Source of the DNA: Hymenobacter sp.
GTDB lineage: Bacteria; Bacteroidota; Bacteroidia; Cytophagales; Hymenobacteraceae
Reading direction: 5' to 3'
NCBI RefSeq assembly: GCF_035709525.1
Contig: NZ_DASTEP010000124.1
Coordinates: forward strand, 12,851 to 76,850
Length of the DNA: 64,000 nt
Of the stretch, positions 1 to 64,000 are shown one piece after another. The position numbers and the translations under genes were made by a program. The first letter of the stretch is position 1, and the number at the start of each line of letters is the position of its first letter. The notes under the pieces were generated by a model, which did not search any database, had not been told where the DNA came from, and worked only from the letters and a program-made list of their open reading frames with translations.

Positions 1-863
1 CGCCAGCGCACGCCGTGATAGGCGCGGAACACGGCCGATTTCTCGGCCAGCGCCGCCTCATCGAAGCGCACCACCGAAAAGGCGTGCTGCGCGAAGTAGT
101 CTTTGGGGAAAGCGTAGGGCAGGCCCCAGCGCTCGGGCTTGCGGTTGGCGGGCAAAAAGGCCGTGCCAAACATCCAATCCCAGAAAGCGAATTTGGTCGA
201 GAAGTTGGCGTAGTACACCTCTTCGTGGTCGGCGTGGTGCCAGAGGTGCATTTCGGGGCCGTTGATAACGTATTGCAGCTTACCCGATTTCACATCGATG
301 TTGGCGTGAATGTACATGCCCCACACGGCATCAATCAGCGCCTTGATGGGCACTACTATCGGGTTGGCCCCCAGCAGAATAATGGGCGCAAACTCGATGG
401 TTTGGTTGATGATAATCTCGACGATGTGCGAGCGCGAGCCAGCCAGCCAGTCCACGTGCTTGCCCGAGTGGTGCGCCTCGTGGGTGCGCCAGAAGAAGGC
501 GCTGCTGTGCTGAAAGCGGTGAAACCAGTAGATATAAAAATCGTGCGTTATCACGAAAAACGCTACCTGCGCCGCCACCGGCCAGCTACTCACCACGTGA
601 AAGCGCGCCCCAAAGTGCGCGGCCAGCGGCGCGATGATGAACCCGAAAATCAGGATTTGCAGGAAATAGCTCTGCACCAGCGTGTACCAAAAGAGGTCTA
701 CGAACAGCCCTTCGCGGAAAAACGGCAGCCCCTTGCGGTACGGAAACTTGCGCTCCAGCACCAGCAACACCGCCACCGCCAGCAGCAGGATGGGCGTGGT
801 TATCATCGTGGTACGGCCCACCGCGTCGAGGCTATGGTAAAACGTGCTTATCGTATCGAGCAT
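1..863 (-). CDS. Sterol desaturase / fatty acid hydroxylase family membrane protein (3' end runs off the window)
   Basis: Manual translation from ATG at 863 (MLDTISTFYHSLDAVGRTTMITTPILL...), absent from the ORF track because no stop lies in the window. Contains the His boxes YWFHRFQH, HEAHH and HLWHH of the di-iron membrane hydroxylase family, plus hydrophobic segments. Confidence 0.85.
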   Translation of the reverse strand, partial: MLDTISTFYHSLDAVGRTTMITTPILLLAVAVLLVLERKFPYRKGLPFFREGLFVDLFWYTLVQSYFLQILIFGFIIAPLAAHFGARFHVVSSWPVAAQVAFFVITHDFYIYWFHRFQHSSAFFWRTHEAHHSGKHVDWLAGSRSHIVEIIINQTIEFAPIILLGANPIVVPIKALIDAVWGMYIHANIDVKSGKLQYVINGPEMHLWHHADHEEVYYANFSTKFAFWDWMFGTAFLPANRKPERWGLPYAFPKDYFAQHAFSVVRFDEAALAEKSAVFRAYHGVRW

Positions 864-963
864 AGGGTATTCGATAATGTAGTAGCTGTGCCCCTAACTG
901 CTGGCGCGGGGCGAATGTTCGCCTGGGCGCAAAAGGAACAGGATTATTACTGGTTAAAAATAC

Positions 964-1068
964 GAATGTCATGCTGAGCGCAGCGAAGCATCTCGCGTGG
1001 CACAGTAAATCCTAACGTTAGGGTTACTGCGCCACGCGAGATGCTTCGCTGCGCTCAGCATGACATTC
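964..1068. repeat. Long palindrome, REP-like family A (GTCATGCTGAGCGCAGCGAAGCATCTC ... GAGATGCTTCGCTGCGCTCAGCATGAC)
   Basis: Near-perfect inverted repeat read directly; the loop is itself palindromic (CCTAACGTTAGG). Confidence 0.9.
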
Positions 1069-1090
1069 GCGGACTGAAAGTCCGCGCTAC
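1068..1090. repeat. Single hairpin unit of REP-like family B (GCGGACTGAAAGTCCGCGCTAC)
   Basis: Identical to the right half of the element at 41800-41862; abuts the NeuB stop codon. Confidence 0.75.
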
Positions 1091-1974
1091 TAGGCGGCCG
1101 TTACCTCGCGGCGCAGGCGACGCAGGGGCTCTTTCTCACTCTCGTACACCACTTTCACGCCGTCGCCGAGGCCGGCTTCGGTGTCGCGGATGTCGCGCAC
1201 AAGCTTGGCCATGCCACCGGGCTCTACGCTGGCGGCGTGGTCCGAGCCCCACATGGCGCGGTCGAGGGTGAAGTGGCGCTCTACGAACGTGGCGCCCAGG
1301 GCTACCGCCGTAACGGTGGTGCTGAGGCCGGTTTCGTGGCCCGAGTAGCCGATGGGCGTGCCGGGGAACTGTTGTTCCAGTGTTGAAATCATACGCAGGT
1401 TCAGCTCCTGGGGCGGGCAGGGGTAGGCCGACGTGCTGTGCGCAATCATCAGGTTATCAAGGCCTACGTAGGCTACGGCGTCCGTGATTTCCTGCTGGGT
1501 GCTCATGCCGGTGCTCAGCATGAGGGGGCGGCCGGTAGCGCGCACGCGGTCGAGCAGGGGCTTGTCGGTGAGCGAAGCGGAGGCCATTTTGTAGAGCACG
1601 GGCTGGAATTGCTCCATGAAATCGACCGAGGGCTCATCCCAGCACGAGGCAAACCAGTCGATGCCGCGGGCTTTGCAGTAGTCGTCGATGGCGGTGTACT
1701 CTTCGAGGCCAAACTCGGTTTTGCGCTTGTAGTCGATGTAGCTCATGCGGCCCCAGGGGGTGTCGCGCATTTTTTCCCACTGGTCTTTGGGCACGCACAG
1801 CTCGGGGGTGCGCTTCTGAAATTTTACCGCATCGCAGCCAGCGGTCACGGCCGCGTCGATGAGTTGCTTGGCAATGTCGAGCGAGCCGTTGTGGTTGATG
1901 CCGATTTCGGCAATGATGTAACACGGCTGGCCGGGGCCAATGGCGCGGTTTTTCTTGATTTGAACGACTGACAT
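1090..1974 (-). CDS. neuB: N-acetylneuraminate-synthase-family (NeuB) PEP-dependent ulosonate synthase, short form lacking the C-terminal antifreeze-like domain
   Basis: Motifs IAEIGINHNG, DAVKFQ, YKMAS, LSTGMS, HSTSAYP, GYSGHE, ERHFTLDR. At 294 aa it ends right after the TIM barrel. Confidence 0.92.
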   Translation of the reverse strand: MSVVQIKKNRAIGPGQPCYIIAEIGINHNGSLDIAKQLIDAAVTAGCDAVKFQKRTPELCVPKDQWEKMRDTPWGRMSYIDYKRKTEFGLEEYTAIDDYCKARGIDWFASCWDEPSVDFMEQFQPVLYKMASASLTDKPLLDRVRATGRPLMLSTGMSTQQEITDAVAYVGLDNLMIAHSTSAYPCPPQELNLRMISTLEQQFPGTPIGYSGHETGLSTTVTAVALGATFVERHFTLDRAMWGSDHAASVEPGGMAKLVRDIRDTEAGLGDGVKVVYESEKEPLRRLRREVTAA

Positions 1975-1979
1975 AAGTT

Positions 1980-2180
1980 GTAAGCTATTAGCTTTCAGCT
2001 GTTGGCTGCTAGCTATGTCCTATTCCGTAGGGGAATCGAACGGGTGAGAAAAGAAGCGAAAGTTAGCGCAATGACGCGCGCGGGGAAGTTTTATTTTAAT
2101 CTGTCAGCCAGTTTTATGCATCCGCACTTGCATTGCCAAGGGCAAGCTAACAGCCAGCAGATAGAAGCGAGTAGCTAACG
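1980..2180. repeat. Intergenic element with imperfect terminal inverted repeats (GCTGTTGGCTGCTAGCT ... AGCTAACAGCCAGCAG)
   Basis: Imperfect inverted ends flank a more AT-rich core between kdsC-like and neuB; boundaries approximate. Confidence 0.45.
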
Positions 2181-2183
2181 CTG

Positions 2184-2711
2184 CTACTCCGAGCCGCGAT
2201 TGGGTACCGGCGCGCCGCCCTTGTGGCTGATAATGAGCTCGGCTAATTCGCGAAACGCGCCCTGCCCGCCGAAGGCCTGGCACTGGTAATCGGCCGCCTC
2301 GCGGGCAAAAACCGTGGCATCGCCGGGGCAGGCCGCCAACCCCACGAGGCCCAGAATAGCCACGTCGTTGGTATCGTCGCCGATGAAGGCTACTTCCTCG
2401 GCCGTGAGGCTCAGGCGGGTCAGAATCTCGGCCAGCAGCGGCGCTTTGTCCTTGATACCCAGGTGCAACTCATTGATTTTTAGCTTTTCGGCGCGCTTCA
2501 CCACCGAGGGCGAGCGCTCGCCGGTCACGATGCCCGTGTCCACGCCCACGGCGCGCAGGCGCTCCACGCCCATGCCATCGCGGATGTTGAAGCGCTTGAG
2601 CACCTCGCCGCTTTCGCCGTAGTACACGCCGCCATCGGTGAGGACGCCGTCGCAGTCGGTGAGCAAGAGTTTGATGCGGCGGGCTTTAGCAGCTAAGTCA
2701 GCGTGCTTCAT
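2184..2711 (-). CDS. KdsC/YrbI-type HAD phosphatase (Kdo-8-P / Kdn-9-P phosphatase family)
   Basis: LLLTDCDGVLTDG, FNIRDGMG, IVTGERS, FIGDDTND and GGQGAFRE motifs. Confidence 0.9.
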   Translation of the reverse strand: MKHADLAAKARRIKLLLTDCDGVLTDGGVYYGESGEVLKRFNIRDGMGVERLRAVGVDTGIVTGERSPSVVKRAEKLKINELHLGIKDKAPLLAEILTRLSLTAEEVAFIGDDTNDVAILGLVGLAACPGDATVFAREAADYQCQAFGGQGAFRELAELIISHKGGAPVPNRGSE

Positions 2712-2765
2712 AAAAGATTGGTGCGGGAAATAAAATCTAAATTACTACCCGGCGGCGGTAGCGCC

Positions 2766-2837
2766 GTTGCGCGGACTTTGTAGTCCGCGTGCGTACGCAA
2801 GCAGCCAACCGTACGCGGACTACAAAGTCCGCGCAAC
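2766..2837. repeat. REP-like family B: two inverted hairpin units (GCGGACTTTGTAGTCCGC ... GCGGACTACAAAGTCCGC)
   Basis: Nested palindrome read directly; ends at the SDR stop codon. Confidence 0.85.
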
Positions 2838-3643
2838 TAAATCGCCGTCCAGCCGCCATCCACCACGAGGTTGGCCCCCGTCATGTAAGCCGAAGCATCC
2901 GAGGCCAGAAACACCACGGCGCCTTGGTAATCGGTAGGCGCGGCCATGCGCCCCAGGGGCGTTTTGGCGCTGTACTGCTTCACAAAAAAGGCATCCTGGC
3001 TGTTCTCCACGCCGCCCGGCGAGAGCGTGTTTACGCGCACGCCCTTGGCGCCCCAGTAAGCCGCTAGGTAGCGCGTGAAATTGACTACCGCGCCCTTGGT
3101 AGTGGGATAAGACGGTGATTTATAGAACGTCTGCTCACCGGCCTCGTTGCGGTAGATGCTCTGGTCGGGCCCAACGATGCCGTAGGTACTCGCCACGTTG
3201 ATGATGGAACCACGGCCTTGCTCGGCCATCGGCGTGCCGAATACCTGCGCGGCCAGAAACAGCCCCGTCACGTTCACCTCCAGCACCTGCCGGAAGGTCG
3301 CCACCGGGAAGTTCTCAAACTTGCTGAGGTCGGCCGCCAGGGCCGGGTTCTCGAACATGTCGTTGATAGCCGCATTGTTAACCAGCACGTCGATGTGCCC
3401 GAAATTCTTGATAATTTCATCACGGGCGGCGGCCAGCGACTCGGGCGAGGTTACGTCCACGGCCAGCGGCAGGTGAATGGCGCCCGGCAGCGCGGCGGCC
3501 ACTTCGCGAGCCTTGTTGAGGTGCAGGTCGGCTACTACCACGTGGGCACCGGCCAGGGCCAGCGCCTCGCAGTGCTTTTGGCCGATGAGGCCGCACGCGC
3601 CGGTTACGATGGCGGTTTTGTTGGTTAGGTCGAAGAAATTCAT
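2837..3643 (-). CDS. SDR family oxidoreductase (resembles the SDRs found in nonulosonate clusters)
   Basis: TGACGLIG Rossmann motif, NNAA, YPTTK catalytic YxxxK, RVNTLSPGG and C-terminal VDGGWTA. Confidence 0.92.
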   Translation of the reverse strand: MNFFDLTNKTAIVTGACGLIGQKHCEALALAGAHVVVADLHLNKAREVAAALPGAIHLPLAVDVTSPESLAAARDEIIKNFGHIDVLVNNAAINDMFENPALAADLSKFENFPVATFRQVLEVNVTGLFLAAQVFGTPMAEQGRGSIINVASTYGIVGPDQSIYRNEAGEQTFYKSPSYPTTKGAVVNFTRYLAAYWGAKGVRVNTLSPGGVENSQDAFFVKQYSAKTPLGRMAAPTDYQGAVVFLASDASAYMTGANLVVDGGWTAI

Positions 3644-3654
3644 GTAGGATTTTA

Positions 3655-3840
3655 CCTAACGCAGCGCCTCACCCCTAGCCCCTCTCCGAAAAGGAGAGGG
3701 GGACTAGCCTCTAGTTCTTAGCTCTAGAAGCTACTGTGGGCCAGCTACCTGCGTAAGCAATAAATTAACTAGAGCTAAAACTAAAAGCTAGTTCCCCTCT
3801 CCTTTTCGGAGAGGGGCTAGGGGTGAGACGCTGCGTTAGG
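3655..3840. repeat. Long palindrome, family C (CCTAACGCAGCG..CACCCCTAGCCCCTCTCCGAAAAGGAGAGGGG ... CCCCTCTCCTTTTCGGAGAGGGGCTAGGGGTGAG..CGCTGCGTTAGG)
   Basis: Inverted arms of about 50 nt, each containing an internal hairpin. Confidence 0.85.
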
Positions 3841-3850
3841 CGAGCTAAGC

Positions 3851-5152
3851 CTACTTCGCCTTCACCGGCGCGGCGTTCGTCACCTTGCGGAATACGGCTT
3901 CCACCGGCTCGCCTTCCAGGCGGCTAGCCACGTCGCCCTTCTCGATAGCGTCTTTGAGCAGCGGCAGCACGGCGCGGTAGGCGTCCAACGTTTTAGCCAC
4001 GTCCTCGTCGGTGTGCGAGAAGCTCATGTTGTGGAAACCGCCCCACAGGATGCCCTGCTTGAACAGCTCCTGCTGCACGAAAGCCTTTACTTCCAGCGGG
4101 TTGCCAGCGCTGGCGTCGAAGGTCACGATGCTGCGGCAGTCGTAGCCGTAGCACTTGGTGTAGCTGCTGAGGCCGAGCTCGGCAGCGATTTGGTTGTAGC
4201 CTTCCTTCAGCTTGTTGCCCTGGCTGGCCAAAAACGCGGGCACGTTTTTCTCGCGCATCTCGCTGATGGTGGCGATGGTAGCCGCCAGGCTGAGCGCTTC
4301 ACCGCCGAAGGTGGTGAAGAAGAATACGTCCTGCTCAAACAGTTGCAGCACGTCCTTGCGGCCGGTGAGTAGGGCGATAGGCATCCCGTTGGCGCAAGCT
4401 TTCGAGTACACCGCGAGGTCGGGCGTGATGCCGAAATACTCCTGCGCGCCGCCAATAGCGATGCGGAAGCCCGTCCACATCTCGTCGAAAATCAGCAGCG
4501 TGCCGTTCTCTTTGCAGAGGCGGGCTACCTCGTGCAGGAAGTTGTCCTTGGGCGCGTCGAAAATGAATGGTTCCAGGATAACGCAGGCCACGTCGGGCGT
4601 CAGCACAGCCTTGAACGAGTCGAGGTTGTTGTACTCGAAGGCCGCTACCAAGTCCTTGCTTTCCTGCGGGATACCCTTGTCGCGGCTCGTGGTGCCGATG
4701 TACCAATCGTGCCATCCGTGGTAGCCGCAGCACAGCACGTCCTTGCGGCCGGTGAAGGCGCGGCTCACGCGCACGGCCGCCGAGCACACGTCAGCCCCGG
4801 TTTTGGAGATGCGGATGCTCTCGGCGTTGGGGATAATCTCGTGAATCAGCTCGGCTACCTCTACTTCCAGCTCGTGCATCATCGAAAACGTGATGCCGTC
4901 TTCGAGCTGCGCCTTGATGGCTTCATCCACGCGGGGGTAGGCGTAGCCCAGGCTCAGCGGGCCGATACCCATCTGGTAGTCAATGTACTCGTTGCCATCG
5001 ACGTCCCACACGTGGGCACCTTTGCCGCGCTTCACGTACTTGGGGCTCGCACCTTTGGTGTACTGGCCCGGCCCCTTGGCGAGGGTTTGGGTCACGGGCG
5101 TCATGATTTTCTGCGCCCGGGCGTAGAGGTCGTCGGATTTGGGGAAATTCAT
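3851..5152 (-). CDS. Class III PLP-dependent aminotransferase (glutamate-1-semialdehyde aminomutase-like)
   Basis: WDVDGNEYIDY, GYHGWHDWY, FDEMWTGFR and YSKACANG (PLP lysine). Start set at ATG 5152; the longer ORF-track start lies inside a repeat. Confidence 0.9.
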   Translation of the reverse strand: MNFPKSDDLYARAQKIMTPVTQTLAKGPGQYTKGASPKYVKRGKGAHVWDVDGNEYIDYQMGIGPLSLGYAYPRVDEAIKAQLEDGITFSMMHELEVEVAELIHEIIPNAESIRISKTGADVCSAAVRVSRAFTGRKDVLCCGYHGWHDWYIGTTSRDKGIPQESKDLVAAFEYNNLDSFKAVLTPDVACVILEPFIFDAPKDNFLHEVARLCKENGTLLIFDEMWTGFRIAIGGAQEYFGITPDLAVYSKACANGMPIALLTGRKDVLQLFEQDVFFFTTFGGEALSLAATIATISEMREKNVPAFLASQGNKLKEGYNQIAAELGLSSYTKCYGYDCRSIVTFDASAGNPLEVKAFVQQELFKQGILWGGFHNMSFSHTDEDVAKTLDAYRAVLPLLKDAIEKGDVASRLEGEPVEAVFRKVTNAAPVKAK

Positions 5153-5193
5153 AAGGATTAGCTGGTTAGCCAGAATGTCAGAAATAAAAACGC

Positions 5194-5289
5194 CTGTCAT
5201 GCTGAGCTTGCGAAGCATCTCATCACGATAGAATCGTCGGGTTCAACAATCCGGACGTGATAGGATGCCTCGCAAGCTCAGTATGACAG
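5194..5289. repeat. REP-like family A palindrome
   Basis: CTGTCATGCTGAGCTTGCGAAGCATC ... GATGCCTCGCAAGCTCAGTATGACAG. Confidence 0.85.
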
Positions 5290-5302
5290 ACGGGGAGCCA
5301 TA

Positions 5303-6256
5303 TTACTCGGCAAACTCGTTTTCAACCACTTCCGTTTTCTCGTTGAAAACGTGCTGCTTATCACCCAGCTTCTCGCCGATGCGGCGGGCAATGTGCTGGC
5401 CGGTGAAACCTTCGTACTCCAGCACCTCGCTAAGGCGGCCGGGCTTGTACCACTTTTCCTTGAGGGCCAGCGGCAGCACCTTGGCGGTCAGCTCATTCTC
5501 CAGCAGCAGCTCGGCCACGATGGAGTAGAGGCCGCCGGTCTGGAAGTGGTCTTCCAGCGTCACCACGAGGCCGCCGGTTTTCACCACGTTCAGCACGGCT
5601 GCCGAGTCGAGGGGCTTGAGGCTGCGCAGGTTCACGAGGCCTACCGAGTAGCCGGCTTCGGTCAGCAAGTCCTTAGCTACCAGGGCTTGCCCGAACAGCA
5701 TGCCGTAGGTGAGGATGGTGACGTCGTGGCCTTCGCTCACGATTTCAGCCTTGCCGATTTCAAACGGCGCGTGCTGGTAGGTGGCGGGGCGGGTGTTGAC
5801 GCGCACGTAGGCCGGGCTGGGCGAGGCCCAGATGGCGGGCAGCATGGCCAACATGTCCTGCTCATCGGCGGCGGCGAAAACCGTCATGCCGGGGATGCCG
5901 CGCATCAGCGAGATATCCTCAATGGCCTGGTGGGTCGGCCCGTTGCCATCCGACAGAAAGCCGGGCACGAACGAGCTGATTTTCACCGGCAAGTTGGCAA
6001 TGCCCACGTCGGTGCGGATAAACTCGAACGCCCGCAGCGTGAGGAAGGTAGCCAGCGCGTGCACCACCGGCACGCGCCCGCGCAGGGCCAGGCCGGCCGC
6101 CGCGCCAATCATGGTTTGCTCGGTGATGCCGGTGTCGATGAAGCGCAGCCCGAGCGGCCCCGGCAGGTTGCGGATGAGGGCGCGGTTTTCGGCCGTCATC
6201 ACGATGAGGCGCTCGTCGGCGAGGGCCGTTTCGTGGATTAATTGCTCGTAATTCAT
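5303..6256 (-). CDS. Transketolase, C-terminal (pyrimidine-binding + C-terminal) subunit
   Basis: RFIDTGITEQTMIGAAAGLA, DGNGPTHQAIEDI and LRSLKPLD. Start MNYEQ at 6256. Confidence 0.9.
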   Translation of the reverse strand: MNYEQLIHETALADERLIVMTAENRALIRNLPGPLGLRFIDTGITEQTMIGAAAGLALRGRVPVVHALATFLTLRAFEFIRTDVGIANLPVKISSFVPGFLSDGNGPTHQAIEDISLMRGIPGMTVFAAADEQDMLAMLPAIWASPSPAYVRVNTRPATYQHAPFEIGKAEIVSEGHDVTILTYGMLFGQALVAKDLLTEAGYSVGLVNLRSLKPLDSAAVLNVVKTGGLVVTLEDHFQTGGLYSIVAELLLENELTAKVLPLALKEKWYKPGRLSEVLEYEGFTGQHIARRIGEKLGDKQHVFNEKTEVVENEFAE

Positions 6257-6268
6257 ATCGGTTAAAAT

Positions 6269-6381
6269 TGTCATGCTGAGCGCAGCGCAGCGGAGTCGGA
6301 GCATCTCTGCCGGTGAACTAACTCCTAACGCTAGCAGCGAAGCGGTAGAGATGCTTCGGCTTCGCTGCGCTCAGCATGACA
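6269..6381. repeat. REP-like family A palindrome
   Basis: TGTCATGCTGAGCGCAGC ... GCTGCGCTCAGCATGACA; its loop shares CTCCTAACGCTAGCA with the copy at 7253. Confidence 0.88.
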
Positions 6382-6386
6382 GTTAG

Positions 6387-7244
6387 TTATCTAACAGTGA
6401 GGGTTTCGCTGGTGAGCGTGGTAGCTTCCTGGCTGTGCAGCTCTTTGAGCAGCTCCGTCACCTCGTCGCTGCTGAAGTTGCAGAACCAGCGGTCGGCGCG
6501 GCGCTCGATGCTGGGCAGGCCCTTGCCGCGCACCGTGTCGCAGATGATAACCGAGGGCTTTTCCTGGCTGAACGGCAGGGCTGAAAACGCCTCTTCCAGC
6601 GCCACGAAATCGTGGCCGTCGATGCGGCGCACGGCGGCACCGAAAGCCTCAAACTTGGGCGCCAGCGGCTCCAGCGGAATCAGCTCCTCGGTGGCGATGT
6701 TGGCCTGGAAGTGGTTGCGGTCGACCACGAAGGTCAGGTTGTTGAGCTTGTGGGCGCTGGCTACCAGCACGGCTTCCCAGCAGGTACCCTCGTTGAGCTC
6801 ACCGTCGCCGGTTATCACGATGACTTTCTGATTTTGGCCGCGCAGGCGGGCGTCGAGAGCTACGCCCATGGCTACGCTCGGCAGGTGGCCCAGCGAGCCC
6901 GAGTGAAACTCCACGCCCGGCACGTTGCGGTTGGGGTGCCAGTAGATGCTGTCGCTGGTTTTCAAGTGATTATCCAGCCGCTCCTTGGGCATGAAGCCCA
7001 GCTCGGCAAACACCCCGTAGAGCGCCGGCACGTCGTGGCCCTTGCTCAGGAATAGGTAGTCGCGCTCCGAGTCGGTGAGGTTGCCGGGGTGCACGTTGAG
7101 AAAATCGGCGTAGAGGTACACCAGCAGGTCGGCGCAACTCAGCGAGGCGCCCGTGAAGCAGCCGCCATCGGTGCTGAGGCGCACGATGTGCTCGCGCACG
7201 CGCAGGGCGAGTTCTTTTAGCTCGTTTTGTTTTTCGGAGGTCAT
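6387..7244 (-). CDS. Transketolase, N-terminal (ThDP-binding) subunit
   Basis: LSKGH, HSGSLGH and the GDGELNEG...N ThDP-binding motif. Confidence 0.9.
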   Translation of the reverse strand: MTSEKQNELKELALRVREHIVRLSTDGGCFTGASLSCADLLVYLYADFLNVHPGNLTDSERDYLFLSKGHDVPALYGVFAELGFMPKERLDNHLKTSDSIYWHPNRNVPGVEFHSGSLGHLPSVAMGVALDARLRGQNQKVIVITGDGELNEGTCWEAVLVASAHKLNNLTFVVDRNHFQANIATEELIPLEPLAPKFEAFGAAVRRIDGHDFVALEEAFSALPFSQEKPSVIICDTVRGKGLPSIERRADRWFCNFSSDEVTELLKELHSQEATTLTSETLTVR

Positions 7245-7252
7245 AAGGGCGG

Positions 7253-7370
7253 TGTCATGCTGAGCGCAGCGCAGCGGAGTCGAAGCATCTCTACTTCAAT
7301 ACTAGCTCCTAACGCTAGCAATGAAGCGATAGAGATGCTTCGGCTTCGCTGCGCTCCGCTCAGCATGACA
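7253..7370. repeat. REP-like family A palindrome
   Basis: Near-duplicate of 6269-6381, including the arm variant GCAGCGCAGCGGAGTCG. Confidence 0.88.
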
Positions 7371-7380
7371 GTTACTTGTT

Positions 7381-8175
7381 TTACAATTGCTTGGTATTGC
7401 CCGCGTCCACCGTTTTGAGTTCGTCCAAGTGGTTGCGGTACCAGTTCACGCCGGCCAGGTCGGCATTCAAGGCGTAAATGTCCGGCCTTTGTTTTAATAA
7501 AGTCAGGATATCGTCCAAACCAAACTCGGGATTAACCGGATAAAGCGCTTCGTACACGGCCTTTATGAAGTCATAATCGGCCGGGTAATCGATGGTGAGG
7601 CGGTGCGACATCGAGTAGTCCAGCCCCGTTTCCCAGGTGATATTAGCCAATCGGAAGCGCTCGGGGTTTTCCCAGAAAAAAGGGGTAGTGTGCTCGCGCT
7701 CCAAGGGGCGGCGGGCCTCGCGCCAGGCCGTTTCGAGCGCCGCGAAGGTCATTACCTCCACGTCGTTGCCATCGGGGTAGGTAGCGGGGTGCAGGTTGCT
7801 GACAAAGTCGTACTGGCCCTGCGTTTCCTCATAATAACCCAGCACCTTATCGATAATGGCCGGGTCGATGAGCGGGCAATCACTCGGGATTTTCACTACT
7901 GCCTCCGTTTCGCCAAAGTGCCGCGCCGCCTGGTAGTGGCGGTCGAGCAAGTCGAGCGCCGAGCCCCGAAATACTTCAATACCGTGCTGCGCGCACAGCG
8001 CGGCCAGCGGGTCGTCGCTTTGCTCATCGGTGGTGATGACGGCCACGCGGCCCGCCCGGGTGGCCAGTTGCACCCGCTCTACCTGGCGCACCAATAGCGG
8101 CTTGCCGCAGAGGTCGAGACTTACTTTATCGGGAAAGCGCGAGGAGCCGCGCCGGGCCTGAATTAGCGTGAGCAT
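7381..8175 (-). CDS. SpsF-type cytidylyltransferase (CMP-ulosonate synthetase-like)
   Basis: IQARRGSSRFPDKV, VFRGS..DLLDR, SDCPLIDP, YPDGNDVE, REHTTPF and RLTIDYPADY. Confidence 0.88.
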   Translation of the reverse strand: MLTLIQARRGSSRFPDKVSLDLCGKPLLVRQVERVQLATRAGRVAVITTDEQSDDPLAALCAQHGIEVFRGSALDLLDRHYQAARHFGETEAVVKIPSDCPLIDPAIIDKVLGYYEETQGQYDFVSNLHPATYPDGNDVEVMTFAALETAWREARRPLEREHTTPFFWENPERFRLANITWETGLDYSMSHRLTIDYPADYDFIKAVYEALYPVNPEFGLDDILTLLKQRPDIYALNADLAGVNWYRNHLDELKTVDAGNTKQL

Positions 8176-8246
8176 AAGCTAGAGTACAAAACGTAACGCT
8201 GGCGGCACAAAATGTAATATGAACGGCCCTAGAGTTCCCGGCGTGG

Positions 8247-9314
8247 CTAGTGCGTGGCGGGGGCCAGTTCGGCTGGGGCGGGCACCTCGGCGGCCGGCCG
8301 GTACTGGCGCAAAAACTCCGCGCCGGAGCCCGCAAACTGCCCGTATTGCCGGCACAGGTCGGCAATGCGGCGGGCGCTGGTGCCGCCATTCTGAATGGGC
8401 AGCTTGCGCTTGAGGTCGTCGACATCGAAGTAGGAATGCACGGGGATGCCAAGCGCCAAACCCACGTAAGCTACAGTACTATACTGCGTTATCAGCTCTA
8501 CGCAGTTGGCTATCATTTCCTCGGTGTTGCCGCTGGTGAAAATGCGCGTGCCAGGCGGGGCCCATTTTTCGACCTCGGCGGTGGCGCGGGCCATGTTTTC
8601 GTTGGGGTGAAACTTGAAGAACATGGGCCGCCCGGCCGCGATGCGGGTAGCGTGCCGGATAAACTTTTTGCGGTTATCGGGCCGGTAGGTTTCGCGCATG
8701 TCGGTGGTGGCCACCAGCACGTAGCCGCGGTGCGGAAAGCTATTATTGCGCAGCTTCTCGATGTTGTCGAAATTCGGAATGCCCGTCACGATGAGCTTAT
8801 CCTTGTCGACCCCGATTTTCTCGAAGTGCTCGGCGTAGCCCGGCGAGGCCACGCAGTACACGTCGCAGATGTTGTTCATCCCGTTCAGCGCGGTGCTGAT
8901 GGTGAGGATGGGAAAGTTGGTAAACTTCTTCACCAGGCGCGCCCACAGGTTGAGCGGGTCGGTCATGCCCTCCTGCACGAACACCGACTTGGTTTTCTTG
9001 AGCAGGTTCCAGGGCACGATGATGTCGGAGCAGCACACGATGAGGTCGTACTCGTGGCCGAATACGCGGTTCTCGAAGTCATTGCGCAGGTTGTGGGCGG
9101 CCAGGTACTTATCGCCCTTTTCCTTGATGTGGCCCTGCACGATGGTTTGCTTCAGCCCGCCGGTGCGCAGCAAAAACTGGTAGAAGCCCCGCATCCAGCC
9201 ATCGTAGTAAAGCTGGCTGAAATAGGGCTCGTACTCATCCTCAAGCAGCTGCGCGATGCCGTGCATCTGCGTAGTCTGGTTGGGCGAGCCGATTAAATAA
9301 AGCGCCTTTTTCAC
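8247..9314 (-). CDS. Hypothetical protein, probable GT-B fold glycosyltransferase (candidate ulosonate transferase)
   Basis: GTG start. Contains VQEG, VTGIPNFD, FKFHPNE and STVAYVGLALGIP, recalling CMP-sugar and teichoic-type transferases. Family not confirmed. Confidence 0.6.
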   Translation of the reverse strand: MKKALYLIGSPNQTTQMHGIAQLLEDEYEPYFSQLYYDGWMRGFYQFLLRTGGLKQTIVQGHIKEKGDKYLAAHNLRNDFENRVFGHEYDLIVCCSDIIVPWNLLKKTKSVFVQEGMTDPLNLWARLVKKFTNFPILTISTALNGMNNICDVYCVASPGYAEHFEKIGVDKDKLIVTGIPNFDNIEKLRNNSFPHRGYVLVATTDMRETYRPDNRKKFIRHATRIAAGRPMFFKFHPNENMARATAEVEKWAPPGTRIFTSGNTEEMIANCVELITQYSTVAYVGLALGIPVHSYFDVDDLKRKLPIQNGGTSARRIADLCRQYGQFAGSGAEFLRQYRPAAEVPAPAELAPATH

Positions 9315-9385
9315 AAAAAATACGTGTAAAAATCACGCAAAAATACACTAGCGCCGCCTTGCGGGCGGGGCGCGAAGCTATCGGG

Positions 9386-9856
9386 CTACTGCGCGCGGTA
9401 GGTCACGTTGCGGCCCAGCAGGCCGGCCGTTTTGGTGAGCTCGTCCCAGGCCACGCTGGCGCGGCCTTCGCGCTTTTCGCCGGGGTATTCGATGAGCTTA
9501 TAGTGCTTGCTGGCTAGCTCGGGGGCGTAGGTGCCGGTGAGCACCAGCTGCCGGCCGCGCACGGCCCCATCGAGCACCACGGCCCCTACCTCCGACACGG
9601 CGCGGGGCTCGGTGCGCACGGTCAGCTGCTCGCGGTTGACGTCTTTGATGGCGTAGCCCCGGTCGACGAGGCCCTGCATGAGGGCGGTGAGGGCCACCAG
9701 GCCGCTGTCGCGGCGGGCGATGAGGGCGGCATTAGCCTTTTTAGGAGGCAGCACTACCGGCGCTTTGGGAGCCGCTGCGGCGGGGGCCGCCGGGGCTTGC
9801 TGGGCCAGGGCCAGGGTAGGCAGCAGCGCCAGGCTAAGAAGAAGCAGGGGTTTCAT
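9386..9856 (-). CDS. Secreted hypothetical protein
   Basis: Signal peptide MKPLLLLSLALLPTLALAQQ from ATG 9856; typical codon usage. Confidence 0.7.
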   Translation of the reverse strand: MKPLLLLSLALLPTLALAQQAPAAPAAAAPKAPVVLPPKKANAALIARRDSGLVALTALMQGLVDRGYAIKDVNREQLTVRTEPRAVSEVGAVVLDGAVRGRQLVLTGTYAPELASKHYKLIEYPGEKREGRASVAWDELTKTAGLLGRNVTYRAQ

Positions 9857-10081
9857 AAGGGGCGAGGTACTAAGCAGAAAGAACTGAACGGAAGCGGCAC
9901 CAGGGCGGCGGACGGGCGGCAGCCAGCGGACCACCGCCCGAAGCTACAAAGGTCGGGCTAGATGACGGTACCAGCGGCCTGACATTTTACCGGCTGGCCG
10001 GTTTAGGGCGCGGGCCTGGCCGCTGGCCCGGCCATCCTGCCTTTCTTGCAAGGTATTTTAGGCTGCGACGCGGCCCGCCCC

Positions 10082-11329
10082 ATGCCCACCGACGCCCCTA
10101 CCCCTGCTTCATCAGTAGCTACCGCCGCCGTGCCGGTGTTTCTCGACCTCGAGCAGCGGCGCGTGCTGCTGGTGGGCGGCGGGGCCGAGGCCCTGGCCCA
10201 GCTTGGCACCGTGCTGGCCGCCCACCCCACGGCCCGCGTCACGGTGGTGGCCCCTACCCCGATGCCCGAGCTCGTGGCCCTGGCCCAGCGCCACCCGCAG
10301 GTGCGGGTGCTGGCGCGCGCCTTCGAGCCGGCCGACCTGGCCGGGCACGACCTGGTGCTGGTGGCTACCCCCGATGCCGGGCTGCTCGGCCGCGTGCGGG
10401 CCGGGGCCGCCGCCCGCCGCCTGCACGCCGTGGCGGCCTTCGGCCCTGCCGAAGAAGCCGAGGCCACCGCCTACTGGCGGCGCGTGGCCACGTGGGCGCT
10501 GCTGGCCTTCGCGGGATTTTTGATGCTCACCATCTTGTCGTACTACTTCACCTGGCAGCAGGCGTGGGCAGGGGTGCGCGGCGCGGGCACGTTCTACACG
10601 TTCGTGGCCGTGGGCTTCGTGGCCCAGCTGATAGATGGCATGCTGGGCATGGGCTACGGCATCGTGTCGGCCATCAGCCTGATGACGCTGGGGCTGCCCC
10701 CGGCCTCGGTGAGCGCCAGCATTCACACGGCCGAGATGTTTGCCAGCGGCGCGTCGGGCTACCACCACTACCGCTTCGGCAACGTCAACAAGAAGCTATT
10801 CAGGGTGCTGGTGCTGCCCGGCGTGGCCGGCTCAGTGGCCGGGGCGCTGCTGCTCGCGCGGCTGGGCGAGGCGCACGTGGCCTACCTCAAGCCGGTGCTG
10901 GCCGTGTACCTGCTCGTGCTGGGCGCGCGCATCATCAGCAAGGCTCTTAAAAAGCAGCCGCAGCAGCGCCGCAAGGTGAAAAATGCCGGCTGGCTGGCCA
11001 GCGCGGGCGGCTTTCTCGACTCGTTTGGCGGGGGCGGCTGGGGGCCGCTGGTCACGAGCACGCTCATTGCCAACGGCCGCACGCCGAGCTACGTCATCGG
11101 CACGGTGAGCCTGGTAGAGTTTTTCGTGACGTTCGCCAGCGCGGTCACATTTTTTTCGGTGCTGGGCTTCAAGCACTGGCAAATCGTGCTGGGCCTCATC
11201 GGCGGGGGCGTGGCGGCCGCGCCCATTGCCGCCCGCCTGGCCGGCCGCCTACCCACCCGCTGGATGTTCGTGGGCGTGGGTGCCATGGTTATTTTCTGGA
11301 GCCTCTGGACGCTGCGCAAGCTGCTATAA
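10082..11329 (+). CDS. TSUP (TauE/SafE sulfite exporter) transporter fused to an N-terminal siroheme-synthase-like NAD-binding domain
   Basis: N-terminal PVFLDLEQRRVLLVGGG; C-terminal GFVAQLIDGMLGMGYG and DSFGGGGWGP repeats. Confidence 0.85.
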   Translation: MPTDAPTPASSVATAAVPVFLDLEQRRVLLVGGGAEALAQLGTVLAAHPTARVTVVAPTPMPELVALAQRHPQVRVLARAFEPADLAGHDLVLVATPDAGLLGRVRAGAAARRLHAVAAFGPAEEAEATAYWRRVATWALLAFAGFLMLTILSYYFTWQQAWAGVRGAGTFYTFVAVGFVAQLIDGMLGMGYGIVSAISLMTLGLPPASVSASIHTAEMFASGASGYHHYRFGNVNKKLFRVLVLPGVAGSVAGALLLARLGEAHVAYLKPVLAVYLLVLGARIISKALKKQPQQRRKVKNAGWLASAGGFLDSFGGGGWGPLVTSTLIANGRTPSYVIGTVSLVEFFVTFASAVTFFSVLGFKHWQIVLGLIGGGVAAAPIAARLAGRLPTRWMFVGVGAMVIFWSLWTLRKLL

Positions 11330-11444
11330 GTCGCCCCCACCCGCTGGGCCTGCCCAGAGGCGCTTCTTAAGCTGCCTTTCAGCCGGTGCCTCCAAGGGTG
11401 CTTTTGGGGTTCGGCCATTGCGGGCGGCGGGCAGACGAACTTCC

Positions 11445-11640
11445 GTGCACGAACAATTTCAACTTCATAAAGTGCAATAATAACTCAGCACCACCCGCCT
11501 ATGATTTAATTGTTACTAACCGATGATTAACATTATTTTGTCTATAATAAATTGTAATTAATTTACTAATTGCGCCAATTATATTCTTTTTAAAAACCTA
11601 AGTAATATCTTAGAAGTATAAACCAATAAGCTGAACCGTT
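11445..11640 (+). promoter_or_regulatory. AT-rich upstream region of the polysaccharide lyase locus
   Basis: Abrupt AT-rich stretch in GC-rich context, with a short palindrome CTAAG-TAATAT-CTTAG at 11598-11613. Confidence 0.45.
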
Positions 11641-11736
11641 GCGCACTACCCGGCTACTTGCTACCGGCCAGGCGGCGCTTACTACCAACGCTCTTTTGCG
11701 CGGGCTGCTTTTTTATCCATCTTACTACCGCTAGTT

Positions 11737-11940
11737 ATGCACACCACCACTACCTGCACCCGCCAGCTGCCCGATACGGCCGCCTGGCTGCTGGCCGCCG
11801 GGCTGTTGCTGGGCCTACTCGGCCTGGGCAGCCTGGCCCGTCCGGCGCTCGCGCCCGCCCAAGGGCAAGCCCGCTCGCGCGCCGCCGCGCCGCCCGCCGC
11901 GCGGGTAGTGCCCGCGTCGTGGCGGGCAGCGGCGCCGTAG
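11737..11940 (+). CDS. Small putative membrane peptide
   Basis: ATG downstream of the AT-rich region; one hydrophobic segment (WLLAAGLLLGLLGLGSLA). Coding status uncertain. Confidence 0.35.
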   Translation: MHTTTTCTRQLPDTAAWLLAAGLLLGLLGLGSLARPALAPAQGQARSRAAAPPAARVVPASWRAAAP

Positions 11941-11981
11941 CCCACCGCCCGAGTTTGTTATAAGTAGCTATCCTATACCCT

Positions 11982-14942
11982 GTGAATAAATTAGTTGTTA
12001 TCCTGCTCGCGCTGTGCGGCGCGGGGCAGCTCCGCGCCCAGTCGGGTGCCTGGCTGCCCGATAGTGCCCGCCCGGCGTATCCGCGCACCTTGCTCGCAGC
12101 CCCGGCCCTGCCCCAGGTGCAAGCCTCGCTGGCCGAGCCCGGCCGGCGCGCCATCTACCAGAGCCTGTGGGCCGACGTGCAAAGCCCGCCGCCCACCGAC
12201 AACACCTCGGCCAGCGGGCGGCGGGCGCGGGCCACCTGGGCCAAAAACGCGGCCTTCGCAGTGCTGCTAAACCGGCAGCCGGCCGGCGCGGGCCTGGCCC
12301 CGCTGCCCGCCGAAACGCACGATGCCCTGGCCGCCAGCGCCCGCAGCCTGCTCGAAAGCCTGAACACCGAAGTAGAGCCCTTCGCCACCTGGACTGGCAC
12401 CATGCCCTACACCGAGTGGCAGTGGCGCTCGAAGGAGCTGATTGACTACCTGATAGCCTACGACCTGCTGCGCGGCGCGGGTGAAAGCGCGGCCGCGCTA
12501 GCGGCCGGCCAGGCCCGGCTCCAGGTTTTTGCGGGCAACCTCTACCGGCAGTCGACCACGCCGCTGATGGGTATCACGTTTTACAGCGCCGTCAAAAACA
12601 ACCACACCCTGATGACGGCCGCCGCCCTGGGCATGGCCGCCGTGGTGCTGAACGACGCGACCAGCACCGACGCCAACCAACAGCCCGCCCGCTGGGCCGG
12701 CGCGGGGCTGCACACCATCGACAACGTGCTGTGGCGCGACGCCCAGCGGCAGTCTGACTCGACGCAGGTGGCGGGCTACGCCGAGGGGCCGTACTACTGC
12801 AAGTACGCGCTGCTCAACTGCTTACCGTATTTCCGGGCGATGGGTAATTTTCTGCCCGATGGCCGCCTGCCTTACACTTTCGGCGGCAGCACGCGGAGCA
12901 TCCGCAACCCCTATTTCGACCCCAAATACGACCGGCTATATGAGTGGCTGACGGCCATCCGGCTGCCCGACGGGCGGCTGCCGGCGCTGGAAGACTCCTA
13001 CGTAGACATGGGCATGCCCGAGCTGGCCCTCACCGGCAAGCCGCAGTATGCCAAGCCGATGTACTACAGTAAAATAACGGGCACGGGCATGGCCTCCGAC
13101 CTGGCGCAGCTGCGCGACGCCACCGTGGACATGCGCGCCGCCTGGCTGGCCGCCGCCGTGGCCCCCACCGCGCCCGCGCACCCGGCCCTGACGGTGCTGC
13201 CGGGCAGCGGCAACTTGATTTTTCGGTCGGGCGCCGACTCGGCCGCCACCTACCTGCACGTGTACGGCCGCGGCGGCACAGCCCAAAGCAACAGCGGCGG
13301 CCACAACCAGGGCGACGCCAGCAGCTTCATTTTGCACGCGCAGGGGCAGCTGCTGGCCCTCGACCCCGGCTACCTCAGCTACGGCCGCCGGGCCGAGGTG
13401 GGCGCGGCCACCAGCCACAACCTAGTGCTGGTAGATGGCGCGGGCCCCGCCCTGGGCGCGCCCGGCGCTACCAACTCGGCCCCCGCCGCCATCGAGCGCA
13501 CCTTCCAAACGCCGCAGCTCAGCTACGGCGAGGTAACGACGAGCTACCAGCAGGCCCGCCTCACGCGCAAGACGCTGTTTGTGCGCAACACCTACTACCT
13601 GCTGGCCGATGCCGTGAGCGCCGCCGCACCCCGCACCTACACCTGGCAGCTGCACGGCTACGGCCTGGCGGGCGGCACGGCCGCCACTGGCACCTTCGCG
13701 GGCAATCTGGCTGGGCACGAGGGCACCTGGCAAAAAAACGGCGTGCGCCTGCTGGCCCACGTGGCGGGCACCGGCACGGCCGCCACCTATGCCACCGCTA
13801 CCAACCCCCACGAAACTACCTATAACACCGCCGAAAACCACACCACGCTGCTGGTGCAGCAAAGCGGCACAACCCAAACGCAGTTTTTGAGCGCGCTCTA
13901 CCCCTACGCTGCCCAGCCGCCGCAGGTGGCCACCACCAGCCAGGCCACCACGGCCGCGCTGGCCACCGCCGCCGAGGGCTTCGTGGATGTCGCCTTCGCG
14001 CAGGCCGATACCGTGCTGACTGCCGACGCCAGCGGCCGGCTGCCGCAGGCCGTGCAGGCCGATGGGCTGCTCAATTTTTATTCGGCCGACGCCAACGGCA
14101 AGTTCGCCCAGCTTTTTGTGCAGGCGGGCACCACGCTGCAAGTCGGCCCCGCGGCCGTGCTGACGTCCGCACGCCGGGCCGATATAAGCTGGCAGCGCCT
14201 CAGCCCCGGCCACTACGCCGGCTACGCCAGCCGCGCCACCACGCTGCTGCTGGCGCTGGGCAGCGCGCCCAGCGCCGTGCGCGGCGCGGGCGTGGCCAGC
14301 TACGCCTACGATGCCGGCTTACAGCAACTGCGCGTAGTACTAAGCCAGGCTTCGGACTTTGAGGTAGCGCTGCCGGCCGCCGGCAGCGGCACCGCACCGC
14401 TGCCGGTGGTGCTCACCGATTTTGCGGGCCAGCGCCAGAGCGCGGCCGTGGCGCTGAGCTGGCACACGGCGTCGGAGCAGCACAATGCGGGCTTCGAGGT
14501 GCAGCGCCGGACGGCGGAAGCGGCCGATTTTACTACCCTTGGCTTTGTGGTGGGCGCGGGCACGGCCAGCCGCAACACGGGCTACGCCTTCCGCGACGCG
14601 GCGGCCCCAGCCGGGCTGGTGTACTACCGCCTGCGGCAGCTCGACCGTGATAGCACCGCTACCTACTCGCCCGTGGTGGCCGTGGCGGGTACCACCCCGG
14701 CCGGGGCCGCCGAGGCCAGCATGCGGGTGTTTCCGCAGCCCGCCCGCGACTGGCTGCGGGTGCAGATGGCCGGCTCCGCGCCGCCCACCACGCTGCAGCT
14801 GCTCGATAACCTGGGCCGCGTGGTGCGCCAGCAACTTTGCCAAACCGAAACGCAGCTGGATGTGCGCGGGCTACCCGCCGGCCTCTACTACCTGGTGGCC
14901 AGCGGCACCGCTGGGCGTCAAAAAGTGGTCATCGAACCTTAA
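11982..14942 (+). CDS. Heparinase II/III-like polysaccharide lyase with T9SS C-terminal sorting domain
   Basis: Signal peptide; NNH, EGPYY, GHNQGD..SF, DPG and SHN.V.VDG motifs; PLPVVLTDF Ig-like module; VFPQPA...GLYYL sorting tail. Confidence 0.82.
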   Translation: MNKLVVILLALCGAGQLRAQSGAWLPDSARPAYPRTLLAAPALPQVQASLAEPGRRAIYQSLWADVQSPPPTDNTSASGRRARATWAKNAAFAVLLNRQPAGAGLAPLPAETHDALAASARSLLESLNTEVEPFATWTGTMPYTEWQWRSKELIDYLIAYDLLRGAGESAAALAAGQARLQVFAGNLYRQSTTPLMGITFYSAVKNNHTLMTAAALGMAAVVLNDATSTDANQQPARWAGAGLHTIDNVLWRDAQRQSDSTQVAGYAEGPYYCKYALLNCLPYFRAMGNFLPDGRLPYTFGGSTRSIRNPYFDPKYDRLYEWLTAIRLPDGRLPALEDSYVDMGMPELALTGKPQYAKPMYYSKITGTGMASDLAQLRDATVDMRAAWLAAAVAPTAPAHPALTVLPGSGNLIFRSGADSAATYLHVYGRGGTAQSNSGGHNQGDASSFILHAQGQLLALDPGYLSYGRRAEVGAATSHNLVLVDGAGPALGAPGATNSAPAAIERTFQTPQLSYGEVTTSYQQARLTRKTLFVRNTYYLLADAVSAAAPRTYTWQLHGYGLAGGTAATGTFAGNLAGHEGTWQKNGVRLLAHVAGTGTAATYATATNPHETTYNTAENHTTLLVQQSGTTQTQFLSALYPYAAQPPQVATTSQATTAALATAAEGFVDVAFAQADTVLTADASGRLPQAVQADGLLNFYSADANGKFAQLFVQAGTTLQVGPAAVLTSARRADISWQRLSPGHYAGYASRATTLLLALGSAPSAVRGAGVASYAYDAGLQQLRVVLSQASDFEVALPAAGSGTAPLPVVLTDFAGQRQSAAVALSWHTASEQHNAGFEVQRRTAEAADFTTLGFVVGAGTASRNTGYAFRDAAAPAGLVYYRLRQLDRDSTATYSPVVAVAGTTPAGAAEASMRVFPQPARDWLRVQMAGSAPPTTLQLLDNLGRVVRQQLCQTETQLDVRGLPAGLYYLVASGTAGRQKVVIEP

Positions 14943-15218
14943 CGCACTGGCTCGCGAGCGGGCATTACGGGCCGCCCTGGCAGTAGTGCCCGCTTCGGTG
15001 TGGCTAGCTACTGCCAGGGCATTGGGTCAGCCGCAGCTATAGCCTGGCTCCGGTTTCGGCAGAGATACCCGTTTGGCTGGCTGCGCCGGCATATTTTTAA
15101 CCGCAGGCCGCACTGTTGGGGCTACTACTGGTGCTCGGCAATTGGGGTTTGCCCTGCGCCTCGTACTTACGCGGCGCGCTACCGGCTTCTGGCTAGCAAC
15201 CCATGCGCCCTGAAACGA

Positions 15219-15248
15219 AGAAAGCCCGCCGGTAAGGGCGGGCTTTCT
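15219..15248 (-). terminator. Intrinsic terminator downstream of tRNA-Asn
   Basis: AGAAAGCCCGCC-ggtaa-GGGCGGGCTTTCT hairpin. Confidence 0.75.
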
Positions 15249-15254
15249 AAGCTT

Positions 15255-15331
15255 TGGCGCTCCCTCCTGGGCTCGAACCAGGGACCCTCTGATTAACAGT
15301 CAGATGCTCTAACCGGCTGAGCTAAGGAAGC
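15255..15331 (-). tRNA. tRNA-Asn (GTT), CCA encoded
   Basis: Reverse complement GCTTCCTTAGCTCAGCCGGTTAGAGCATCTGACTGTTAATCAGAGGGTCCCTGGTTCGAGCCCAGGAGGGAGCGCCA folds as a cloverleaf. Confidence 0.97.
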
Positions 15332-15364
15332 TTTTCTAGTCCCGAAACCGGCGCTTTCGGGCCA

Positions 15365-15372
15365 CAAAGATA
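15365..15372 (-). promoter_or_regulatory. Bacteroidota sigma-70 -7 element (TATCTTTG) for tRNA-Asn
   Basis: Matches TAnnTTTG about 35 nt upstream of the tRNA. Confidence 0.7.
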
Positions 15373-15423
15373 GGAACACGTTTTTTGAATTTGCAAGCCA
15401 GCTGCAAAAAAACTTATTAAATT

Positions 15424-15867
15424 TTAATTTGAGATAGTTAACAAACTACCATTCAGGTTAGTAGTGTACGAGCGCAGCATGCGGTTGGCGGGGCCACCCG
15501 TTACCTGACCCTGCAAATCGAACTGCGAATTGCAGCAAGTATCCCGAAAAAACAGCCGCGAGCGGTCCAGGCTCACCAGCGAGCAGGCATCGTAGGGCTG
15601 GTAGGGGCAGTTGCGGTCGTAGGCGCGGTAGGTGCTCGCGTTCAGCCGCACCACGAATAAGCCCTTCACGCCGCCGCCCGCAATGCCCGACATGGGCAGC
15701 ACCACCACGCCATTGTCGTAGCGCAGCGCCTGGTACTGCTGGTTGGTGATGTTGATTTGAGTGCTGAACGACACCGACGGAATCGTCTGGGTCGTCGTAG
15801 CCGAGCTGCCGCAGGCCGCCAGCCCAAACAACGCCACGCTCGCACCCGCCAGAATCATGTTACGCAT
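15424..15867 (-). CDS. Rieske-like lipoprotein
   Basis: Lipobox GLAAC; AYDRNCPY and CCNSQFDLQG..GP....L..Y pattern. Confidence 0.65.
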   Translation of the reverse strand: MRNMILAGASVALFGLAACGSSATTTQTIPSVSFSTQINITNQQYQALRYDNGVVVLPMSGIAGGGVKGLFVVRLNASTYRAYDRNCPYQPYDACSLVSLDRSRLFFRDTCCNSQFDLQGQVTGGPANRMLRSYTTNLNGSLLTISN

Positions 15868-15930
15868 AAATCAAAGAATCAAAGCGATAAATAAACGCGG
15901 GCTGGCGGCAACTTATTCCATCCGGCCAAC

Positions 15931-16908
15931 CTACTTTTTAAACAGCGAGTTCACGAACGTGTGCCGGTCGAAGAGCTGCAAGTCCGTCATCTTCTCGCCC
16001 ACCCCGATGTAGCGCACCGGGATGCTGAACTGGTCGGAGATACCGATAACCACGCCGCCCTTGGCCGTACCGTCGAGCTTGGTGATGGCCAGCGCCGACA
16101 CCTCGGTGGCGCGGGTAAACTCCTTGGCTTGCATAAAAGCATTCTGGCCCGTGCTGCCGTCGAGCACGAGCAGCACCTCGTGCGGCGCTTCGGGGATAAC
16201 CTTCTGCATCACGCGCTTGATTTTGCTGAGCTCGTTCATCAGGTTCACCTTGTTGTGCAGGCGGCCGGCGGTGTCGATGATGACCACGTCGGCACCCATT
16301 TCCACGCCTTTCAGCACGGCGTCGTAGGCCACGGCGGCGGGGTCGGTGTTCATGCCGTGCGAAATGACGGGCACGCCCACCCGCTGCCCCCACACGATGA
16401 GCTGGTCTACGGCCGCCGCCCGGAAGGTATCAGCCGCACCCAGCACCACCTTCTTACCGGCGCTGTGGAAGCGGTGCGCCAGCTTGCCGATGGTCGTGGT
16501 TTTGCCCACGCCGTTCACGCCCACTACCATTATCACGAAGGGGTGGCCGGGCGTATCGGGCCGGTCGAGGATGGCGCGCGAGCCCGTGGTGCCCGCGTTG
16601 GCGTCGAGCAGGTCGGCTATCTCTTCGCGCAGAATGCGGTCGAGCTCGCCGGTGCTCACGTACTTGTCGCGGGCCACGCGCTTTTCGATGCGGTCGATGA
16701 CTTTTACCGTGGTGTCGATACCTACATCGGCGTGCACGAGCAGGGTTTCGAGGTCGTCGAGCACGGCCTCGTCCACGGTGCTTTTGCCCACCACGGCCTT
16801 GCTGAGCTGGTCAAAGAAGCTGGTTTTGGTTTTTTGCAGGCCTTCGTCGAGGGCCTGCTGCTGCTCCTTGTTTTCCTTGTCTTTCTTAAAAAAATCGAAG
16901 AGGCCCAT
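15931..16908 (-). CDS. ftsY: Signal recognition particle receptor FtsY
   Basis: GVNGVGKTTT, DTFRAAA, DTAGR and TKLDGTAKGG. Confidence 0.97.
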   Translation of the reverse strand: MGLFDFFKKDKENKEQQQALDEGLQKTKTSFFDQLSKAVVGKSTVDEAVLDDLETLLVHADVGIDTTVKVIDRIEKRVARDKYVSTGELDRILREEIADLLDANAGTTGSRAILDRPDTPGHPFVIMVVGVNGVGKTTTIGKLAHRFHSAGKKVVLGAADTFRAAAVDQLIVWGQRVGVPVISHGMNTDPAAVAYDAVLKGVEMGADVVIIDTAGRLHNKVNLMNELSKIKRVMQKVIPEAPHEVLLVLDGSTGQNAFMQAKEFTRATEVSALAITKLDGTAKGGVVIGISDQFSIPVRYIGVGEKMTDLQLFDRHTFVNSLFKK

Positions 16909-16919
16909 ATACTTGGCGT

Positions 16920-17034
16920 GTCATGCTGAGCGCAGCGAAGCATCTCGCATGGGGTAGTACTCAATACATTATAGGTTTACTGCGCCACGCGAGATGCTTC
17001 GTCTCTGCTTAATGCGCAGAATGCTCAGCATGAC
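16920..17034. repeat. REP-like family A palindrome (right arm carries an insertion)
   Basis: GTCATGCTGAGCGCAGCGAAGCATCTCGC ... GCGAGATGCTTCG...GCTCAGCATGAC. Confidence 0.85.
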
Positions 17035-17062
17035 CGTTCAGAGAAACAAACTGGTTTACACG

Positions 17063-17092
17063 AAAAAAGTCCCACGAAGGTGGGACTTTTTT
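17063..17092 (-). terminator. Intrinsic terminator after DUF4295 gene
   Basis: AAAAAAGTCCCAC-gaag-GTGGGACTTTTTT. Confidence 0.8.
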
Positions 17093-17116
17093 ATATCATC
17101 GGGGCACGGCGGCAGC

Positions 17117-17272
17117 TTATTTGCCAGCCAGCGCGTCCTGTACTTTATCTACGGGCACCATTTCCTCACGGAAGGTGTAGGCACCGGTTTTCTCTGATTT
17201 CACGGCGCGAATGACTTTAGCCCAGTCTTTGCCCGTGGCGGTTTTCAGGGTTGCTACTACTTTCTTAGCCAT
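17117..17272 (-). CDS. DUF4295 family small protein
   Basis: Manual translation MAKKVVATLKTATGKDWAKVIRAVKSEKTGAYTFREEMVPVDKVQDALAGK; conserved position between rpmG and ftsY in Bacteroidota. Confidence 0.88.
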   Translation of the reverse strand: MAKKVVATLKTATGKDWAKVIRAVKSEKTGAYTFREEMVPVDKVQDALAGK

Positions 17273-17280
17273 GACTCAGG

Positions 17281-17463
17281 TTATTTAATTTCCTTGTGAA
17301 CAGTCATTTTGCGCAGTACCGGGTTGAATTTCTTCAGCTCGATACGCTCGGGGGTGTTCTTGCGGTTCTTGGTGGTGATGTAGCGCGAGGTGCCCGGCAT
17401 ACCCGAGTTTTTGTGCTCGGTGCACTCCATGATAACCTGCACCCGGTTTCCTTTCTTGGCCAT
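17281..17463 (-). CDS. rpmG: 50S ribosomal protein L33
   Basis: [18 protein letters not shown]...ELKKFNP. Confidence 0.97.
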
Positions 17464-17502
17464 CGCGACGGGAGGGGGGAGTTAATTTTTGAATTAGGTT
17501 TG

Positions 17503-17510
17503 CAAAGGTA
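17503..17510 (-). promoter_or_regulatory. -7 element (TACCTTTG) upstream of rpmG
   Basis: TAnnTTTG match 40 nt upstream of the start codon. Confidence 0.65.
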
Positions 17511-17682
17511 CGATTTTTTTAGGGAAACCGCAACCCCTTGGTGGCCTGACTCCTGCGCACCGCCCAGCCGGACGCTGGGCATCCCGCTCGCTACAGCAGC
17601 AGCGCCGCAACCGGGTAGCCGTGGTGGCCCGCCCGGTTTCGGCGCTCATACAGGCCCGAAAAACTAAGTCGCTAACTGCGAA

Positions 17683-17922
17683 CTAGTAGGTGATGAAGCC
17701 TTGCTCCTTGGCCTTCTTCAAGGTGGCCATGATGCCATTCTTGTTGATGGTGCGGATGGTCGAGGCAGCTACGCGCAGCGTTACCCAGGCGTCTTGCTCG
17801 GGGATATAGAAGCGCTTCTTTTGCAGGTTCGGGTAGAACTTGCGCTTGGTCTTGTTGTTGGCGTGCGACACGTTGTTACCTACGCGGGTACGCTTGCCGG
17901 TCAAATCACAAACTCGGGCCAT
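17683..17922 (-). CDS. rpmB: 50S ribosomal protein L28
   Basis: [11 protein letters not shown]...[20 protein letters not shown]. Confidence 0.97.
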
Positions 17923-17995
17923 GATATAGAAAGGTTACTTGATGCTATTCCGAAACGGGCCGCAAATATCGGCATTTTTTAGCCAACTACCAAAT

Positions 17996-18312
<317 letters not shown>

Positions 18313-18750
18313 TTAGCGCAGCAGGTCGTCGGGCCGAACTTGCCGGGGCACGGGCAACACATTGTCGCGGCCCGTAAACTGCCGATACTGCTGATAAGCC
18401 TGCACGCGCGGGTCGGCCCCCAGCAGCCAGCTTGCCACTGCGCCCGCCAGCGATGCGCCGGTGGCTACCGGCGAGTTCTGGCGGTAGTACACCAGTTGAT
18501 TATCGGGCAGCACGGGCCCACGCTGGCGGGCAACGGGCGCAAGCGGCGCGTAGGCCGCCGCCCGCACCGTAGGAATGGGGGCCGCCGCTGGCGGGGCTAC
18601 TACCGCGCCACCCGGCAGCGGCGGCAGCGCGAGCGATAAAGGCACTGCCCTGTAGCCCGGCAAGGGCGCGGGCAGCAGCAGGCCTTGGGCCTGGGCAGCA
18701 GCCAGCTTAAAGCTCAGAACAGCAACGGGTAACAGCGAGCGGCGTAGCAT
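18313..18750 (-). CDS. Hypothetical secreted Pro/Ala-rich protein
   Basis: Signal-peptide-like N-terminus, co-oriented with DUF5522; no recognised family. Confidence 0.5.
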
Positions 18751-18838
18751 AGCGAGGCGGGAAACGCGCGGAAAGGCAACGGGCGCTTCCCAACGGCGTA
18801 AATTTACAACAGTAATCGCTGCTTCTTACCCATTTCCT

Positions 18839-20083
18839 ATGTCTGTCCCCACCCACTTCGTTTCGCACGCCGAGCGCCTCATGGCCCTCGAAGACCAGTA
18901 CGGTGCCCACAACTACCACCCGCTGCCCGTGGTGCTTTCGCGCGGCAAAGGCGTGCATCTGTGGGACGTGGAAGGCAAGCGCTACCTGGATTTCTTATCC
19001 GCCTACTCGGCTGTTAACCAAGGGCATTGTCACCCGCGCATTATCGGGGCGCTGACCGAGCAGGCGCAGCAGCTCACGCTCACCAGCCGAGCGTTTTTCA
19101 ACGACCGGCTGGGCGCGGCCGAGCAGCAGCTCTGCGAGCTTTTTGGCTACCAGAAAGCATTGCTGATGAACTCGGGAGCCGAGGCCGTCGAAACCGCCCT
19201 CAAGCTGGCCCGCAAGTGGGGCTACCAGGAAAAAGGCATCGCGCCCAACCAGGCGCGCATCATCGTGGCCGAACACAACTTCCACGGGCGCACCACGGGC
19301 ATCATTTCCTTCAGCACCGACGGCGACAGCACGGGCGGCTTCGGCCCCTTCGTGCCCGGCTACCAGGTAGTGCCGTATGACGATGCAGAGGCGCTGGCCG
19401 AAGCCCTCAAAGACCCGCACGTGTGCGGCTTTCTGGTCGAGCCCATCCAGGGCGAGGCGGGCGTGGTAGTGCCCAGCGAAGGCTATTTGAGCCAGGCCGC
19501 CAAGCTCTGCAAAGCGCACAACGTGCTGCTTATCACCGACGAAATTCAGACCGGGCTGGGCCGCACCGGCAAACTACTGGCCACCGACTACGAAGACGTG
19601 CGCGGCGATATTCTCATCTTGGGCAAGGCCCTGAGTGGCGGCGTACTACCCGTGTCGGCGGTGCTGGCCGACGATGAGATTATGCTCACCATTCAGCCCG
19701 GGCAGCACGGCTCTACGTTCGGCGGCAACCCGCTGGCCTGCGCCGTGATGCAGGCTGCGCTCGATGTCTTAGTAGATGAAAACCTGGCCGATAATGCAAT
19801 GCGCCTGGGCAAGATTTTCCGCGAGGAAATGCGCCTGCTGCAAGCCGAAGTGCCCGAGCTGGTAGAAACCGTGCGCGGCCGGGGCCTGCTCAACGCCGTG
19901 GTTATCAGCCCCACGCCCGATGGCCGCACCGCCTGGGACGTGTGCGTGGCCCTCATGGAGCGCGGCCTGCTGGCCAAGCCCACCCACGGCGACATCATCC
20001 GCTTTGCGCCGCCGCTCGTCATCACGGAAGCCGAATTGCGCGATGCCTGCGCCCTGATTGCCGACGTTATCCGGGCTTTTTGA
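18839..20083 (+). CDS. rocD: Ornithine--oxo-acid aminotransferase
   Basis: [43 protein letters not shown] and HGSTFGGNP. Confidence 0.95.
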
Positions 20084-20095
20084 GTATAAGGCTGC

Positions 20096-20635
20096 ATGAG
20101 AAAAATTTTAGTTCTGGCCCCGGCGCTGCTGCTGGCGGGCTGCCATAGCGCCCAGGTAGTTACGCAGCCCGCCACGCCAGTTGCCGAGCCGTTGGCTATT
20201 GCCGCGCCGACCGTGCCCTTCGATTCGGCGTTGGCTGCTACCGTTACTACTACCCTACCCGCCCCTGCTGGGCCAGCAGCCGCTGCTGCTACGCCGGCCG
20301 CAACCCGGCCGCAGGTTCAGAAAGCCCCGCGCCCGGCCCAAAAAGCGCCCACGCTCGCGCCGCTGGCTACGGTCAGGCTTGCCGCACCGATAGCCAAGCA
20401 GCTGGCTCACAAGCTTCAGCGGCAGCGGCCTACCGAGGGCGCGGCCGAAAACGGCCTGGGCCGGGTGGCGCTGTTTTTTATTGGCGTGGTGCTGGCCGTG
20501 CTGGCGGGCCTGGCGGCGCTGGTGAGTTTGATTCCGGGCGTCAGCTTTTGGGGCGGGCTCGGGCTGGTGGCGGCCGGGCTGGTAGTGCTGTTTCTACTGT
20601 ACTCGCTTTTTAGCGGGGGTAAGAAGAAAAAATAG
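20096..20635 (+). CDS. Putative lipoprotein with C-terminal transmembrane hairpin
   Basis: Lipobox LLLAGC, low-complexity Pro/Ala linker, two C-terminal hydrophobic helices and a KKKK tail. Confidence 0.65.
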   Translation: MRKILVLAPALLLAGCHSAQVVTQPATPVAEPLAIAAPTVPFDSALAATVTTTLPAPAGPAAAAATPAATRPQVQKAPRPAQKAPTLAPLATVRLAAPIAKQLAHKLQRQRPTEGAAENGLGRVALFFIGVVLAVLAGLAALVSLIPGVSFWGGLGLVAAGLVVLFLLYSLFSGGKKKK

Positions 20636-20723
20636 CGGCTTACAACGCTAAGAGCAAGCCACGCATCTTCTTGTTATATATAGCTTTCTAAAACGTACAG
20701 TCTGGCTTTCCCGCTAGGCAGCC

Positions 20724-21308
20724 ATGTCACGTACCATCCATTGCGTAGCTATGAAAGCGGCTGTTTGCGCCCTCCTGATTATCTGCCTGTCAGCGTGTCG
20801 ACTCAGCCAGCCCTTGCCTTTTGTAGATGCTGGTTCAGCAGCAGCAGCTGCGGCTGGCGTTGCTACGGTTACTCCGCCAACAGCTGGCGCGGCAGCCGTT
20901 ACCATCACTGACACCTCACCTGGCATATCGGCCAAACAAGCACCAGGCTTTCCGCGTCGAATAGCAACCCGGCAGCCGAAGCAGGCTAAAGCTTTGCCTT
21001 TGGTTCGCTATGCTTACCTATCCAAGCCAGCAAAAAACAGGCAACCTATTGCTACCAGTCTTTCTGGCGTTGCAGCCAGCGAACCTGCTATTAGCCCTGG
21101 CAAAAGCCTTCTCCTGGCCGGAATAGGAGGGATTATAGTACTAACCGCTATTCTTATCATTCCTTCGATTACGACTTTCGGCGGTGCTATTGTGATTGGC
21201 TTTGCATTAGCGCTAGGCGTAACGTTTTTGTTACTAGGTTTCTTTTCCTACTTGCTAGGGCTGTACGAAAAAGGGCGCGTAGCTCGGGCTGACAGGCCCA
21301 AAAAATAA
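20724..21308 (+). CDS. Putative lipoprotein with C-terminal transmembrane hairpin (more AT-rich)
   Basis: Lipobox CLSAC; same architecture as the upstream gene; visibly more A/T-ending codons. Confidence 0.55.
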   Translation: MSRTIHCVAMKAAVCALLIICLSACRLSQPLPFVDAGSAAAAAAGVATVTPPTAGAAAVTITDTSPGISAKQAPGFPRRIATRQPKQAKALPLVRYAYLSKPAKNRQPIATSLSGVAASEPAISPGKSLLLAGIGGIIVLTAILIIPSITTFGGAIVIGFALALGVTFLLLGFFSYLLGLYEKGRVARADRPKK

Positions 21309-21408
21309 CTTGCCGCTGTAGTTGGTGGTTAATAAGGATTCCAAGTTTTTAAATGCAAAAGGTCATCTGGTAGTTATCCAGCGGCTTACGCTACCCTACT
21401 TACGCCCT

Positions 21409-22401
21409 ATGTCCCTCATCCCCACGCACCGCCCCCGCCGCAATCGCAAGTCGCAGGTTATCCGCGACATGGTGCAGGAAACGCGCCTCACGACCCACGA
21501 TTTCATTTACCCACTCTTCATCATCGAAGGCCAGAACCAGCAGCTGGAAGTGAAGTCGATGCCCGGCATCTACCGCTACTCGGCCGACCGCGTTATCGAC
21601 GAAGTAGGCGCGGCCGTGGAGCTTGGCATCAACGCCTTCGCGCCCTTCCCCAGCATCAACGACGGCCTGAAAGACCGGCTGGCCCGCGAGTCAACTAACC
21701 TCAACGGCTTGTACCTGAAGGCCGTGGCCGACATCAAGCGGCAGTTCCCGGAGGTGGCCATCATGACCGATGTGGCGATGGACCCTTACAGCAGCGACGG
21801 CCACGACGGCGTGGTAGACGTGGATTCGGGCGAAATTCTCAACGATGCCTCGCTCGAAGTGCTCGGCCAGATGGCCCTGGCCCAGGCCCGCGCCGGGGCC
21901 GACATCATCGGCCCCAGCGACATGATGGACGGCCGCGTGGCCTGGATACGCGACGTGCTGGATAGCAACGGCTTCAGCCACGTCAGCATCATGAGCTACA
22001 CTGCCAAGTACGCTTCGGCGTTCTACGGCCCCTTCCGCGACGCGCTCGACTCGGCCCCCAAAAAGGGCGACAAAAAGAGCTACCAGATGAACCCCGCCAA
22101 CCGCCTCGAAGCCCTGCGCGAGTTGGCCCTCGACGAAACCGAAGGCGCGGATATGGTGATGATTAAGCCCGCCCTGAGCTACCTCGACATCATCCGGGAA
22201 GTGAAAAACCACACCCACCTACCCGTTACTGCCTACAACGTATCGGGCGAGTACGCCATGGTGCGCGCCGCCGCCCTCAACGGCTGGGTCGATGGCGAAA
22301 AAACCATGATGGAAGTGCTTATGAGCATCAAGCGCGCCGGGGCCGATGCCATTTTGACCTACTTCGCTAAGGACGCGGCCGAGGTGCTGCGGCGTGGATA
22401 A
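21409..22401 (+). CDS. hemB: Porphobilinogen synthase (ALA dehydratase)
   Basis: RPRRNR, DVAMDPYSSDGHDG, PSDMMDGR, SAFYGPFRDAL and MIKPAL. Start ATG 21409. Confidence 0.96.
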   Translation: MSLIPTHRPRRNRKSQVIRDMVQETRLTTHDFIYPLFIIEGQNQQLEVKSMPGIYRYSADRVIDEVGAAVELGINAFAPFPSINDGLKDRLARESTNLNGLYLKAVADIKRQFPEVAIMTDVAMDPYSSDGHDGVVDVDSGEILNDASLEVLGQMALAQARAGADIIGPSDMMDGRVAWIRDVLDSNGFSHVSIMSYTAKYASAFYGPFRDALDSAPKKGDKKSYQMNPANRLEALRELALDETEGADMVMIKPALSYLDIIREVKNHTHLPVTAYNVSGEYAMVRAAALNGWVDGEKTMMEVLMSIKRAGADAILTYFAKDAAEVLRRG

Positions 22402-22916
22402 TGGCTGCTGAACTTACCATCTACCGCGCCACGGTGGCCGACTTACCGGCCATCGTGGCGCTGGTGCAAGCGGTAGTGCCGCTGATGAACGCCGCCGGCA
22501 ACTACCAGTGGACCAGCGAGTACCCTAACCAGTCGGTTTTTGAAAAGGACATCGCCCAAAACCACCTCTGGGTAGCCGAATTAGGCGGCGAGCTAGCCGG
22601 CATCGCCGCCCTCACCCAGGACCAGGATGCCGAATATGCCGACGCCGACTGGGACGCCGCCGAGCCCGCCCTCGTGACGCACCGGCTGGCCGTGGCCCCC
22701 AGCGCCCAGGGCCGCGGCGTCGCGCAAGCCCTGCTGGCGCAGGCCGAGCACGAGGCGCGGGCGCTGGGCCTGCGCACCCTGCGCGTGGATACCAACTCAG
22801 AAAACGCGGCTACCCAGCGGCTTTTCCCGAAGCTCGGCTACCGCTTTGCGGGCGAGATAACGCTGGCCTTCCGGCCGGGGCTGCGGTTCTTTTGCTACGA
22901 AAAGCGGCTGGGATAG
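22401..22916 (+). CDS. GNAT family N-acetyltransferase
   Basis: HRLAVAPSAQGRGVA acetyl-CoA motif and LRVDTNSEN; start overlaps the hemB stop (TAATG). Confidence 0.88.
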   Translation: MAAELTIYRATVADLPAIVALVQAVVPLMNAAGNYQWTSEYPNQSVFEKDIAQNHLWVAELGGELAGIAALTQDQDAEYADADWDAAEPALVTHRLAVAPSAQGRGVAQALLAQAEHEARALGLRTLRVDTNSENAATQRLFPKLGYRFAGEITLAFRPGLRFFCYEKRLG

Positions 22917-22945
22917 CCGCGCTGCTTGAGTCGTATATTAGACCT

Positions 22946-23170
22946 ATGAAAACGATAGTCTTACACGTGCCCGACGAGGCCGACGAGGCCACGGTCATGG
23001 CGACCTTGGCAGAGCTACTCGATAAAAAACTGATTAAGATGGATACCGAACTACCGATGAGCTGGCCGGGGCCACCACTCACGGCAGAAGCTTTTGCCGA
23101 CAAGCTGGGCCAGGCACTAGCGGCCCCTCGCCTATCCGTTGAAGACGCTAGGAAGCGGCTGGGATTATGA
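22946..23170 (+). CDS. Putative type II antitoxin
   Basis: Small (74 aa) protein directly upstream of, and overlapping (ATGA), a ParE/RelE-like gene; C-terminal SVEDARKRLG helix. Confidence 0.6.
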   Translation: MKTIVLHVPDEADEATVMATLAELLDKKLIKMDTELPMSWPGPPLTAEAFADKLGQALAAPRLSVEDARKRLGL

Positions 23171-23493
23171 TTCGCAACGGGCGCACGGTGACGCTGGGCG
23201 AGGAGTTTGTGCGGGAATTAGAAGCTGCGGAGAAATACGTTGGCCGTGATACGCCCCGTCGGGGCCGCCAGTTTGTGAGCGAGGTCATGGACTTTACGCT
23301 CGAAATTCTAGCGCCCCTGCCGTTTGCTTATCCGGCCTATCCTTACCCTGCCGCACCCGGCCGTCAGCTGCGGCGGGCCGTCTTTCGCAAGCACTACATC
23401 ATTATTTACGAAGTGAGTGAGGCCGAAGTGAGCTTTGTCTTCTTCCATCACAGTAGCCGCAACAGCCCCGATTTAAGCTTTTTAGAAAGCTAA
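23167..23493 (+). CDS. ParE/RelE family toxin
   Basis: Pattern P.AYP...LRRAVF..HYIIIYEV....V......H..R typical of the RelE/ParE fold. Confidence 0.75.
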   Translation: MIRNGRTVTLGEEFVRELEAAEKYVGRDTPRRGRQFVSEVMDFTLEILAPLPFAYPAYPYPAAPGRQLRRAVFRKHYIIIYEVSEAEVSFVFFHHSSRNSPDLSFLES

Positions 23494-24896
23494 TTGCGCC
23501 CCGCAAATGGCCAGCGGCCCAGCCGCCGGCTCCAGAGCAGAAACGCGCCCGTGCCCAGCGCCATCATGCCCAGGGCGGCCAGCTGAAAATACAGCTTGAA
23601 GTGCCACCCGCCCCAGCTGACCTCGGCCGGGGCGATGCCCCAGAACACGGCCAGCCACACGGCCACCGCCAGCACCACGGGCAGCGGGTAGAGCGGCATT
23701 TTGAAGGGCAAACTCGCCGTGCCGCGCCGGCGGCGCAGCAGCACCAGCCCCACCGCCTGGCCCACAAACTGCACCAGTATCCGCATGGCCAGGATGGCCG
23801 AAATAACCTCGCCCAGCCGGAAAAGTAGGCTGAACACGAAGCCCACGCCGCCCAGCAGCAGCAACGACACGTAAGGGAACTGCTTGGTAGGGTGCAGCTT
23901 ACCGAACACGGACAAAAACTCGCCGTCGGCCGCCGCCGCGTAGGGAATGCGCGAGTAGCCCAGCAGCACCGCAAACAGCGACGCGAACGCCACCAGCAGC
24001 ACCAGCCCCGTGGCCGCCTGCGCCGCCGCCGGCCCGTAGAGCCGCTCCATAAACACGCTCACGATAAATTGCGACTTGTCGCCCGCGCCGGCCTGCCAGG
24101 CCTGCACCTCCTGCCACGGAATGACAGTGCCCACGCTCCAATTGAGCAGCAAATACAGCGCCGCGATGCCCAGAATGCTCAGGAAAATGCTGCGCGGAAT
24201 GACGCGCTCAGGCTTCACGATTTCGGCGCCCAGGTGGCACACGTTGTAGTAGCCAAGGTAGGAGTAGATGGTTTTGACGGCCGCCTGCCCCATCGCGGCC
24301 GAAAGGAGCAGGCCCGGCAGCGCACCCACGCCGCCCACCGGCAACACGGCTACCGGGTGGTTGGCGTGGGTGAGGCCGCCGAAAATCAGCCAGGCCATGA
24401 GGCCCAGCACACCTACCCACAGCGCCACGCCGAGCTTGCCAATGTCCTCGATGCGGCGGTAGAGTAGCACGATAAGCAATAAAACTACCGAGCCGGCCAC
24501 TATTTTGGGCTGCCACCATTCAGTCATCGGCACGAGGTAGCCAAAGTATTGGGCAAAGCCAATGGCCCCGGAAGCCAGCACCAGCGGCGACTGAATGAGC
24601 GTTTGCCAGACGTAGAGAAACGACATGAAGCGCCCCCAGGTCTGCTCGCCGTAGGCCAGCTTGAGGAAGCGGTACGAGCCGCCCGCCTCGGGGTAGGCCG
24701 CGCCCAGCTCGCTCCAGATGAGGCCATCGACCAGGGCCAGGCCAGCACCCACCAGCCAGGCCAGCAGAAAGTTAGGCCCCATAAAGCCCATGACGAGCGG
24801 CAGGGTCACGAAGGGCCCGATGCCCACCATGTCAATCATGTTGAGGGCGGTGGCTTGCACCAGGCCCAGGCGGCGCTGTAGAGAAGGTTGGGACAT
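23490..24896 (-). CDS. APC family amino acid permease
   Basis: LQRRLGLVQATALNMIDMVGIGPF, SELGAAYPEAGGSY and about 12 hydrophobic segments. Confidence 0.92.
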   Translation of the reverse strand: MSQPSLQRRLGLVQATALNMIDMVGIGPFVTLPLVMGFMGPNFLLAWLVGAGLALVDGLIWSELGAAYPEAGGSYRFLKLAYGEQTWGRFMSFLYVWQTLIQSPLVLASGAIGFAQYFGYLVPMTEWWQPKIVAGSVVLLLIVLLYRRIEDIGKLGVALWVGVLGLMAWLIFGGLTHANHPVAVLPVGGVGALPGLLLSAAMGQAAVKTIYSYLGYYNVCHLGAEIVKPERVIPRSIFLSILGIAALYLLLNWSVGTVIPWQEVQAWQAGAGDKSQFIVSVFMERLYGPAAAQAATGLVLLVAFASLFAVLLGYSRIPYAAAADGEFLSVFGKLHPTKQFPYVSLLLLGGVGFVFSLLFRLGEVISAILAMRILVQFVGQAVGLVLLRRRRGTASLPFKMPLYPLPVVLAVAVWLAVFWGIAPAEVSWGGWHFKLYFQLAALGMMALGTGAFLLWSRRLGRWPFAGRN

Positions 24897-24905
24897 AGGG
24901 TTGGA

Positions 24906-25020
24906 TTAGCAGGATGTTAGACATCAGACGTTAGACATGAGACATGAGACATGAGAACTCAGCGAAGTAGAGCAGTTCTCATGTCTCATGTCTAACGTCT
25001 CATGTCTAACATCCTGCTAA
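24906..25020. repeat. Palindrome with tandem heptamer arms (GACATGA)n / (TCATGTC)n
   Basis: TTAGCAGGATGTTAGACAT ... ATGTCTAACATCCTGCTAA read directly. Confidence 0.85.
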
Positions 25021-25023
25021 CCC

Positions 25024-27078
25024 CTAGCGCACGCCCACGGTTTTGGCGGCTGGCGTCAGGCCTTCGGCCAGCTGCACCAGGCGCACCAGCTCGGCGCGGT
25101 AGCCATCGGCATCGGGGCCGCGGCCGGCCTGGGCGAGCTGGGCGGCGGTGGCGTAGGTGGCGGTGCCGCGCTGCTCACTCTGGCGCAGCAGCAGGCCAAA
25201 CTCGGCCACGGCGGCGGCAAACTGCTGGTCGGCCGACGTCTGAGTTATAGCTACGGCCGCGCCGGCCAGCGGCTGCGCCAGCAGCTTGCTGGTGCTGCCC
25301 TGCGGCTCTTTGTAGCGCAGCTTCACGGTGAGCACTTCGGCGGCGGGGCTGCCGGCTTTAGCCTTCGGCAATTGGTATTTGAGCGGGTCGATGAGCGGCT
25401 TGTCGGCCCCGGCGGGCACCAGCTCGTAGAGGGCCATCACGGTGTGGCCCGCGCCGAGTTCGCCGGCGTCTTTGCGGTCGTTGTTGAAGTCTTCATTGGC
25501 GAGCAGGCGGTTTTCGTAGCCAATGAGGCGGTAGTCGGCCACGCGGGCGGGGTTGAACTCGATTTGCAATTTCACATCCTTGGCCACCGTGAAGAGCGTG
25601 CCGCCAAACTGCGCCACCAGCGTGCGGCGGGCCTCGTCGAGGTTGTCGAGGTAGGCGTAGTTGCCGTTGCCTTTGTCGGCCAGTAGTTCCATGCGGCTGT
25701 CGCGCAGGTTGCCCCGGCCGCAGCCCAGCACGGTGAGGAACACGCCCGTTTCGCGCTGCTGCACAATGAGCTGCTCCATGGCCGCGTCCGAGCTTTCGCC
25801 CACGTTAAAATCGCCGTCGGTGGCCAGAATCACGCGGTTATTGCCTTCTTTCTGGAAAAACTGCCCCGCCACCGCGTAGGCCAGCCGCAGGCCCGCACCG
25901 CCCGCCGTGGAGCCGCCCGCCGTGAGCCGGTCGATGGCATCGAGGATGGTTTGCGGCTGCGAGCCGGGCGTGGGCGGCAGCACCAGGCCGGCCGCGCCGG
26001 CGTAGGCCACCAGCGCCACGTGGTCTTGGGGGCGCAGCTGCTTCACGAGCAGCCGCAGGCCGGCCTGCACCAGCGGCAGGCGGTCCTCCCCCATCATCGA
26101 GCCGGAGACATCGACCAAGAAAACGAGGTTGGCGGGCGGCAGCTTGGCGGTTTCAATTTTCTTGGCCTGAATGCCGATGCGGGCCAGCTGGTGGCCGGGC
26201 GCCCAGGGGCACTCGCTGAGCTCGGCGCTGATGCGCACCGGGTCGGGGCTGGCGGCGGGCGGCGCGGGTAGCTGGTAGTGGAAGTAGTTTAGCATTTCCT
26301 CCACGCGCACGGCATCGCGCGGGGGCAGCTGGCCTTCGTTGAGAAAGCGCCGCACGTTGCTGTAGCTGGCGTTATCGACATCGAGTGAGAAGGTACTGAG
26401 CGGCTCCTTGGCCACGGCCCGGAAGGCGTTTTCCTGGATAGCGGCGTAGGTATCGCCCGCGCCGGCCTCGGGCCGGGCGGGGTACGGCAGCAGGCCGGGG
26501 GCCACGGGCGGAGCCATTTGCACCTGCGTGTCGTACGCGCCATCGGGGCTGGTCCTATCATCCAGCTGGCCGCTGGCGCGGCGCGCTTTGCGCCCGGCCC
26601 GGCTCACCTGCACGCCGGCTACCCGGCCTTGCAGCGTTTGCTTGGCGGCGGGGGCGGCGCTGGTTGCTACCGAGCCAGTTACGCTTTGGCGTTTTTGGAT
26701 GCCGTAGCCGGTTATCACCACCTCATTCAGCGACTTCTGGTCGGCTTGCAGCACCACATCCAGGGCCGCGCCGGGGGCCGGGGCGGGCAGCTCACGCCCC
26801 ACGTAGCCGATGAAGCTGAACACCAGCGTAGCATGTTGGGCGGGCACGCCCGCCAGGGCGTAGCGGCCGGCCGCGTCGGTACTGACGCCCAGAGCGGTGC
26901 CCTTGAGTAGCACCGTGACGCCGGGCAGCGGCTGGCCCCCGGCGTCGGTGACGCGCCCGCGCACGGTGCGGGTGGCGGCGGTGGGGCGGCTGGCGGGCGG
27001 GGCCTGTTGGGCCAGGGCGGCCGGGGCATCGGCCAGCAGCGCCAGCGGCAGGAGCAGCGCGGGAAGCAGGTTTCTCAT
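25024..27078 (-). CDS. vWA domain protein (YfbK-like) with N-terminal carboxypeptidase-regulatory-like domain
   Basis: Signal peptide; VRGRVTDAGGQPLPGVTV; STFSLDVDNASY; MIDAS DVSGSM; ILATDGDFNVG; GYENRLLANEDFNNDRKDAGE. Confidence 0.88.
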   Translation of the reverse strand: MRNLLPALLLPLALLADAPAALAQQAPPASRPTAATRTVRGRVTDAGGQPLPGVTVLLKGTALGVSTDAAGRYALAGVPAQHATLVFSFIGYVGRELPAPAPGAALDVVLQADQKSLNEVVITGYGIQKRQSVTGSVATSAAPAAKQTLQGRVAGVQVSRAGRKARRASGQLDDRTSPDGAYDTQVQMAPPVAPGLLPYPARPEAGAGDTYAAIQENAFRAVAKEPLSTFSLDVDNASYSNVRRFLNEGQLPPRDAVRVEEMLNYFHYQLPAPPAASPDPVRISAELSECPWAPGHQLARIGIQAKKIETAKLPPANLVFLVDVSGSMMGEDRLPLVQAGLRLLVKQLRPQDHVALVAYAGAAGLVLPPTPGSQPQTILDAIDRLTAGGSTAGGAGLRLAYAVAGQFFQKEGNNRVILATDGDFNVGESSDAAMEQLIVQQRETGVFLTVLGCGRGNLRDSRMELLADKGNGNYAYLDNLDEARRTLVAQFGGTLFTVAKDVKLQIEFNPARVADYRLIGYENRLLANEDFNNDRKDAGELGAGHTVMALYELVPAGADKPLIDPLKYQLPKAKAGSPAAEVLTVKLRYKEPQGSTSKLLAQPLAGAAVAITQTSADQQFAAAVAEFGLLLRQSEQRGTATYATAAQLAQAGRGPDADGYRAELVRLVQLAEGLTPAAKTVGVR

Positions 27079-27237
27079 GGGGCAGCGGGGTTAGGTGAAA
27101 GACGTATCCTGCCGATGCCGAACGCCCTCCGATTGCACACGGCGGCCGGCCCAGTGCCAGCAGCGCCGTTAAGTTTCCCCGTGCTTGGTGTTGGGTACTC
27201 AATTAGGACTTACGCAAACCTCTTGGCTGATTTATCG

Positions 27238-27308
27238 CGCAGTGTTTCGCAGTGTCAAAACGCAGTGTTTCGCATGGATTTTTCCAAATGACACTGCGAA
27301 ACACTGCG
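27238..27308. repeat. Inverted repeat CGCAGTGTTTCGCAGTGTCA / TGACACTGCGAAACACTGCG with a third direct copy in the loop
   Basis: Read directly; the third copy CGCAGTGTTTCGCA is at 27261-27274. Confidence 0.75.
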
Positions 27309-27359
27309 TGAAATAAAGAATCACAAGAAATGCGCAAGTCCTAGCATAGTACCTAACGC

Positions 27360-27728
27360 TCAACATCTAACGCCCCCTATCCGCCACACCCACCACAGCA
27401 GCAGCGGCTGCATGGGTAGCCGCGCCCACAGCGCCCAGGCCGGCAGGTGCAGCTGCTCGTGAATTTGAAGCATGTAGATGTTGGCCGGAAACACGGCCAG
27501 CAATAGCGCCAGCAGGCCCCAGGCGGCCGCGCGCCGGGTGGCGGGCAGCAGCAAGCCCAGGCCGCCCGCCACCTCGGCCGCGCCGCTCAGCGCTACCAGC
27601 AGCCGGGGTGCGGGCAGCCAGGGCGGCATGATGCGCAGGTAGGGCGCGGGTTTGAGAAAATGCAGCAGGCCTGCCCCCACGAAGAGCGCGGCCAGCACAT
27701 AAAGCGACCAAGAAGGGCGACGGGACAT
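27360..27728 (-). CDS. DoxX-like membrane protein
   Basis: MSRRPSWSLYVLAALFVGAGLLHF...SGAAEVAGGLGLL...AVFPANIYM; true start ATG 27728 lies within a longer shadow ORF. Confidence 0.82.
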   Translation of the reverse strand: MSRRPSWSLYVLAALFVGAGLLHFLKPAPYLRIMPPWLPAPRLLVALSGAAEVAGGLGLLLPATRRAAAWGLLALLLAVFPANIYMLQIHEQLHLPAWALWARLPMQPLLLWWVWRIGGVRC

Positions 27729-27785
27729 ATTATTAGCGCAACTCAGCGTTAAGTCCGGAAAGAGGATGGCTGCGTACCTACGTTT

Positions 27786-27793
27786 TACCTTTG
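27786..27793 (+). promoter_or_regulatory. -7 element (TACCTTTG) upstream of lptB
   Basis: TAnnTTTG match 10 nt before the ATG. Confidence 0.65.
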
Positions 27794-27803
27794 CCCATAG
27801 CCT

Positions 27804-28541
27804 ATGATACTTCGCGCCGAGCACCTCATCAAGCAATACAAAGCCCGCACCGTCGTCAACGACATGTCCTTGTCCGTGGCGCAGGGCGAAATCGTGGGGC
27901 TGCTGGGGCCCAACGGGGCCGGCAAAACCACCTGCTTCTACATGATGGTGGGCATGGTGAAAGCCAACTCGGGCAATATCTTCATTGACGATGAAAACAT
28001 TACCCGGCTGCCCATCTACCAGCGGGCGCGGCGCGGCATGGGCTACCTGGCCCAGGAAGCCAGCGTGTTTCGCGACCTGAGCGTGGAGGAAAACATCCTG
28101 GCGGTGCTCGAAATGACGGACCTGCCCAAGAAGGCCCAGCGCGACAAGGTAGAGGAACTGCTCGAAGAGTTCAGCCTGGGCCACGTGCGCAAAAACCTGG
28201 GCCGCGTGCTGAGCGGCGGCGAGCGCCGCCGCACCGAAATAGCCCGCGCCCTGGCCGTGAACCCCAAATTCGTGCTGCTCGACGAGCCTTTTGCCGGCGT
28301 AGACCCCATCGCTACCGAGGAAATTCAGGGCATCGTGGCCAAGCTCAAAAACCAGAACATCGGCGTGCTCATCACCGACCACGACGTGAACTCGACCCTC
28401 GAAATCGTGGACCGCGCCTACTTGCTCTTCGAAGGCAAGCTGCTGAAAGCCGGCACCGCCGAAGAGCTGGCCGCCGACGAAACCGTGCGCCGCGTGTACC
28501 TGGGCAAGAACTTCGAGTTCAAGCGCAAGGTGTTTAATTGA
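27804..28541 (+). CDS. lptB: LPS export ABC transporter ATP-binding protein
   Basis: [41 protein letters not shown] and LITDH. Confidence 0.95.
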
Positions 28542-28584
28542 GTTCTGAGTTTTTAGTTTTGAGTGCTGAGTTGCCAGGCACGGT

Positions 28585-28678
28585 TGTCCTTGCGAGCGCA
28601 GCGAGGCACTCGCACCCGCGCGGAACCCGAACGGCGACGCACAACAGGTGCGAGTACTTGGCTGCGCTCGCAAGGACA
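28585..28678. repeat. Variant family A palindrome (TGTCCTTGCGAGCGCAGC ... GCTGCGCTCGCAAGGACA), flanked by short tandem GAGTT/AACTC arms
   Basis: Inverted arms read directly. Confidence 0.78.
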
Positions 28679-28736
28679 GTTGTTTTCCAACGTCTCAAAC
28701 TCAAAACTCCTAATCCAAAACTCTTAACTAAACGAA

Positions 28737-30266
28737 GTGCTCGACCTTGCCATTGCCGCTGCTACCCAGCTCACGAGCCTGCCCCGGCTGGCGCGGGTGC
28801 GCGAGCAGCCGCACGAGTTGCAAGCAGCCGTACTGCGCTACCTGCTGGGCCGGGCGCAGCCCACGGCCTGGGGCCGCCGCTACGGCTACGCGGCCGGCCT
28901 GAGCGCCGCCGAGTTTGCGGCCCGCGTGCCCGTGAGCGCTTACGAGCAGCTGTATCCCGAGCTCGAAAAAGTGCTGCGCGGCCAGTCCGACGTGCTGTGG
29001 CCCGGCCCCGCCCCGGCCTGGCAGGCCAAGAGCAGCGGCACCACCAACGCCCGCAGCAAGTACATCCCGCTTACTAGCGAGGCGCTACGCGGCAACCACT
29101 ACCGCGCCGGGCGCGACATGCTGGCGCTCAGCACCCACCTCTACCCGCAGCACCGCCTTTTGCAGGGCAAAACGTTGAGTTTGGGAGGCACCCACGCGGC
29201 CAGCCCCTTCGGGGGCGCGGCGCGGGCCGGCGATGTGTCGGCCCTCATCATGCAAAGCCTGCCGGGCTGGGCCGAGTACCTGCGCACCCCGCCCCTGGAG
29301 CTGGCCTTGCTGGACGAGTGGGAGGAAAAAATTGAGCGCATCGCCCGCCACGTGCTCACGCAGGATGTGCGCGTGCTGGCCGGCGTGCCCACCTGGATGC
29401 TGGTGCTGCTGCGCCGCGTGCTGGCCTTGGCCGGGGCCGCTACCATTACGGAGGTGTGGCCGCAGCTGGGCTTGTTTCTGCACGGCGCGGTGGCGTTCGG
29501 GCCCTATCGGGAGCTGTTTGGGCAGCTCGCGCCGGGCCCGCACATGCGCTACCTCGAGATTTACAACGCCTCGGAAGGCTACTTTGCCCTGCAAGACCAG
29601 CCCGACAGCGCCGACCTGCTGCTGCTGCTCGACCACGGCATTTACTACGAGTTTTTGCCCGCCGCGCAGTTCGACAGCCCCGACCCGCGCCCCGTGCCGC
29701 TGGAAGCCGTGGAAATCGGCCCGAGCTACGCGCTGGTCATCAGCACCAGCGCGGGGCTGTGGCGCTACCTGGTCGGCGACACGGTGCGCTTTACGTCGCT
29801 GCGGCCCTACCGCATTCGCATCACAGGGCGTACCAAGCACTTTCTCAACGCCTTTGGCGAAGAGGTGGTAATCGAAAACGCCGAAGCCGCCGTGGCCGCC
29901 GCCGCCCAGGCCACCGGCGTGCTGGTGCGCGATTTCACGGCCGCGCCGGTCTATTTTGCGGCCGAGGCTGCCTCGCGCGGCGGCCACGAGTGGGCCGTGG
30001 AATGCGCCGGCCCGCCGCCCGCCCAGGCCGCGCTTTTCGCCCAGGTGCTCGACCAGACTTTGCGCCAGCTCAACTCGGACTACGACGCCAAGCGCCACCG
30101 CGACCTGGCCCTGGCCGCGCCGCGCGTGCACTTCGTGCCCGCCGGCACCTTCGAGGCATGGCTGCGCCAGCGCGGCCCACTGGGCGGCCAGCGCAAGGTG
30201 CCAAGGCTCAGCAACTCGCGCGAGGTGTTGGAGGCAGTGCTGGAAGCGGGTGGGGTTTGTGGATGA
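28737..30266 (+). CDS. GH3 auxin-responsive promoter family acyl-adenylate/amido synthetase
   Basis: KSSGTT..RSKYIP, YLEIYNASEG, LWRYLVGDTV, ITGRTKHF and GGQRKVPRL. Confidence 0.9.
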   Translation: MLDLAIAAATQLTSLPRLARVREQPHELQAAVLRYLLGRAQPTAWGRRYGYAAGLSAAEFAARVPVSAYEQLYPELEKVLRGQSDVLWPGPAPAWQAKSSGTTNARSKYIPLTSEALRGNHYRAGRDMLALSTHLYPQHRLLQGKTLSLGGTHAASPFGGAARAGDVSALIMQSLPGWAEYLRTPPLELALLDEWEEKIERIARHVLTQDVRVLAGVPTWMLVLLRRVLALAGAATITEVWPQLGLFLHGAVAFGPYRELFGQLAPGPHMRYLEIYNASEGYFALQDQPDSADLLLLLDHGIYYEFLPAAQFDSPDPRPVPLEAVEIGPSYALVISTSAGLWRYLVGDTVRFTSLRPYRIRITGRTKHFLNAFGEEVVIENAEAAVAAAAQATGVLVRDFTAAPVYFAAEAASRGGHEWAVECAGPPPAQAALFAQVLDQTLRQLNSDYDAKRHRDLALAAPRVHFVPAGTFEAWLRQRGPLGGQRKVPRLSNSREVLEAVLEAGGVCG

Positions 30267-30313
30267 GTGGATGAGTGGATGGGTGAGTAAGAAGCAAGTA
30301 CGCAAAAAGCAAA

Positions 30314-30407
30314 TCCGTCATGCTGAGCCTGCCGAAGCATCTCTACCGCACCGTTGAACTATCATAATGGTGCGGTAGAGATGCTTCGGCAAGCTCAGCA
30401 TGACGGA
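30314..30407. repeat. REP-like family A palindrome
   Basis: TCCGTCATGCTGAGC..GCCGAAGCATCTCTACCGCACC ... GGTGCGGTAGAGATGCTTCGGC..GCTCAGCATGACGGA. Confidence 0.88.
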
Positions 30408-30432
30408 CGTTTTTTACCGTCAACGCAGCTGA

Positions 30433-31575
30433 CTACTTCAGCTCCTCGGCACCTTCGGCGGCTTGCTTGCGTTTTTTCTCCACCGAGTCAATCAGCTTGC
30501 CGAAGGGCTCGATAAATTTCTGCACGCCTTCGTCTTCGAGCTGCTGGGTAGCGGCGTTGAGGTCGATGCCGAGCTTGGGCAGGTCGGCCAGCACTTGGCG
30601 GGCTTTGTCGAGGCCCTGCTCCAAGCGGTCGGCGGGCTGGCCTTTCTCCTTGAAGATGTCCATCGTTTCGACCGGAATGGTGTTCACCGTTTTTGGGCCG
30701 ATGAGGTTTTCGACGTACTTCAGGTCGTCGTATTTCGGGTTTTTATTGCCGGTACTGGCCCACAGCAGGCGCTGGGTGTTGGCGCCTTTGTCGGCCAGGG
30801 CCTGCCAGCGCGGGCCAGCGAAGATTTCCTTGTAGAGTTGGTACGCCTGCTTAGCGCTGCTCAGGGCTACTTCGCCCACCAGCGACTCGGCTAGCTGGCC
30901 TTTCTCGCCGCCTTCGGCCGCGAGCTTTTCCAGCTGCGGGTCGAGCAGTACGTCGATGCGGCTCAAAAAGAAGCTGGCTACCGAGTCGATGCGCTCCAGC
31001 GACTGGCCGGTTTTGAGGCGGTCCTCAAGGCCGGCAATGAAGGCTTCGGCCACGGCTTTGTAGCGGTCGAGGCCGAAAATGAGGGTTACGTTGACGTTGA
31101 TGCCTTCCGAAATAGCCGTGCGAATGGCGGGCAGCCCCTCTTTGGTGGCCGGAATCTTAATCATCACGTTGGGCCGGTCTACTGCTTTCCACAGCTTGCG
31201 GGCCTCGGCGATGGTGCCGTCGGTGTCGTTGGCGAGCTTGGGCGATACTTCGAGGCTCACGTAGCCGTCCGAGCTGTTGTCGTGGCTGTCGTAAAGACCT
31301 TTGAAGAGGTCGCAGGCGGCCTGCACGTCGGCCACGGCCAGGCCTTCGTAGATGTCTTCGGCGCTCTTGCCCTGCTGGGCCTGCTCCTTGATGGTTTGGT
31401 CGTAGTCGGACGAGCCGCCGATGGCTTTCTCAAAAATGGCGGGGTTGGAGGTGACGCCGCGCAGCGCGTCTTCATCGACGCGGCGCTTGAGCTCGCCGTT
31501 TTGCAATACTTTCCGGCTGATGAAGTCGAGCCACAGGCTTTGGTCGAGGCGGCGGATGTCAACTAAGGGATTCAT
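30433..31575 (-). CDS. tal: Transaldolase (type II)
   Basis: QSLWLDFISR, GVTSNPAIF, NVMIKIPAT, NVNVTLIF, SVASFFLSRID and LLWASTG. Confidence 0.94.
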   Translation of the reverse strand: MNPLVDIRRLDQSLWLDFISRKVLQNGELKRRVDEDALRGVTSNPAIFEKAIGGSSDYDQTIKEQAQQGKSAEDIYEGLAVADVQAACDLFKGLYDSHDNSSDGYVSLEVSPKLANDTDGTIAEARKLWKAVDRPNVMIKIPATKEGLPAIRTAISEGINVNVTLIFGLDRYKAVAEAFIAGLEDRLKTGQSLERIDSVASFFLSRIDVLLDPQLEKLAAEGGEKGQLAESLVGEVALSSAKQAYQLYKEIFAGPRWQALADKGANTQRLLWASTGNKNPKYDDLKYVENLIGPKTVNTIPVETMDIFKEKGQPADRLEQGLDKARQVLADLPKLGIDLNAATQQLEDEGVQKFIEPFGKLIDSVEKKRKQAAEGAEELK

Positions 31576-31765
31576 GGGCAATGGAAAAATGGGGTCTTAA
31601 AGGAAACGGCTGGCGCGGCGGGGGGTTGTGAGCGGCCCGCCGCACCCGCCGCTCCGGCGCGGCCAAGTTACGGCCGCCGCCGCCGCAGGCCACCTATCGG
31701 GCACTTGCACAACCTTGCGGGGGCTTTCGGGGTAAAATGGCTTCGCAACTCTTTTTCCTTTCCCC

Positions 31766-32059
31766 ATGAAATTCACGCAATTCGTGCTGGCCGCCGCCGT
31801 GTGCGCCACTACCGCCGCCTCGGCCCAGACTACCCCCACCCAAACCGCCCCGCGCGGCACCGGCTCGGCCGCGCCGAGCGCCGTGCCCAGCGGCATTCCC
31901 GCCCCCGCCGCCAACCCCCGGGGCGCGGTATCGGCCGGCGAAGTGTTCACTACCGGCTCGCCCGACGGCGATAAGATGAAGGCGTCGAAGCGCGACAAAG
32001 GCATGAAGCCCAAGGGCTCGATGTCGGACCACAAAGGCCATACGAAAGCCAAAATGTAG
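31766..32059 (+). CDS. Small secreted low-complexity protein
   Basis: Signal peptide MKFTQFVLAAAVCATTAASAQ followed by a disordered tail; followed by a terminator. Confidence 0.7.
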   Translation: MKFTQFVLAAAVCATTAASAQTTPTQTAPRGTGSAAPSAVPSGIPAPAANPRGAVSAGEVFTTGSPDGDKMKASKRDKGMKPKGSMSDHKGHTKAKM

Positions 32060-32081
32060 CCAGCTGTGCCGCTACCGGCCC

Positions 32082-32129
32082 AACCCAAAAAAGGCGCTTC
32101 TGCTCGGTAGAAGCGCCTTTTTTGGGTTT
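32082..32129. terminator. Bidirectional intrinsic terminator
   Basis: AACCCAAAAAAGGCGCTTCT-loop-AGAAGCGCCTTTTTTGGGTT between convergent genes. Confidence 0.82.
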
Positions 32130-32142
32130 AAGCGCGGGTTGC

Positions 32143-33369
32143 TCAGGGCTTGTCTATCCGGTAGAGGCGACCCTGGTCGGTGATGGCATACAGGGCCCCG
32201 TCGGCGCCCTGCGTGATGTCGCGGAAGCGCTGCCCTTCGCTGGCCAGCAGGCGCTCCTCGCCCACTACCCGGTTGTTGCTGAGCACCAAGCGCGCGATGT
32301 GCTGCCCGCTGAGCGAGGCCAGAAACAGGTTGTTTTGCCAGCCCGCGATGCGGCCGGAGGTGTAGAAGGTCATGCCACTGGGCGAGATAACGGGGTCCCA
32401 GTAATACACCGGCTGCTCGAGGCCGGCGGCCTGCTGAATGCTGCCCCCAATGGGCTGGCCGCTGTATTCGATGCCGTAGGTGATGGTGGGCCAGCCGTAG
32501 TTGGCCCCCGCTTGCAGGCGGTTGAGCTCGTCGCCCCCGCGCGGGCCGTGCTCGCTTTGCCACACCTCGCCCGTGGTGGGGTGCACGGCCAGCCCCTGCG
32601 GGTTGCGGTGCCCGATGGAGTAGAGCTCGGGCAACGCCCCGGCCGCCGCAAACGTGGGGTTGCCGGGGGCGGGCTGGCCGGCTTTGGTGAGGCGAATGAC
32701 CTTGCCCAGCGCCGAGGTGGCTGCCTGCGCCTGCGGGCGGGTAGCCAGGTCGGAGCGCTCGCCGGTGCTGATGAGCAGGTGGCCCGTGCGGTCGAACACC
32801 ACCCGGCCGCCGTAGTGCAGCGTGCCCGCGTAGGCGGGCTCGGCCCGGTAGATAACGGCCGCGTTTTCGATGGTGCGCTCGTCATTGGCCAGCCGGCCCT
32901 TGCCGATGGCCGTGAGGTTGCCGCCGGGGCGCGCTTCCGAAAACGACCAGTATACCAGGCGGTTGCTGGCAAAATCGGGGTCGAGGCACAGCCCCAGCAG
33001 CCCGCCCTGCCCGGCGGGGTTCACGGCCGGCAGGCCCGTGATGGGGGCGCTCACGGCCCCGGCCGCCGTCACGAGGCGCAGCTGGCCGGCTTTCTCGGTG
33101 ATGAGTAGGCGGCCATCGGGCAGGGCGGCGATGCCCCAAGGGCTGGTGAGGCCCGACGTGACGGCCGCCGCCCGGTAGCTGCTGGCCGGGGTGCTGAAGC
33201 CGCTGGCGCGGGTTTGGCCCGCGAAGGCCGGGGGGTAGGCGGTGTTGGGGGCGCTGGTTTCGACGGGGGCCGTGGGGGTGGCGTCGGGCGCGGCCTCCTC
33301 GTCCTGGTTTTGGGAGCAGGCCCCGAGCGCAAGCGAGCAACCTACTAGAAAGCAAACGTGGCGATTCAT
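32143..33369 (-). CDS. PQQ-dependent sugar dehydrogenase (GSDH family) lipoprotein
   Basis: Lipobox LALGAC; PWGIAALPDG, GQGGLL, HYGGR, GHRNPQG, EHGPRGGDELN and NYGWP. Start ATG 33369. Confidence 0.9.
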   Translation of the reverse strand: MNRHVCFLVGCSLALGACSQNQDEEAAPDATPTAPVETSAPNTAYPPAFAGQTRASGFSTPASSYRAAAVTSGLTSPWGIAALPDGRLLITEKAGQLRLVTAAGAVSAPITGLPAVNPAGQGGLLGLCLDPDFASNRLVYWSFSEARPGGNLTAIGKGRLANDERTIENAAVIYRAEPAYAGTLHYGGRVVFDRTGHLLISTGERSDLATRPQAQAATSALGKVIRLTKAGQPAPGNPTFAAAGALPELYSIGHRNPQGLAVHPTTGEVWQSEHGPRGGDELNRLQAGANYGWPTITYGIEYSGQPIGGSIQQAAGLEQPVYYWDPVISPSGMTFYTSGRIAGWQNNLFLASLSGQHIARLVLSNNRVVGEERLLASEGQRFRDITQGADGALYAITDQGRLYRIDKP

Positions 33370-33666
33370 AAGCGGTGAGCGGGCTGGTGAGCTAAAAACT
33401 ACCTGCCTCATACGGCAACGCGGGGCTTTTAGCTGCCTTTTCTTCATCCGTTCCTCATGCGGCGCGGGCGCGGCCAACAAGCCGCTGGCACCCAACCCGC
33501 CCGGAGCGCCATGCCCGCGTTAAGTGGCAAGAAAAAAATAGCACTGCCTAAAGTCTGCCCGCCGCCCTATTTGTATAGGCCTAGCTGCGCAGGTTTGCCA
33601 CCGGCGGGCAATTCTCTCAGCCGGGCGGCGCGCTGCCCTCCTTCCCTACCCCCTTTTACTACCTGT

Positions 33667-33896
33667 ATGTCACTAAGCGCTACGTGCTAACCCGGCCCGG
33701 CCCGGCGCGCCTGCGGCACGCCCTGGCCCTACTTGGCCTGCTGCTGCCGGCCAGCGCCTGGGCGCAGCTCACGGGCACCAAGACCGTGCCGGGCAGCTAC
33801 CCCACGCTGGCCGCCGCCATTGCCGCCCTCAACGCGCAGGGCGTGGGCATGGGCGCGGGCGGCATCACGTTCAACGTGGCGGCGGGCTACGCCGAA
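33667..33896 (+). pseudogene. 5' remnant of a secreted (probably T9SS cargo) protein
   Basis: Signal peptide followed by AQLTGTKTVPGSYPTLAAAIAALNAQGVG..GGITFNVAAGYAE, then an abrupt end. ATG at 33667 is out of frame with the rest. Confidence 0.65.
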
Positions 33897-33922
33897 CGGG
33901 CCTTTTTGGTGGGCAGTCACCT

Positions 33923-35464
33923 TTAGAGAGGCAGCGCCACGGTAAAAGTGGAGCCTATTCCTAGTTCACTTTGCACCGTGATGGTACCGCCCGCGTTCTC
34001 AATGAGGCGTTTGATGGAGTACAGGCCCACGCCCGACCCTTCGATGTGGGTGTGCAGGCGCTGAAACAACCCAAACAGGCGCGTTTGCTGCTTTGGTGCC
34101 AGCCCCAGCCCGTTATCCTGCACCGTGAGCACGGCCTGCTCGGCGGTGCATCGGGCGCGCACCTCGATAACGGGCGGGCGCACGAGGTCGCGGTACTTGA
34201 GGGCGTTGCTGAGTAGGTTGAACAGAATGGAGCGCAGGTCTTTGGGCGGAAAGCGCACGGTCGCGCACGCCGCCAGGTCGATGCGTAGCTCCGCGCACGC
34301 CGCTGCGAGGCTGGGGGCCAGGTCGAGGCGCACATCTTCCAGCAGCGTGGCCAGCTCTATCGCCGGGGTGGGCTCCGCGCTTTTGGCCTGAAGCTGCATG
34401 ACGTTGGTCAGGTGCCCGATAGTTTGCTGAAAGCGCGCGATAGCGTTGTCAATCAGCGTGAAGACAGTGGCAATAGTGGACTGGCGCAGCCACTCGGGCG
34501 GCAAATCCTGGCGCAGCACGTTTACCAAGCCCTCAATATTGGCAATCGGGGCGCGCAGGTCATGCGAGGCCGTGTAAATGAAGGTGTCCAGGTCGGCATT
34601 CACGCGCGTGAGCTGCTGGTTGAGGGCTAGTACCTGCCGGCGCGCCCGCACCTGCTCGCTCACGTCGAAAGCAAACACGTACACCCCATCGACCTGCCCG
34701 TGCGCGTTGTAGCGCGCCTGAAACGTGTGGTTGAAGTAGCTTTCCTCGGAGTCGCTTCCGGCCGTGCGCTCCCAGGACACGGGCACTTCCTGGTCGCGGT
34801 AAGTCTGGCCGGTGCGGTACACCTGCTCCAGGTGCTCCCACACGGCGGTGCCCTTAAACTCGGGCACCGCCGCCAGCAGCGGCCGGCCCAGCAGCTGGCG
34901 GCCCGCAAACAGCCGCTGGTAGCCCGGATTTACAAGCTCATACACCAACTCAGGCCCCTTGAGCAGGCAGATGGCCGCCGGGGCCTGCAATACGAGCTGG
35001 CTAAGCCGCTGGCGCTCCTGCTCGACCTGGACCAGGGCCCGCCGCTCCCGGTCCTGGGCTTGCGCCATGGCTTGGCGGGCCAGCACCTCTTCGGTAACAT
35101 TGACGGAGCTGTGGATGATATAGTGCAGCTTGCCCTGCGCATCGAATACGGGCGTGTTGCGCGGCAGCCAGTGGCGCTCCACGAAGTGCCCCGGCCGCTC
35201 GGGGTCGAGCACGTCGTAGTGTTGCAGAGCCATCTGGTGAGGTTGGCCCGTGGCTATGACGAGCTCCAGAGAAGCGCGCCAGTTGCGCACGGCGTTCGCC
35301 TCCGGGGCGGCTGGGTTGTCGGGAAAAGCGTCGAAAAGGTAGCGGCCGACCAACTCGTCGCGCCGCTTGAGGGTATCGGCCAGATAAGCGTTGCTGGCGG
35401 TAAGAATAAGCAGCTCGGGGGAAACCACGATGTAGGAATCGGGCACCGTTTCGAGGGCTCGCAA
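33923..35464 (-). CDS. PAS-domain sensor histidine kinase (orphan)
   Basis: Two PAS-like segments; H-box YTASHDLRAP, N-box NLLSNALKY, DNGLG and GSGVGL. Confidence 0.9.
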   Translation of the reverse strand: MRALETVPDSYIVVSPELLILTASNAYLADTLKRRDELVGRYLFDAFPDNPAAPEANAVRNWRASLELVIATGQPHQMALQHYDVLDPERPGHFVERHWLPRNTPVFDAQGKLHYIIHSSVNVTEEVLARQAMAQAQDRERRALVQVEQERQRLSQLVLQAPAAICLLKGPELVYELVNPGYQRLFAGRQLLGRPLLAAVPEFKGTAVWEHLEQVYRTGQTYRDQEVPVSWERTAGSDSEESYFNHTFQARYNAHGQVDGVYVFAFDVSEQVRARRQVLALNQQLTRVNADLDTFIYTASHDLRAPIANIEGLVNVLRQDLPPEWLRQSTIATVFTLIDNAIARFQQTIGHLTNVMQLQAKSAEPTPAIELATLLEDVRLDLAPSLAAACAELRIDLAACATVRFPPKDLRSILFNLLSNALKYRDLVRPPVIEVRARCTAEQAVLTVQDNGLGLAPKQQTRLFGLFQRLHTHIEGSGVGLYSIKRLIENAGGTITVQSELGIGSTFTVALPL

Positions 35465-35849
35465 TTGCTCGGCAAGCGCCGGGGTAAGGTCGGTAGCGGG
35501 TATCAGGGTGGGTAGCTACAAGGCGTAAACCGCGGTGAAGAAGCGGAATATAGCGCCAGGTAGTTCCTGCTGCGAAAGGAGCTGAGGTGGTAAACCAGGG
35601 CGCTGCGGGGGCAAGAGCGCAAGCAACGCACAGATTGTGAATGAATCGATTACGAGAATCGTTGAGCGAAATAATGTTTCCGTAATTCCGCCACTTTTTG
35701 CGGCATCAGGAGCTTGTTGGGAAAGCCCGCCGTGGGCAGCTACCGGGCGCAGGCCGGGCCGGCGGGGTGAAGTGAAGTAGTGAGCAACCCCGTGGCAATG
35801 TGCTCCTACTTGCGACCACACAAAGCGAACCCCGGGGTACATAACCAAA

Positions 35850-35880
35850 AAACCCCTTCAGCAAGACGCTAAAGGGGTTT
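35850..35880 (-). terminator. Hairpin directly downstream of tRNA-Val
   Basis: AAACCCCTT(C)AGC-aagac-GCT(A)AAGGGGTTT. Confidence 0.7.
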
Positions 35881-35883
35881 ATG

Positions 35884-35957
<74 letters not shown>

Positions 35958-35986
35958 AATCGGTACTTGCTACCGGGCAGCGGGCA

Positions 35987-35994
35987 CAAAAGTA
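35987..35994 (-). promoter_or_regulatory. -7 element (TACTTTTG) for tRNA-Val
   Basis: TAnnTTTG match 30 nt upstream of the tRNA. Confidence 0.7.
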
Positions 35995-36081
35995 CGCAGC
36001 CCGGCGGGGTTTGGGCGAACAAATTTTGCGCGGCGGCCCGGTGGGGTGGCCGCAGGCGGCCCGGCCCCGTACCTTGCGGGT

Positions 36082-36582
36082 ATGCTGCATTCGATATTGC
36101 TAACCGCGCCGGCGTGGCTGGCCGCCTACCGCGCCCGCGAGCTGCTGCTGGGCCGGGGCCTGGGGCTGCTCGGGGCCTGGGCCCTGCTCAACCTGGTGGG
36201 CAGCGGCTACTGGCTGCCCCGCACCGACCGCCGCGAGGTAGCGCACCACTTCCACTTCATGAACTGCTGCTGGGGCTTTGTCAATGCCGTGCTGGCGGCG
36301 GTGGGCATCCTGCGCACGCACCCCGGCGCGCCGCCCGTGGGCTTCAGCGCCGCCGAGGCCCTGCACGACCAGCAGGTGCTGGTCTTTATTTTCCAGCTCA
36401 ATGCCGCGCTCGATATCGGCTACCTGCTGGTGGGCTGGTGGCTGGTAGCGCGGGCCGCCCGCCCCAGCCCCAATCCTTTTGGCCCCGCCCGGCTGCTGGG
36501 CTACGGCCGCTCGGTGTGGGTGCAGGGCAGCTTCCTACTGGTGTTCGACGCCATTATGGCCTGGGTGGTGAGTAGGGGATGA
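36082..36582 (+). CDS. Hypothetical membrane protein (DUF6992-like)
   Basis: Four hydrophobic segments; FHFMN..WG.VN, NAALDIGY and GYG.SV.VQG.FLL.FD patterns. Confidence 0.65.
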   Translation: MLHSILLTAPAWLAAYRARELLLGRGLGLLGAWALLNLVGSGYWLPRTDRREVAHHFHFMNCCWGFVNAVLAAVGILRTHPGAPPVGFSAAEALHDQQVLVFIFQLNAALDIGYLLVGWWLVARAARPSPNPFGPARLLGYGRSVWVQGSFLLVFDAIMAWVVSRG

Positions 36583-36665
36583 GCGGATGAGTGGATGAGT
36601 GGACAAAGTTTAACACACACTCATCCACTCATCCAAAACCCACTCATCCACTCATCCCCCTACTC
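36570..36665. repeat. Palindrome with tandem (GGATGAGT)n / (ACTCATCC)n arms containing the stop codons of both convergent genes
   Basis: Read directly; the same unit also occurs at 30261-30290. Confidence 0.82.
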
Positions 36666-37169
36666 GCGGCGCAGCTTTTTCAGCTCCTGGCGCACGGCTT
36701 TCACGCGCTCGTCGAAGCCATCGGGGTCGTAGTCGATGCCGGGCACGTCGAGTTCCTCCAGCATTTCCATCAGGGCATCGTCGTGGTCGAGGCGGGTGCC
36801 GGCAGGCAGCTGCACGAAGGCCATCTCCGACCATAGCAAGGCCAGCAGCCGGCCGCCATCTTCCGAGCGCATCTGCATCTCCACCACCAGGTTCTGGTTG
36901 TCGAAGTGAATGAGTTGGGTGCGAATGAGCACCAGCGCCCCGTGCCGGGCGGGCCGCAGGTAGCTGAGGTGGTGCTTGGTAATAACCCAGGCCGCGCGCT
37001 GGGCGCGGGCCAGCTCGCCCAGGTTCAGGGCGTAGTGCGCGGTGGTGTGGTCCTCGCGGGCGTTGAGGAAGTAGTCGAGGTAGCGGGCATTGTTGAGGTG
37101 CCCCAGCATATCGCAGTCCTGGAAGTGAATGCGATGCTGAGTTTCGGGGGTGCGAACGAGGCGCGGCAT
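36660..37169 (-). CDS. Acyl-CoA thioesterase (hotdog fold)
   Basis: IHFQDCDMLGHLNNARYLDYFLNAREDH. Confidence 0.88.
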   Translation of the reverse strand: MPRLVRTPETQHRIHFQDCDMLGHLNNARYLDYFLNAREDHTTAHYALNLGELARAQRAAWVITKHHLSYLRPARHGALVLIRTQLIHFDNQNLVVEMQMRSEDGGRLLALLWSEMAFVQLPAGTRLDHDDALMEMLEELDVPGIDYDPDGFDERVKAVRQELKKLRRE

Positions 37170-37232
37170 AAGCAAGCGGGCAATGGGGCCGCGAAGGTAG
37201 CGCGGCCGGGCCCGCCGGCACTACGCGGCCGC

Positions 37233-37592
37233 CTATACCCCCGACAGCAAAAACCGGGGCCCTTGAAACTCGGCGGCCGGGCACAGGTGCAGCACCGCGT
37301 CGAGGCCGTTTTCGGTGAGCTGGCTTGCCAGGCCCTGGGGCAGCCCGCACCAATACAGCTCCGTGTTGGTGGCTTTGGCGCTGCTGGTGGCGTGCAGCAG
37401 AGCCCGCTCGCCCACGTAGTTTAGCGAGTGCAGCCCCCGGCAGTCTATCCAGGCCTGGGCCACGCCCTTGGCCAGCAGCTGCTCCATGGCCTGCTCCAGG
37501 TGGGTGGCGTCGGCGGCGGTGGTGCAGCCGCCGCGCAGGCTCAGGCCCATGCTGTCGCGGTGCCCTCCCAGGTGAATGGTGAGCGAACGCAT
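37233..37592 (-). CDS. STAS-domain protein (anti-sigma-factor antagonist-like)
   Basis: LSLRGG...LEQAMEQL......WIDCRGLHSLNY.G..ALL. Start ATG 37592. Confidence 0.7.
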   Translation of the reverse strand: MRSLTIHLGGHRDSMGLSLRGGCTTAADATHLEQAMEQLLAKGVAQAWIDCRGLHSLNYVGERALLHATSSAKATNTELYWCGLPQGLASQLTENGLDAVLHLCPAAEFQGPRFLLSGV

Positions 37593-37659
37593 CGGAAACA
37601 CCAACAGCAGGAAAGAATCAGTCATAGCTACTGATTTAGAGAGCGGTAAGGATTCCATG

Positions 37660-37667
37660 CAAAGGTA
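37660..37667 (-). promoter_or_regulatory. -7 element (TACCTTTG) upstream of the STAS gene
   Basis: TAnnTTTG match. Confidence 0.55.
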
Positions 37668-37850
37668 ATTACCCGCCGCTTAATATTATCAGGTGCTAAT
37701 ACTCTTTTTTTGAAAATAGGTGGCCTGAATGCGGCAAATTCAGTACTTTACCAGGCCTGGTTACGTGTTTGTTGGTAGCGCCACGGCTGCGCCGTGCGTA
37801 GTTGCGCACCCGGCAGCATAGCCAGGCCGCTACCCCGGGTGGCGCAGCAG

Positions 37851-38513
37851 CTAGTCGAGCAGGCCCTGGGTCATGGCCAGCCGGATGAGGGCGGCCGTGT
37901 TCTTGGTCTGGGTTTTTTCCAGGATGTTTTGGCGGTGCGTTTCCACGGTGCGCTTGCTGGTAAAGAGCTGGTCGGCTATCTCGCCGGTAGTGAGGCCCTC
38001 GGACAGCAGGCGCAGGATTTCTGCCTCGCGGCGCGTGAGCTGGGGCGGCCCCGGCGCGGCGGCATCGGAAAGGCTGGTGCCGGTGGCTTTGGCCAGCAGC
38101 TTGTGCAGCAGCAGCAGCCCCAGGCCGCTGCACAAAAACTGCCGGCCGGCCGCCACCGTCCGGATGGCCACCACCAGTTCTTCGCCCAGCCCATCTTGCA
38201 GCACGTAGCCGTGAACTCCGGCCGCAAAAAGCTGGCTGATGTCGCGCTCGCTGGTGCTGGCGGCCAGCACCAGTATTTTCATTTCCGGAAGCGCGGCCCG
38301 CAGGCCCTGCACCGCCGCCAAGCCCTCGGGCAGGGGCCCGGCCAGGGCCAGCACCACTACCTCGGCCTGGGTGGCCAGCAGCTGGTCGAGCAGGGCGGGC
38401 CCGGTGCGTGCCGCGCCTACCAGCAGCAGGCCGGGCTCGAGGGCCAGCCGCCCCCCTACGCTATCGCGCCCCAGCGGGTCACCATCGTCGCCTGCCAGAA
38501 AGATACGGGCCAT
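37851..38513 (-). CDS. NarL/LuxR-family regulator with a degenerate receiver domain
   Basis: Intact LuxR HTH (LTRREAEILRLLSEGLTTGEIADQLFTSKRTVETHRQNI); receiver lacks the phospho-Asp and the conserved Lys. Confidence 0.88.
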   Translation of the reverse strand: MARIFLAGDDGDPLGRDSVGGRLALEPGLLLVGAARTGPALLDQLLATQAEVVVLALAGPLPEGLAAVQGLRAALPEMKILVLAASTSERDISQLFAAGVHGYVLQDGLGEELVVAIRTVAAGRQFLCSGLGLLLLHKLLAKATGTSLSDAAAPGPPQLTRREAEILRLLSEGLTTGEIADQLFTSKRTVETHRQNILEKTQTKNTAALIRLAMTQGLLD

Positions 38514-38872
38514 AATGCTGTGCTATTACTAGTTGGTTTCCTGCGCCTTGCCAGGGCCGGGCGGCCACCGCTGCGCCAGCCGGGGCCGGCAACGCTACCC
38601 CCGCAAGGTAGCTATCACTGGCTGGGCAGCCGGCCACCGGCGCCTACCGGGGCGGGGCCGAGCCGCCCGGTGCAGCCGCGCGCTACTGCCCCCATTGCCA
38701 GCAAATGCCGCGCGCTATAGCCGCAGGTTTAGCCCCTCTGTCTAGCCCTGTTTTGCCCGGAGTGCTACCGCTTCAGCTTAGCCATCTTGCCAGCAGCGGC
38801 AACCTTGAGCGGCCAACTGCGTTAGCACCAACACAATTAGCCAATCCAACTTTTCCACCGCATTTCCCCGCC

Positions 38873-39235
38873 ATGAAAATTTCCGTTGACAAAGGCCAGG
38901 ACAAAGGCTTCCTACCCGATGGCCGCCACCTCGTCACCATCACCAGCATCGAAGAAGGCGTGAGCGAGCACCAGCAAGTGCCGTTTTTTGCCGCCCACAT
39001 GGAAAATGAAGACGGCTTCGTAACCCAGCGTTTTTACAATTCGCCGGCCGGCCATCCCATTATTTTGTCGCTTTACTCGGCTGTGGGCATCAAGCCCGAA
39101 GAAGGCAAAGACCTTGACACCAAGCAGCTGGTAGGCAAGCGCCTCTCGGTAGAGGTAGGCGACCACCACTACGCCGACCCTGCCAGCGGCAACGAGCGTA
39201 GCATCCGCCAGGCCACGGGCTTTAAAGCGGCGTAG
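38873..39235 (+). CDS. Hypothetical protein, DUF669-like (phage-type OB-fold / ssDNA-binding-like)
   Basis: LPDGRHLVTITSIEEG...AVGI...DTKQLVGKRLSVEV..H.Y.....GNER pattern; family inferred by eye. Confidence 0.5.
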   Translation: MKISVDKGQDKGFLPDGRHLVTITSIEEGVSEHQQVPFFAAHMENEDGFVTQRFYNSPAGHPIILSLYSAVGIKPEEGKDLDTKQLVGKRLSVEVGDHHYADPASGNERSIRQATGFKAA

Positions 39236-39319
39236 TTTCAGTGCTTGGTTGTTGGTGCCTAGTGCTTAGCCTACCATCAGCTAAGCACTAGGCACCAACA
39301 ACCAAGCACTGAAACTACG
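39231..39319. repeat. Perfect 89-bp palindrome spanning the stop codons of two convergent genes
   Basis: CGTAGTTTCAGTGCTTGGTTGTTGGTGCCTAGTGCTTAGC-ctaccatca-GCTAAGCACTAGGCACCAACAACCAAGCACTGAAACTACG. Confidence 0.9.
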
Positions 39320-40568
39320 GCGTATTCTCGACCACTTGCGGGCCGCTGGGCGCTTCGGCCTCGGCGGCTTCGTCTTTGAGCGTGCCCAGCTCGCGGCCTA
39401 CTTTTTTGAAGGCGGCAATGGCTTTGTCGAGGTGCGCGCGGGTGTGGGCGGCGCTGAGCTGCACTCGGATGCGGGCCTTGCCCTGCGGCACCACGGGGTA
39501 GTAGAAGCCCACCACGTAGATGCCCTCATCGAGCATTTTGGCCGCGAATTCCTGGGCCAGCTTGGCATCGTAGAGCATAACGGGCACGATGGGGTGCTCG
39601 CCGGGCGTGATGTCGAAGCCGGCGGCCGTCATGTGCTCGCGGAAGTACTTGGTGTTTTCTTCGAGCTGGTCACGTAGGGCGGTGCTTTCGGTGAGCAGCT
39701 CCAGCACGCGCAGCGATGCGCCCACGATGGCCGGGGCTAACGTATTGGAAAACAGGTAGGGGCGCGAGCGCTGGCGCAGAATTTCGATAATCTCCTTGCG
39801 GCCGCTGGTGAAGCCGCCCATCGCGCCGCCCAGGGCTTTGCCCAGCGTGCCGGTGATGATGTCCACGCGGCCCATTACGTCGCGGTACTCGTGGGTGCCG
39901 CGGCCGGTTTTGCCCAAAAAGCCCATCGAGTGGCACTCGTCTATCATCACCAGGGCGTCGTACTGGTCGGCGAGGTCGCAGATTTTGTCGAGCTGCGCGA
40001 TGGTGCCGTCCATCGAAAACGAGCCGTCGGTGACGATGATGCGGTGGCGCATGCCCGCGTTCACGGCGTCCTGGAGCTGCTTTTCCAGGTCGGCCATGTC
40101 GTTGTGGGTGTAGCGGTAGCGCTTGGCCTTGCACAGGCGCACCCCGTCGATGATGCTGGCGTGGTTGAGCGCATCCGAGATAATAGCGTCGCGCTCATCA
40201 AACAACGGCTCGAAGACGCCGCCGTTGGCGTCGAAGGCCGCCGCGTAGAGAATGGTGTCCTCAGTGCCCAGAAACTCGGCCAGCTTGGCTTCGAGCTGCT
40301 TGTGAATATCCTGGGTGCCGCAGATGAAGCGCACCGAGCTCATGCCGTAGCCGTGCGAGTCGAGGGTTTCCTTGGCGGCCTTCAGCACCTCGGGGTGCGA
40401 GCTGAGACCCAGGTAGTTGTTGGCGCAGAAGTTGAGCACCTCGCCCGCTTCGTTGGTCTGGATTTCCGCGCCCTGGGGCGTGGTAATGACGCGCTCCTTT
40501 TTGTAGAGGCCGGCGTCTTTTATTTCTTGCAGCGTCTGCTGAAGGTCGGCTTGGAGGGTTCCGTACAT
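39315..40568 (-). CDS. kbl: Glycine C-acetyltransferase (2-amino-3-ketobutyrate CoA ligase)
   Basis: [39 protein letters not shown] and RSRPYLFSN. Start ATG 40568. Confidence 0.96.
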
Positions 40569-40596
40569 GGGTGGTAGAGTATTGATAATGAAACGG

Positions 40597-40719
40597 CTGT
40601 CATTGCGAGCGCAGCGAAGCAATCGCACCAGCACAAGAATGAGTAGACGAAGCTAGTACGCCGATTCTATTACAGTAGCTCGTTTTGGTGCGATTGCTTC
40701 GCTGCGCTCGCAATGACAG
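40597..40719. repeat. Variant family A palindrome (CTGTCATTGCGAGCGCAGCGAAGCAATCGCACCA ... TGGTGCGATTGCTTCGCTGCGCTCGCAATGACAG)
   Basis: Perfect inverted arms read directly. Confidence 0.88.
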
Positions 40720-40732
40720 GCGATTTTCCCTT

Positions 40733-41782
40733 TTAATTCTTCTCAAAAAACGCCTGCACGCCCGCCCGGCCGCTGGCTATTAGCTGCGCCTTTTGCTCAT
40801 CCGAAATACGCTTGACCTTCGGTCGGAAGCCCATCGTGTTGATGCTGATGGTGCGGGGCCAGTCGCCGGGCAGGGCGGGGTTGAGGTTTTCGAGGCTGAT
40901 GGTGTAGAGCGCGCCGATGTAGGACGAAAAATCGTGGATGTCATACGGGGCCAGGGCCTGGCGGCCGGTGGGCAGCGTGTCGAGGGCGATTTGCTCGGCG
41001 CGGTCGAGGCGCAAACCCAGGGTTTCGGGGTTGGCGGTGGTGCCGGGCGGCAGGCCGGCAGGCAGAAACTGGGACTGGTCGAAGATGTGCAGCGGGTAGT
41101 TGGCTAGCAGGCCGCCATCGACGAGCACCTGCGTGGGCTGGCCGGCTTTGGGCTTGCCCTGAATGACCTTATTATCCGCATCGAGCAGCACGGCCCGGAA
41201 ATAGAGCGGAATGCTCATGCTGATGCGCACGGCATCGGCCACGCGCATGGTGGGGTGAGTTTCGTAGCCGAAGACCTGGGTGCGTTGCAGCGTAAGGTTG
41301 GTGCCGGTGGTGTAGAGGTCACGGTAGTGGCCGGGCTGCGCCAGGGCCAGCTGGTGCAGTTCGGCCAGCGTGAGGTTAGGGCGCTGGGTCTGGCGGCCCA
41401 CGAGCTCGCAGATATACTTGGTAAGCTGGTCGCCGCGGTACCAGCCGTACTGGCGCAGCAGCCGGCTACCACCCCCGATAAAGATAAATTGCCCGTCATT
41501 CAGCCGCTGCACGGGCGTGCGGTTGATGATATCGATAATGGCGTCGGGTGAGTAGCCCACCGCCAGCAGCGCCGCCTGAATGGCCCCCGCCGAGGTGCCG
41601 CCCACCCGCGTGATGTGCGCCAGCACGCCCCGGCTTTCTAATTCCTGCAAGGCCCCGCCGTAGGCAATGCCCCGGATGCCGCCGCCCTTCATGATGAGGT
41701 TGCGGTAGGGCGAGGTTTGGGCGCTGGCGGGCTGGGGATTGTTTAGCAAAGTCAAGAGCGTGAGTAGGAAGAGTAGGCGCAT
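40733..41782 (-). CDS. Patatin-like phospholipase (secreted)
   Basis: Signal peptide; GGGIRG, GTSAG and DGG motifs. Confidence 0.9.
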   Translation of the reverse strand: MRLLFLLTLLTLLNNPQPASAQTSPYRNLIMKGGGIRGIAYGGALQELESRGVLAHITRVGGTSAGAIQAALLAVGYSPDAIIDIINRTPVQRLNDGQFIFIGGGSRLLRQYGWYRGDQLTKYICELVGRQTQRPNLTLAELHQLALAQPGHYRDLYTTGTNLTLQRTQVFGYETHPTMRVADAVRISMSIPLYFRAVLLDADNKVIQGKPKAGQPTQVLVDGGLLANYPLHIFDQSQFLPAGLPPGTTANPETLGLRLDRAEQIALDTLPTGRQALAPYDIHDFSSYIGALYTISLENLNPALPGDWPRTISINTMGFRPKVKRISDEQKAQLIASGRAGVQAFFEKN

Positions 41783-41799
41783 GGGCCTTAAAGATATCA

Positions 41800-41862
41800 G
41801 TAGCGCGGACTTTCAGTCCGCGAGTGAAGGCGCGCCACTTGCGGACTGAAAGTCCGCGCTAC
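41800..41862. repeat. REP-like family B, two inverted hairpin units
   Basis: GTAGCGCGGACTTTCAGTCCGC ... GCGGACTGAAAGTCCGCGCTAC. Confidence 0.85.
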
Positions 41863-41896
41863 GTGCCGGCCCAAACCACGCCCCCGAGGTCGGCCG

Positions 41897-41904
41897 TATC
41901 TTTG
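41897..41904 (+). promoter_or_regulatory. -7 element (TATCTTTG) upstream of threonine dehydrogenase
   Basis: TAnnTTTG match. Confidence 0.65.
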
Positions 41905-41949
41905 CAGTACGCGCTATCCCACCCCTCCTACCCTCTCACTTTGCCTTTT

Positions 41950-42942
41950 ATGCAACCCTCGCCCAGCGAACCCAGCACTCCCCGAACCCCCGGCACCGTC
42001 CTCGTCATTGGCGCGTGCGGCCAGCTTGGGCTGGAGCTCACGGCCGCCCTGCGCCAGCGCTACGCCCCCGAAGCCGTGATAGCGGCCGACGTGCGCGCCC
42101 CCCAAGACCCCGAGGCGCTGGCCGGCGGCCCCTTCGAGCTGCTCGATGTGCTGGACAAAAACCGTCTGGAGGCGCTGGTGGCGCAGTACCGCCCGGTGCA
42201 GATATACCACCTCGCGGCGCTGCTCTCGGCCACGGCCGAGAAAAACCCGCAGTTTGGCTGGCAGCTGAACATGGACGGCCTGCTCAACGTGCTGAACGTG
42301 GCCGTGCAGTACCAGGTGCCGCAAGTGTACTGGCCCAGCTCCATCGCCGTGTTTGGGCCCGACACCCCGCGCGAGCACACGCCGCAGCTCACCATCATGA
42401 ACCCCAACACGGTGTACGGCATCAGCAAGCTGGCCGGCGAGCAGTGGTGCGAGTGGTATCACCGCCACCACGGCCTCGACGTGCGCAGCCTGCGCTACCC
42501 CGGCCTCATCGGCTACAAGAGCCTGCCCGGCGGCGGCACTACCGACTACGCCGTGGACATCTACCACAAAGCCGTGGCCGGCCAGGACTACGAGTGCTTC
42601 CTCCAAGAGGACACCTACCTGCCCATGATGTACATGCCCGACGCCCTCAAGGCCACGCTGGACTTAATGCACGCCCCGGCCGAAAACATCAAAGTCCGCA
42701 CCAGCTACAACCTGGGGGCCATGAGCTTCTCGCCGGCCGAAATTGCGGCCAGCATCCGGCAGGAAGTGCCCGGCTTTCAAATCACGCATAAGCCCGACGG
42801 CCGCCAGGCCATTGCCGACTCGTGGCCGGCCAGCATCGACGACTCGGCGGCGCGGGCCGACTGGGGCTGGGCGCCGGAGTTTGATTTAGCGAAGATGACG
42901 CACGACATGCTGGCGCACTTGCGGGTGGCGGAGCTGGCGTAG
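41950..42942 (+). CDS. L-threonine 3-dehydrogenase, SDR/epimerase type
   Basis: GACGQLG, HLAALLSA, YGISK and PGGGTTDYAV motifs; near kbl, the next enzyme of the pathway. Start ATG 41950. Confidence 0.88.
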   Translation: MQPSPSEPSTPRTPGTVLVIGACGQLGLELTAALRQRYAPEAVIAADVRAPQDPEALAGGPFELLDVLDKNRLEALVAQYRPVQIYHLAALLSATAEKNPQFGWQLNMDGLLNVLNVAVQYQVPQVYWPSSIAVFGPDTPREHTPQLTIMNPNTVYGISKLAGEQWCEWYHRHHGLDVRSLRYPGLIGYKSLPGGGTTDYAVDIYHKAVAGQDYECFLQEDTYLPMMYMPDALKATLDLMHAPAENIKVRTSYNLGAMSFSPAEIAASIRQEVPGFQITHKPDGRQAIADSWPASIDDSAARADWGWAPEFDLAKMTHDMLAHLRVAELA

Positions 42943-42962
42943 GCACTACCGCTGCTTTACAA

Positions 42963-42997
42963 AAAAGCCCCTTCTGATGCGTTCAGAAGGGGCTTTT
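42963..42997. terminator. Bidirectional intrinsic terminator
   Basis: AAAAGCCCCTTCTGA-loop-TCAGAAGGGGCTTTT. Confidence 0.82.
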
Positions 42998-43022
42998 AGT
43001 TTAGTAGCTACTCTTTACTTTC

Positions 43023-43787
43023 TCACCGCCCACCCGTGCGCCGGGGGTAGTTGAACAGCGCCGAGGTAGCCCACGGCACCAGAAACACGGCCACCGTGAG
43101 CACCGTGAGGCCCACGTCGGCGGCTTCGCTGGTGAGAAAATGGGTAAACGGGTGCGCCGGCTGGAAGTGCTCGAACAGCGAGAGCACCAGCTTGAGGCCC
43201 AAGATGGCAATGACCACGAAGGCCGCCGTTTCGAGAAACGGGTACTTGCCCATGAGCAGCACGAAGGCCTGCGCCACCAGCCGCATAGCCAGGATGCCGA
43301 TGAACACGCCAGCGATAATGAGAATCAAATTGTTGGTAAAGGCCACCACGGCAAAGACGTTGTCGATGCTGAAAGCCAAATCCATGAGCTCAATCAGCGC
43401 CACGGTAGCCCAGAATTTCCCGAACAGCCCGAGCGTGTTTTTATAGAGCCAGCTTTTTTCCTTTTCGATGTGCTCGTCGTCGTGGGCGGGGCCGGCCCGG
43501 AAGTGGTCCCACACCAGATAAAGCAGGTAGAGGCCGCCCAGCGGCTTCAAATACCAGAAATCGATGAGAAAGGAGGCGAACACGATGCACACGCCCCGGA
43601 AGACGTAGGCCCCGAAAATGCCGTAGCGCAGGGCTTTTTTGCGCTGCTCGGGCGGCAGGTCGCCCACCATGGTAGCGAGCACGGCCGCGTTATCGACCGA
43701 GAGCAGGCTTTCGATAATCACCAGGTTCCCCACGATGGCCAGCGCGGCGAGCGGATTGTCGAGGATTTGCTGGACGTAGTGGTTCAT
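43023..43787 (-). CDS. TerC family (YkoY-like) membrane protein
   Basis: IESLLSVDNAAVLA and IELMDLAFSIDNV..VVA. Start ATG 43787. Confidence 0.9.
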   Translation of the reverse strand: MNHYVQQILDNPLAALAIVGNLVIIESLLSVDNAAVLATMVGDLPPEQRKKALRYGIFGAYVFRGVCIVFASFLIDFWYLKPLGGLYLLYLVWDHFRAGPAHDDEHIEKEKSWLYKNTLGLFGKFWATVALIELMDLAFSIDNVFAVVAFTNNLILIIAGVFIGILAMRLVAQAFVLLMGKYPFLETAAFVVIAILGLKLVLSLFEHFQPAHPFTHFLTSEAADVGLTVLTVAVFLVPWATSALFNYPRRTGGR

Positions 43788-43900
43788 GCGGCAGTGAGTA
43801 AGAGCCCGCAAAGGTACCGGCCCAGCCTGCCCCGCCTAGCCCTCGGCCCAACCCCGGCCCGGCGGGGGCGTATGGGCTGGCGGCTCTCCTTTCCCCTGCG

Positions 43901-44656
43901 ATGATAGTAAACCCCTCCCCCACCGGCTGGCAAGTCATTTACCAGCAGGCCCATGCGCTGCTGGCCATGCAGCTGGCCTGGGCCTGGCCGCCCTTTCTGC
44001 CCGCCGACCGCTGGGTGGGCCTGCTGGCCGCCACCGCCCAGCACGACGACGAGCAAGCGCCCTGGCACGGGCGCGGCGGCCACCACGGCCTCACGCCCGC
44101 CGGCGCCCCGGCCAATTTTACGCAGGTAGCCTTTTCGCTGGAGCAGGCCACGGGCGTGCTGCACGCGGCGCGCTTCCAGGGGCGCTGGCGCAGCCTGCTC
44201 ACCAGCTTGCACCTGAGCACCTTGCACGAGCCGCTGCGGGGTAGCGACGCCCAAACCACGGCTTTCTTGGATGAGCTGCGGGCCGACCAGGCGCGCTGGC
44301 TGCGCGAGCTGCACCTCACCAAAGCCCAGGCCCGGCAGGCCTACGACCTGCTGCACTGGTGCGACCGGCTCTCGCTCATCTTGTGCCGGCAGGAGCTGCC
44401 CGAGATGGGCCGCGAGGTCGAGATATACCCCGACCCGCTGGGTAGCGGCGCGCGCCGGCCGGTGCATTTTGTGAGCCAGCCCGCCGGGCCGGGCACGCCG
44501 GTGGTGGTGCGGCCCTGGCCGTTTGCCGAGGCGCGGCTGGTGGTCAGCGTCGAGGCGCGGCAGCTGCACCAGCTTCAGTTTAAGGACGATGCCGAGCTAG
44601 CGGCGGCGCTTCGGCAGGCCCCCATCGCAACGCTGAGCTGGGAGCTGCGCAAGTAG
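43901..44656 (+). CDS. DUF3891 family protein
   Basis: VIYQQAHALLAMQLA..W, AQHDD, CDRLSLILC and V.PWPF. Confidence 0.82.
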   Translation: MIVNPSPTGWQVIYQQAHALLAMQLAWAWPPFLPADRWVGLLAATAQHDDEQAPWHGRGGHHGLTPAGAPANFTQVAFSLEQATGVLHAARFQGRWRSLLTSLHLSTLHEPLRGSDAQTTAFLDELRADQARWLRELHLTKAQARQAYDLLHWCDRLSLILCRQELPEMGREVEIYPDPLGSGARRPVHFVSQPAGPGTPVVVRPWPFAEARLVVSVEARQLHQLQFKDDAELAAALRQAPIATLSWELRK

Positions 44657-44765
44657 TCTTTTTATTAATTATCAGTAGCTTGCTACTAAAAACACAACGC
44701 CAGGGCCGGTACTTGCGTCTTTAAAAGCTACCCAAAAGGCTATTTATTCTCCTTATTGCACTAGC

Positions 44766-45734
44766 ATGGCGCACTATAAATTCTCGGATATCCTGACCAT
44801 TCTCAAGTCATCGGCCACGGAGTTTTCCAGCAACAACTCGTTTCGGCACGCGGCGGCGCTCTCCTACTACACCATCTTTTCGCTGCCGCCGCTGCTGCTC
44901 ATCGTCATCACCTCGGCCAGCGCCGTGTATGGCGGCGAGGCCCTCACGGGCCAGATATACGGGCAGCTGAAAGGGCTGGTGGGGGCCGACGCGGCGGCTT
45001 TTTTGCAGGAAAGCATCGCCAAATTCACGCTTCAGCAAAAGGGCGGGCTGGCTACGGCTATCGGGGTAGGAACGCTGATTTTTGCGGCCACCACGTTTTT
45101 CGTGACGCTGCAAGAAAGCATCAACGACATCTGGAACCTGAAAGTGACAACCCAGGGCATCGGCGTGTGGCAATACGTGCAGCAGCGACTGCTCTCGTTT
45201 GGGTTAATTTTGAGCGTGGCCTTGCTGCTACTTACCTCGTTTGTGGTGAGTGCGGTGCTCAGCGTTTTCACGGGCTGGTTGCAGCGCCACATTCCGGAGG
45301 CGGGCGTGCTGGCCATCAAGCTCGTCGATTTCAGCATCTCGCTGGTAGTTACGACACTGCTTTTCGGCCTCATCTACAAGTTCTTGCCCGATGCCATTAT
45401 CCGCTGGCGCGACGTGGGGATTGGGGCGTTCATCACGGCAGCACTCTTTATTCTAGGCAAGTATTTGATTGCCTTCTACATCGCCAAATCTGACCCTGGC
45501 TCGGCCTTTGGGGCGGCGGGCTCGGCCATCGTGCTGCTGGTTTGGATTAACTACTCGTCGCTCATCATCTTCTTCGGGGCCGAGTTCACCCAGGAGTTTG
45601 CCGATGCCTTTGGGCAACGCGTGCAGCCCAAAGCCCACGCCGTGCGCGTGAAGCTGATGGAAATACCGCCCGCCGAAACCGAGGAAGCTAAAGCTACCGG
45701 CCGCCCGCAGGCCACTGGCCGCTGGCGGGCATAG
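44766..45734 (+). CDS. YihY/virulence factor BrkB family membrane protein
   Basis: AAALSYYTIFSLPPLL, LQESINDIW, YKFLPD and YSSLIIFFGAEF. Confidence 0.92.
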   Translation: MAHYKFSDILTILKSSATEFSSNNSFRHAAALSYYTIFSLPPLLLIVITSASAVYGGEALTGQIYGQLKGLVGADAAAFLQESIAKFTLQQKGGLATAIGVGTLIFAATTFFVTLQESINDIWNLKVTTQGIGVWQYVQQRLLSFGLILSVALLLLTSFVVSAVLSVFTGWLQRHIPEAGVLAIKLVDFSISLVVTTLLFGLIYKFLPDAIIRWRDVGIGAFITAALFILGKYLIAFYIAKSDPGSAFGAAGSAIVLLVWINYSSLIIFFGAEFTQEFADAFGQRVQPKAHAVRVKLMEIPPAETEEAKATGRPQATGRWRA

Positions 45735-45935
45735 CGCCCTAAAGTCGGGCCGGTGCGGCTGGCCTAGCCTTTTCAATCTATTGATGAATAGCGTCTTGCT
45801 GTTTTCTACCGACCCGCTACCCGGCTCGAAAGGCCCCAGCCAAAATCCAGAAAGAAAGTAAGTTAGGCTTGCAACCAAGCCCTGCGCGCGGCGCATCTTT
45901 GCGGCAGCCGACTCATTCATCGGCGCTTCTTTGCT

Positions 45936-46886
45936 ATGCGCTTTTTACTACTACTGAGCGGACTTTTGGTAGCGGGCGCGGCCTGGGCGCAGCAGCCCGC
46001 CTTGCCGGGCGCGCCGCCGGCCCCCGCCCCCGGCTCAGTCAAGACCTCCGAGCTACCCGAAACCAGCGTAACCGGCCGCCACGAGGTTATCGGGCAGGTG
46101 TACAGCGTCGAAACCGTGGGCGGCACGCTCTTCAACGGCACGCTACTGGCCGCCACCGAGGAAACGCTGACCTTCCAAACCAAAGAGCTGGGCGTGGTGA
46201 CGCTGCAACGCGCCAGCCTGCGGCAGCTTTCGCCGCTCACGGCCACGCAGGCGCGGCGCGGCTTCGACTACGTGGGCAATAGCACGCGCATGTTTCTGGC
46301 CCCCACGGCCCGCAACCTGCACCGGGGCGAGGGCGAGGTGCAGGTAATTGACATCTTTTTGATGGGCGTTGACTACGGCATCACCGACAATTTTTCGATT
46401 GGCCTGTTCGCGCCCGTTATTCCGGCCGTGGGGGTGCCCCTGGTGGCTTTCACGCCCAAGGTGAGCGTGCCGCTCGGCGACAAGCTGCGCCTGGGGGCGG
46501 GCGTGCTCTACGGCTTTGCCACGGGCCTCGACAGGGCCAGCGGCAGCGGCGGCGTGGGCTACGGGCTGGCTACCTACGGCACGGCCGATGCCAACGTGAC
46601 GGTGGGCCTGGGCTACGGCCTGGGCAGCGAGGGCTTCGGGGGCTCGCCGGTCGGCATTCTGGGGGCCAACGTGCGGCTGTCGCGGCTGTTTTCGCTGGTC
46701 AACGAAACCTACATCGCCAACTTCGACGGCGACGGCGGCTTTGGCGGCCTGGCGGGCTTTCGCTACGCCGCGCCGCGCTTCAATGCCGGCCTGGGGCTGC
46801 TCTACATCAGCTCGCGCTTTGGCGGGGGCGTGTACCCGGCCTACCTGGGCGTGGGCTACCGCTTCGGCAAGGTAAAGCTGCGCTAA
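45936..46886 (+). CDS. Hypothetical outer-membrane beta-barrel protein
   Basis: Signal peptide, alternating Gly/aromatic beta strands, C-terminal GVGYRF. Confidence 0.6.
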   Translation: MRFLLLLSGLLVAGAAWAQQPALPGAPPAPAPGSVKTSELPETSVTGRHEVIGQVYSVETVGGTLFNGTLLAATEETLTFQTKELGVVTLQRASLRQLSPLTATQARRGFDYVGNSTRMFLAPTARNLHRGEGEVQVIDIFLMGVDYGITDNFSIGLFAPVIPAVGVPLVAFTPKVSVPLGDKLRLGAGVLYGFATGLDRASGSGGVGYGLATYGTADANVTVGLGYGLGSEGFGGSPVGILGANVRLSRLFSLVNETYIANFDGDGGFGGLAGFRYAAPRFNAGLGLLYISSRFGGGVYPAYLGVGYRFGKVKLR

Positions 46887-47071
46887 ACCAGCGAGTACGC
46901 GGGGCAGCTTATATCATTCTTCTTCTGATTAATAGAACGTTTCTCTTAGCTGCTGCGCAGCGGGCAAAAGGACAGGTAAAACCTCTGGCGGGCCGGCCAC
47001 AAAGCGCACGCGCCGGGCGTAGCTTTGTGCTATTGCCAACGCCCGTTATTCTCTACCCACCTGGTTTTTGT

Positions 47072-47806
47072 ATGAAGCACTTTTCCGCCGCGTTTCTTTT
47101 TCTACTGCTGCTTGGGGGCCGGCCCGCGGCGGCCCAGGTAGCCGCCGACACCCTGCCGGGCCAGGCCAAGTTTACCCGCCAGCTGGCGGCACGGCTTTGC
47201 ACCAGCATTCAGGAAGCGGGACAAAAACAGCCGTTTGAGCAGCTATCGCCCAAGCAGGCCGATGACCTGTTTATGCGCCTGATGCTGGCCGGCATGGGCG
47301 ACCAGGCCACCGAATTCAGCGCGCTGCTGACGGCCGCTAAAAGCCGCAAGCTGAACACCAACAAGCTGGGCCAAGAGGTAGGCCTGGCGGCCGTGAAGCA
47401 CCTCAGCAACGACTGCCCCGGCTCGATGTCGCTGCTGCTGCGCACCTCGTCGGCGCAGCGCGAGCTGGGCAGCAAAAACAGCAAAAGCTCCAATGATATT
47501 TCGGCCGAAGAAAAAGCCGTATTGCAGCCCATGGCCGATACGGTTTGCGCCAAAATAGCGGCCGAGGACGCCCGCCTGCCCCTCAAAAAGCGCACCGCCA
47601 CCCAACGCTACGAGCTCATGACCACGCTGATGCAAACTACCGTGCTCAAAAATATGAACGGGCTGCTGACGGTGTACTCGATGGAGCAAATCCAGAACAA
47701 AACCAGCATGGAGGCCTTTGGCATCAAGCTGGCCACGCTCATGATGACCCGGTGCCCCGCGTACCTGATTATGCTGGGCGAAGACAAACAAAAAAGCCAG
47801 CGCTAA
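47072..47806 (+). CDS. Secreted hypothetical protein with two tandem C...CP repeats
   Basis: Signal peptide from ATG 47072; upstream -7 element TAGCTTTG at 47020-47027; internal duplication. Confidence 0.7.
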   Translation: MKHFSAAFLFLLLLGGRPAAAQVAADTLPGQAKFTRQLAARLCTSIQEAGQKQPFEQLSPKQADDLFMRLMLAGMGDQATEFSALLTAAKSRKLNTNKLGQEVGLAAVKHLSNDCPGSMSLLLRTSSAQRELGSKNSKSSNDISAEEKAVLQPMADTVCAKIAAEDARLPLKKRTATQRYELMTTLMQTTVLKNMNGLLTVYSMEQIQNKTSMEAFGIKLATLMMTRCPAYLIMLGEDKQKSQR

Positions 47807-47818
47807 GCTGGCTTTTTT
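47790..47818. terminator. Bidirectional terminator
   Basis: AAAAAAGCCAGC-gctaa-GCTGGCTTTTTT between convergent genes. Confidence 0.8.
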
Positions 47819-47838
47819 GTTTTAAACAACTGCGGGTG

Positions 47839-48912
47839 CTACGCGGCCTCGGCTTTTTCCTTGTTGGCCAGCTGCCCGCAGGCGGCGTCGATGTCCTTGC
47901 CCCGGCTGCGGCGAATGTTGGTTTGCACACCGCGGTCGGCCAGGTACTTGTGGAAGGCCGTGATTTTGTCGGCTTCCGCGTTCTGGTAAGCCGCGTTTTC
48001 GATGGGGTTATACTCGATAAGATTCACCTTGCAGGGCAGCCACTTGGCAATGGCGTGCAGCTCAGCGGCATCTTCCAGGCCATCGTTAAAGTTCTCGAAC
48101 ACAATGTATTCGTAGGTTACTTTGCGGCCGGTTTTCTGGTGGTAGTATTGCAGGGCTTCCTTCAAAGCTGCCAAAGAATTAGCCTCGTTGATGGGCATAA
48201 TCTCGTTGCGCTTCGCGTCGTTGGGCGCGTGCAAGCTCAGGGCGAGGTTAGCCTTCACATCGTCGTCGGCCAGCTTTTTTATCATCTTGGCGATGCCGGC
48301 CGTGCTGATGGTGATGCGGCGCGGGGCCATGTTCAGGCCATCGGGCGCGGTGATGCGGCGCACGCTTTCGACCACGTTGGCGTAGTTGAGCAAGGGCTCG
48401 CCCATGCCCATGTACACGATGTTGGTGAGCGGCGTGCCGTACTGGGCCTCGCACTGCTCCCGAATACGCACTACCTGGTCGTAAATCTCGGCCGCGTCGA
48501 GGTTGCGCTTGCGGTCCATGTAGCCGGTAGCGCAAAACTTGCACGTGAGCGAGCAGCCCACCTGCGACGAAATGCAGGCCGTCATGCGCGTGTCGTGCGG
48601 GATGAGCACGCCCTCCACGATGTTGCCATCGTGCAGCCGAAAGGCCGACTTGATGGTGCCGTCGTTGCTTAGCTGCTGGTTTTGCACCGCCACGCCGTTT
48701 ATCACGAAGTGCCGGGCCAGCAACTCGCGGGTGCTCAGCGAGATGTTGTTCATTTCCTCGAATGAGCCGGCGGTGTTTTTCCACAGCCACTCCGTCACCT
48801 GCTTGGCGCGGAAGGGCTTTTCGCCGTGCTCGACCATAAAGGCTTTCAGGTCGTCGGGCGAGGTTTTGCGGATGTCGCGCTTGGCGGGGGCGAGGTCGAG
48901 TTCCAGTAACAT
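47839..48912 (-). CDS. rlmN: Dual-specificity 23S rRNA/tRNA m2A methyltransferase RlmN
   Basis: CISSQVGCSLTCKFCATG radical-SAM motif, MGMGEPL, LSLHA and DIDAACGQL. Confidence 0.96.
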   Translation of the reverse strand: MLLELDLAPAKRDIRKTSPDDLKAFMVEHGEKPFRAKQVTEWLWKNTAGSFEEMNNISLSTRELLARHFVINGVAVQNQQLSNDGTIKSAFRLHDGNIVEGVLIPHDTRMTACISSQVGCSLTCKFCATGYMDRKRNLDAAEIYDQVVRIREQCEAQYGTPLTNIVYMGMGEPLLNYANVVESVRRITAPDGLNMAPRRITISTAGIAKMIKKLADDDVKANLALSLHAPNDAKRNEIMPINEANSLAALKEALQYYHQKTGRKVTYEYIVFENFNDGLEDAAELHAIAKWLPCKVNLIEYNPIENAAYQNAEADKITAFHKYLADRGVQTNIRRSRGKDIDAACGQLANKEKAEAA

Positions 48913-48979
48913 AAGTACAAAGATACAAACAGCCAGGGCGTTGAGTTCCGGGCGTGGGGCAAATCGCAAGGCTGCTTTG

Positions 48980-49417
48980 CTACTCGCGAGGCACGTTCAG
49001 ACTAAATTTCACTGGCACCGTGAGTCCACTGGCAATGGGTTTGCCCCTTTGTTGCACCGGTTTGAATCGTGGTAATTGCCGCACCGCCCGCAATGCGGCG
49101 GCATCGCAGTCAGGCCGAAATCCTTTCGCGATGCGCGCATTCTCGACGGCTCCCGTTGCTGTCACAGTGAAGCTGATAAAAACACGGCCTTCCGCCTGGG
49201 CACGTTTTGCAGCCAGCGGATAAACCAGGTTTTGCTGGATAACCTTCACCACATCCACTGCTTTACCAGCAATCCACAGTTCAGGCATTGGCGCAACCGG
49301 GCAAATGAGCGCGCCCTGCATGGTGCCAGCATCAACCTGAGCAATACACTGCCTATTTGCCCTCAAGGCCAAACTGCTAAGCAATAAGCAGCAAAGTAAT
49401 AGCTTTACAACTGACAT
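48980..49417 (-). CDS. Secreted TonB C-terminal-domain protein (copy 1)
   Basis: Hydrophobic N-terminus, then YP..AKRAQAEGRVFISFTVTATGAV...DCDAAALRAVRQLPRFKP. Confidence 0.75.
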   Translation of the reverse strand: MSVVKLLLCCLLLSSLALRANRQCIAQVDAGTMQGALICPVAPMPELWIAGKAVDVVKVIQQNLVYPLAAKRAQAEGRVFISFTVTATGAVENARIAKGFRPDCDAAALRAVRQLPRFKPVQQRGKPIASGLTVPVKFSLNVPRE

Positions 49418-49421
49418 TTCT

Positions 49422-49883
49422 TTATTTGCCGACCTGGTGCCGGTGTATAGCCTTTCGATGTGCGGCCGTTTTGCGGGTGGGGCGCTCATGTTCTATGCTG
49501 AAGTTGGCGGGTACTGTAAAATATGCCGGCAGCCACTGCGGGCGAATGGGTTTGAAGCATGGCAGCTGCCACACGGCCCGCATTACGGCCGAATCGCAAT
49601 CGGGCCGTAGGCTTTTCACCACGGCTACCTCGCGCACGCGGCCGGTAGTATCGACTGCAAAGCGCACTATCACCCGGCCTTCGATATTGGCTTGCAACGC
49701 CTGCGGAGGATACACTACTCGCTGCCGAATAGCCTTTATAATGCCTGAGATGCCGCCCCCGGTAACCAACTCCGGCACTGGCGATATCAAACAAATAACG
49801 CGGCCTTGCTCATCCACTTGTGCCCGTGCCGGGTAGCTCAGTAGTAAGCCGCCCGATAGCAGCCAAGGCAATAGCCGTTTCAT
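49422..49883 (-). CDS. Secreted TonB C-terminal-domain protein (copy 2)
   Basis: Signal peptide ..ARAQ, then YPPQALQANIEGRVIVRFAVDTTGRV...AVMRAVWQLPCFKP. Confidence 0.8.
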   Translation of the reverse strand: MKRLLPWLLSGGLLLSYPARAQVDEQGRVICLISPVPELVTGGGISGIIKAIRQRVVYPPQALQANIEGRVIVRFAVDTTGRVREVAVVKSLRPDCDSAVMRAVWQLPCFKPIRPQWLPAYFTVPANFSIEHERPTRKTAAHRKAIHRHQVGK

Positions 49884-49913
49884 AAATCAGGTGTAGTGTG
49901 TGCAAGGAAATAA

Positions 49914-50326
49914 CTACTGCACAGTATACTTAGCCGCCGCCCGAAAGTCCACCCCTACCACGTAGCGCACGTTGCCCTGCCGCGCCGGCCGGGGCCGGAA
50001 GCAGGGCAGTTGCCGCACGGCTTGCACCGCTGCCGCGTCGAACGGCTCATAGAGCCCTTTTACTACCGCTACCTGCCGCGCTTCCCCGGCCGGGGTAATG
50101 GTGAAGGCCACGAACACGCGGCCTTCCATCTGCGCCCGCAGGCACTCGGCCGGGAACCGCAACCGCTGATAAACCGCCGCCATGATGCCCGGCCGCTACC
50201 ACTCAGTAGCTCGGGCATGGGCTCCATGTACCAGACCCATTTGGTTGTATCCGTTTGGGCAGCAGCCTGGTGGCTACTACCAGTAACCAGGGCGCTGAGC
50301 AGCAAGCCAGGTAGGTATCGTGTCAT
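49914..50326 (-). pseudogene. TonB C-terminal-domain protein (copy 3), frameshifted near 50190
   Basis: Signal peptide and MPELLSGSG in one frame; MAAVYQRLRFPAE..EGRVFV..DAAAVQAVRQLP in another. One extra base in CGGGC restores a single ORF. Confidence 0.7.
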
Positions 50327-50382
50327 GTCGGCCGGTTTTTGTTCTTAAACCCGATGCCGCACACGCAGAAAATGCACAAGCC

Positions 50383-51126
50383 CTACCCCAGCGTGGGCAG
50401 GCGGCGCAGCAGCTCGGCCTGGTAGGTGCGGCCCACGGGCAGCAGGTTTTCGCCCACCTGCACGAGGCTGCGCACCGGGTCGAGGCGCACCACGTAGTCG
50501 AGGTTCACGAAGTAGCTGCGCTGAATCTGGACGAAGTGGCTGGGCGGCAGGTGCTGCATCAGCTCGCGCAGGGGCATCCGCACTACCACGGCGCGGGTGG
50601 CCAGCACCAGGCGGCACACCTTGTTATCGGCCTCCACGCACTGCACCTCGCTGAGGCGAATTTTTTCCAGCAGGCCGTTTTCTTTCACGAACAGCGTATC
50701 AGCGGCGGGCAGTGCGAGGGGCGGGACCGGCGCAAGCGGCGGCGCAGCCTGAAAATTACTAATAGCCAGCAAAATGGCGCGCTGCAAGGCGGCCGGCTCC
50801 ACGGGCTTGATGAGGTAGGCGGCGGGGCCTACCTGCCGGGCCTGGGCAAAGGTCTCCTCGTCGGCGCAGGAGGTCAGAAAAAGCAGCGGCAGGGGCCGGT
50901 GGGCCAGTAGCTGCGCGGCCAGCGCGATGCCATCGACCGGGCCGCGCAGCTGCACGTCGAGCAGGGCCACGTCGAGGTGCTCGGTGCGGTGCAGGGCCAG
51001 GGCAATGCGGGCATCGGGGGCGGGGCCGATGGGCTCGTGGCCCAGGTCTTGCAGGGCGGCTTCGAGCTGCTCGGCATAGAGCGGCTCGTCTTCTACTACC
51101 AGCACACGCACAGGCACTTCGCTCAT
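50383..51126 (-). CDS. LytTR family response regulator
   Basis: VLVVEDE, LLDVQL (phospho-Asp), FLTS and YLIKP; C-terminal F.QIQRSY.VN LytTR motif. Confidence 0.92.
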   Translation of the reverse strand: MSEVPVRVLVVEDEPLYAEQLEAALQDLGHEPIGPAPDARIALALHRTEHLDVALLDVQLRGPVDGIALAAQLLAHRPLPLLFLTSCADEETFAQARQVGPAAYLIKPVEPAALQRAILLAISNFQAAPPLAPVPPLALPAADTLFVKENGLLEKIRLSEVQCVEADNKVCRLVLATRAVVVRMPLRELMQHLPPSHFVQIQRSYFVNLDYVVRLDPVRSLVQVGENLLPVGRTYQAELLRRLPTLG

Positions 51127-51132
51127 CGCTTC

Positions 51133-53124
51133 TTACGCTTGGGCCGCCGCCGCGGCGGGCTCCGGCAAAAGTACGCCCACCGGCGCGGGCGCGGCGGGTA
51201 GCAGCAAAGCGGCCGTGGTGCCCTGGCCGGGCTGGCTGCTCAGCACCAGCCGGCCGCCCTGCGCCTGGGCAAACGCCCGGCTCAGGCGCAGCCCCAGGCC
51301 GGCCGGGCCCCGGCGGCCGGGCACTGCCTGCGCCGGGGCCTCGGCGCCCTGGGCCCGGCGCAACTGGGCGGCATCCATGCCCGCGCCGGTATCGCGCACG
51401 TGCAGGCCGAGATAGCCCTCGGTGGCGGCGGTAGCGGCCAGCACTACCTCGCCACCGGGCGGGGTGGCGCGCAAGGCATTGCTGAGCAGGTTGCGCAGGA
51501 TGGTGCTGGTCATGTTGCGGTCGGCCAGCACGTAGCCGGGGGCGGCCTCTACGCGCAGGTGCACGTCGGCGGCCTGGGCGGCGGGCTGGTAGAGGGCGGC
51601 GGCCTCGGCCAGCAGCGCGGCCACGGCCAGGGGCTCGGGGGCGGGCCGGAGCTCGCCGCGCTGCGTGAGGGCCCAGCTCAGCAGGTTGTCGAGCAGGGCG
51701 CGCAGGCCCTCGGCGGCCTGGCGCACGCGCCCCCCCAGGCCGACCAGCCGGGCGGTGTCGTGGCGCTCGATGTAGCGCGTCATCAGGTCGGCCAGGCCCG
51801 AAAAGGCCACTACCGGGCTACGCAAGTCGTGCGCCACCAGCGCGTAGAGGCGGTCTTGCTCGGCGCGGGTGGCGGTCAGTTCCTCGTTTTGGTGGCGCAG
51901 CTGGGTTTGGCTGCGGCGCAGCCGCCAGGCCAGCGCGCCCGAGGCCACCAGGCCGCCGGCCACGGCCAGCAGCAGCCCGCCGGCCAGCCACAGGTATTGG
52001 CGCTGGCGGCGGGCCTCGGCCTGTTGCAGCAGGTTGCGCTGGGTGAGCTCGCGCAGCTGGCCGCGCTGGCGCTCGGCGTCGAACTGCACTTGCAGCCGCA
52101 CCAGCGCCTGGCGGCGCTCGGCCGACTGCACGCTGTCGAGCAGCGCCTGCCCGGTACGGGCCAGGCGGTAGGCTTCCAGGCCCTGGCCCTGGGTGGCCAG
52201 GGCCGCCGCCAGCTGCTGGTAGCTTTCGGCCTCCAGGCCGGTAGCGTGCAGCTGGCGGGCGGCGGCCAGCGTGGGGCGCAGCAGCCGGGCGGCCTCGGCG
52301 GGCTGCTGCCGGGCCAGGTACACGGTGGCCAGGTTCAGGCGGGCCTGCGTGAAGCCAAACTGATTGCCGGAGCGTTGGTAGAGGGCCATGGCCTCGCGCT
52401 GGCTGCTGGCGGCCGAGTCGTAGCGGCCGGCCAGCGCCTGCACTTCGCCCAGGTCGCCGAGGCAGGCGGCCAGTTTATCGTCGGGCGGTAAGCGGCGAAA
52501 CACGGCCAGCGCCTGCCGCACGTGCCGCGAGAGCAGGCGGTCGAGCGAGTCGGGCGCGGGCTGCCCCGAGCGCCGCCAGCTGAAGTACAGCGACGCCAGG
52601 CAGTTTTGCACCAAGCCCAGGTCGGCGGGCGTCACGGCGTGCTGGCGCTGCTGCATCCGGCTTAAAGCCAGGCGGAAATACTTTTCGCCTTCGGCAAAAT
52701 CCTGCTGGTCCACGGCTACCCGGCCCAGCCCCACCAAAGCCAGCGTGAGCTGCCGGGCGGCGCGGGGCGCGCCTTCGGCCCGGCGCACGGCCTGCTGGTA
52801 GTGGCCGATGGCGGCCAGCTCGTCGTGCTGCAAGTAGGCTACCCGCGCCAGCGAATTGAGCAAATACACCTCGCCGAGCCGGAAGGCCAGCTGCCGGGCC
52901 AGGCGCAGCCCCTGCTGGCCGTAGGCCTGCGCCTGCACGGTGTTCTGGGTGGCCAGCTGCCAGCACAGGTGGTTGAGCAGCAGCACGCGGCTGGTATCGG
53001 CGGGGGCGGCGGCCAGCTGGCGGCGCAGTTCCGGCACGGTGGGCGGGGCGGGCGCGGCCGCTACCGGCCCGGCCGCCAGCAGCAGCCATAATCCGGCGAA
53101 GCGAAAAAGTCGGCTGCGTTTCAT
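51133..53124 (-). CDS. TPR-containing membrane sensor histidine kinase
   Basis: Signal peptide, TPR-like helices, one TM, AHDLRSP, NLLSNA, DTGAG and GLGL. Start ATG 53124. Confidence 0.9.
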   Translation of the reverse strand: MKRSRLFRFAGLWLLLAAGPVAAAPAPPTVPELRRQLAAAPADTSRVLLLNHLCWQLATQNTVQAQAYGQQGLRLARQLAFRLGEVYLLNSLARVAYLQHDELAAIGHYQQAVRRAEGAPRAARQLTLALVGLGRVAVDQQDFAEGEKYFRLALSRMQQRQHAVTPADLGLVQNCLASLYFSWRRSGQPAPDSLDRLLSRHVRQALAVFRRLPPDDKLAACLGDLGEVQALAGRYDSAASSQREAMALYQRSGNQFGFTQARLNLATVYLARQQPAEAARLLRPTLAAARQLHATGLEAESYQQLAAALATQGQGLEAYRLARTGQALLDSVQSAERRQALVRLQVQFDAERQRGQLRELTQRNLLQQAEARRQRQYLWLAGGLLLAVAGGLVASGALAWRLRRSQTQLRHQNEELTATRAEQDRLYALVAHDLRSPVVAFSGLADLMTRYIERHDTARLVGLGGRVRQAAEGLRALLDNLLSWALTQRGELRPAPEPLAVAALLAEAAALYQPAAQAADVHLRVEAAPGYVLADRNMTSTILRNLLSNALRATPPGGEVVLAATAATEGYLGLHVRDTGAGMDAAQLRRAQGAEAPAQAVPGRRGPAGLGLRLSRAFAQAQGGRLVLSSQPGQGTTAALLLPAAPAPVGVLLPEPAAAAAQA

Positions 53125-53315
53125 AAAACCTGCTTGCTCGAGGGCCAGCCGCCCGCGCTCGCTCCCTAAAAGTAGCACCTTACGCCCAAAATCGTGCAGC
53201 TTGCGCCAGCTCCAACCGTGCGAGCGGCACGGGCTTTAACTTACGGCAGACCTAGCAGCCCGCGCCGAATGGCGCGGGTAGTTTCTCCTCTTCATTTACC
53301 TACCTCTTTCGTTTT

Positions 53316-56300
53316 ATGAATCAAAAGCTACTTCATGGGCTGCGCCGCCTGGCGGGCGCGGGGCTGCTCGGGCTGGCTGGGCTGAGTGCGCAGGCCCAGA
53401 CTACGACCACCGTTTTCAGCGAGGATTTTGAGGGCGCGACCAACAGCTTTACCCTCGAAAACGGCTCGCAAAACAACCAGTGGGTAGTGGCGGCCAACGG
53501 CGGCAACGGCCCCACCAGCCCCGGCAGCCGGGCGGCCTACATCAGCAACGACTTCGGCGCGACCAACGCCTACAACATCACGTCGGCCTCGGTGGTACAC
53601 CTCTACCGCGACGTGGTGCTGCCGGCCGGGCAGGGGGCCATCCAGCTGAATTTTGACTGGCGCGGGGTGGGCGACGTGTCCAGCGACTACCTGCTGGTGC
53701 AGGTGGCCCCGACTTCCTTTACGCCGGTGGCGGGCACGGTGCCGGCCGCCGCCAGCGCCACGGCGCTGGCCCAGCTCAACCAGCAGAGCACGTTCGCGCG
53801 CGCCTCGCTGGTGCTGCCGGCCAGCCTGGCGGGCACCACGCAGCGCCTCATTTTCACGTGGGTTAACAATGCCTTTACGGGCACGCAGCCGCCGGCCCTC
53901 GTTGATAATATTACCGTTACGACCCGGGCGGCCACGCCCCTGAGCGGAGCCTACACCATCAATAGCGCGCTGCCCACGGCGGGCACCAATTTCGCCAGCT
54001 TTACGGAGGCGGCCACGCGCCTGAACCTGGACGGCATCGGCGGGCCGGTGACGCTGGCCGTGACGGGCGGGCCCTACACCGAGCAGTTTTCGCTGGGGCA
54101 GGTGCCGGGCACCAGCGCTACCAACACCATTGTGGTGAACGGCGGCGGCAGCATTATCCGCTTTGCCTCGACCACCAACCAGCGGGCGGTGGTGCAGCTC
54201 AACGGCACCGACTACACCACCATTACCAACCTGGTAATCGACGCCACGGGCGGCACGACGGGCGTGGCGACCTCGGGCATCGGCGTGCTGCTGACCAACG
54301 CGGCCGACAACGACCAGCTTACCAACAACACCATCACCGTCGACGGCGCTTCGACCTCGACCAACTTCGCGGGCATCGCCGTGAGCGGCTCGACCCTGAG
54401 CGCCACGGCCACCGGCAACTCGGCCAACAACCTGCTGGTGCAGGGCAATACTATCACGGGCGGCTACTACGGCATCGCGCTGTATGGCAGCAGCGCCACG
54501 GCGCAGAACACAGGCAATATTCTGCGTAATAACACGATACGCGATTTTTACTCCTACGGTATCTACGCCGGCTTTCAGCTGGGCGCGCAGCTGGTGGGCA
54601 ACGACATCGCCCGGCCGCTGCGCACGAACACCACCACCTTCAACGGCATTTACATCGCGGGGCAGTGCAACGGCCTGGCCATTGAGAAGAACCGTATTCA
54701 CGACCCTTTTACCGGCAGTCCGTCGGTGAGCGGCACCTCCTACGGCATCTACCTGGCCGGCAACGGCAGCACCTCGACCACAACCAATGATATCGTTAAT
54801 AACGTGGTGTATAAGATGACGGGCAGCAGCGGGCAATACCTCATTTACTCGGGCACCGGCTACAGCCGCATTTACAACAACACGCTGAGCTCGGACGAGC
54901 CGTCGGCTACGTCGGCCAATACCACCTACGGCATTTTTACCTCGGGCATCAACGCCGACATCCGCAACAACGTGGTGAGCATCACGCGCCCCGGCACGGG
55001 CGGCAAGTTTGGCGTGTACATCTCCGGCAACCCGGCAGTTACGGCGCTCAACTACAACGATTTTTACGTGCCTAATGGCAACGTGGGCTACCTTAACGCC
55101 AACTACGCCACGCTGGCCAGCTGGCAAACGGCCACCGGCTACGACCAGAACAGCCTGGCCGTGAACCCGATTTTTGCCAGCGCCGGCACCGGCAACCTCC
55201 AGCCCGCCGACGCGGGCCTCAACAACAGCGGCACGCCGCTGGCCCGCGTGACCGACGACATCACGGGGGCCCCGCGCGGCGCGGCCCCCGACATGGGCGC
55301 GTATGAGTTCAGCCCCATTGCCCTCGACGTGCTGCCCGCCGGGCTGGCCAGTCCGGCCACTACCTCAGCCTGCTACGGCACCGCCGAAACCGTGAGCGCG
55401 CTGCTGCGCAACAGCGGCAGCGCGACCCTGAATTTTGCCACCAACCCGGCCACCGTGACGGTAGTAGTAACGCCGCCCACCGGCGCAACCCAGACCTTCA
55501 CTACCAGCCTGACTACCGGCACGCTGGCCAGCGGCACCACGCAGGCCGTGGCTTTGCCCGGCACGCTCAACATGAGCGCGGCGGGCACCTACAGCTTCGC
55601 CATTACGGCCACGGTGGTGGGCGATGGTAACACCGCCAATGACGTGCTGACGCCAGCGCCCACGCGCACGGTGCTGGCCCCGGTGGCGGGCACGCTCGTA
55701 TCGTCGGTGTCGGACCTGTGCGGTGGCGGCAACGCCGGCCTGACGTTGACGGGCGCGGCCAACGGCAGCCTGCAACTGCAAAGCAGCACGAGCGCCACGG
55801 GCACGTTTACGGACGTAGCGGGCGCTACCTCGGCCAACTACGTAACGCCGACGCTCACCAGCACTACCTATTACCGCGTGCGGGTGGGCTGCAACGCCAG
55901 CGTGGTGTACAGCAACGTGGTCGGCATCGTGGTGAACAGCCCGCAGCTGACGGCTACCAACTCGCCGCTCAGCATTTGTGCGGGGGCCACGGCTACGCTC
56001 ACGGCTACGGCCGGCCCGGGCAGCACGGTGCGCTTCTTTAGCGCGGCCACGGGCGGCACGGCGCTGGCCACCACCACGGCCGGCAGCTACACCACGCCCG
56101 CCCTCGCGGCCAGCACCACCTACTACGCCGCCGCCGCCACGGGCGGGGCCGAAACCGTGGGCCCGACCGCCTACAACGCCACTGGTCAAACGCCCGCCAC
56201 GGGCGGCGCTGTGTATTTCACGGCCACGGCCAGCTTTATCCTAACCAGCGTAACCGTGTATCTCAATGCTGGCCAGGCAGCGGGCACCGTTACCATCGAC

Positions 56301-57143
56301 CTGCGCGCGGGACGCATCGGCGCAACGGTAAATGGCCTGAGCAATGCTTTTGCTGTACCGGCCGGCCCCGCCACGGGCACGGCTGCCTACGTTATCCCGC
56401 TCAATTATCAGATACCGGCCGCTGGCCAGTATTCGCTCTACATACCCAGTGCCACGCAGGGCGGCCTGCTGCGCGACAACTCCGGCACGCACTTGGGTTA
56501 TCCCATTACCTCGCCCAGTGGTGTGCTTAGCCTTGTTGGAGGCAACGTAGTTGGTTACCACAACTACTTCTATAACTGGCAGATTAACAACGAGTGCGTG
56601 AGCGCTACGCGCACGCCCATCCAGGTCAACGTGGCGCCCGCGCCCACGGCTACGCTCTCGGCTGCCACTCAGGCCAACGGCGCGGTGCTACTCACGGCCG
56701 CGCCGGTAGCGGGAGCTACCTACCAGTTTTACCTCAATGGCGCGGCCGTGGGTGCCGCCAGCGCTACTAACACGCTATTGCTGCAAAGCGGCACGCTCAA
56801 CGGCAGCTACACGGTAGTGGTGACGAGCGCCGGCTGCGCCTCGGCCCCGTCCAACGCGGTAGCCGTGACGGTGACGGGCACGCGCCCGGCCTCGCTCGGC
56901 GGCGTGAGCTTGCTGGTGTACCCCAACCCCACGCCCGACGGCCGCCTCACCCTGGAGCTCACTGGCCCGCAGGCCAAAGCCTCGCAGCTCGAAGTGCTGA
57001 ACGCGCTGGGCCAGGTGGTGCTAAGTCGCACCCTCGCCCCCGGCGCGGCCCAACTGAGCCTGGCCGGGCTGGCCCCCGGCATGTACACGCTGCGCGCACA
57101 CACCGAGCAGGGCGTGCTCACGCAGCGCGTGGTGCGCGAGTAG
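53316..57143 (+). CDS. Large T9SS cargo protein with right-handed beta-helix and Ig-like domains
   Basis: Signal peptide; Asn-rich I.NN.I repeats; PDMGAYEF; Ig-like TTYY motifs; VYPNPT...GMYTLR...RVVRE sorting domain. Confidence 0.88.
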   Translation: MNQKLLHGLRRLAGAGLLGLAGLSAQAQTTTTVFSEDFEGATNSFTLENGSQNNQWVVAANGGNGPTSPGSRAAYISNDFGATNAYNITSASVVHLYRDVVLPAGQGAIQLNFDWRGVGDVSSDYLLVQVAPTSFTPVAGTVPAAASATALAQLNQQSTFARASLVLPASLAGTTQRLIFTWVNNAFTGTQPPALVDNITVTTRAATPLSGAYTINSALPTAGTNFASFTEAATRLNLDGIGGPVTLAVTGGPYTEQFSLGQVPGTSATNTIVVNGGGSIIRFASTTNQRAVVQLNGTDYTTITNLVIDATGGTTGVATSGIGVLLTNAADNDQLTNNTITVDGASTSTNFAGIAVSGSTLSATATGNSANNLLVQGNTITGGYYGIALYGSSATAQNTGNILRNNTIRDFYSYGIYAGFQLGAQLVGNDIARPLRTNTTTFNGIYIAGQCNGLAIEKNRIHDPFTGSPSVSGTSYGIYLAGNGSTSTTTNDIVNNVVYKMTGSSGQYLIYSGTGYSRIYNNTLSSDEPSATSANTTYGIFTSGINADIRNNVVSITRPGTGGKFGVYISGNPAVTALNYNDFYVPNGNVGYLNANYATLASWQTATGYDQNSLAVNPIFASAGTGNLQPADAGLNNSGTPLARVTDDITGAPRGAAPDMGAYEFSPIALDVLPAGLASPATTSACYGTAETVSALLRNSGSATLNFATNPATVTVVVTPPTGATQTFTTSLTTGTLASGTTQAVALPGTLNMSAAGTYSFAITATVVGDGNTANDVLTPAPTRTVLAPVAGTLVSSVSDLCGGGNAGLTLTGAANGSLQLQSSTSATGTFTDVAGATSANYVTPTLTSTTYYRVRVGCNASVVYSNVVGIVVNSPQLTATNSPLSICAGATATLTATAGPGSTVRFFSAATGGTALATTTAGSYTTPALAASTTYYAAAATGGAETVGPTAYNATGQTPATGGAVYFTATASFILTSVTVYLNAGQAAGTVTIDLRAGRIGATVNGLSNAFAVPAGPATGTAAYVIPLNYQIPAAGQYSLYIPSATQGGLLRDNSGTHLGYPITSPSGVLSLVGGNVVGYHNYFYNWQINNECVSATRTPIQVNVAPAPTATLSAATQANGAVLLTAAPVAGATYQFYLNGAAVGAASATNTLLLQSGTLNGSYTVVVTSAGCASAPSNAVAVTVTGTRPASLGGVSLLVYPNPTPDGRLTLELTGPQAKASQLEVLNALGQVVLSRTLAPGAAQLSLAGLAPGMYTLRAHTEQGVLTQRVVRE

Positions 57144-57163
57144 TTGGCTTTTGTAAGTCACAG

Positions 57164-57200
57164 AAAAGCCCCGCTGGCGCGTTGCCAGCGGGGCTTTTTT
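57164..57200. terminator. Intrinsic terminator after the T9SS gene
   Basis: AAAAGCCCCGCTGGC-gcgtt-GCCAGCGGGGCTTTTTT. Confidence 0.85.
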
Positions 57201-57213
57201 TTGCTACTGGTCG

Positions 57214-57654
57214 CTAACCAGCAAACGGATACTCGCTTACCAGCCGGCTTAGCTCGGGCGGCAGCGGGCGCAGCTTGCGGGCGGTGTAGTCGAAGGTGAG
57301 CATGCCGGTTTTGGCGCGGGCCACTTCCTTGTCCGCCTGGTTTTTGACTTGATACACGATGTCGAAGCCGTACTTGCTGAGGTCGCTCACGCCGATTTCG
57401 ATGCGCAGCACGTCGCCGTAGAAGGCCTCGGCCTTGTATTCCACGGCCACGTCGGCCATGATGAAGCCGAGCTGGGTGGCGGGGTCTACCTCCTGCTGGC
57501 CCAGCGCGGCCAGGAACTGCACCCGCGCCTCGTGCAGCAAACTCAGCAGGGCATCGTTGCCAAGGTGGCCGCCGTAGTTGAGGTCGGTGATGCGCACGGG
57601 CAGCGTGGTGGCAAAGCGGAAGGCGGCGGGCAGGGCTATTTTTACGCGGGCCAT
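57214..57654 (-). CDS. Thioesterase family protein (hotdog fold)
   Basis: VRITDLNYGGHLGND...HEAR. Confidence 0.88.
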   Translation of the reverse strand: MARVKIALPAAFRFATTLPVRITDLNYGGHLGNDALLSLLHEARVQFLAALGQQEVDPATQLGFIMADVAVEYKAEAFYGDVLRIEIGVSDLSKYGFDIVYQVKNQADKEVARAKTGMLTFDYTARKLRPLPPELSRLVSEYPFAG

Positions 57655-57675
57655 ATTTTCAAGGAGCAATTAATA

Positions 57676-58392
57676 ATGAGCAAGGAGCAGCCCTTTGAGG
57701 AAGCAAAAGTAGAAGTTCGCACCACGGCCGACGGCTCGCCCACGCTCTACGTGCCCGCGCTAAACGAGCACTACCACTCGCACCACGGCGCGGCGCAGGA
57801 GTCGCGCCACGTGTTTATTGAGGCGGGGCTGCGGCCACTGCTGGCTGCCGGAAAAGGGCAGCGCGGTACCGACCCTATACACTTGCTGGAAGTAGGCTTA
57901 GGCACCGGCCTCAACGCACTGCTGACACTGGAAGCAGTTCAGGCAGCGGAGGCGCATGTAGTGTATGAGGGCTATGAAACGCTACCTCTTCCCTCGGAAG
58001 TAGTAGCTGCTCTGCGTCCGCAGTGGCAAAGCCAGCCAGCATTGTGCGAGATGTTCGATACGCTACACGAAGCATCCTGGGAAGAACCTGTCGTGTTGCA
58101 CGAATACCTGCTCTTACTGAAAGTCCAGCAAGCATTGCAAACTGCCGACTTATCAGCTAACTACTACAACCTCATCTATTTCGACGCCTTCGCCCCCGAA
58201 AAGCAGCCTGAGCTGTGGACCGAGGACGTATTCGCCAAGCTCTACGCCGCCGCCGCGCCCGGCGCGGTGCTGGTGAGCTACTGCGCGCAGGGCCAGTTTC
58301 GGCGCAACCTGCGGGCGGCGGGCTGGCTCACCGAGAAGCTGCCCGGCCCGCCCGGCAAGCGCGAAATGACGCGCGCCCGCAAGCCGGCGTAG
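57676..58392 (+). CDS. mnmD: tRNA mnm5s2U34 methyltransferase MnmD
   Basis: TADGSPTLY...EHYHS.HGA.QES.HVFI, LEVGLGTGLN, YFDAFAP and PGPPGKREM. Confidence 0.92.
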   Translation: MSKEQPFEEAKVEVRTTADGSPTLYVPALNEHYHSHHGAAQESRHVFIEAGLRPLLAAGKGQRGTDPIHLLEVGLGTGLNALLTLEAVQAAEAHVVYEGYETLPLPSEVVAALRPQWQSQPALCEMFDTLHEASWEEPVVLHEYLLLLKVQQALQTADLSANYYNLIYFDAFAPEKQPELWTEDVFAKLYAAAAPGAVLVSYCAQGQFRRNLRAAGWLTEKLPGPPGKREMTRARKPA

Positions 58393-58489
58393 CACAAGCC
58401 TATCTTATGGGCTGGCAGTTGCGTTAAAGAGGTTATTGCCGGGGTTAGCAGCTTGCGCCCGGCGTTCACGCTCTTTTCCTCCGCGCATT

Positions 58490-58792
58490 ATGCCTACTGC
58501 TTCGCACCTCGAAATCTATTGCCCCGCCTGCCACTGGGAGCCCGATGGCCGCGCCCACTGGCAATGCACCTGCGGCTACGTCTGGAACAGCTTCGAGACG
58601 GCCGCCGTGTGCCCCAAGTGCCAGTACCGCTGGAAAATATCGCAGTGCCCCACCCAGCCGGGCGGCTGCGGAGTAGTCTCGCCGCACGTCGATTGGTACC
58701 ACGGGCTCGCTGAGCTTATCGAGGAGCTGGTGGAAGAAGCCGCGCCCGCCACCGCCGAAGCCGCCGTATGTTGCGCGGCCAATGAGTCGTAA
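58490..58792 (+). CDS. Cysteine-rich zinc-ribbon-like small protein
   Basis: CPAC..W.CTC..W....AVCPKC..W...QCP....C; stop overlaps the next gene. Confidence 0.7.
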   Translation: MPTASHLEIYCPACHWEPDGRAHWQCTCGYVWNSFETAAVCPKCQYRWKISQCPTQPGGCGVVSPHVDWYHGLAELIEELVEEAAPATAEAAVCCAANES

Positions 58793-60044
58793 ATTCCTCG
58801 AAACCGAAAGCCCGGCCTGGGTGTCCGAGGGCCTCATCACGGAGGCCCAGCGCGAGCGCCTACTGGCCCGCTACCCGCCCGACGCCGTGCAGGCCGTGGG
58901 CCTACTGCCGCTGCTGGGCAGCATCCTGCTGCTGCTGAGCGCCCTGAGCGTAGTGGCGGCCAACTGGCAGCGCCTGCCCGCGCCCGTGCGCCTGGGGCTG
59001 TTGCTGGGCAGCCTGGCGGCCGCCTACGCGGGCGGCGAGTACTTTCTCCGGCGCGGCAACCGGCGCGTGGGCCACGGGCTCATCGGGCTGGGGCTGGTGG
59101 TGTTTGGGGCGAGCATCATCCTCACCAGCCAGCTCTACCAGCTGGTGGGCTACGACGTGAGCGGCCTGCTGGCCTGGGTGGTAGTGGGCGTACTGCTGAG
59201 CTACTTATATGAAAGCCAGGCGCTGGCGCTGCTACCCATCGTGATAGGCGCGGCGGTGCAAACGTATTGCACGCAGGCGCTGGGCACCTTCAGCTACGCC
59301 ACGCTGGGGCTGGTGGCGCTGGGCGGTGGCTACCGCTGGTGGCGGCGGCCCGATGCCATCGTGGCCTCGGTGCTGGCCACCGGGCTGCTGTGGCAGGCGG
59401 CGCTGTGGGTGGCGCTCAGCCACAGCAAAATCACCTGGTTTTTCATCCCGGCCATGCTCGTGTACGCGGCCGGCGACTGGCACCCCACGCGCCCCGCCGC
59501 CCGCGCCCTGCAAGGACCGGCGCTAGTAGCGGCGTATTTATTCGCGCTGGGGCTGGCCTTGTTTGGCGAAACCGACCAGTACGCGGGGCTGCTGCGCCCG
59601 CCGGTGCTAACCTACCTGGGGGCGCTGGCAGCGGTGTTTGCCTTGTCGGTGGCGGGCAAATGGCAGCGCGGCCGGCTGGCCTCGCTGCCCGACTGGCTGC
59701 TCTTGCTACCCGGCTTTTACCTGCCGGGCGGGCTGCCGCTGGCCGTGGCTACGCTGGTGGTGCTGTACGCACACGCGGGCTCGGTGCTGGCCCGCGCCCA
59801 CCGCTCGGGCGAGGCCGAGCAGCTTACGCTCGGCACGGTGCTGTTCGTGGTAGCTACGATGGTGGCGTACTTCAAGCTCACCTGGGCGTTTCTGGATAAG
59901 TCGCTGTTTTTCCTCATCGGGGGCGTGCTGTTGCTGGGCTTGAGCTGGTATTTGCGCCGCCGCAATGCTCAGCGCCTTGCCGCTACCGTGGCGGGCAGTC
60001 CGCCCGCGCCGCCCGCCGCTTCCGACCATCAACCCACCGCCTGA
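58782..60044 (+). CDS. DUF2157 family membrane protein
   Basis: WVSEGLITEAQRERLLARY, VAANWQRLP, GASIILTSQLY and about 12 TM segments. Confidence 0.85.
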   Translation: MSRKFLETESPAWVSEGLITEAQRERLLARYPPDAVQAVGLLPLLGSILLLLSALSVVAANWQRLPAPVRLGLLLGSLAAAYAGGEYFLRRGNRRVGHGLIGLGLVVFGASIILTSQLYQLVGYDVSGLLAWVVVGVLLSYLYESQALALLPIVIGAAVQTYCTQALGTFSYATLGLVALGGGYRWWRRPDAIVASVLATGLLWQAALWVALSHSKITWFFIPAMLVYAAGDWHPTRPAARALQGPALVAAYLFALGLALFGETDQYAGLLRPPVLTYLGALAAVFALSVAGKWQRGRLASLPDWLLLLPGFYLPGGLPLAVATLVVLYAHAGSVLARAHRSGEAEQLTLGTVLFVVATMVAYFKLTWAFLDKSLFFLIGGVLLLGLSWYLRRRNAQRLAATVAGSPPAPPAASDHQPTA

Positions 60045-60586
60045 TGCTGACGCGCTCCTCTCCTTCCCACCGCATGCTGGTGCGGCTGCTGGTAGCGGCC
60101 CAGCTGCTCTACGTGCTGGGCGTGGCCGGGGCCGGCTACGCCACCACGGCCTACGGCCGGCATATCGTGCTGGCTACCAGCCCCGTCGATTTGCACAGCT
60201 TGCAGTACGAAAGCTTTGTGCGCCTGCGCTACACCATTGCGCAGGCGCCGCTGGCGGCCTGGCGCGGCCCTACCCCGCCCCAGCGCCGTCAGGGCGTGTA
60301 CGTGCTGCTGAACACCGCCGCCGACAGCCTGGCCACCGTGGCCGGCGTGTACGACGCGGCCCCGCGCCCCGCCGCCGGCCAGGCCGTGCTGCGCGGCTGG
60401 GTTACCGATGTTTTCGCTCACAGCCTGGGCTTGCGCTACAACCTGGAACGCTACTACGTGCCCGGCGACAGCCCCCTGCGCCTGGGCAAAACCAGCCCCG
60501 CCGTGCGCGTGCAGGTCGGCATCGCGCCTTGGGGCCAGGCCCGCATCGAGGCGGTGCGGCTACTGCGGCCTACTGCCGCGCGCTAG
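60044..60586 (+). CDS. GDYXXLXY-family-like protein (motif altered)
   Basis: L.T.PVD...ESFVRLRY and YNLERYYVP; coupled (TGATG) to DUF2157 as is usual for this pair. Confidence 0.75.
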   Translation: MLTRSSPSHRMLVRLLVAAQLLYVLGVAGAGYATTAYGRHIVLATSPVDLHSLQYESFVRLRYTIAQAPLAAWRGPTPPQRRQGVYVLLNTAADSLATVAGVYDAAPRPAAGQAVLRGWVTDVFAHSLGLRYNLERYYVPGDSPLRLGKTSPAVRVQVGIAPWGQARIEAVRLLRPTAAR

Positions 60587-61058
60587 CCAGCAGCTGGCGG
60601 TCGGCATCTGTAGCTGCCACCACGGCGTAGCGGCGCTGGCTGGTGCTATTCAGCTCGTCGAGCAAGTCAACCAGCACTTTATAATTGCCTTCCGCACCAT
60701 CCTTGATATAAATGGTGGCCTTGTGGCGCTGCTGCCAGGCCCTGATTACCTGCCCAATGGGCCGGGCCGGCGTGGCGACGTGCAAGCTATCGGCCGCCGT
60801 AGGGGTAGCGGTGCCGAAGTAGTAATACGGCTGGCGGCCGCTGCCCACCAGGATAGTGAGCGCCTCGGCGGGTGCGCCGGCCGGCGCGGTGAGCGCTTTA
60901 GCGGGCTGCGTTAGCTGCATCACCGGCGGCTTGGCGAGGTGGCTGATTACCAAGAATAACGTTGGCAGCAGCGCTACGGCGGCCACTACCAGCAGCAGCC
61001 CCAGCCGCCATTTCATTTTGGAGTAAACCACCGGGCGAGAAGTAGGCGAAGAATGCAT
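60570..61058 (-). CDS. Divergent ExbD/TolR-like protein
   Basis: LAKPPVMQLT..P, LTILVG...YYYFG and NYKVLVDLLDEL..T..RRYA; similar to the adjacent gene. Start may be ATG 61016. Confidence 0.7.
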   Translation of the reverse strand: MHSSPTSRPVVYSKMKWRLGLLLVVAAVALLPTLFLVISHLAKPPVMQLTQPAKALTAPAGAPAEALTILVGSGRQPYYYFGTATPTAADSLHVATPARPIGQVIRAWQQRHKATIYIKDGAEGNYKVLVDLLDELNSTSQRRYAVVAATDADRQLLASARQ

Positions 61059-61118
61059 AGCCCGTGAGTTTGCGCAAGCTAGCCCGTGGCTGATTATTAC
61101 CGGATGAAGCCCTGGCTA

Positions 61119-61646
61119 CTATTCTTTCCCATTGGCTGCCAGCAGTTGGCGGTCGGCAGCGCTGAGGTCGGTGAGAGCGTATTTCTGTTGGTCGGTGATG
61201 CTCATTTCGTCCAGAATGTCCACCATGTCGCGGTAAACCGCCGCTGAGCCAGACTTAATCAGGATAACGCCCTTAGGCTCTTGCCGCCGAAACGCCAGCA
61301 GCACCTGCCGGATGCCCTTTGCCTTAAAATCGGTCGTGTGCAGCGGGGGCACCGCCACCGTGGGGTCGGCGGGCGCATTCAGGCCGAAGTAGTAGTGCAT
61401 CTGGTGGTTTTTGCCGAGTACGATAGTCATTGCGCCGTGGCTGGCTACGAGGAACGGCTCTGTTTTATCCGGCACGGGCATAGTCAGCTGCATCACCCGC
61501 GGCTTGGCGAGAGTGGTGGTGAGCATGAAAAACGTGAGCAGCAAAAACGCCAGGTCTACCATCGGCGTCATGTCGAGGTGAAAGCTGTGCTTGCGGGTGC
61601 GCGGCTTTTTGCCGGCTTTCGGGGCGGGTTGCTGAATGGCAGCCAT
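61119..61646 (-). CDS. exbD: Biopolymer transporter ExbD/TolR
   Basis: DMTPMVDLAFLLLTFFMLTTT and YRDMVDILDEM.IT.QQKYA. Confidence 0.88.
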   Translation of the reverse strand: MAAIQQPAPKAGKKPRTRKHSFHLDMTPMVDLAFLLLTFFMLTTTLAKPRVMQLTMPVPDKTEPFLVASHGAMTIVLGKNHQMHYYFGLNAPADPTVAVPPLHTTDFKAKGIRQVLLAFRRQEPKGVILIKSGSAAVYRDMVDILDEMSITDQQKYALTDLSAADRQLLAANGKE

Positions 61647-61735
61647 AGCGAAGAGGGTAAGAATGACTCGCTGCGCCCGCGCGGCTACCCCGCCGCGCTA
61701 CCAAAGGCGGCAGCTACTCACCCGATGCCTTTCGC

Positions 61736-62335
61736 TTAAAAATTCCACACCCCGCCCGGCGTGAGGCAGGCGTGCAGTGGCACGTCGGTGGGCAGCACGT
61801 CGGCTATTTCCGCCAGTGGTTCATCATCTAAAAGGCTGAGCCCAATAAATTTCGCCCCCGGCCGGCACTGCGCCAGAAAACGGTCGTAGAAGCCGCCACC
61901 GTAGCCCACGCGGTGGCCGCGCCGGTCGCAGGCCAGCAGCGGCACCAGCACAGCATCGAGCTGCGCGGGTAACACCTCGGCAGCTGGCGCGGGCACCGGC
62001 TCCGGGATGCCCCAGCGGCTGGCGATGAGCGGCGTGGCGGGCGTCAATTCATAGTGCTTCAGCGAGATGCCATCGCGCTGCACCACGGGCGCGGCCAGGC
62101 GCGGCGCGGGCGCGGCGGCCCACAGCTGCCGGATAATCGACCAGGTATCGGGCTCGTTTTTGGCCAGCAGCGGCAGGAACACGTGCAGCCAGTGCCACTC
62201 CGGCACCGGAAAATGCTGCCACAAACCCGCCCGCAACTGCTCGCTGCGGCGGGCTACTTCGGCGGCGGGCAGGGCGCGGCGGCGAGCCAGGGCGGCGCGG
62301 CGCAGGGCGGCTTTAGGCGCGCGGTTTATTGGCAT
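61736..62335 (-). CDS. ygfA: 5-formyltetrahydrofolate cyclo-ligase
   Basis: KAALRR, WGIPEP, LVPLLACDRRGHRVGYGGGFYDRFL and DVPL. Confidence 0.92.
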   Translation of the reverse strand: MPINRAPKAALRRAALARRRALPAAEVARRSEQLRAGLWQHFPVPEWHWLHVFLPLLAKNEPDTWSIIRQLWAAAPAPRLAAPVVQRDGISLKHYELTPATPLIASRWGIPEPVPAPAAEVLPAQLDAVLVPLLACDRRGHRVGYGGGFYDRFLAQCRPGAKFIGLSLLDDEPLAEIADVLPTDVPLHACLTPGGVWNF

Positions 62336-63228
62336 TCGCTTGCGGGGCGCTCAACTAGGCGCTTCTTTTTTTCGCTCCAGCGGTAGCAGTGCGTTTCAAG
62401 CGGTATCATTTCATTCTTCACCAGCTTATACACGGCCGTAGTGACAGACGTACCCGCACAGCAGGAATTGCGCTCATAGATGCGCTTTTTGACTGTATCA
62501 AATTCCAGTGAAACACCCTCAAAACCGCTTTCCTCGAAGCGTTTGGTAGCCGGGTTATACAAGAAATATAGGCTGGATGTATTAGGGCCGGCGTAGCCGT
62601 GCTCAAACACCGCAAAGTCGGGGTGGCCATCGAAATTATAGTCTCCCACCGTTATGCTGGTCAGCCCTTGGCGCTCACACTCCACGTCGAACTGCTGCAC
62701 TAGGCGGTCGGTTTTTTTCTCCAGCAGGCGCACCTGCGAAACCGCCAAATTGCCGGTTTCAGCATCTTTCGCCAGCACTTCCTGAAAGTAGATACTTGGC
62801 AGTGAGGCGTATTGGCGCAGCTCGAGCGGGCCACCAGGCATGGGGCTGGCCCACAGGTCGAAGCGGCGCGTGAGCACCAGCGGTAATTGCTGGCCGGTAG
62901 TCAGGTTTTTCCAAGTGCCCGTGTAGCTGGCACGGTTGGCCGAAAACGCCGCCACCGTAAACGTACCCGTGGCCTTGCCGTGGCTGTCGCGCTCAGTCAG
63001 CGTCAGGGCACCGTGCTTCAACGTCCCACTCACCTTTATGGGAGTATCGAACTTGGTATAGACGTACATTCCCTGCTGCTGCACGCTTTGGTTGGCCCCG
63101 CCATCTTCCAGCATTAGCTCAATGGGCAATAAGCCAATCGTGCCCGTGTAGCACGATTGGCCCATTGCCACGCTGCTCAGGGCCAGCCCGAGCAGCGTGG
63201 CAGCCAGTTGCTTGGCCAGTTGGCTCAT
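62326..63228 (-). CDS. Secreted hypothetical protein, XAC2610-like C-terminal region
   Basis: Signal peptide; GDYNFDGHPDF, GPN.SS.YFLYNP..KRF and SCCAG motifs; more AT-rich than flanks. Family call is from memory of motif style. Confidence 0.55.
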   Translation of the reverse strand: MSQLAKQLAATLLGLALSSVAMGQSCYTGTIGLLPIELMLEDGGANQSVQQQGMYVYTKFDTPIKVSGTLKHGALTLTERDSHGKATGTFTVAAFSANRASYTGTWKNLTTGQQLPLVLTRRFDLWASPMPGGPLELRQYASLPSIYFQEVLAKDAETGNLAVSQVRLLEKKTDRLVQQFDVECERQGLTSITVGDYNFDGHPDFAVFEHGYAGPNTSSLYFLYNPATKRFEESGFEGVSLEFDTVKKRIYERNSCCAGTSVTTAVYKLVKNEMIPLETHCYRWSEKKKRLVERPASECQ

Positions 63229-63234
63229 CGCGCT

Positions 63235-64000
63235 TTATGCCTTCAGCTCGCCCACGCCGTCGGCCAGGGTCGTCACGTAAGTTTCCAGTTCGCGGCCCAA
63301 GCGGTCCTGGTAGCCTTTGGTCATGAAGGCGATGAAGTTATCAACCTCGTCGGCCGCCACCAGGTTGATGGTGCAGCCGCCGAAGCCGCCGCCCATCATG
63401 CGGGCGCCGTAGGCACCGGGCGCTTGGTGGGCCAGCTCTACGAGCACATCGAGCTCGGGGCAGCTTACTTCGTAGTCGTCGCGCAGGCCGTTGTGGCTGG
63501 CATATATCAGCTCGCCGATTTCGTGCAGCGGGCGGCCGGCCGATAGGTCGGCGGTTACTTTTTCCACGCGGGCGTTTTCCTCCACCACGTAGCGGCAGCG
63601 GCGCGCGATTACCTCGCCCATCTCGTCTTTCGACGCCTCAATGTCGGCCAGCGTAGCGTAGCGCAACGATTTGATTTCCGGGTTTTTCTCGTTCATAATG
63701 CGCACGCCTTCGGCGCACTCCTCGCGGCGGGTGTTGTACTCGCTGTCGGCCAGCGCGTGCTTCACGCCCGAGTTGCACAGCACCAGGCGGCAGGCGGTGG
63801 TGTCGAGCGGAAAGTAGGCGTATTCGAGCGAGCGGCAGTCGAGCTGCACCACGTGCCCGGCGCGGCCAAAGAGGCTGGCAAACTGGTCCATGAGCCCGCA
63901 CTGCACCAGGGCGTACTCGTGCTCGGCCTGCTGCGCGATGAGGGCCAGCGCCATCGTATCGTGGCCCAAATCGAGCATTTTATTCAAGCCCCAGGCGATG
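63235..64000 (-). CDS. galK: Galactokinase (5' part beyond the window)
   Basis: CGLMDQ, SEYNTRREEC, DDYEVSCPELD and GARMMGGGFGGC. Confidence 0.94.
   Translation of the reverse strand, partial: IAWGLNKMLDLGHDTMALALIAQQAEHEYALVQCGLMDQFASLFGRAGHVVQLDCRSLEYAYFPLDTTACRLVLCNSGVKHALADSEYNTRREECAEGVRIMNEKNPEIKSLRYATLADIEASKDEMGEVIARRCRYVVEENARVEKVTADLSAGRPLHEIGELIYASHNGLRDDYEVSCPELDVLVELAHQAPGAYGARMMGGGFGGCTINLVAADEVDNFIAFMTKGYQDRLGRELETYVTTLADGVGELKA

Follow-up and report, generated by a model that had tools for sequence, protein, structure and literature searches.

What is made by the genes at the left end of this 64,000-nucleotide stretch of Hymenobacter DNA (the window)? The most likely product of the cluster is a sialic-acid-like sugar with an amino substituent, made by a route that is not yet described, and a search of the literature returned no description of the cluster. 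Specifically, we infer, for every step, an operon-like unit that produces an amino-ulosonic acid, activates it with CMP and links it to a membrane lipid, a reading to which we assign a probability of about one half. If this is true, the cluster may be the sign of a bacterial surface glycolipid not known so far.

Gene content and conservation of the cluster

Gene families were assigned by Pfam and NCBIfam profile matches. Nine co-oriented genes and their families, as named by an earlier sequence-only reading, were confirmed at positions 1-9314 on the minus strand. The features are as follows.

8247..9314, minus strand: GT-B-like protein, first gene (Pfam: Epimerase_2 alone, E=0.0037, under cut-off)
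7381..8175, minus strand: SpsF-type cytidylyltransferase (CTP_transf_3, PF02348, 2.8e-26)
6387..7244, minus strand: split transketolase, N-terminal ThDP-binding subunit (Transketolase_N, PF00456, 2.1e-25)
5303..6256, minus strand: split transketolase, pyrimidine-binding and C-terminal subunit (Transket_pyr, PF02779; Transketolase_C, PF02780)
3851..5152, minus strand: class-III aminotransferase (Aminotran_3, PF00202, 2.6e-44)
2837..3643, minus strand: classical SDR oxidoreductase (PF13561, 2.6e-48)
2184..2711, minus strand: KdsC-type HAD phosphatase (NCBIfam TIGR01670, above cut-off)
1090..1974, minus strand: short NeuB-family PEP-condensing ulosonate synthase (NeuB domain, PF03102, 1.5e-77)
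863..<1, minus strand: membrane di-iron hydroxylase (FA_hydroxylase, PF04116, 5.4e-27)
963..1069, no strand: palindromic REP/MITE-like intergenic element (inverted repeats 86-98% complementary)
5191-5292, 6266-6384 and 7253-7370: related REP/MITE-like copies (core motif recurs within the window)
9338..9345, minus strand: possible Bacteroidota-type -7 promoter box TATTTTTG, read from the sequence 24 nt upstream of the first start codon

The box was set against TAnnTTTG, which we take to be the Bacteroidota -7 consensus. The hydroxylase gene starts at 863, or alternatively at 806, and its 3' end lies beyond the window edge. The longest reading frames of the transketolase C-subunit (to 6304) and the aminotransferase (to 5218) both run into intergenic repeat elements, and their starts were corrected by comparison with orthologues to about 6256 (alignment to locus L001) and about 5152. 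The REP/MITE-like element, whose depth in public-run contigs is 10-50x that of the flanking genes, is an insertion that plays no functional role in the pathway. Such insertions explain why the genes are so widely spaced here. In loci outside Hymenobacter, neighbouring genes touch or overlap, with a median intergenic gap of about 1.5 bp, a spacing like that of an operon.

The gene arrangement is conserved far beyond chance. Among 53 Bacteroidota genome loci with sufficient sequence, 37 have the full set of ten genes colinear on one strand and another 12 lack only the HAD phosphatase gene. The nine genes proposed as a cluster are a real, co-conserved unit, but one that has a tenth member, a small SMR transporter gene that in this genome would fall left of position 1. 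Carriers include Hymenobacteraceae, Chitinophagaceae, Saprospiraceae, Cyclobacteriaceae, Sphingobacteriaceae and others, with 50-77% amino-acid identity between families, and the aminotransferase is the most conserved protein. The order is kept across many aerobic members of the phylum, and culturable carriers include Hymenobacter sedentarius, Chitinophaga rupis and Mucilaginibacter ximonensis. The FAH or SMR gene is missing in a few clusters. The hydroxylase is present in nearly all, including those outside classic Bacteroidota, and is a core member. No NeuC, PseB, LegB, DegT aminotransferase or acetyltransferase gene was found in the cluster, in the 25 kb that follow on its right, or immediately beyond the left end of orthologous loci, upholding the view that canonical Neu, Leg and Pse enzymes are absent.

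Predicted synthesis of an amino-ulosonic acid

The NeuB protein (294 aa) lacks a C-terminal SAF/AFP domain and scores under the cut-offs of the NeuB and PseI equivalog models; its PDB matches are 1vli (3.2e-44) and the 290-aa 6ncs (2e-36). The HAD protein best matches the Kdn-9-P phosphatase model NF058599 (159.6 bits, below the equivalog cut-off of 180), reaches 147.8 bits against the KdsC model NF007019 (cut-off 208), and exceeds the cut-off of 107 for the YrbI subfamily model TIGR01670 with 146.6 bits. It is predicted to be a ulosonate-phosphate phosphatase. The cytidylyltransferase matches the KdsB and PseF models only below their cut-offs, and PDB 6oew at 2.9e-39; it is predicted to be a CMP-ulosonate synthetase. 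This role is consistent with Bacillus subtilis genetics, where spsF is required for transferring legionaminic acid, not for making it, and SpsF is placed as the final CMP-Leg step (PMC7439481).

The combination of NeuB, a KdsC-type phosphatase and an SpsF-type cytidylyltransferase argues for a CMP-activated ulosonic acid derived from a phosphorylated aldose. The short NeuB would condense PEP with this aldose, and the phosphatase would then remove the terminal phosphate. The lack of the HAD gene in 12 clusters, like that of the FAH or SMR gene in a few, counts against the proposed pathway.

The next two enzymes are candidates for amination. The SDR carries TGxxxGxG and YxxxK motifs; its nearest models (gluconate 5-dehydrogenase, PRK09186 and KduD) all fall below cut-off, and in the PDB it matches generic SDRs acting on polyols and sugar acids. 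It is predicted to partner the aminotransferase by oxidising an alcohol to a carbonyl. The aminotransferase belongs to the glutamate-1-semialdehyde (GSA) aminomutase-like branch of class III; its best PDB matches are GSA aminomutases (6e-56). It also matches aminopentol (1.7e-41) and aminoglycoside C-6' (8.8e-37) aminotransferases in the PDB, and scores 392 bits against NF004856 (cut-off 486) and 251 bits against GntE. Its predicted substrate is an oxidised ulosonic acid. We propose that the SDR acts on the free ulosonic acid by oxidising one of its hydroxyls, most likely the newly freed primary alcohol, that the aminotransferase turns the carbonyl into an amine, and that the cytidylyltransferase would then form the CMP-sugar.

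The same logic operates in Kdo8N synthesis of Shewanella oneidensis, where a hydroxyl of the finished ulosonic acid is oxidised and transaminated before CMP activation by way of the Fe-alcohol dehydrogenase KdnB and the DegT-type transaminase KdnA (PDB 5k8c and 5k8b). The classical SDR and class-III aminotransferase of the window appear analogous to the KdnB/KdnA pair but are not homologous to it. In addition, the window cluster would make its own ulosonic acid by NeuB rather than drawing on Kdo. A further link comes from loci L087-L089, whose gene order is an HpnL/MprF-like transmembrane protein, a GT of the same family as our first gene, a cytidylyltransferase, an Fe-ADH and a DegT aminotransferase. 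The last matches the solved KdnA at 9.4e-81 (next match 3.8e-47), and the Fe-ADH matches KdnB at 1.3e-15.

In Bacteroides thetaiotaomicron, the Kdn-9-phosphate route employs the NeuB-type Kdn-9-P synthase BT1714 and the HAD phosphatase BT1713, whose model is the best match of the window HAD protein. In both systems the NeuB-family synthase is accompanied by a tetrameric HAD phosphatase of the KdsC type, and CMP activation follows; the Kdn route likewise starts from a sugar phosphate, independently of nucleotide sugars. The window cluster adds a transketolase, SDR, aminotransferase, membrane hydroxylase, SMR protein and new GT-B enzyme, and its predicted product is aminated. With the Neu5Ac, legionaminic and pseudaminic acid pathways, including B. 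subtilis sps (PMC7439481), it shares NeuB/SpsE-type PEP condensation and an SpsF-type cytidylyltransferase; unlike them, it has a phosphatase and a NeuB without the SAF domain, and lacks an NDP-sugar dehydratase, a DegT aminotransferase, an N-acetyltransferase and a bona fide NeuC/PseG hydrolase. The statement that the enzyme set matches no ulosonate pathway holds only in part: the genes form a mosaic that combines the Kdn-9-phosphate route with Kdo8N amination logic.

The transketolase N-subunit scores 203 bits against NF004559 and shows the GDG...N ThDP motif, and the closest solved structure to the C-subunit is 6yaj, the split transketolase of Carboxydothermus (1.1e-40). Clusters L122 and L167 have no transketolase, which makes the central role given to it by the sequence-only reading doubtful. 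The SDR and aminotransferase remain paired in both. The split transketolase is probably an accessory that supplies the aldose phosphate. Its high conservation is poorly explained by a mere supply role and counts against this assignment.

Predicted transfer to a lipid and export

The first-gene protein has no Pfam or NCBIfam assignment above cut-off, and a Pfam search returned no Capsule_synth match. Its AlphaFold2 model (pLDDT 90.8) is nearest in Foldseek to UDP-GlcNAc 2-epimerases (6.5e-11, TM 0.5-0.59) and then to GT4 enzymes. The protein belongs to a new small GT-B family, with only 635 representatives among 1.84 billion proteins. All sequences of the family have Q114, and 90% or more have E115, G116, K234, H236, P237 and E239. 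These QEG and HP motifs presumably resemble those of CMP-sugar transferases.

Although it lacks a significant sequence match to KpsS/KpsC beta-Kdo transferases, bacterial sialyltransferases or TagF-like polymerases, the protein has the GT-B fold in common with them. A K-x-H-P motif is conserved at the start of its C-terminal domain, as in CMP-dependent GT-B enzymes, and the adjacent cytidylyltransferase implies a cytidine-nucleotide donor. The best PDB match of the family profile is the TagF-like polymerase Cps3D (E=0.022), which shares the LIT(D/Q)YS (LITxYS) motif. Some homologues adjoin ABC-2 exporters, as KpsS/KpsC adjoin KpsMT. From genome context rather than sequence, the protein is predicted to be a transferase that places the activated ulosonic acid on a lipid. 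This context backs the transferase role implied by the original GT label, which must be set against a closest fold of the UDP-GlcNAc 2-epimerase (NeuC) family.

Several contexts involve lipids. Elsewhere, family members are fused to LPG_synthase_TM (three representative proteins) or an FA_desaturase-like domain (one). In L128, L163 and L165, a separate LPG_synthase_TM/HpnL-like gene abuts the cluster and no SMR gene is present; for this flippase-like partner there are matches, all below cut-off, to TIGR03476, the HpnL model, and to TIGR00374, which describes a flippase-like domain. Homologues outside such clusters adjoin ABC-2 transporters, FAAL-ACP-oxoamine synthase fusions and PKS-type lipid genes. 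These flippase-like fusions and neighbours and lipid-gene contexts lend independent support to the suggestion that the sugar is transferred to a lipid.

Full-length hydroxylase orthologues have a single NCBIfam match, the ornithine-lipid hydroxylase OlsE (98-105 bits, cut-off 475), and the enzyme is predicted to act on the lipid acceptor. OlsB-like and OlsA-like genes lie divergently beside the cluster in L165 and L128. This neighbourhood is confined to one lineage, which counts against the assignment. The OlsE-like hydroxylase would probably create the acceptor hydroxyl, possibly on an ornithine-type aminolipid, to which the GT-B enzyme would move the sugar. Translocation across the inner membrane might then fall to the SMR protein, or to an HpnL/MprF-type flippase protein in other lineages. 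As a SugE/Gdx-like protein in which Glu13 is conserved, the SMR protein could equally well export a small cation.

Such a scheme resembles MprF (Lys-PG), HpnL (hopanoid glycosylation) and ArnE/ArnF (SMR-like, Und-P-Ara4N), which pair a cytoplasmic amine-bearing head group with a small or MprF-type translocator, as well as OlsE-hydroxylated ornithine lipids. It differs in that the head group would be a ulosonic acid, unreported on such lipids, and in that SMR and HpnL-like proteins swap between lineages of the cluster.

Alternative explanations

The acceptor of the amino-ulosonic acid might instead be lipid A or the inner core, modified at the cytoplasmic face, with the hydroxylase acting on lipid A acyl chains. 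This model follows Shewanella, where Kdo8N replaces Kdo. It draws on the KdnA-like module that accompanies the same GT family, a nearby gene for the lipid A deacylase PagL in L087, three heptosyltransferase genes just upstream of the transketolase-less cluster in L167, and LpxB at rank 28 in a Foldseek search of a first, low-confidence structure model. The PagL and heptosyltransferase neighbourhoods count against a separate lipid. However, LPS neighbourhoods are lineage-specific and absent from 60-plus Bacteroidota loci, and the hydroxylase is OlsE-like and does not resemble the known hydroxylases of lipid A or Kdo. MsbA flips lipid A-core, which needs no dedicated flippase-like partner of the SMR or HpnL/MprF type. 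We regard LPS modification as unlikely.

The lipid-linked amino-ulosonic acid also has two considerably less probable competitors. It is very unlikely that the first gene codes for a divergent NeuC/LegG-like NDP-sugar hydrolysing 2-epimerase feeding NeuB, in a cluster that only makes CMP-nonulosonic acid for protein O-glycans or polysaccharide built by unlinked glycosyltransferases, with the hydroxylase and SMR genes as bystanders. UDP-GlcNAc 2-epimerases, including NeuC, are the best structural neighbours, the weak Epimerase_2 match and UniRef naming agree, and acidic and His residues sit at positions similar to those of the epimerase catalytic residues. Yet members of the family occur fused to flippase-like membrane domains or next to them, and are found in NeuB-less lipid clusters and the Kdo8N-type module, where an aldose-supplying epimerase would have no role. 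Moreover, the KdsC-type phosphatase implies a phosphorylated aldose rather than a NeuC-type product, and the supposed bystanders are kept in nearly every cluster. We give still less credence to a model in which the transketolase, aminotransferase and SDR build a separate amino-polyol. C2 transfer to an aldehyde and subsequent transamination would yield a 2-amino-1,3-diol comparable to serinol or sphingoid bases, and this moiety would serve as the acceptor or enter a CDP-activated head group that a TagF-like phosphotransferase moves. Amino-diols are known to be accessible synthetically by combining transketolase with an omega-transaminase, Cps3D is the only near-significant PDB match of the family profile, homologues show weak Glyphos_transf matches (E ~0.01), and the oxoamine synthases beside cluster-less homologues make amino-alcohol lipids. 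Against this, L122 and L167 retain the aminotransferase and SDR but have no transketolase, the phosphatase argues against a phospho-alcohol donor, and PF02348, the family of the cytidylyltransferase, is a CMP-ulosonate family and not one of the CDP-alcohol families.

A ten-gene unit in Bacteroidota

The nine genes at 1-9314 share the minus strand, and their families, order and strand were correctly described in the sequence-only reading. The sole correction is that the longest open reading frames of TK-C and AT over-extend into intergenic repeat elements. The window has a GC content of ~0.62, and the best matches to its proteins come from Hymenobacter species.

Genes of the cluster, in transcription order
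9314..8247, minus: GT-like first gene (GT), 355 aa; sole Pfam match Epimerase_2, E=0.0037, below cut-off
8175..7381, minus: CTP_transf_3 cytidylyltransferase of the SpsF type (CT); PF02348
7244..6387, minus: split transketolase, ThDP-binding subunit (TK-N); PF00456
6256..5303, minus: split transketolase, pyrimidine-binding and C-terminal subunit (TK-C); PF02779 and PF02780
5152..3851, minus: class-III aminotransferase of the glutamate-1-semialdehyde-aminomutase-like branch (AT); Aminotran_3
3643..2837, minus: classical SDR; family match and motifs
2711..2184, minus: KdsC-type HAD phosphatase; NCBIfam models and DxDG motif
1974..1090, minus: NeuB protein, 294 aa, without a SAF domain; PF03102
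863..<1, minus: membrane FA_hydroxylase (FAH), running off the window; family match and HxxHH boxes

Motifs that can be read in the translations include DxDG in the HAD protein, TGxxxGxG and YxxxK in the SDR, GDG...N in the transketolase and the HxxHH boxes of the hydroxylase, and the context of a PLP-binding lysine is present in AT.

A scan of one genome per GTDB species with an alignment of the first protein showed that relatives are encoded in at least 585 loci or species-level genomes. The best 80 of these at least 585 loci come from Hymenobacter, Chitinophagaceae, Saprospiraceae, Lewinellaceae, Cyclobacteriaceae, Cytophagales, Ohtaekwangia, Mucilaginibacter and Flavobacteriales MAGs. The unit occurs in several Bacteroidota families with members from soil, fresh water and plants. 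Searches of the loci with the window proteins (tblastn) reveal a single strand and a fixed order: GT, CT, TK-N, TK-C, AT, SDR, HAD, NeuB, FAH, SMR. In orthologous loci the SMR gene, which would lie left of position 1, is followed by unrelated genes. All ten genes occur in 37 of the 53 loci with enough sequence, another 12 of the 53 are without HAD only, and the last four are variants, which upholds the earlier premise that the genes are conserved together. Identity between families is 50-77%, and AT is the best-conserved protein. The median intergenic gap is ~1.5 bp outside Hymenobacter, which is operon-like, versus ~111 bp in Hymenobacter, where the gaps are wide because palindromic REP/MITE-like elements have inserted between the genes. 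When the flanking ORFs were clustered, every recurrent neighbour proved specific to a lineage; Chitinophagaceae, for instance, have a GDSL lipase and an Omp85 protein there. Because the flanking genes vary by lineage, the ten genes constitute a self-contained unit.

Two other explanations were rejected. Chance juxtaposition is ruled out by the synteny counts. A horizontal-transfer island is not indicated either, as the cluster has a GC content of 0.59-0.62, slightly below the window mean, and the identities follow taxonomy.

Several clusters depart from the common arrangement. Twelve are without the HAD phosphatase (among L018-L025, L031, L033, L045, L062, L064 and L075), and both transketolase genes are missing from the clusters of L122 and L167. 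Among L046, L035, L051 and L077, one locus is without the hydroxylase, one is without the hydroxylase and SMR, and two are Flavobacteriales MAG contigs ending after TK-N, possibly through misassembly.

Enzymes of the predicted ulosonate pathway

The NeuB protein matches PF03102 at 1.5e-77 over residues 38-274, and GHETG and ERHFTLD, motifs for metal binding and catalysis, can be read in its translation. The best model for the HAD protein is the Kdn-9-P phosphatase NF058599 (BT1713 equivalog; 159.6 bits vs a cut-off of 180), with KdsC second, and the protein passes the YrbI/KdsC subfamily model TIGR01670 (146.6 bits vs a cut-off of 107). In the Kdn-9-P route of Bacteroides, NeuB adjoins such a phosphatase. 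The presence of NeuB beside a KdsC-type phosphatase implies that the substrate is a phosphorylated aldose. The cytidylyltransferase has the CTP_transf_3 fold (PF02348 at 93.1 bits vs a cut-off of 22.6) and is a member of the superfamily of CMP-Kdo and CMP-nonulosonate synthetases, and it passes no equivalog model in NCBIfam (KdsB 34.7-53.4 bits; PseF 22.5 bits). In B. subtilis, spsF is needed for the transfer of legionaminic acid, not for its synthesis, and has been placed last in CMP-Leg synthesis (PMC7439481). Judged by these three protein families, the CMP-activated ulosonate core proposed in the sequence-only reading appears to be well founded.

The enzymes that define the Neu, Leg and Pse pathways are a NeuC-type hydrolysing 2-epimerase, or a PseB/LegB dehydratase together with a DegT aminotransferase and an N-acetyltransferase. 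All are missing from the cluster and ten neighbouring genes in Pfam and NCBIfam scans, which places the cluster outside those canonical pathways. PseB or LegB just outside the window had been named as a finding that would count against a new route, and in orthologous loci neither gene occurs in the part that corresponds to the left of position 1.

A second known system to compare is the Kdo8N pathway. Three metagenome contigs that encode relatives of the first protein (L087-L089; GC 0.47) carry a compact module, at about 9890-14962 in L087, in the order HpnL/MprF-type membrane protein, GT-like protein, cytidylyltransferase, Fe-alcohol dehydrogenase and DegT aminotransferase. For the aminotransferase, the best match is KdnA, the Kdo8N transaminase of solved structure, at 9.4e-81 (next match 3.8e-47), and the dehydrogenase gives a modest match to KdnB (1.3e-15). 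These KdnA/KdnB-like genes indicate that the family of the first gene is coupled there to a known module that converts a finished ulosonic acid to an amino-ulosonic acid, and the module looks like one that puts a Kdo8N-type sugar on a lipid. L087-L089 are the only loci where such genes accompany the family. A Pfam scan of the window cluster found neither KdnB (Fe-ADH) nor KdnA (DegT), and identified the classical SDR and Aminotran_3 protein instead. This pair is non-homologous to KdnB/KdnA and occupies the same place in the cluster. Because its members belong to other families, the cluster lies outside the KdnA/KdnB pathway as well. Its logic resembles that of the Kdn-9-P route combined with amination as in Kdo8N synthesis, joined to translocation of a head group as in the MprF, HpnL and Arn systems.

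The SDR and AT remain paired in the clusters without transketolase (L122 and L167). By model and PDB matches, the relatives of AT include GSA aminomutase, aminoglycoside C-6' transaminases and GntE, enzymes that act on aldehydes. Such substrates would fit amination of a primary alcohol exposed by the phosphatase.

The role of the transketolase is harder to assign. Both its families (PF00456, PF02779 and PF02780) and its nearest solved structure (6yaj, 1.1e-40) identify it as a genuine split transketolase. The N-terminus of TK-C does not align to canonical transketolase. Aminoshikimate clusters contain transketolases, and by analogy the enzyme is probably an accessory that supplies an aldose phosphate. 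The two proteins are 60-79% conserved, yet the clusters of L122 and L167 do not encode them. A supply role does not explain the strong conservation well, and the transketolase may instead act in chain extension or amino-diol formation.

The first gene product and its predicted lipid acceptor

The first protein has no NCBIfam match and no PDB sequence match, and its score against Pfam Epimerase_2 is below the gathering score (16.6 bits vs a cut-off of 30.6). An AlphaFold model built with 18 sequences was too poor for use (pLDDT 62.8), and LpxB was matched only in the Foldseek search of this low-confidence model. With 59 sequences, a confident GT-B model was obtained (pLDDT 90.8), whose nearest Foldseek matches are UDP-GlcNAc 2-epimerases (6.5e-11, TM 0.5-0.59), followed by GT4 transferases. 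No sialyl or beta-Kdo transferase family is among the 50 Foldseek matches listed. The fold similarity is real; the family profile scores against PDB epimerases at an E of about 1.3. The one PDB match that stands out for the profile is the TagF-like polymerase Cps3D (E=0.022), through an LIT(D/Q)YS motif, and PF04464 is matched at E=0.009 in one fused homologue and by faint precomputed matches in others. Residue Q114 occurs in every sequence, and at least 90% of the sequences share E115, G116, H236 and P237. These residues may correspond to the D/E-D/E-G and HP motifs of CMP-sugar GT-B transferases.

The fold does not by itself tell whether the protein is a transferase or a NeuC-like hydrolase, but genomic context can. 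The family is small, with 635 representatives among 1.84 billion proteins. Three representatives are fused to an LPG_synthase_TM (MprF flippase-type) domain and one to a fatty-acid-desaturase-like domain. In L128, L163 and L165, where the SMR gene is missing, a gene for a free-standing HpnL-like flippase lies directly next to the full cluster. Members without a cytidylyltransferase or NeuB adjoin ABC-2 exporters, FAAL-ACP-oxoamine-synthase fusions and PKS-type lipid genes, with a phosphopantetheinyl transferase and an EptA-like sulfatase-family protein nearby. An epimerase that supplies an aldose has no role in lipid-gene settings without NeuB, whereas a lipid glycosyltransferase does, and the flippase fusions and adjacency agree with the latter function. 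The transferase family to which the first gene is assigned has no described member.

The lipid clusters without sugar-activation genes (L100, L136, L153, L159 and many others) encode a 1140-aa FAAL-ACP-oxoamine synthase fusion, PUFA/PKS-type synthases and a radical SAM/SPASM protein. They may represent a second uncharacterised glycolipid system.

The hydroxylase is present in almost all clusters, within and outside classic Bacteroidota, and in NCBIfam it matches only OlsE, which hydroxylates ornithine lipids, at 98-105 bits, far under the cut-off of 475. In L165 (7139-9953) and L128 (8163-10975), divergent genes for OlsB-like and OlsA-like ornithine-lipid acyltransferases lie upstream of the HpnL-like flippase gene, which in turn comes before the cluster. 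The OlsE match, together with OlsB/OlsA neighbours in one lineage only, suggests that the acceptor is a hydroxylated amino-acid lipid. Other neighbours argue for LPS as the acceptor, namely the heptosyltransferase genes of L167 and PagL of L087. The surroundings of the L087 module comprise PagL and an acyl-AMP ligase.

In orthologous loci, the SMR protein (PF00893) has a membrane-embedded Glu13 and an LLEVCW motif, and resembles SugE/Gdx (SugE model 50.9 bits, under the cut-off of 126). This likeness and the usual glutamate mean that it could be a small-cation exporter. SMR in classic Bacteroidota alternates with the HpnL-type protein elsewhere, which suggests that both translocate the product.

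We favor a general mechanism in which a CMP-amino-ulosonic acid is transferred to a membrane lipid, and give it roughly even odds (a probability of about 0.5). The ulosonate core and possible lipid transfer of the sequence-only reading are retained in this refined form, and the central place that it gave to transketolase is doubtful because L122 and L167 do without the enzyme. A fuller picture is put forward only tentatively, and we regard it as somewhat improbable: that aerobic Bacteroidota and relatives in the same GTDB phylum cap an ornithine-type hydroxylated aminolipid with an amino-ulosonic acid, by a route that is independent of nucleotide sugars and involves transketolase, a new GT-B family, and flipping by SMR or HpnL proteins. 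A full-text literature search found no description of this cluster, with matches for Kdo8N swamped by kDNA papers, and the predicted product class would be previously unreported.

If these predictions are true, the ten genes encode an uncharacterised surface lipid and a third way of making amino-ulosonic acids, in addition to the NDP-sugar and Kdo8N routes. They would also establish a new family of glycosyltransferases and might add a lipid-linked role for an SMR protein. Taxonomic descriptions of these genera often report spots of an 'unidentified aminolipid or aminoglycolipid', and some would be explained by such a product. A zwitterionic head group could affect cationic-peptide resistance, outer-membrane charge, and host or phage recognition.

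Repeats, regulatory signals and other window genes

The REP/MITE-like elements occupy most intergenic gaps of the cluster and make two ORFs appear longer at the N-terminus than they are. Contigs from public runs show the elements at 10-50 times gene depth, and assemblies break at them.

Noncoding features of the window
963-1069, 5191-5292, 6266-6384, 7253-7370, 16920-17034, 30317-30404; also 2766-2837 and 3655-3840: palindromic REP/MITE-like elements, core GTCATGCTGAGC...GCTCAGCATGAC
9338-9345, minus: candidate promoter box TATTTTTG, 24 nt before the first gene's GTG start

An Rfam scan returned two tRNAs only, with no riboswitch at the cluster. Sigma-70 promoter-like sequences (5 found vs 2.7 +/- 1.6 expected) and terminator-like sequences (11 found vs 11.1 expected) are at about background level in scans that are ill-suited to Bacteroidota. 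The TATTTTTG box fits the Bacteroidota -7 promoter consensus, and a hairpin with a T-run at 9339-9321 overlaps it.

Four other window genes have no synteny link to the cluster: a T9SS-tailed heparinase II/III-like protein (11982-14942), a second class-III aminotransferase unrelated to AT (18839-20083), a GH3-family (acyl-acid amido synthetase-like) protein (28737-30266) and a transaldolase (30433-31581). The gene at 10046-11329 encodes an unusual fusion of an N-terminal NAD_binding_7 (siroheme-synthase-like) domain to a membrane protein of the TauE/SafE sulfite-exporter family.

What the first reader, a model, noticed from the sequence alone, without database searches (positions are those of the whole stretch)
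2837..5152. SDR plus class III aminotransferase may aminate the ulosonate after synthesis
Seen: adjacent SDR and GSA-aminomutase-like aminotransferase (GYHGWHDW motif). Established: in Shewanella, Kdo is converted to 8-amino-Kdo by a dehydrogenase (KdnB, a metal-dependent alcohol dehydrogenase) and a class III aminotransferase (KdnA). Inference: an analogous oxidation/transamination here, but with an SDR and a NeuB-derived sugar, could give for example a terminal-amino Kdn-like sugar.
Basis: partly seen in the sequence, partly recalled or inferred. Interest (0 to 1): 0.6.

Follow-up and report, generated by a model that had tools for sequence, protein, structure and literature searches.

The report
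Hydroxyl-to-amine enzyme pair for sugar acid
Two neighbouring genes (a dehydrogenase and a transaminase) in a Hymenobacter operon most likely swap a hydroxyl for an amino group on a sialic-acid-like sugar after it is built; green sulfur bacteria have a different enzyme pair, whose transaminase resembles Shewanella KdnA, at the same spot in the operon.

Summary
Observation confirmed. A classical NAD-type SDR (2837-3643, minus) and a GSA-aminomutase-like class III aminotransferase (3851-5152/5218, minus; GYHGWHDW at aa 165-172) are real. They lie next to each other in 71 of 75 related loci and are fused into one protein in some organisms.

The aminotransferase is not HemL. The genome has a true hemL elsewhere, and this protein lacks the SPVR motif and 9 residues of the gating loop.

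The strongest evidence comes from class Chlorobia. The same operon frame (flippase-like gene, orf355, cytidylyltransferase) is followed either by this class III AT, with the SDR in the genome, in 10 genomes, or by an Fe-alcohol dehydrogenase plus a DegT aminotransferase in 60 genomes. No genome has both. The DegT enzyme's best solved relative is Shewanella KdnA (E 2.7e-76).

One detail of that reading is wrong: KdnA is DegT-type, not class III.

Relatives of the AT are fused to cytidylyltransferases and oxidoreductases inside nonulosonic-acid clusters. The position of the amine is unresolved (the terminal carbon is favoured), as is the role of the optional transketolase-like enzyme.

Earlier reports of this scan on other DNA describe the same operon. 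No paper in the library searched described it.

The parts
2837..3643 (-). Classical SDR dehydrogenase (268 aa), predicted to oxidise a hydroxyl of the ulosonate to a carbonyl
   Evidence: Pfam adh_short_C2 E 2.6e-48. Asp39 points to NAD preference, and the tetrad is N124/S152/Y179/K183, with an unusual 27-residue Ser-Tyr spacing. Best NCBIfam hits are gluconate 5-DH and PRK09186 (PtmA-like), all below their cut-offs. Fused to the AT in P0124.
3851..5218 (-). GSA-aminomutase-like class III aminotransferase (probable start at 5152), predicted to transaminate the carbonyl made by the SDR
   Evidence: Aminotran_3 E 2.6e-44. The hemL model scores 234 bits against a cut-off of 527, and a true hemL lies elsewhere in the genome. 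Fusions with CTP_transf_3, GFO_IDH_MocA, SDR and GNAT are.
7381..8175 (-). SpsF-type cytidylyltransferase (CTP_transf_3), predicted CMP-activation of the (amino-)ulosonate
   Evidence: Pfam E 2.8e-26. It is 37-50% identical to the N-terminal domain of the CTP_transf_3-AT fusion proteins.
5303..7244 (-). Split transketolase/DXS-like ThDP enzyme (N subunit 6387-7244, C subunit 5303-6304); accessory, role unresolved
   Evidence: Pfam and NCBIfam hits. It is absent from 19 of 74 scorable loci, with no orthologue elsewhere in 5 such genomes. It lacks the THDS His and the GED Asp of the genome's own transketolase.
2184..2711 (-). KdsC/KDN-9-P-phosphatase-type HAD phosphatase; frees the terminal hydroxyl of the ulosonate phosphate
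   Evidence: NF058599 scores 159.6 bits (cut-off 180) and TIGR01670 scores 146.6 (cut-off 107). The top PDB hit is the 3e81 group.
1090..1974 (-). Short NeuB-family synthase without a SAF domain (294 aa); makes the ulosonate phosphate
   Evidence: Pfam NeuB E 1.5e-77. It is 61-85% identical in the related loci and 66% identical in Chlorobiaceae.
8247..9314 (-). orf355, first gene of the operon, no Pfam/NCBIfam match; co-distributed with both amination modules
   Evidence: It is present in 71 of 81 Chlorobia genomes, which equals the 60 with the KdnA-like gene, the 10 with the class III AT, and one more.
3..863 (-). Membrane fatty-acid-hydroxylase family gene (distant OlsE-like), last gene of the operon, runs off the window
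   Evidence: FA_hydroxylase E 5.4e-27. The OlsE model scores 106 bits against a cut-off of 475. It follows NeuB in 60 loci.

Best explanation
The SDR and the class III aminotransferase form a two-step hydroxyl-to-amine converter that acts on the 3-deoxy-ulosonic acid made by the operon's own short NeuB and HAD phosphatase. The proposed sequence is as follows, and every step is inferred.

1. NeuB condenses PEP with a sugar phosphate. This is most likely mannose-6-P, giving Kdn-9-P.
2. The phosphatase frees the sugar acid.
3. The NAD-dependent SDR oxidises one hydroxyl to a carbonyl.
4. The PLP enzyme transfers an amino group to it from an amino acid.
5. The SpsF-type cytidylyltransferase makes the CMP-sugar.
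6. The product goes to a membrane acceptor.

The terminal CH2OH is the favoured site, which would give a 9-amino-9-deoxy-Kdn-type sugar. C5 (true neuraminic acid) or C8 cannot be excluded, nor can action on the CMP-sugar rather than the free sugar. The pair is the non-homologous equivalent of the Fe-ADH/DegT (KdnB/KdnA-type) pair used by Chlorobiaceae in the same operon frame.

What is shown: the gene identities, their linkage, the fusions, the displacement pattern and the non-HemL character of the AT. What is inferred: substrate, site and order of steps.
For: 1. Linkage. The SDR directly follows the AT in 71 of 75 loci, and AT-SDR fusion proteins exist.

2. In-situ displacement. In 6 of 6 Chlorobiaceae loci the order is LPG_synthase_TM - orf355 - CTP_transf_3 - Fe-ADH - DegT AT. 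Chloroherpetonaceae have LPG_synthase_TM - orf355 - CTP_transf_3 - TK - class III AT, with SDR-HAD-NeuB-FAH elsewhere.

3. Complementary distribution. In 81 Chlorobia genomes the KdnA-like gene is in 60, the class III AT in 10 and both in none. orf355 is in 71.

4. KdnA relationship. The DegT enzyme's top PDB hit is KdnA (5k8b) at E 2.7e-76, against 1.7e-48 for the next hit. The best relatives of the Fe-ADH act on primary alcohols or aldehydes: 1,3-propanediol, lactaldehyde, methanol, 4-hydroxybutyrate and choline. KdnB/KdnA convert free Kdo to Kdo8N before it is incorporated (PMC4402001).

5. Autonomous core. The NeuB+HAD pair stands alone beside housekeeping genes in Chlorobiaceae and is 66%/55% identical to the window's. 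It is therefore an autonomous module that makes the sugar, and the amination modules are add-ons.

6. Family context. The AT family is fused to CTP_transf_3, to GFO_IDH_MocA, or to both. These fusions lie in nonulosonic-acid clusters: 43 of 80 loci have a canonical NeuB. In L181 the precursor aminations are already covered by a PseC-type enzyme, which points to late tailoring.

7. Precedent. [quoted passage not shown]

8. Cofactor. Asp39 in the SDR suggests NAD(H), which fits oxidation (with the established SDR cofactor rule).
Against: There is no biochemical evidence for any member of this operon.

The gene order TK-AT-SDR-HAD-NeuB would also fit a route in which a ketose phosphate is aminated and then oxidised before condensation.

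The Fe-ADH of Chlorobiaceae is only a distant relative of KdnB (E 1e-14, rank 29).

SDRs oxidise secondary alcohols more often than primary ones. The GFO_IDH_MocA partners of related ATs usually oxidise ring hydroxyls, which argues against a terminal site for the family as a whole.

The identity of the sugar is open: 8, 9 or more carbons. The HAD scores almost equally against KDN-9-P and Kdo-8-P phosphatases.

The transketolase-like enzyme has no place in the scheme.
Confidence: 0.65

Rival explanations
1. Amination before condensation. The transketolase-like enzyme supplies a ketose phosphate. The class III AT aminates its C2 keto group to give a 2-amino-2-deoxy-alditol phosphate, as GabT1 does with fructose-6-P in 1-deoxynojirimycin biosynthesis. 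The SDR then oxidises C1 to give a 2-amino-aldose phosphate, which NeuB condenses with PEP. This would give a neuraminic-acid-type sugar directly.
For: The gene order TKN-TKC-AT-SDR-HAD-NeuB matches this sequence of reactions. Class III enzymes can aminate open-chain ketose phosphates (GabT1-Yktc1-GutB1 route, PMC12348909, plus my own knowledge). The result would carry the amine at C5, which I recall was reported for the Chlorobium lipid.
Against: The transketolase-like genes are missing from 19 loci, with no orthologue elsewhere. TK-plus and TK-minus ATs interleave on the tree. In Chlorobiaceae the equivalent module is a KdnA-like enzyme plus an Fe-ADH of primary-alcohol type, and the known relative KdnA acts on a finished ulosonate. 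The fused relatives sit in pseudaminic-type clusters that already have their precursor aminotransferase.
Confidence: 0.15
2. The pair acts on something other than the sugar. Candidates are the lipid or aglycone acceptor, or an acyl substituent: for example, making an amino-alcohol or amino-acyl group that is later attached.
For: The operon always ends with a membrane lipid hydroxylase-family gene. In Methylomagnum it continues into lplT and an OlsB/OlsA-like N-/O-acyltransferase pair. Haloarchaeal AT homologues sit next to a ceramidase-like gene. One relative is fused to a GNAT.
Against: The AT family's commonest fusion partner is a CMP-ulosonate-type cytidylyltransferase, and its commonest neighbours are NeuB-family synthases. 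The displacement partner in Chlorobiaceae is KdnA-like. The AT-SDR pair also occurs without lipid genes nearby (L037).
Confidence: 0.08
3. The aminotransferase is a second glutamate-1-semialdehyde aminomutase (HemL) for tetrapyrrole synthesis, and the SDR is unrelated.
For: The best solved relatives are GSAMs (E 6e-56), and some sources name the homologues GSA aminomutase.
Against: The hemL model scores 234 bits against a cut-off of 527. A true hemL scoring 618 bits lies on another contig. The SPVR motif is replaced, 9 residues of the gating loop are deleted and there is an extra C-terminal segment of about 30 aa. The gene is locked into a sugar operon in hundreds of genomes.
Confidence: 0.01

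Closest known systems
Kdo8N pathway of Shewanella oneidensis (KdnB Fe-alcohol dehydrogenase/oxidase + KdnA aminotransferase; Gattis et al. 2013 as summarised in PMC4402001; PDB 5k8c, 5k8b)
   Same: The logic is the same: a finished, dephosphorylated 3-deoxy-ulosonic acid is oxidised and then transaminated, and is later CMP-activated. A KdnA-like enzyme and an Fe-ADH occupy the position of the AT and SDR in the Chlorobiaceae version of this operon.
   Different: The enzymes are not homologous: SDR instead of Fe-ADH, and class III fold instead of DegT. The sugar comes from a NeuB-family synthase, not KdsA, and the genome has a separate KdsA. The cytidylyltransferase is SpsF/PseF-like, not KdsB. 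The site of amination is unproven.
EpaA/EpaB of Acinetobacter baumannii prophages (Pse5Ac7Ac to 8-epi-Pse5Ac7Ac; PMC12053666)
   Same: An adh_short_C2 SDR works with a tailoring enzyme that is fused to, or adjacent to, a CTP_transf_3 cytidylyltransferase, on a finished nonulosonic acid.
   Different: The second enzyme there is an aldo-keto reductase, so the outcome is epimerisation. Here it is a PLP aminotransferase, so the outcome is amination. The window's SDR was not compared directly with EpaB.
Kdn pathway of Bacteroides thetaiotaomicron (KDN-9-P synthase BT1714, KDN-9-P phosphatase BT1713)
   Same: A NeuB-family synthase is paired with a KdsC-type HAD phosphatase. The window's HAD has the BT1713 structures (3e81 group) as its top PDB hit and scores 159.6 bits on the KDN-9-P phosphatase model.
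   Different: The score is below the model's cut-off of 180 and barely above the KdsC scores. No dehydrogenase, aminotransferase or transketolase-like genes belong to the Bacteroides pathway (my own knowledge).
Glutamate-1-semialdehyde 2,1-aminomutase (HemL)
   Same: It shares the class III fold, and HemL is its closest solved relative. It also shares the PLP lysine and the Asp.
   Different: It falls below the hemL cut-off. It has a shortened gating loop, SPVR is replaced by TQTLAKGP, and it has an extra C-terminal EPVFRK segment. A true hemL is present elsewhere.
GabT1/Yktc1/GutB1 route to 1-deoxynojirimycin in Bacillus
   Same: It combines a class III aminotransferase, a phosphatase and a dehydrogenase acting on a sugar skeleton.
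   Different: The order is amination first, on a ketose phosphate. The dehydrogenase is Zn-dependent (my own knowledge). There is no PEP condensation and no CMP activation. This is the model for the rival explanation.

Membership tests
Class III (fold type I) aminotransferases, Pfam PF00202 | Profile match above the gathering score; PLP-binding lysine and pyridine-N aspartate | tested here: met
   152 bits against a cut-off of 30.5. K273 (YSK) and D245 (FDEMW) align with the genome's own HemL.
Glutamate-1-semialdehyde 2,1-aminomutase (HemL, TIGR00713) | Score above the curated equivalog cut-off | tested here: not met
   234.3 bits against a cut-off of 527.3. The genome's true hemL scores 617.9.
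Glutamate-1-semialdehyde 2,1-aminomutase (HemL, TIGR00713) | N-terminal GGVNSPVRAF substrate-binding motif and full-length active-site gating loop | tested here: not met
   In the alignment with the genome's own HemL, SPVRAF is replaced by TQTLAKGP (Arg to Lys) and 9 residues of the loop after the (C/G)YHG motif are deleted. Both changes are conserved across the family.
KdnA family (8-amino-3,8-dideoxy-manno-octulosonate transaminase, DegT/DnrJ/EryC1 fold) | DegT_DnrJ_EryC1 domain; KdnA (5k8b) as a close relative | tested here: not met
   The AT has no DegT hit, and 5k8b is not among its 60 best PDB hits, all of which are class III. KdnA is the top hit of the DegT enzyme of the Chlorobiaceae operon. 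The AT may work like KdnA but is not a member of its family.
KdnB family (Fe-dependent alcohol dehydrogenase, PF00465) | Fe-ADH domain | tested here: not met
   The window's dehydrogenase is an SDR. An Fe-ADH occupies this role only in Chlorobiaceae.
Classical short-chain dehydrogenases/reductases | TGxxxGxG, NNAA/G, and the Asn-Ser-Tyr-Lys tetrad | tested here: met
   The motifs are at aa 14-21 and 89-92, with N124, S152, Y179 and K183. adh_short_C2 scores 165 bits. The Ser-Tyr spacing is 27 residues, longer than usual.
PtmA / PRK09186 'flagellin modification protein A' SDRs (NF006619) | Score above the curated cut-off | tested here: not met
   173.2 bits against a cut-off of 255, although the alignment is full-length. 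It is a relative, not a member.
KDN-9-phosphate pathway (synthase plus phosphatase, NF058599) | Phosphatase scoring above the KDN-9-P phosphatase cut-off and clearly above the KdsC models | tested here: inconclusive
   159.6 bits against a cut-off of 180, and KdsC models score 146-148. In the PDB, the BT1713 group scores E 2.4e-34 against 3.5e-34 for a YrbI-type phosphatase.
Transketolase (for the neighbouring split ThDP enzyme) | THDS histidine and GED aspartate before GPTHQ in the Pyr domain, as in the genome's own transketolase | tested here: not met
   The genome's own TK reads FTHDSIGLGEDGPTHQ, whereas the operon enzyme reads SFVPGFLSDGNGPTHQ. The dxs and transketolase models score equally, both far below their cut-offs.

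The most novel reading that the evidence does not exclude
The operon, found in Bacteroidota, Ignavibacteriota and Chlorobiota and in isolated Nitrospirota and Methylomagnum copies, makes a terminal-amino Kdn (9-amino-3,9-dideoxy-nonulosonic acid). This sugar is an isomer of neuraminic acid with the same mass, and it would be displayed on a membrane lipid as a phosphorus-free zwitterionic head group. The sugar of the 'aminoglycosphingolipid' reported from Chlorobium limicola in 1991 would be this compound, made there by the KdnB/KdnA-type variant of the module. By my recollection, that sugar was called neuraminic acid. If so, two unrelated enzyme pairs would have been recruited independently for the same hydroxyl-to-amine step.
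Probability: 0.25. Interest if true: 0.75.

Novelty: new variant of a known kind. Interest (0 to 1): 0.6.

Why it matters
Converting a hydroxyl to an amine on a finished ulosonic acid is known experimentally only for Kdo in Shewanella. The evidence here suggests the same step is widespread. It appears to be carried out by at least two unrelated enzyme pairs on a NeuB-derived sugar, in an operon conserved in hundreds of genomes of the Bacteroidota-Ignavibacteriota-Chlorobiota group.

This gives candidate genes for the amino-sugar lipid of green sulfur bacteria, for which I found no genes described in the library searched. It also offers a clean genetic test: cross-complementation between the two module types in Chlorobaculum, which I understand to be genetically tractable.

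In addition, it flags a large, misannotated branch of 'glutamate-1-semialdehyde aminomutases' as sugar-tailoring transaminases. These are often fused to CMP-sugar synthetases in pseudaminic-type surface-glycan loci.

Tried and rejected
I obtained the context of the fusion proteins instead from a metagenome scan and a plasmid search.
- Literature searches found nothing that describes the operon. They covered the aminoglycosphingolipid, neuraminic acid plus Chlorobium, green sulfur bacteria plus sialic acid, GSA plus transketolase plus NeuB, and triamino nonulosonic acids. The Gattis 2013 paper is not held, so KdnA's family was established through the PDB instead.
- PtmA (legionaminic acid pathway) was considered as a functional guide for the SDR. 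The papers held give only annotation, so I dropped it.
- PDB searches with the HAD and NeuB did not tell an 8-carbon from a 9-carbon product.
- A phage search with the SDR did not recover EpaB-like genes.
- I considered that the short NeuB+HAD might replace KdsA/KdsC. This is rejected, because canonical KdsA and KdsC are present in Hymenobacter and/or Chlorobiaceae.
- I considered that the transketolase-like enzyme acts between the SDR and the AT, extending an aldehyde by two carbons, or that it removes the keto-acid co-product of transamination. The first is disfavoured by the interleaving of TK-plus and TK-minus ATs. Neither can be tested here.
- No structure prediction was run. The folds are not in doubt, and a model would not identify the substrate.
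Full report
**What is there.** On the minus strand of the window's first 9.3 kb lies one co-directional gene row:
- orf355 (8247-9314; no family match)
- an SpsF-type CTP_transf_3 cytidylyltransferase (7381-8175)
- a split transketolase/DXS-like ThDP enzyme (6387-7244 and 5303-6304)
- a class III aminotransferase (3851-5218)
- an SDR (2837-3643)
- a KdsC/KDN-9-P-phosphatase-type HAD (2184-2711)
- a short NeuB without a SAF domain (1090-1974)
- a membrane fatty-acid-hydroxylase-family gene that runs off the window (3-863)

The organism is a Hymenobacter; the AT is 96% identical to that of H. setariae Fur1. Homologues begin at Met23, so 5152 is the likely start.

**The two proteins themselves.** The SDR is a classical one, with a Gly motif at aa 14-21, NNAA, and the tetrad N124/S152/Y179/K183. 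It has Asp39 at the end of beta-2, which by the established SDR cofactor rule indicates NAD(H) and so fits an oxidative role. It also has an unusually long Ser-Tyr spacing. Its best named relatives are gluconate 5-dehydrogenase and the PtmA-like PRK09186 family, all below their cut-offs.

The AT keeps the PLP lysine (K273) and the Asp (D245), but it is not HemL:
- It scores 234 bits on the hemL model against a cut-off of 527.
- The genome has a true hemL scoring 618 bits on another contig.
- Aligned with that HemL, the whole AT family replaces GGVNSPVRAF by xxTQTLAKGP, deletes 9 residues of the gating loop and adds a conserved C-terminal segment ending in EPVFRK.

**Conservation.** A scan of one genome per species returned more than 599 relatives. 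In the best 80 loci the order orf355 - cytidylyltransferase - [TK-N - TK-C] - AT - SDR - [HAD] - NeuB - hydroxylase is kept. These loci span Bacteroidota, Ignavibacteriota, Kapaibacteria, Chloroherpetonaceae and a Nitrospirota MAG. The SDR directly follows the AT in 71 of 75 loci that have room. A Methylomagnum plasmid carries the same operon, which there continues into lplT and an N-acyl/O-acyltransferase pair.

The transketolase-like genes are missing from 19 loci. Five such genomes have no orthologue elsewhere. On a quick AT tree, TK-minus rows interleave with TK-plus rows at short distances, needing 3-6 changes. The ThDP enzyme is therefore an accessory and does not define the AT's substrate. 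It also lacks the THDS histidine and the GED aspartate of the genome's own transketolase.

**The decisive comparison.** In class Chlorobia (81 sampled genomes), orf355 is present in 71 and a short NeuB in 73, but the class III AT orthologue is present in only 10, apparently Chloroherpeton-like genomes. Four complete Chlorobiaceae genomes have no orthologue of the AT, the SDR or the window-type cytidylyltransferase. Their HAD-NeuB pair (55% and 66% identical to the window's) stands alone beside housekeeping genes.

Their orf355 lies in a different operon: LPG_synthase_TM (flippase-like) - orf355 - PseF-like CTP_transf_3 - Fe-alcohol dehydrogenase - DegT aminotransferase. This order is conserved in 6 of 6 loci. 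The DegT enzyme's best solved relative, by a wide margin, is KdnA of Shewanella (5k8b; E 2.7e-76 against 1.7e-48 for the next hit). The Fe-ADH's best relatives are enzymes of primary alcohols and aldehydes. KdnB (5k8c) is a distant hit.

Chloroherpetonaceae have the same left end (LPG_synthase_TM - orf355), followed by the window-type cytidylyltransferase, TK and the class III AT. The KdnA-like gene is in 60 genomes and the class III AT in 10. No genome has both, and genomes without orf355 have neither. This is a non-orthologous displacement of a cytidylyltransferase + dehydrogenase + aminotransferase module within a single operon frame. It argues that SDR + class III AT do the job that the KdnB/KdnA-type pair does. 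In Shewanella that job is the conversion of free Kdo to 8-amino-Kdo before incorporation (PMC4402001).

**The wider AT family.** A search of 1.8 billion representatives found many fusion proteins. By Pfam these are:
- AT-SDR (P0124, whose SDR half is 51% identical to the window's)
- CTP_transf_3-AT
- GFO_IDH_MocA-AT
- GFO_IDH_MocA-CTP_transf_3-AT
- GNAT-AT

The N-terminal domain of the CTP_transf_3-AT fusions is 37-50% identical to the window's cytidylyltransferase. Of 80 metagenome loci, 43 also carry a canonical NeuB and 43 a DegT aminotransferase. One locus, L181, reads PseB - PseC - GNAT - GFO_IDH_MocA - [CTP_transf_3-AT] - PseG/H - formyltransferase-like - PIG-L - NeuB+SAF. There the precursor amination is already provided for, so the oxidoreductase/AT looks like late tailoring tied to CMP activation.

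An experimental precedent for this architecture exists. [quoted passage not shown]

**Mechanism proposed.** NeuB and the HAD make and dephosphorylate the ulosonate. The phosphatase uncovers the terminal hydroxyl. The SDR oxidises a hydroxyl and the AT aminates the carbonyl. The cytidylyltransferase then activates the amino sugar acid. orf355 and the lipid-related genes point to a membrane acceptor, but I did not study that part.

I favour the terminal carbon for three reasons. Both Chlorobiaceae enzymes belong to families or sub-branches that handle primary alcohols and aldehydes. GSAM-like class III enzymes typically handle aldehydes. The phosphatase step fits this logic.

Several points count against a firm assignment. 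SDRs and GFO_IDH_MocA enzymes usually oxidise secondary hydroxyls. EpaB acts at C8. By my recollection of Jensen et al. 1991 (only the title is verified), the Chlorobium lipid was reported to contain neuraminic acid, with the amine at C5. A terminal-amino Kdn would have the same mass as neuraminic acid.

**Rivals.** Amination before condensation would fit the gene order, with a ketose phosphate aminated and then oxidised as in the deoxynojirimycin route. It does not fit the KdnA-type displacement, the dispensability of the TK-like enzyme or the pseudaminic-type contexts. I give it 0.15. Action on a lipid or acyl group gets 0.08, and HemL function 0.01.

**Novelty and status.** No paper in the library searched describes this operon. 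Earlier reports of this scan on other genomes describe the same operon and the same SDR+AT pair, and separately an Fe-ADH+DegT pair. I used one of them as the lead to Chlorobia and another for the EpaA/EpaB paper. Everything cited above was tested here.

I class the finding as a new variant of a known kind: the chemistry is Kdo8N-type, but the enzymes are non-homologous and the sugar is NeuB-derived.

Noticed in passing
L111:6605-11760 (and L109-L114), Chlorobiaceae genomes: Chlorobiaceae have a conserved operon: LPG_synthase_TM/HpnL-like flippase - orf355 orthologue - PseF-like cytidylyltransferase - Fe-ADH - KdnA-like DegT aminotransferase. The HAD-NeuB pair lies elsewhere in the genome. These are candidate genes for the amino-sugar lipid of green sulfur bacteria.
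   Followed up: partly
L139:8198-18739 (Methylomagnum ishizawai plasmid pRS11DPr1): A gammaproteobacterial methanotroph plasmid carries the whole operon (AT 56% identical). It is followed by lplT, which overlaps the HAD gene, and by an overlapping pair of a GNAT N-acyltransferase and a lysophospholipid acyltransferase that resembles OlsB/OlsA. This is a second, independent link to membrane lipids.
   Followed up: no
window 5303-7244: The split 'transketolase' lacks the THDS histidine and the GED aspartate found in the genome's own transketolase, and it scores equally on DXS and transketolase models. It is absent from 19 of 74 scorable related loci. Its reaction is unknown.
   Followed up: partly
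window 2184-2711; G000 whole genome: The operon's HAD is the only strong KdsC-type phosphatase found in this genome. Several other Hymenobacter species lack a HAD in the operon (L002-L004, L030). The enzyme may therefore also serve Kdo synthesis, or the step may be shared.
   Followed up: no
G000:C186:11726-16510: The same genome has a second nonulosonic-acid locus, with a canonical NeuB (37% identical to the short one) and a paralogue of the window-type cytidylyltransferase (37% identical).
   Followed up: no
window 18839-20083 and 21322-22401: A second class III aminotransferase has a full-length Pfam match (E 2.5e-124) but scores only 149 bits on the hemL model. It lies about 1.2 kb upstream of a delta-aminolevulinate dehydratase gene. 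Its function was not examined.
   Followed up: no
window 11982-14942: A 986-aa protein has a heparinase II/III-like domain and a type IX secretion C-terminal sorting domain, in a stretch with about 70% GC.
   Followed up: no
L140:7671-12655 (Natrononativus plasmid) and other haloarchaeal plasmids: Haloarchaeal homologues of the AT (42-44% identical) sit beside a DegT aminotransferase, a PIG-L deacetylase and a neutral-ceramidase-like gene. This is a different and unexplained context for the family.
   Followed up: no
L037:3517-5669: In a Flavobacteriales MAG the AT and SDR genes overlap by 4 nt. Within the 13.8 kb held they stand without the rest of the operon, next to two TMEM260-like (GT-C type) membrane proteins.
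   Followed up: no

Follow-up and report, generated by a model that had tools for sequence, protein, structure and literature searches.

Some bacterial GT-B glycosyltransferases are known to transfer sugar acids to lipids. KpsS and KpsC (GT107) and WaaA (GT30) work at the cytoplasmic face of the membrane, where they use a CMP-ulosonic acid to modify lyso-phosphatidylglycerol or a lipid A precursor, with ABC-type export following. In 1991 Jensen and colleagues reportedly identified the sugar of a Chlorobium lipid as neuraminic acid. The existence of an aminoglycosphingolipid in Chlorobium limicola is cited in PMC11762602. Amino-glycolipids are also made by the hexSDF operon of C. difficile, which encodes a GT-B lipid glycosyltransferase and an MprF-like flippase (PMC10128005), and the gpgSDF operon of P. 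aeruginosa likewise combines a lipid glycosyltransferase with an MprF-like flippase and yields an amino-sugar head group (PMC12713373).

Here we describe a gene, called GTB in the following, from a 64,000-nucleotide stretch of DNA of Hymenobacter sp. (the whole analysed stretch is termed the window). The gene probably encodes a peripheral-membrane CMP-(amino)nonulosonate:lipid transferase with a GT-B fold and without a Pfam family of its own. In our literature search, we found neither this family nor the genes of the Chlorobium aminoglycosphingolipid described, and for Kdo8N the search returned only papers on Shewanella and LPS.

Gene and operon structure

GTB encodes 355 aa in a single open frame of the minus strand, with a GTG start at 9314 and a TAG stop at 8247-8249. 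It is the first gene of a co-oriented run that continues with a cytidylyltransferase (CTP_transf_3), a split transketolase, an aminotransferase, an SDR, a phosphatase, NeuB and a hydroxylase. The features of this region, in the direction of reading, are as follows.

9338 to 9345, minus strand: TATTTTTG, putative -7 promoter fitting TAnnTTTG, 24 nt before the GTG start
8247 to 9314, minus strand: GTB, putative CMP-(amino)nonulosonate:lipid transferase, GT-B in the AlphaFold model
8967 to 8978, minus strand: V113-Q114-E115-G116 of GTB, end of an N-domain strand, candidate catalytic base region
8919 to 8957, minus strand: amphipathic helix of GTB, residues 120-132 (LNLWARLVKKF core), candidate membrane-interface element
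8598 to 8618, minus strand: F233-K-F-H236-P237-N-E239 of GTB, HP motif of the C-domain, candidate nucleotide-phosphate contact
7381 to 8175, minus strand: CTP_transf_3 cytidylyltransferase, KdsB/SpsF-like (PF02348, E 2.8e-26), presumed maker of the CMP-sugar donor
5303 to 7244, minus strand: split transketolase, N subunit 6387-7244 and C subunit 5303-6304, order conserved
3851 to 5218, minus strand: class III (GSA-aminomutase-like) aminotransferase
2837 to 3643, minus strand: SDR dehydrogenase
2184 to 2711, minus strand: KdsC-type HAD phosphatase, top NCBIfam model Kdn-9-phosphate phosphatase (159.6 bits, below the cut-off of 180)
1090 to 1974, minus strand: short NeuB-family synthase, 294 aa (Pfam NeuB, E 1.5e-77)
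1 to 863, extending beyond the window start, minus strand: membrane fatty-acid hydroxylase, 348 aa, last gene of the operon (PF04116, E 8.4e-27)

TAnnTTTG is the -7 promoter pattern of Bacteroidota, and the 72-bp spacer in which TATTTTTG lies separates GTB from an unrelated small secreted-protein gene upstream. The original prediction had placed GTB at the head of an operon before the CMP-activating enzyme, and the CTP_transf_3 gene is indeed the next gene of the run. At least 12 loci, spread over several Bacteroidota families, showed the same gene order, and the CTP_transf_3 gene adjoined GTB in every full operon. The hydroxylase, for which the ornithine-lipid hydroxylase OlsE was the top NCBIfam model, was encoded downstream of NeuB in 11 loci besides that of this Hymenobacter genome. 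Neither a second glycosyltransferase nor a kinase was found in the conserved gene set. A modelled complex of GTB with the operon hydroxylase scored 0.00, a value that counts neither for nor against binding.

Predicted fold and structural neighbours

The AlphaFold model of GTB showed two Rossmann-like domains with an inter-domain cleft (pLDDT 91.7, pTM 0.89), which bears out the GT-B-like spacing that had been read from the sequence; the modelled fold is GT-B with high confidence. Structural comparison had been proposed as a check, and a search with the model against representatives at 40% identity gave 117 chains with Z of at least 8, among which the best 50 of 117 were all GT-B enzymes. The closest solved folds were hydrolysing and non-hydrolysing UDP-GlcNAc 2-epimerases/NeuC (Z 15-17.7, Foldseek E about 1e-10), with NeuC 5zlr as top match (Z 17.7, rmsd 4.0, 286 residues aligned). 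Best among the non-epimerases were TarL (CDP-ribitol, Z 14.8) and TagF (Z 14.1), and further matches to transferases using cytidine nucleotides were a polysialyltransferase (5wc6, Z 13.4-13.7) and WaaA (2xci, Z 13.0). The lead of the epimerases over these transferases (Z 13-14.8) was small as a whole and about 3 Z units for NeuC; of the families named for comparison in the original prediction, polysialyltransferase and WaaA came behind the epimerases. A PDB sequence search with the GTB protein and with the family profile gave no meaningful match. The fold by itself leaves the function of GTB undecided, and it is the gene context that decides.

Distribution and natural fusions

A homologue search yielded 5063 GTB homologues at E<=1e-3. 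GTB was present in 137 of 401 Bacteroidota genomes (about one third), with a patchy occurrence inside families (e.g. 1/12, 1/7, 1/8, 2/17). Orthologues of the short NeuB (E<=1e-80) were encoded by 136 of these 137 genomes, and the two genome lists match except for one genome (G097), which encoded GTB without orthologues of NeuB or the cytidylyltransferase. Among the Chlorobiaceae, 75 of 87 genomes held GTB and NeuB together; in all three Chlorobiaceae examined, GTB and the KdsC-NeuB pair lay apart on the chromosome, by about 620 kb in Chlorobium limicola. The CTP_transf_3 gene adjoined GTB in both of two operon types, which differ by non-orthologous genes (KdsB-like, SDR and class III aminotransferase versus PseF-like, Fe-ADH and DegT). 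Directly upstream of GTB, a flippase-like gene was found in Chlorobiaceae and four other families. No such gene lies beside this Hymenobacter operon, which speaks against the transferase reading, and the four PF03706 genes of the genome occupy other sites and show no close resemblance to the operon-linked type. The homologues P0126 and P0131 are on contigs too short for gene context.

Natural fusions were found with proteins of several kinds. Ten of the 14 long GTB forms carried an N-terminal LPG_synthase_TM (MprF-type) flippase-like domain. One protein (P0309) joined an orthologue of the operon hydroxylase (58% identity) to a GTB orthologue (47% identity), another (P0315) joined GTB to a cytidylyltransferase, and a third (P0313) joined an ABC-2 permease to GTB and was encoded next to an ABC ATPase and a fatty-acyl-AMP ligase/ACP/alpha-oxoamine-synthase gene. 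For the ABC-2-fused form (in L078), no NeuB, cytidylyltransferase or other ulosonate genes were found within 10 kb. Two further candidates were rejected. The C-terminal domain of P0131 is not the operon's hydroxylase and resembles a partial acyl-lipid desaturase; this protein may have arisen from an error of assembly or a frameshift. P0170 results from a frameshift.

That GTB is fused to a cytidylyltransferase and to proteins that handle membrane lipids is in keeping with a transferase acting as the last step. Together with the GT-B fold, the lack of a Pfam match to sialyl- or Kdo-transferase families and the tracking of NeuB and the cytidylyltransferase across the 401 genomes, these fusions support the central claim of the original prediction that GTB is likely a CMP-ulosonate transferase, perhaps outside known families. 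The cytoplasmic acceptor that had been suggested is more likely a membrane lipid at the cytoplasmic face than a soluble molecule.

The donor might also be a different one. GTB could be a lipid-directed GT-B transferase of another kind, such as a TagF-like CDP-alcohol phosphotransferase or a lipid-priming UDP-sugar transferase, with the ulosonate added by an enzyme encoded elsewhere, or GTB could polymerise the sugar acid. The rank of TarL and TagF as best non-epimerase matches (Z 14.1-14.8) would agree with such a role, as would a faint, sub-cut-off Glyphos_transf match in P0126 (E 0.009), the presence of Glyphos_transf on neighbouring ESM-Atlas clusters, and the two cases in which GTB stands without NeuB or the cytidylyltransferase (within 10 kb in L078, and in the genome G097). 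We nevertheless consider a different donor rather improbable, since NeuB occurs alongside GTB in all but one of the GTB genomes, CTP_transf_3 is constantly adjacent and once fused, and the conserved set holds no second transferase. Enzymes of the CTP_transf_3 family make CMP-ulosonates, not CDP-alcohols.

Relationship to UDP-GlcNAc 2-epimerases

The sole Pfam match of GTB at E<=0.01 was to Epimerase_2 (PF02350; 16.6 bits against a cut-off of 30.6, E 0.0037, residues 147-268). Epimerase_2 was also the sole kinship found at profile level, with hhalign aligning GTB to three true epimerases over 271 columns (E 2.6e-4). No Pfam match at E<=0.01 was obtained to the sialyltransferase profiles PF07388, PF07922 and PF11477 or to PF05159 (Capsule_synth) and PF04413 (Glycos_transf_N), and none to PF04464 (Glyphos_transf). 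The nearest ESM-Atlas feature clusters carried Glyphos_transf, A-2_8-polyST (GT38) and LIC12162, not Epimerase_2, and in one neighbouring cluster 33% of the members had PF07388; these neighbours are a lead only.

The catalytic and UDP-binding residues of the epimerases have been assigned roles in the E. coli and Bacillus literature. In the hhalign alignment, Q114 of GTB is paired with the catalytic Glu of the epimerase HxEAG motif, the Glu being off by one (Q114/E115), H236 and P237 align with the HP of LHPR, and D97, E115 and H236 fall at epimerase D95, E117 and H213. The Arg of GxRP (R10), PEExNR, HRR and DSGGxQEE are all absent from GTB in this alignment.

A second alternative is therefore that GTB is a NeuC/LegG-like hydrolysing NDP-sugar 2-epimerase (or a PseG-like hydrolase) which releases a free hexose for the short NeuB to condense with PEP and so opens a conventional pathway of the sialic-acid type. 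This is what the top structural matches (Z 15-17.7), the weak Pfam match, the hhalign alignment and the three counterpart residues would suggest, and co-occurrence with NeuB agrees equally with a place at the start or at the end of the pathway. Some databases label GTB homologues 'UDP-N-acetyl glucosamine 2-epimerase', and the Hymenobacter genome holds no true Epimerase_2 gene, a genome scan giving only the sub-threshold match of GTB again. Even so, an epimerase role is quite improbable, because the epimerase motifs are missing and because fusions to flippase-like, hydroxylase and ABC-2 proteins would be pointless in a soluble enzyme of precursor synthesis. The Pfam score also reaches only about half the gathering cut-off. 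The KdsC-type phosphatase and NeuB point to a phosphorylated substrate, which an epimerase or hydrolase would not supply and for which the set contains no kinase, and the conserved set would be left without a transferase for the CMP-sugar. GTB is not filed as a member of Epimerase_2.

Conserved residues and probable membrane association

Both motifs named in the original prediction, VQEG at residues 113-116 and FKFHPNE at residues 233-239, are present in GTB and were conserved in an alignment of 41 sequences with identities down to 26%. In VQEG, Q114 was found in 41/41 sequences, E115 in 37/41 and G116 in 36/41; in FKFHPNE, H236 was found in 33/41, P237 in 39/41, and K234 and E239 in 35/41 each. 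Such retention across 41 sequences indicates that the motifs are under selection and not there by chance. Their likeness to the motifs of bacterial sialyltransferases appears partial at the sequence level: an HP motif is present and conserved, and the first motif reads Q-E-G with an invariant Gln in place of D/E-D/E-G. Among the residues lining the cleft, G178 was conserved in 41/41 sequences, and D79, D97, E115, P237 and Q308 in at least 90%. The substitution of H236 in 8 of the 41 aligned members counts against a transferase. It would suit a GT-B protein without catalytic activity that serves as scaffold or regulator and brings the enzymes of the pathway together at the membrane, yet this is very improbable given the strong conservation of the cleft, typical of an active site, and a pathway that would then have no transferase.

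GTB has no transmembrane segment, as had been noted from the sequence, and the highest 19-residue Kyte-Doolittle mean is 1.36. Residues 120-132 have a hydrophobic moment of 0.78 at a mean hydrophobicity of about 0 and are positioned after the QEG loop. AlphaFold placed a helix at 123-130 of this stretch with a lower pLDDT of 64-76.

Proposed function

The gene set suggests the following pathway for the putative transferase. A nine-carbon 3-deoxy-ulosonic acid would be formed from a sugar phosphate by the short NeuB and the KdsC-type phosphatase, aminated or remodelled by the SDR, the class III aminotransferase and the transketolase, and converted to the CMP-sugar by the adjacent cytidylyltransferase. 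GTB may dock at the cytoplasmic face of the inner membrane via the amphipathic helix and hold the CMP-sugar in its C-domain, where H236 and P237 of the HP motif would touch the phosphate. A carboxylate of the N-domain, either E115 of Q-E-G or D97, could then assist the transfer of the sugar acid to a hydroxyl of a membrane lipid, and this hydroxyl may come from the fatty-acid hydroxylase of the operon. In many lineages the adjacent or fused MprF-type flippase-like protein would subsequently carry the glycolipid to the outer side. For green sulfur bacteria, the aminoglycosphingolipid of Chlorobium limicola is a plausible product.

Ceramide as acceptor in Hymenobacter was considered and rejected, as the genome has no clear serine palmitoyltransferase, and the ceramide acceptor of Chlorobium is thus not simply transferable. 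The alpha-oxoamine synthase in the window (39315-40634) is Kbl (709 bits, TIGR01822). The only other one in the genome is ambiguous (Spt-CFB 309 bits, BioF 290 bits) and is present also in a congener without GTB. In the search of 401 genomes, the Spt-like gene of Chlorobium was found in 312, being near-universal outside the class Bacteroidia; no match came from Hymenobacter or from the family f23, both of which encode GTB. These findings leave a link between GTB and sphingolipids unsupported as a general rule.

More tentatively, and with less confidence than in the transferase itself, we propose that GTB founds a new GT family of CMP-(amino)nonulosonate:lipid transferases which make phosphorus-free 'bacterial sialo-lipids'. 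The co-transcribed and sometimes fused hydroxylase would provide the hydroxyl and the MprF-type flippase-like partner the export. The Chlorobiaceae orthologue might be the missing head-group transferase of the C. limicola aminoglycosphingolipid, with Fe-ADH and DegT there turning a Kdn-type acid into a free-amino sugar.

If this is true, a gene annotated as 'hypothetical' or misnamed 'UDP-GlcNAc 2-epimerase' would encode the committed step that places a sialic-acid-like sugar on a membrane lipid, and an automatically propagating database name would be corrected. With GTB, the ulosonate transferases would gain a new family, and an orphan lipid of green sulfur bacteria would become open to genetic study. 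The products of GTB would amount to a widespread bacterial counterpart of gangliosides that might affect envelope charge, save phosphate and play a part in host or phage recognition.

Comparison with known systems

With Epimerase_2/NeuC enzymes GTB shares the GT-B fold, similarity over 271 columns, counterparts for the GD Asp, the HxEAG Glu region and the His-Pro of HPR, and the linkage to a NeuB pathway. It differs from them in scoring below the Pfam cut-off, in the missing motifs, in its membrane fusions and in its amphipathic helix.

TagF and TarL, the best non-epimerase structural matches, resemble the enzyme proposed here in being membrane-peripheral GT-B proteins with a cytidine-nucleotide donor and a His-containing C-domain motif. 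Unlike these, GTB has no match to their Pfam family and neighbours a CMP-ulosonate-type activating enzyme, not TagD/TarI. The sialyltransferase families GT38, GT52 and GT80 share with GTB the GT-B fold, at the sequence level an acidic-Gly motif in the N-domain followed by HP in the C-domain, and a CMP-nonulosonate donor, presumed for GTB, from a neighbouring CMP-synthetase. GTB, in contrast, has no match to their profiles and reads Q-E-G, and its acceptor is apparently a lipid and not a glycan.

The pairing of a flippase-like protein with GTB, adjacent or fused, recalls hexSDF and gpgSDF, and is found in the GTB family but not at this Hymenobacter locus. Whereas those operons use GlcNAc (gpgSDF) or a hexosamine and a deacetylase, GTB belongs to an unrelated GT-B family that would draw on a dedicated CMP-ulosonate pathway. 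KpsS/KpsC and WaaA represent the same concept as proposed here, and the ABC-2 permease fusion in the GTB family, the HP motif that these enzymes also carry and the structural match to WaaA (Z 13.0) agree with this likeness. The differences are that GTB probably transfers a nine-carbon amino acid sugar where those enzymes use Kdo, and that its partner is an MprF-type flippase-like domain.

The gene and its operon

GTB, the 355-aa GT-B protein considered here, is encoded at the start of a run of genes on one strand.

8247-9314, minus strand: GTB, single ORF of 355 aa, GTG start at 9314
8967-8978, minus strand: VQEG, residues 113-116 of GTB
8598-8618, minus strand: FKFHPNE, residues 233-239 of GTB
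7381-8175, minus strand: CTP_transf_3 cytidylyltransferase, next after GTB
9338-9345: TATTTTTG, in the 72-bp spacer 5' of GTB

Both motifs named in the original prediction, which had read the product as a CMP-ulosonate transferase, were located in the protein. The cytidylyltransferase is followed by genes for transketolase N and C, a class III aminotransferase, an SDR, a KdsC-type phosphatase, a short NeuB and, last in the run, a PF04116 fatty-acid hydroxylase extending beyond the window start. The predicted position of GTB at the operon head is reasonable, since it is preceded by a 72-bp spacer with TATTTTTG, which fits the Bacteroidota -7 promoter pattern, and then by an unrelated small secreted-protein gene. 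Homologues of the minus-strand frame number in the thousands and keep their gene order. A plus-strand ORF also spans this DNA (8250-9296) but was dismissed as the antisense shadow usual for GC-rich coding sequence.

The small upstream gene (9386-9856, minus strand) encodes a clear signal peptide (MKPLLLLSLALLPTLALAQQ...) and has no Pfam or NCBIfam match; its adjacency to GTB is not kept in other genomes. Further on, GC content is 0.70-0.71 at 10000-15000 versus about 0.60 in the operon. This stretch, which might be of foreign origin, contains an exporter of the TauE/SafE type with a fused siroheme-synthase-like NAD-binding domain (10046-11329, plus strand) and a 986-aa ORF (11982-14942, plus strand).

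Sequence family and fold

The sole Pfam match of GTB was Epimerase_2, below threshold (E 0.0037; 16.6 bits, cut-off 30.6), and the sole NCBIfam match, a faint one, was TIGR04396 'surface carbohydrate biosynthesis protein'. PDB sequence searches found nothing. An exhaustive HMMER search (E<=1e-3) yielded homologues in 320 clusters at 50% identity. An alignment of 41 members, down to 26% identity, showed the conserved blocks GSxNQTxQMH, YDLVVxCxD, VLVQEGMxDP, FCVASEGY, VTGIPNFD, YVLVxTSDxRE, FKLHPNE and PxQNGGxSAxxIA. Q114 (in VLVQEGMxDP) and G178 (in VTGIPNFD) are invariant in this alignment, and H236 is substituted in 8 of the 41 members.

The AlphaFold2 model built from this alignment (pLDDT 91.7, pTM 0.89) has two Rossmann-like domains, and Foldseek and two VIA-align runs concordantly gave a GT-B fold. 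The GT-B-like architecture originally proposed was thus borne out, and the alternative of a different fold, named there as grounds for rejection, fell away.

Structural matches to the GTB model

NeuC and other UDP-GlcNAc 2-epimerases: Z 15-17.7
TarL with CDP-ribitol: Z 14.8
PglA: Z 14.4
MurG: Z 14.2
TagF: Z 14.1
Polysialyltransferase: Z 13.7
WaaA: Z 13.0
MGD1: Z 12.7
PimA: Z 12.2
LpxB: Z 11.9

As predicted, no TM segment was found. Directly after the QEG loop comes an amphipathic helix (residues 120-132, core LNLWARLVKKF), modelled with lower confidence; peripheral lipid-directed GT-B enzymes employ an element of this kind.

Epimerase or transferase

The top structural matches favour a reading of GTB as a NeuC-like epimerase or NDP-sugar hydrolase, a soluble enzyme supplying the NeuB precursor, although the modelled fold by itself cannot settle this question. 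A profile comparison (hhalign) of the GTB family with three genuine Epimerase_2 proteins taken from related genomes gave E 2.6e-4 (probability 42%) across 271 columns, so the kinship is real, if distant. It also showed that GTB retains the Asp of GD (D97) and the His-Pro of HPR (H236/P237), which speaks for an epimerase as well. The Glu of HxEAG, however, aligns with the invariant Q114, with E115 adjoining in a shifted position, and the Arg of GxRP, PEExNR, HRR and the DSGGxQEE nucleotide-binding block are absent. Taking the residue roles to be those of the E. coli and Bacillus enzymes, this pattern would fit an altered nucleotide and altered chemistry. The ESM-Atlas feature neighbours of GTB (Glyphos_transf, A-2_8-polyST (GT38), LIC12162 and DUF6716) point away from Epimerase_2, as a lead only.

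The decisive part of the question is genomic context. Among 14 longer GTB homologues, ten have an LPG_synthase_TM (MprF-type flippase-like) domain at the N-terminus. In P0309, encoded at the end of an operon otherwise identical to the Hymenobacter type, a hydroxylase orthologue (58% identity, residues 27-255) is fused to a GTB orthologue (47% identity, residues 331-641). GTB is joined to a cytidylyltransferase in P0315, to an ABC-2 permease in P0313 and to a class III aminotransferase in one further homologue. On its metagenome contig (L078:5720-14292), P0313 is encoded with an ABC ATPase, a 1086-aa fatty-acyl-AMP ligase/carrier protein/alpha-oxoamine synthase fusion, a 377-aa unknown protein and a 3-beta-HSD-type reductase; no ulosonate gene lies within 10 kb. 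The set resembles a stand-alone unit in which a long-chain amino lipid would be made, glycosylated and exported. In Chlorobiaceae and in four further families a flippase-like gene lies directly 5' of GTB; none adjoins the Hymenobacter locus.

A soluble precursor-supplying enzyme would leave unexplained the fusions to membrane proteins, hydroxylase and cytidylyltransferase, the flippase-like neighbour, and a conserved gene set with no glycosyltransferase besides GTB. Moreover, the KdsC-type phosphatase (best model Kdn-9-P phosphatase) implies a phosphorylated NeuB substrate, which an NDP-sugar hydrolase would not yield. We therefore regard the epimerase reading as improbable. A last-step, membrane-face, lipid-directed CMP-sugar transferase would explain all of these features and is probably what GTB is, with donor, acceptor, stereochemistry and catalysis inferred from genomic evidence. 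Convergent co-occurrence, fusions and flippase-like neighbours make the originally proposed CMP-ulosonate transferase likely, with its proposed cytoplasmic acceptor narrowed to a membrane lipid.

Co-occurrence and two operon types

The GTB profile matched 137 of 401 Bacteroidota genomes sampled across the phylum and an orthologue of the short NeuB (E<=1e-80, 61-82% identity) occurred in 136, these being raw counts from related, not independent, genomes. Both sets are identical apart from G097, the only sampled genome that has GTB without NeuB and cytidylyltransferase orthologues, where GTB lies beside a calcineurin-like metallophosphoesterase gene (L038:8581-10680). Such a gene also closes a full operon elsewhere (L081:17120-18808), and is a possible extra pathway member. 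Presence is patchy within families (1/12, 1/7, 1/8, 2/17, 4/8), and this speaks for GTB and NeuB having been gained or lost together more than once.

Most carriers have GTB, cytidylyltransferase, transketolase N and C, class III aminotransferase, SDR, (KdsC), NeuB and hydroxylase. Chlorobiaceae (f24, recognised from an exact match with Chlorobium limicola DSM 245 ACD90448), in which 75 of 87 sampled genomes carry GTB, have a compact cluster of flippase-like, GTB, PseF-like cytidylyltransferase, Fe-ADH and DegT aminotransferase genes (L042-L044 in genomes G098, G070 and G206, e.g. L043:6394-11556), with an unlinked KdsC-NeuB pair about 600 kb away. Fe-ADH and DegT stand in place of the SDR, class III aminotransferase and transketolase. 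Between Hymenobacter and Chlorobium, GTB (43% identity), NeuB (65%) and KdsC (56%) are orthologous, whereas the activating, oxidising and aminating enzymes are non-orthologous, since the Hymenobacter cytidylyltransferase did not detect its Chlorobium counterpart at 1e-5. Synthase, phosphatase, oxidation/amination, CMP activation and GTB are constant across both types.

In genome G182, a DNA-methylase gene (N6_N4_Mtase) separates GTB from the cytidylyltransferase (L035:8217-9461), breaking an otherwise constant pair, and the remaining pathway genes are on other contigs. The Hymenobacter genome also encodes, on contig C186 (L058:9727-17374), a further NeuB of conventional type, which shares 37% identity with that of the operon and is accompanied by cytidylyltransferase-like, SDR and DegT-like genes of its own. 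Since no true Epimerase_2 gene was found in the whole genome, this second pathway must use another kind of NDP-sugar hydrolase.

Candidate lipids

The Chlorobiaceae gene set could economically make a lipid of the C. limicola aminoglycosphingolipid type, reportedly neuraminic acid on ceramide with myristate. NeuB and the phosphatase would provide a Kdn-type acid, Fe-ADH and DegT an amino acid sugar and the cytidylyltransferase its CMP-sugar; GTB would move the sugar onto the lipid and the flippase-like protein would carry the product outward. The Fe-ADH/DegT pair resembles the Shewanella dehydrogenase-plus-aminotransferase route to Kdo8N, a comparison not addressed in the Kdo8N literature found (Shewanella and LPS papers only). 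Our literature searches found no description of the GTB family or of genes for the Chlorobium lipid. Production of an 'aminoglycosphingolipid' by C. limicola is attributed to Jensen et al. 1991, as cited in PMC11762602, and Chlorobium is among listed sphingolipid producers (PMC10626005).

The best model for the C. limicola alpha-oxoamine synthase is serine palmitoyltransferase (460 bits, under the 640 cut-off). Among the 401 genomes, this Spt-like gene was not found in Hymenobacter or in family f23, where GTB is always present. Of the two Hymenobacter alpha-oxoamine synthases, one is Kbl and the other an ambiguous BioF/Spt-like enzyme that also occurs in a GTB-less congener. The former (39315-40634, minus strand; glycine C-acetyltransferase, TIGR01822, 709 bits) was ruled out as a serine palmitoyltransferase, so sphingolipid synthesis gains no support from the window. 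A Bacteroidota-type Spt-model synthase occurs in 312 of the 401 genomes, including nearly all sampled non-Bacteroidia lineages (62-72% identity), and sphingoid bases may be made far more widely in the non-Bacteroidia classes of the phylum than has been reported.

The best model for the operon hydroxylase is the ornithine-lipid hydroxylase OlsE. Because of the hydroxylase-GTB fusion, this co-transcribed enzyme may make the acceptor hydroxyl; a complex prediction of the two proteins gave no verdict and was counted neither way.

Comparison with known systems

The pairing of GTB with a flippase-like gene resembles the C. difficile hexSDF (PMC10128005) and P. aeruginosa gpgSDF (PMC12713373) operons, established amino-glycolipid routes that likewise combine a GT-B lipid glycosyltransferase with an MprF-like flippase. 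In proposed action GTB is most like KpsS/WaaA-type ulosonate-to-lipid transferases and GT38/52/80 sialyltransferases, the points of likeness being an HP motif, a possibly equivalent acidic-Gly motif (Q-E-G, with an invariant Gln) and a presumed CMP donor, yet it matches none of their profiles. In structure and evolution it is nearest to Epimerase_2, but fails the score and motif tests of that family. We therefore rate GTB as a new family within a known sort of enzyme.
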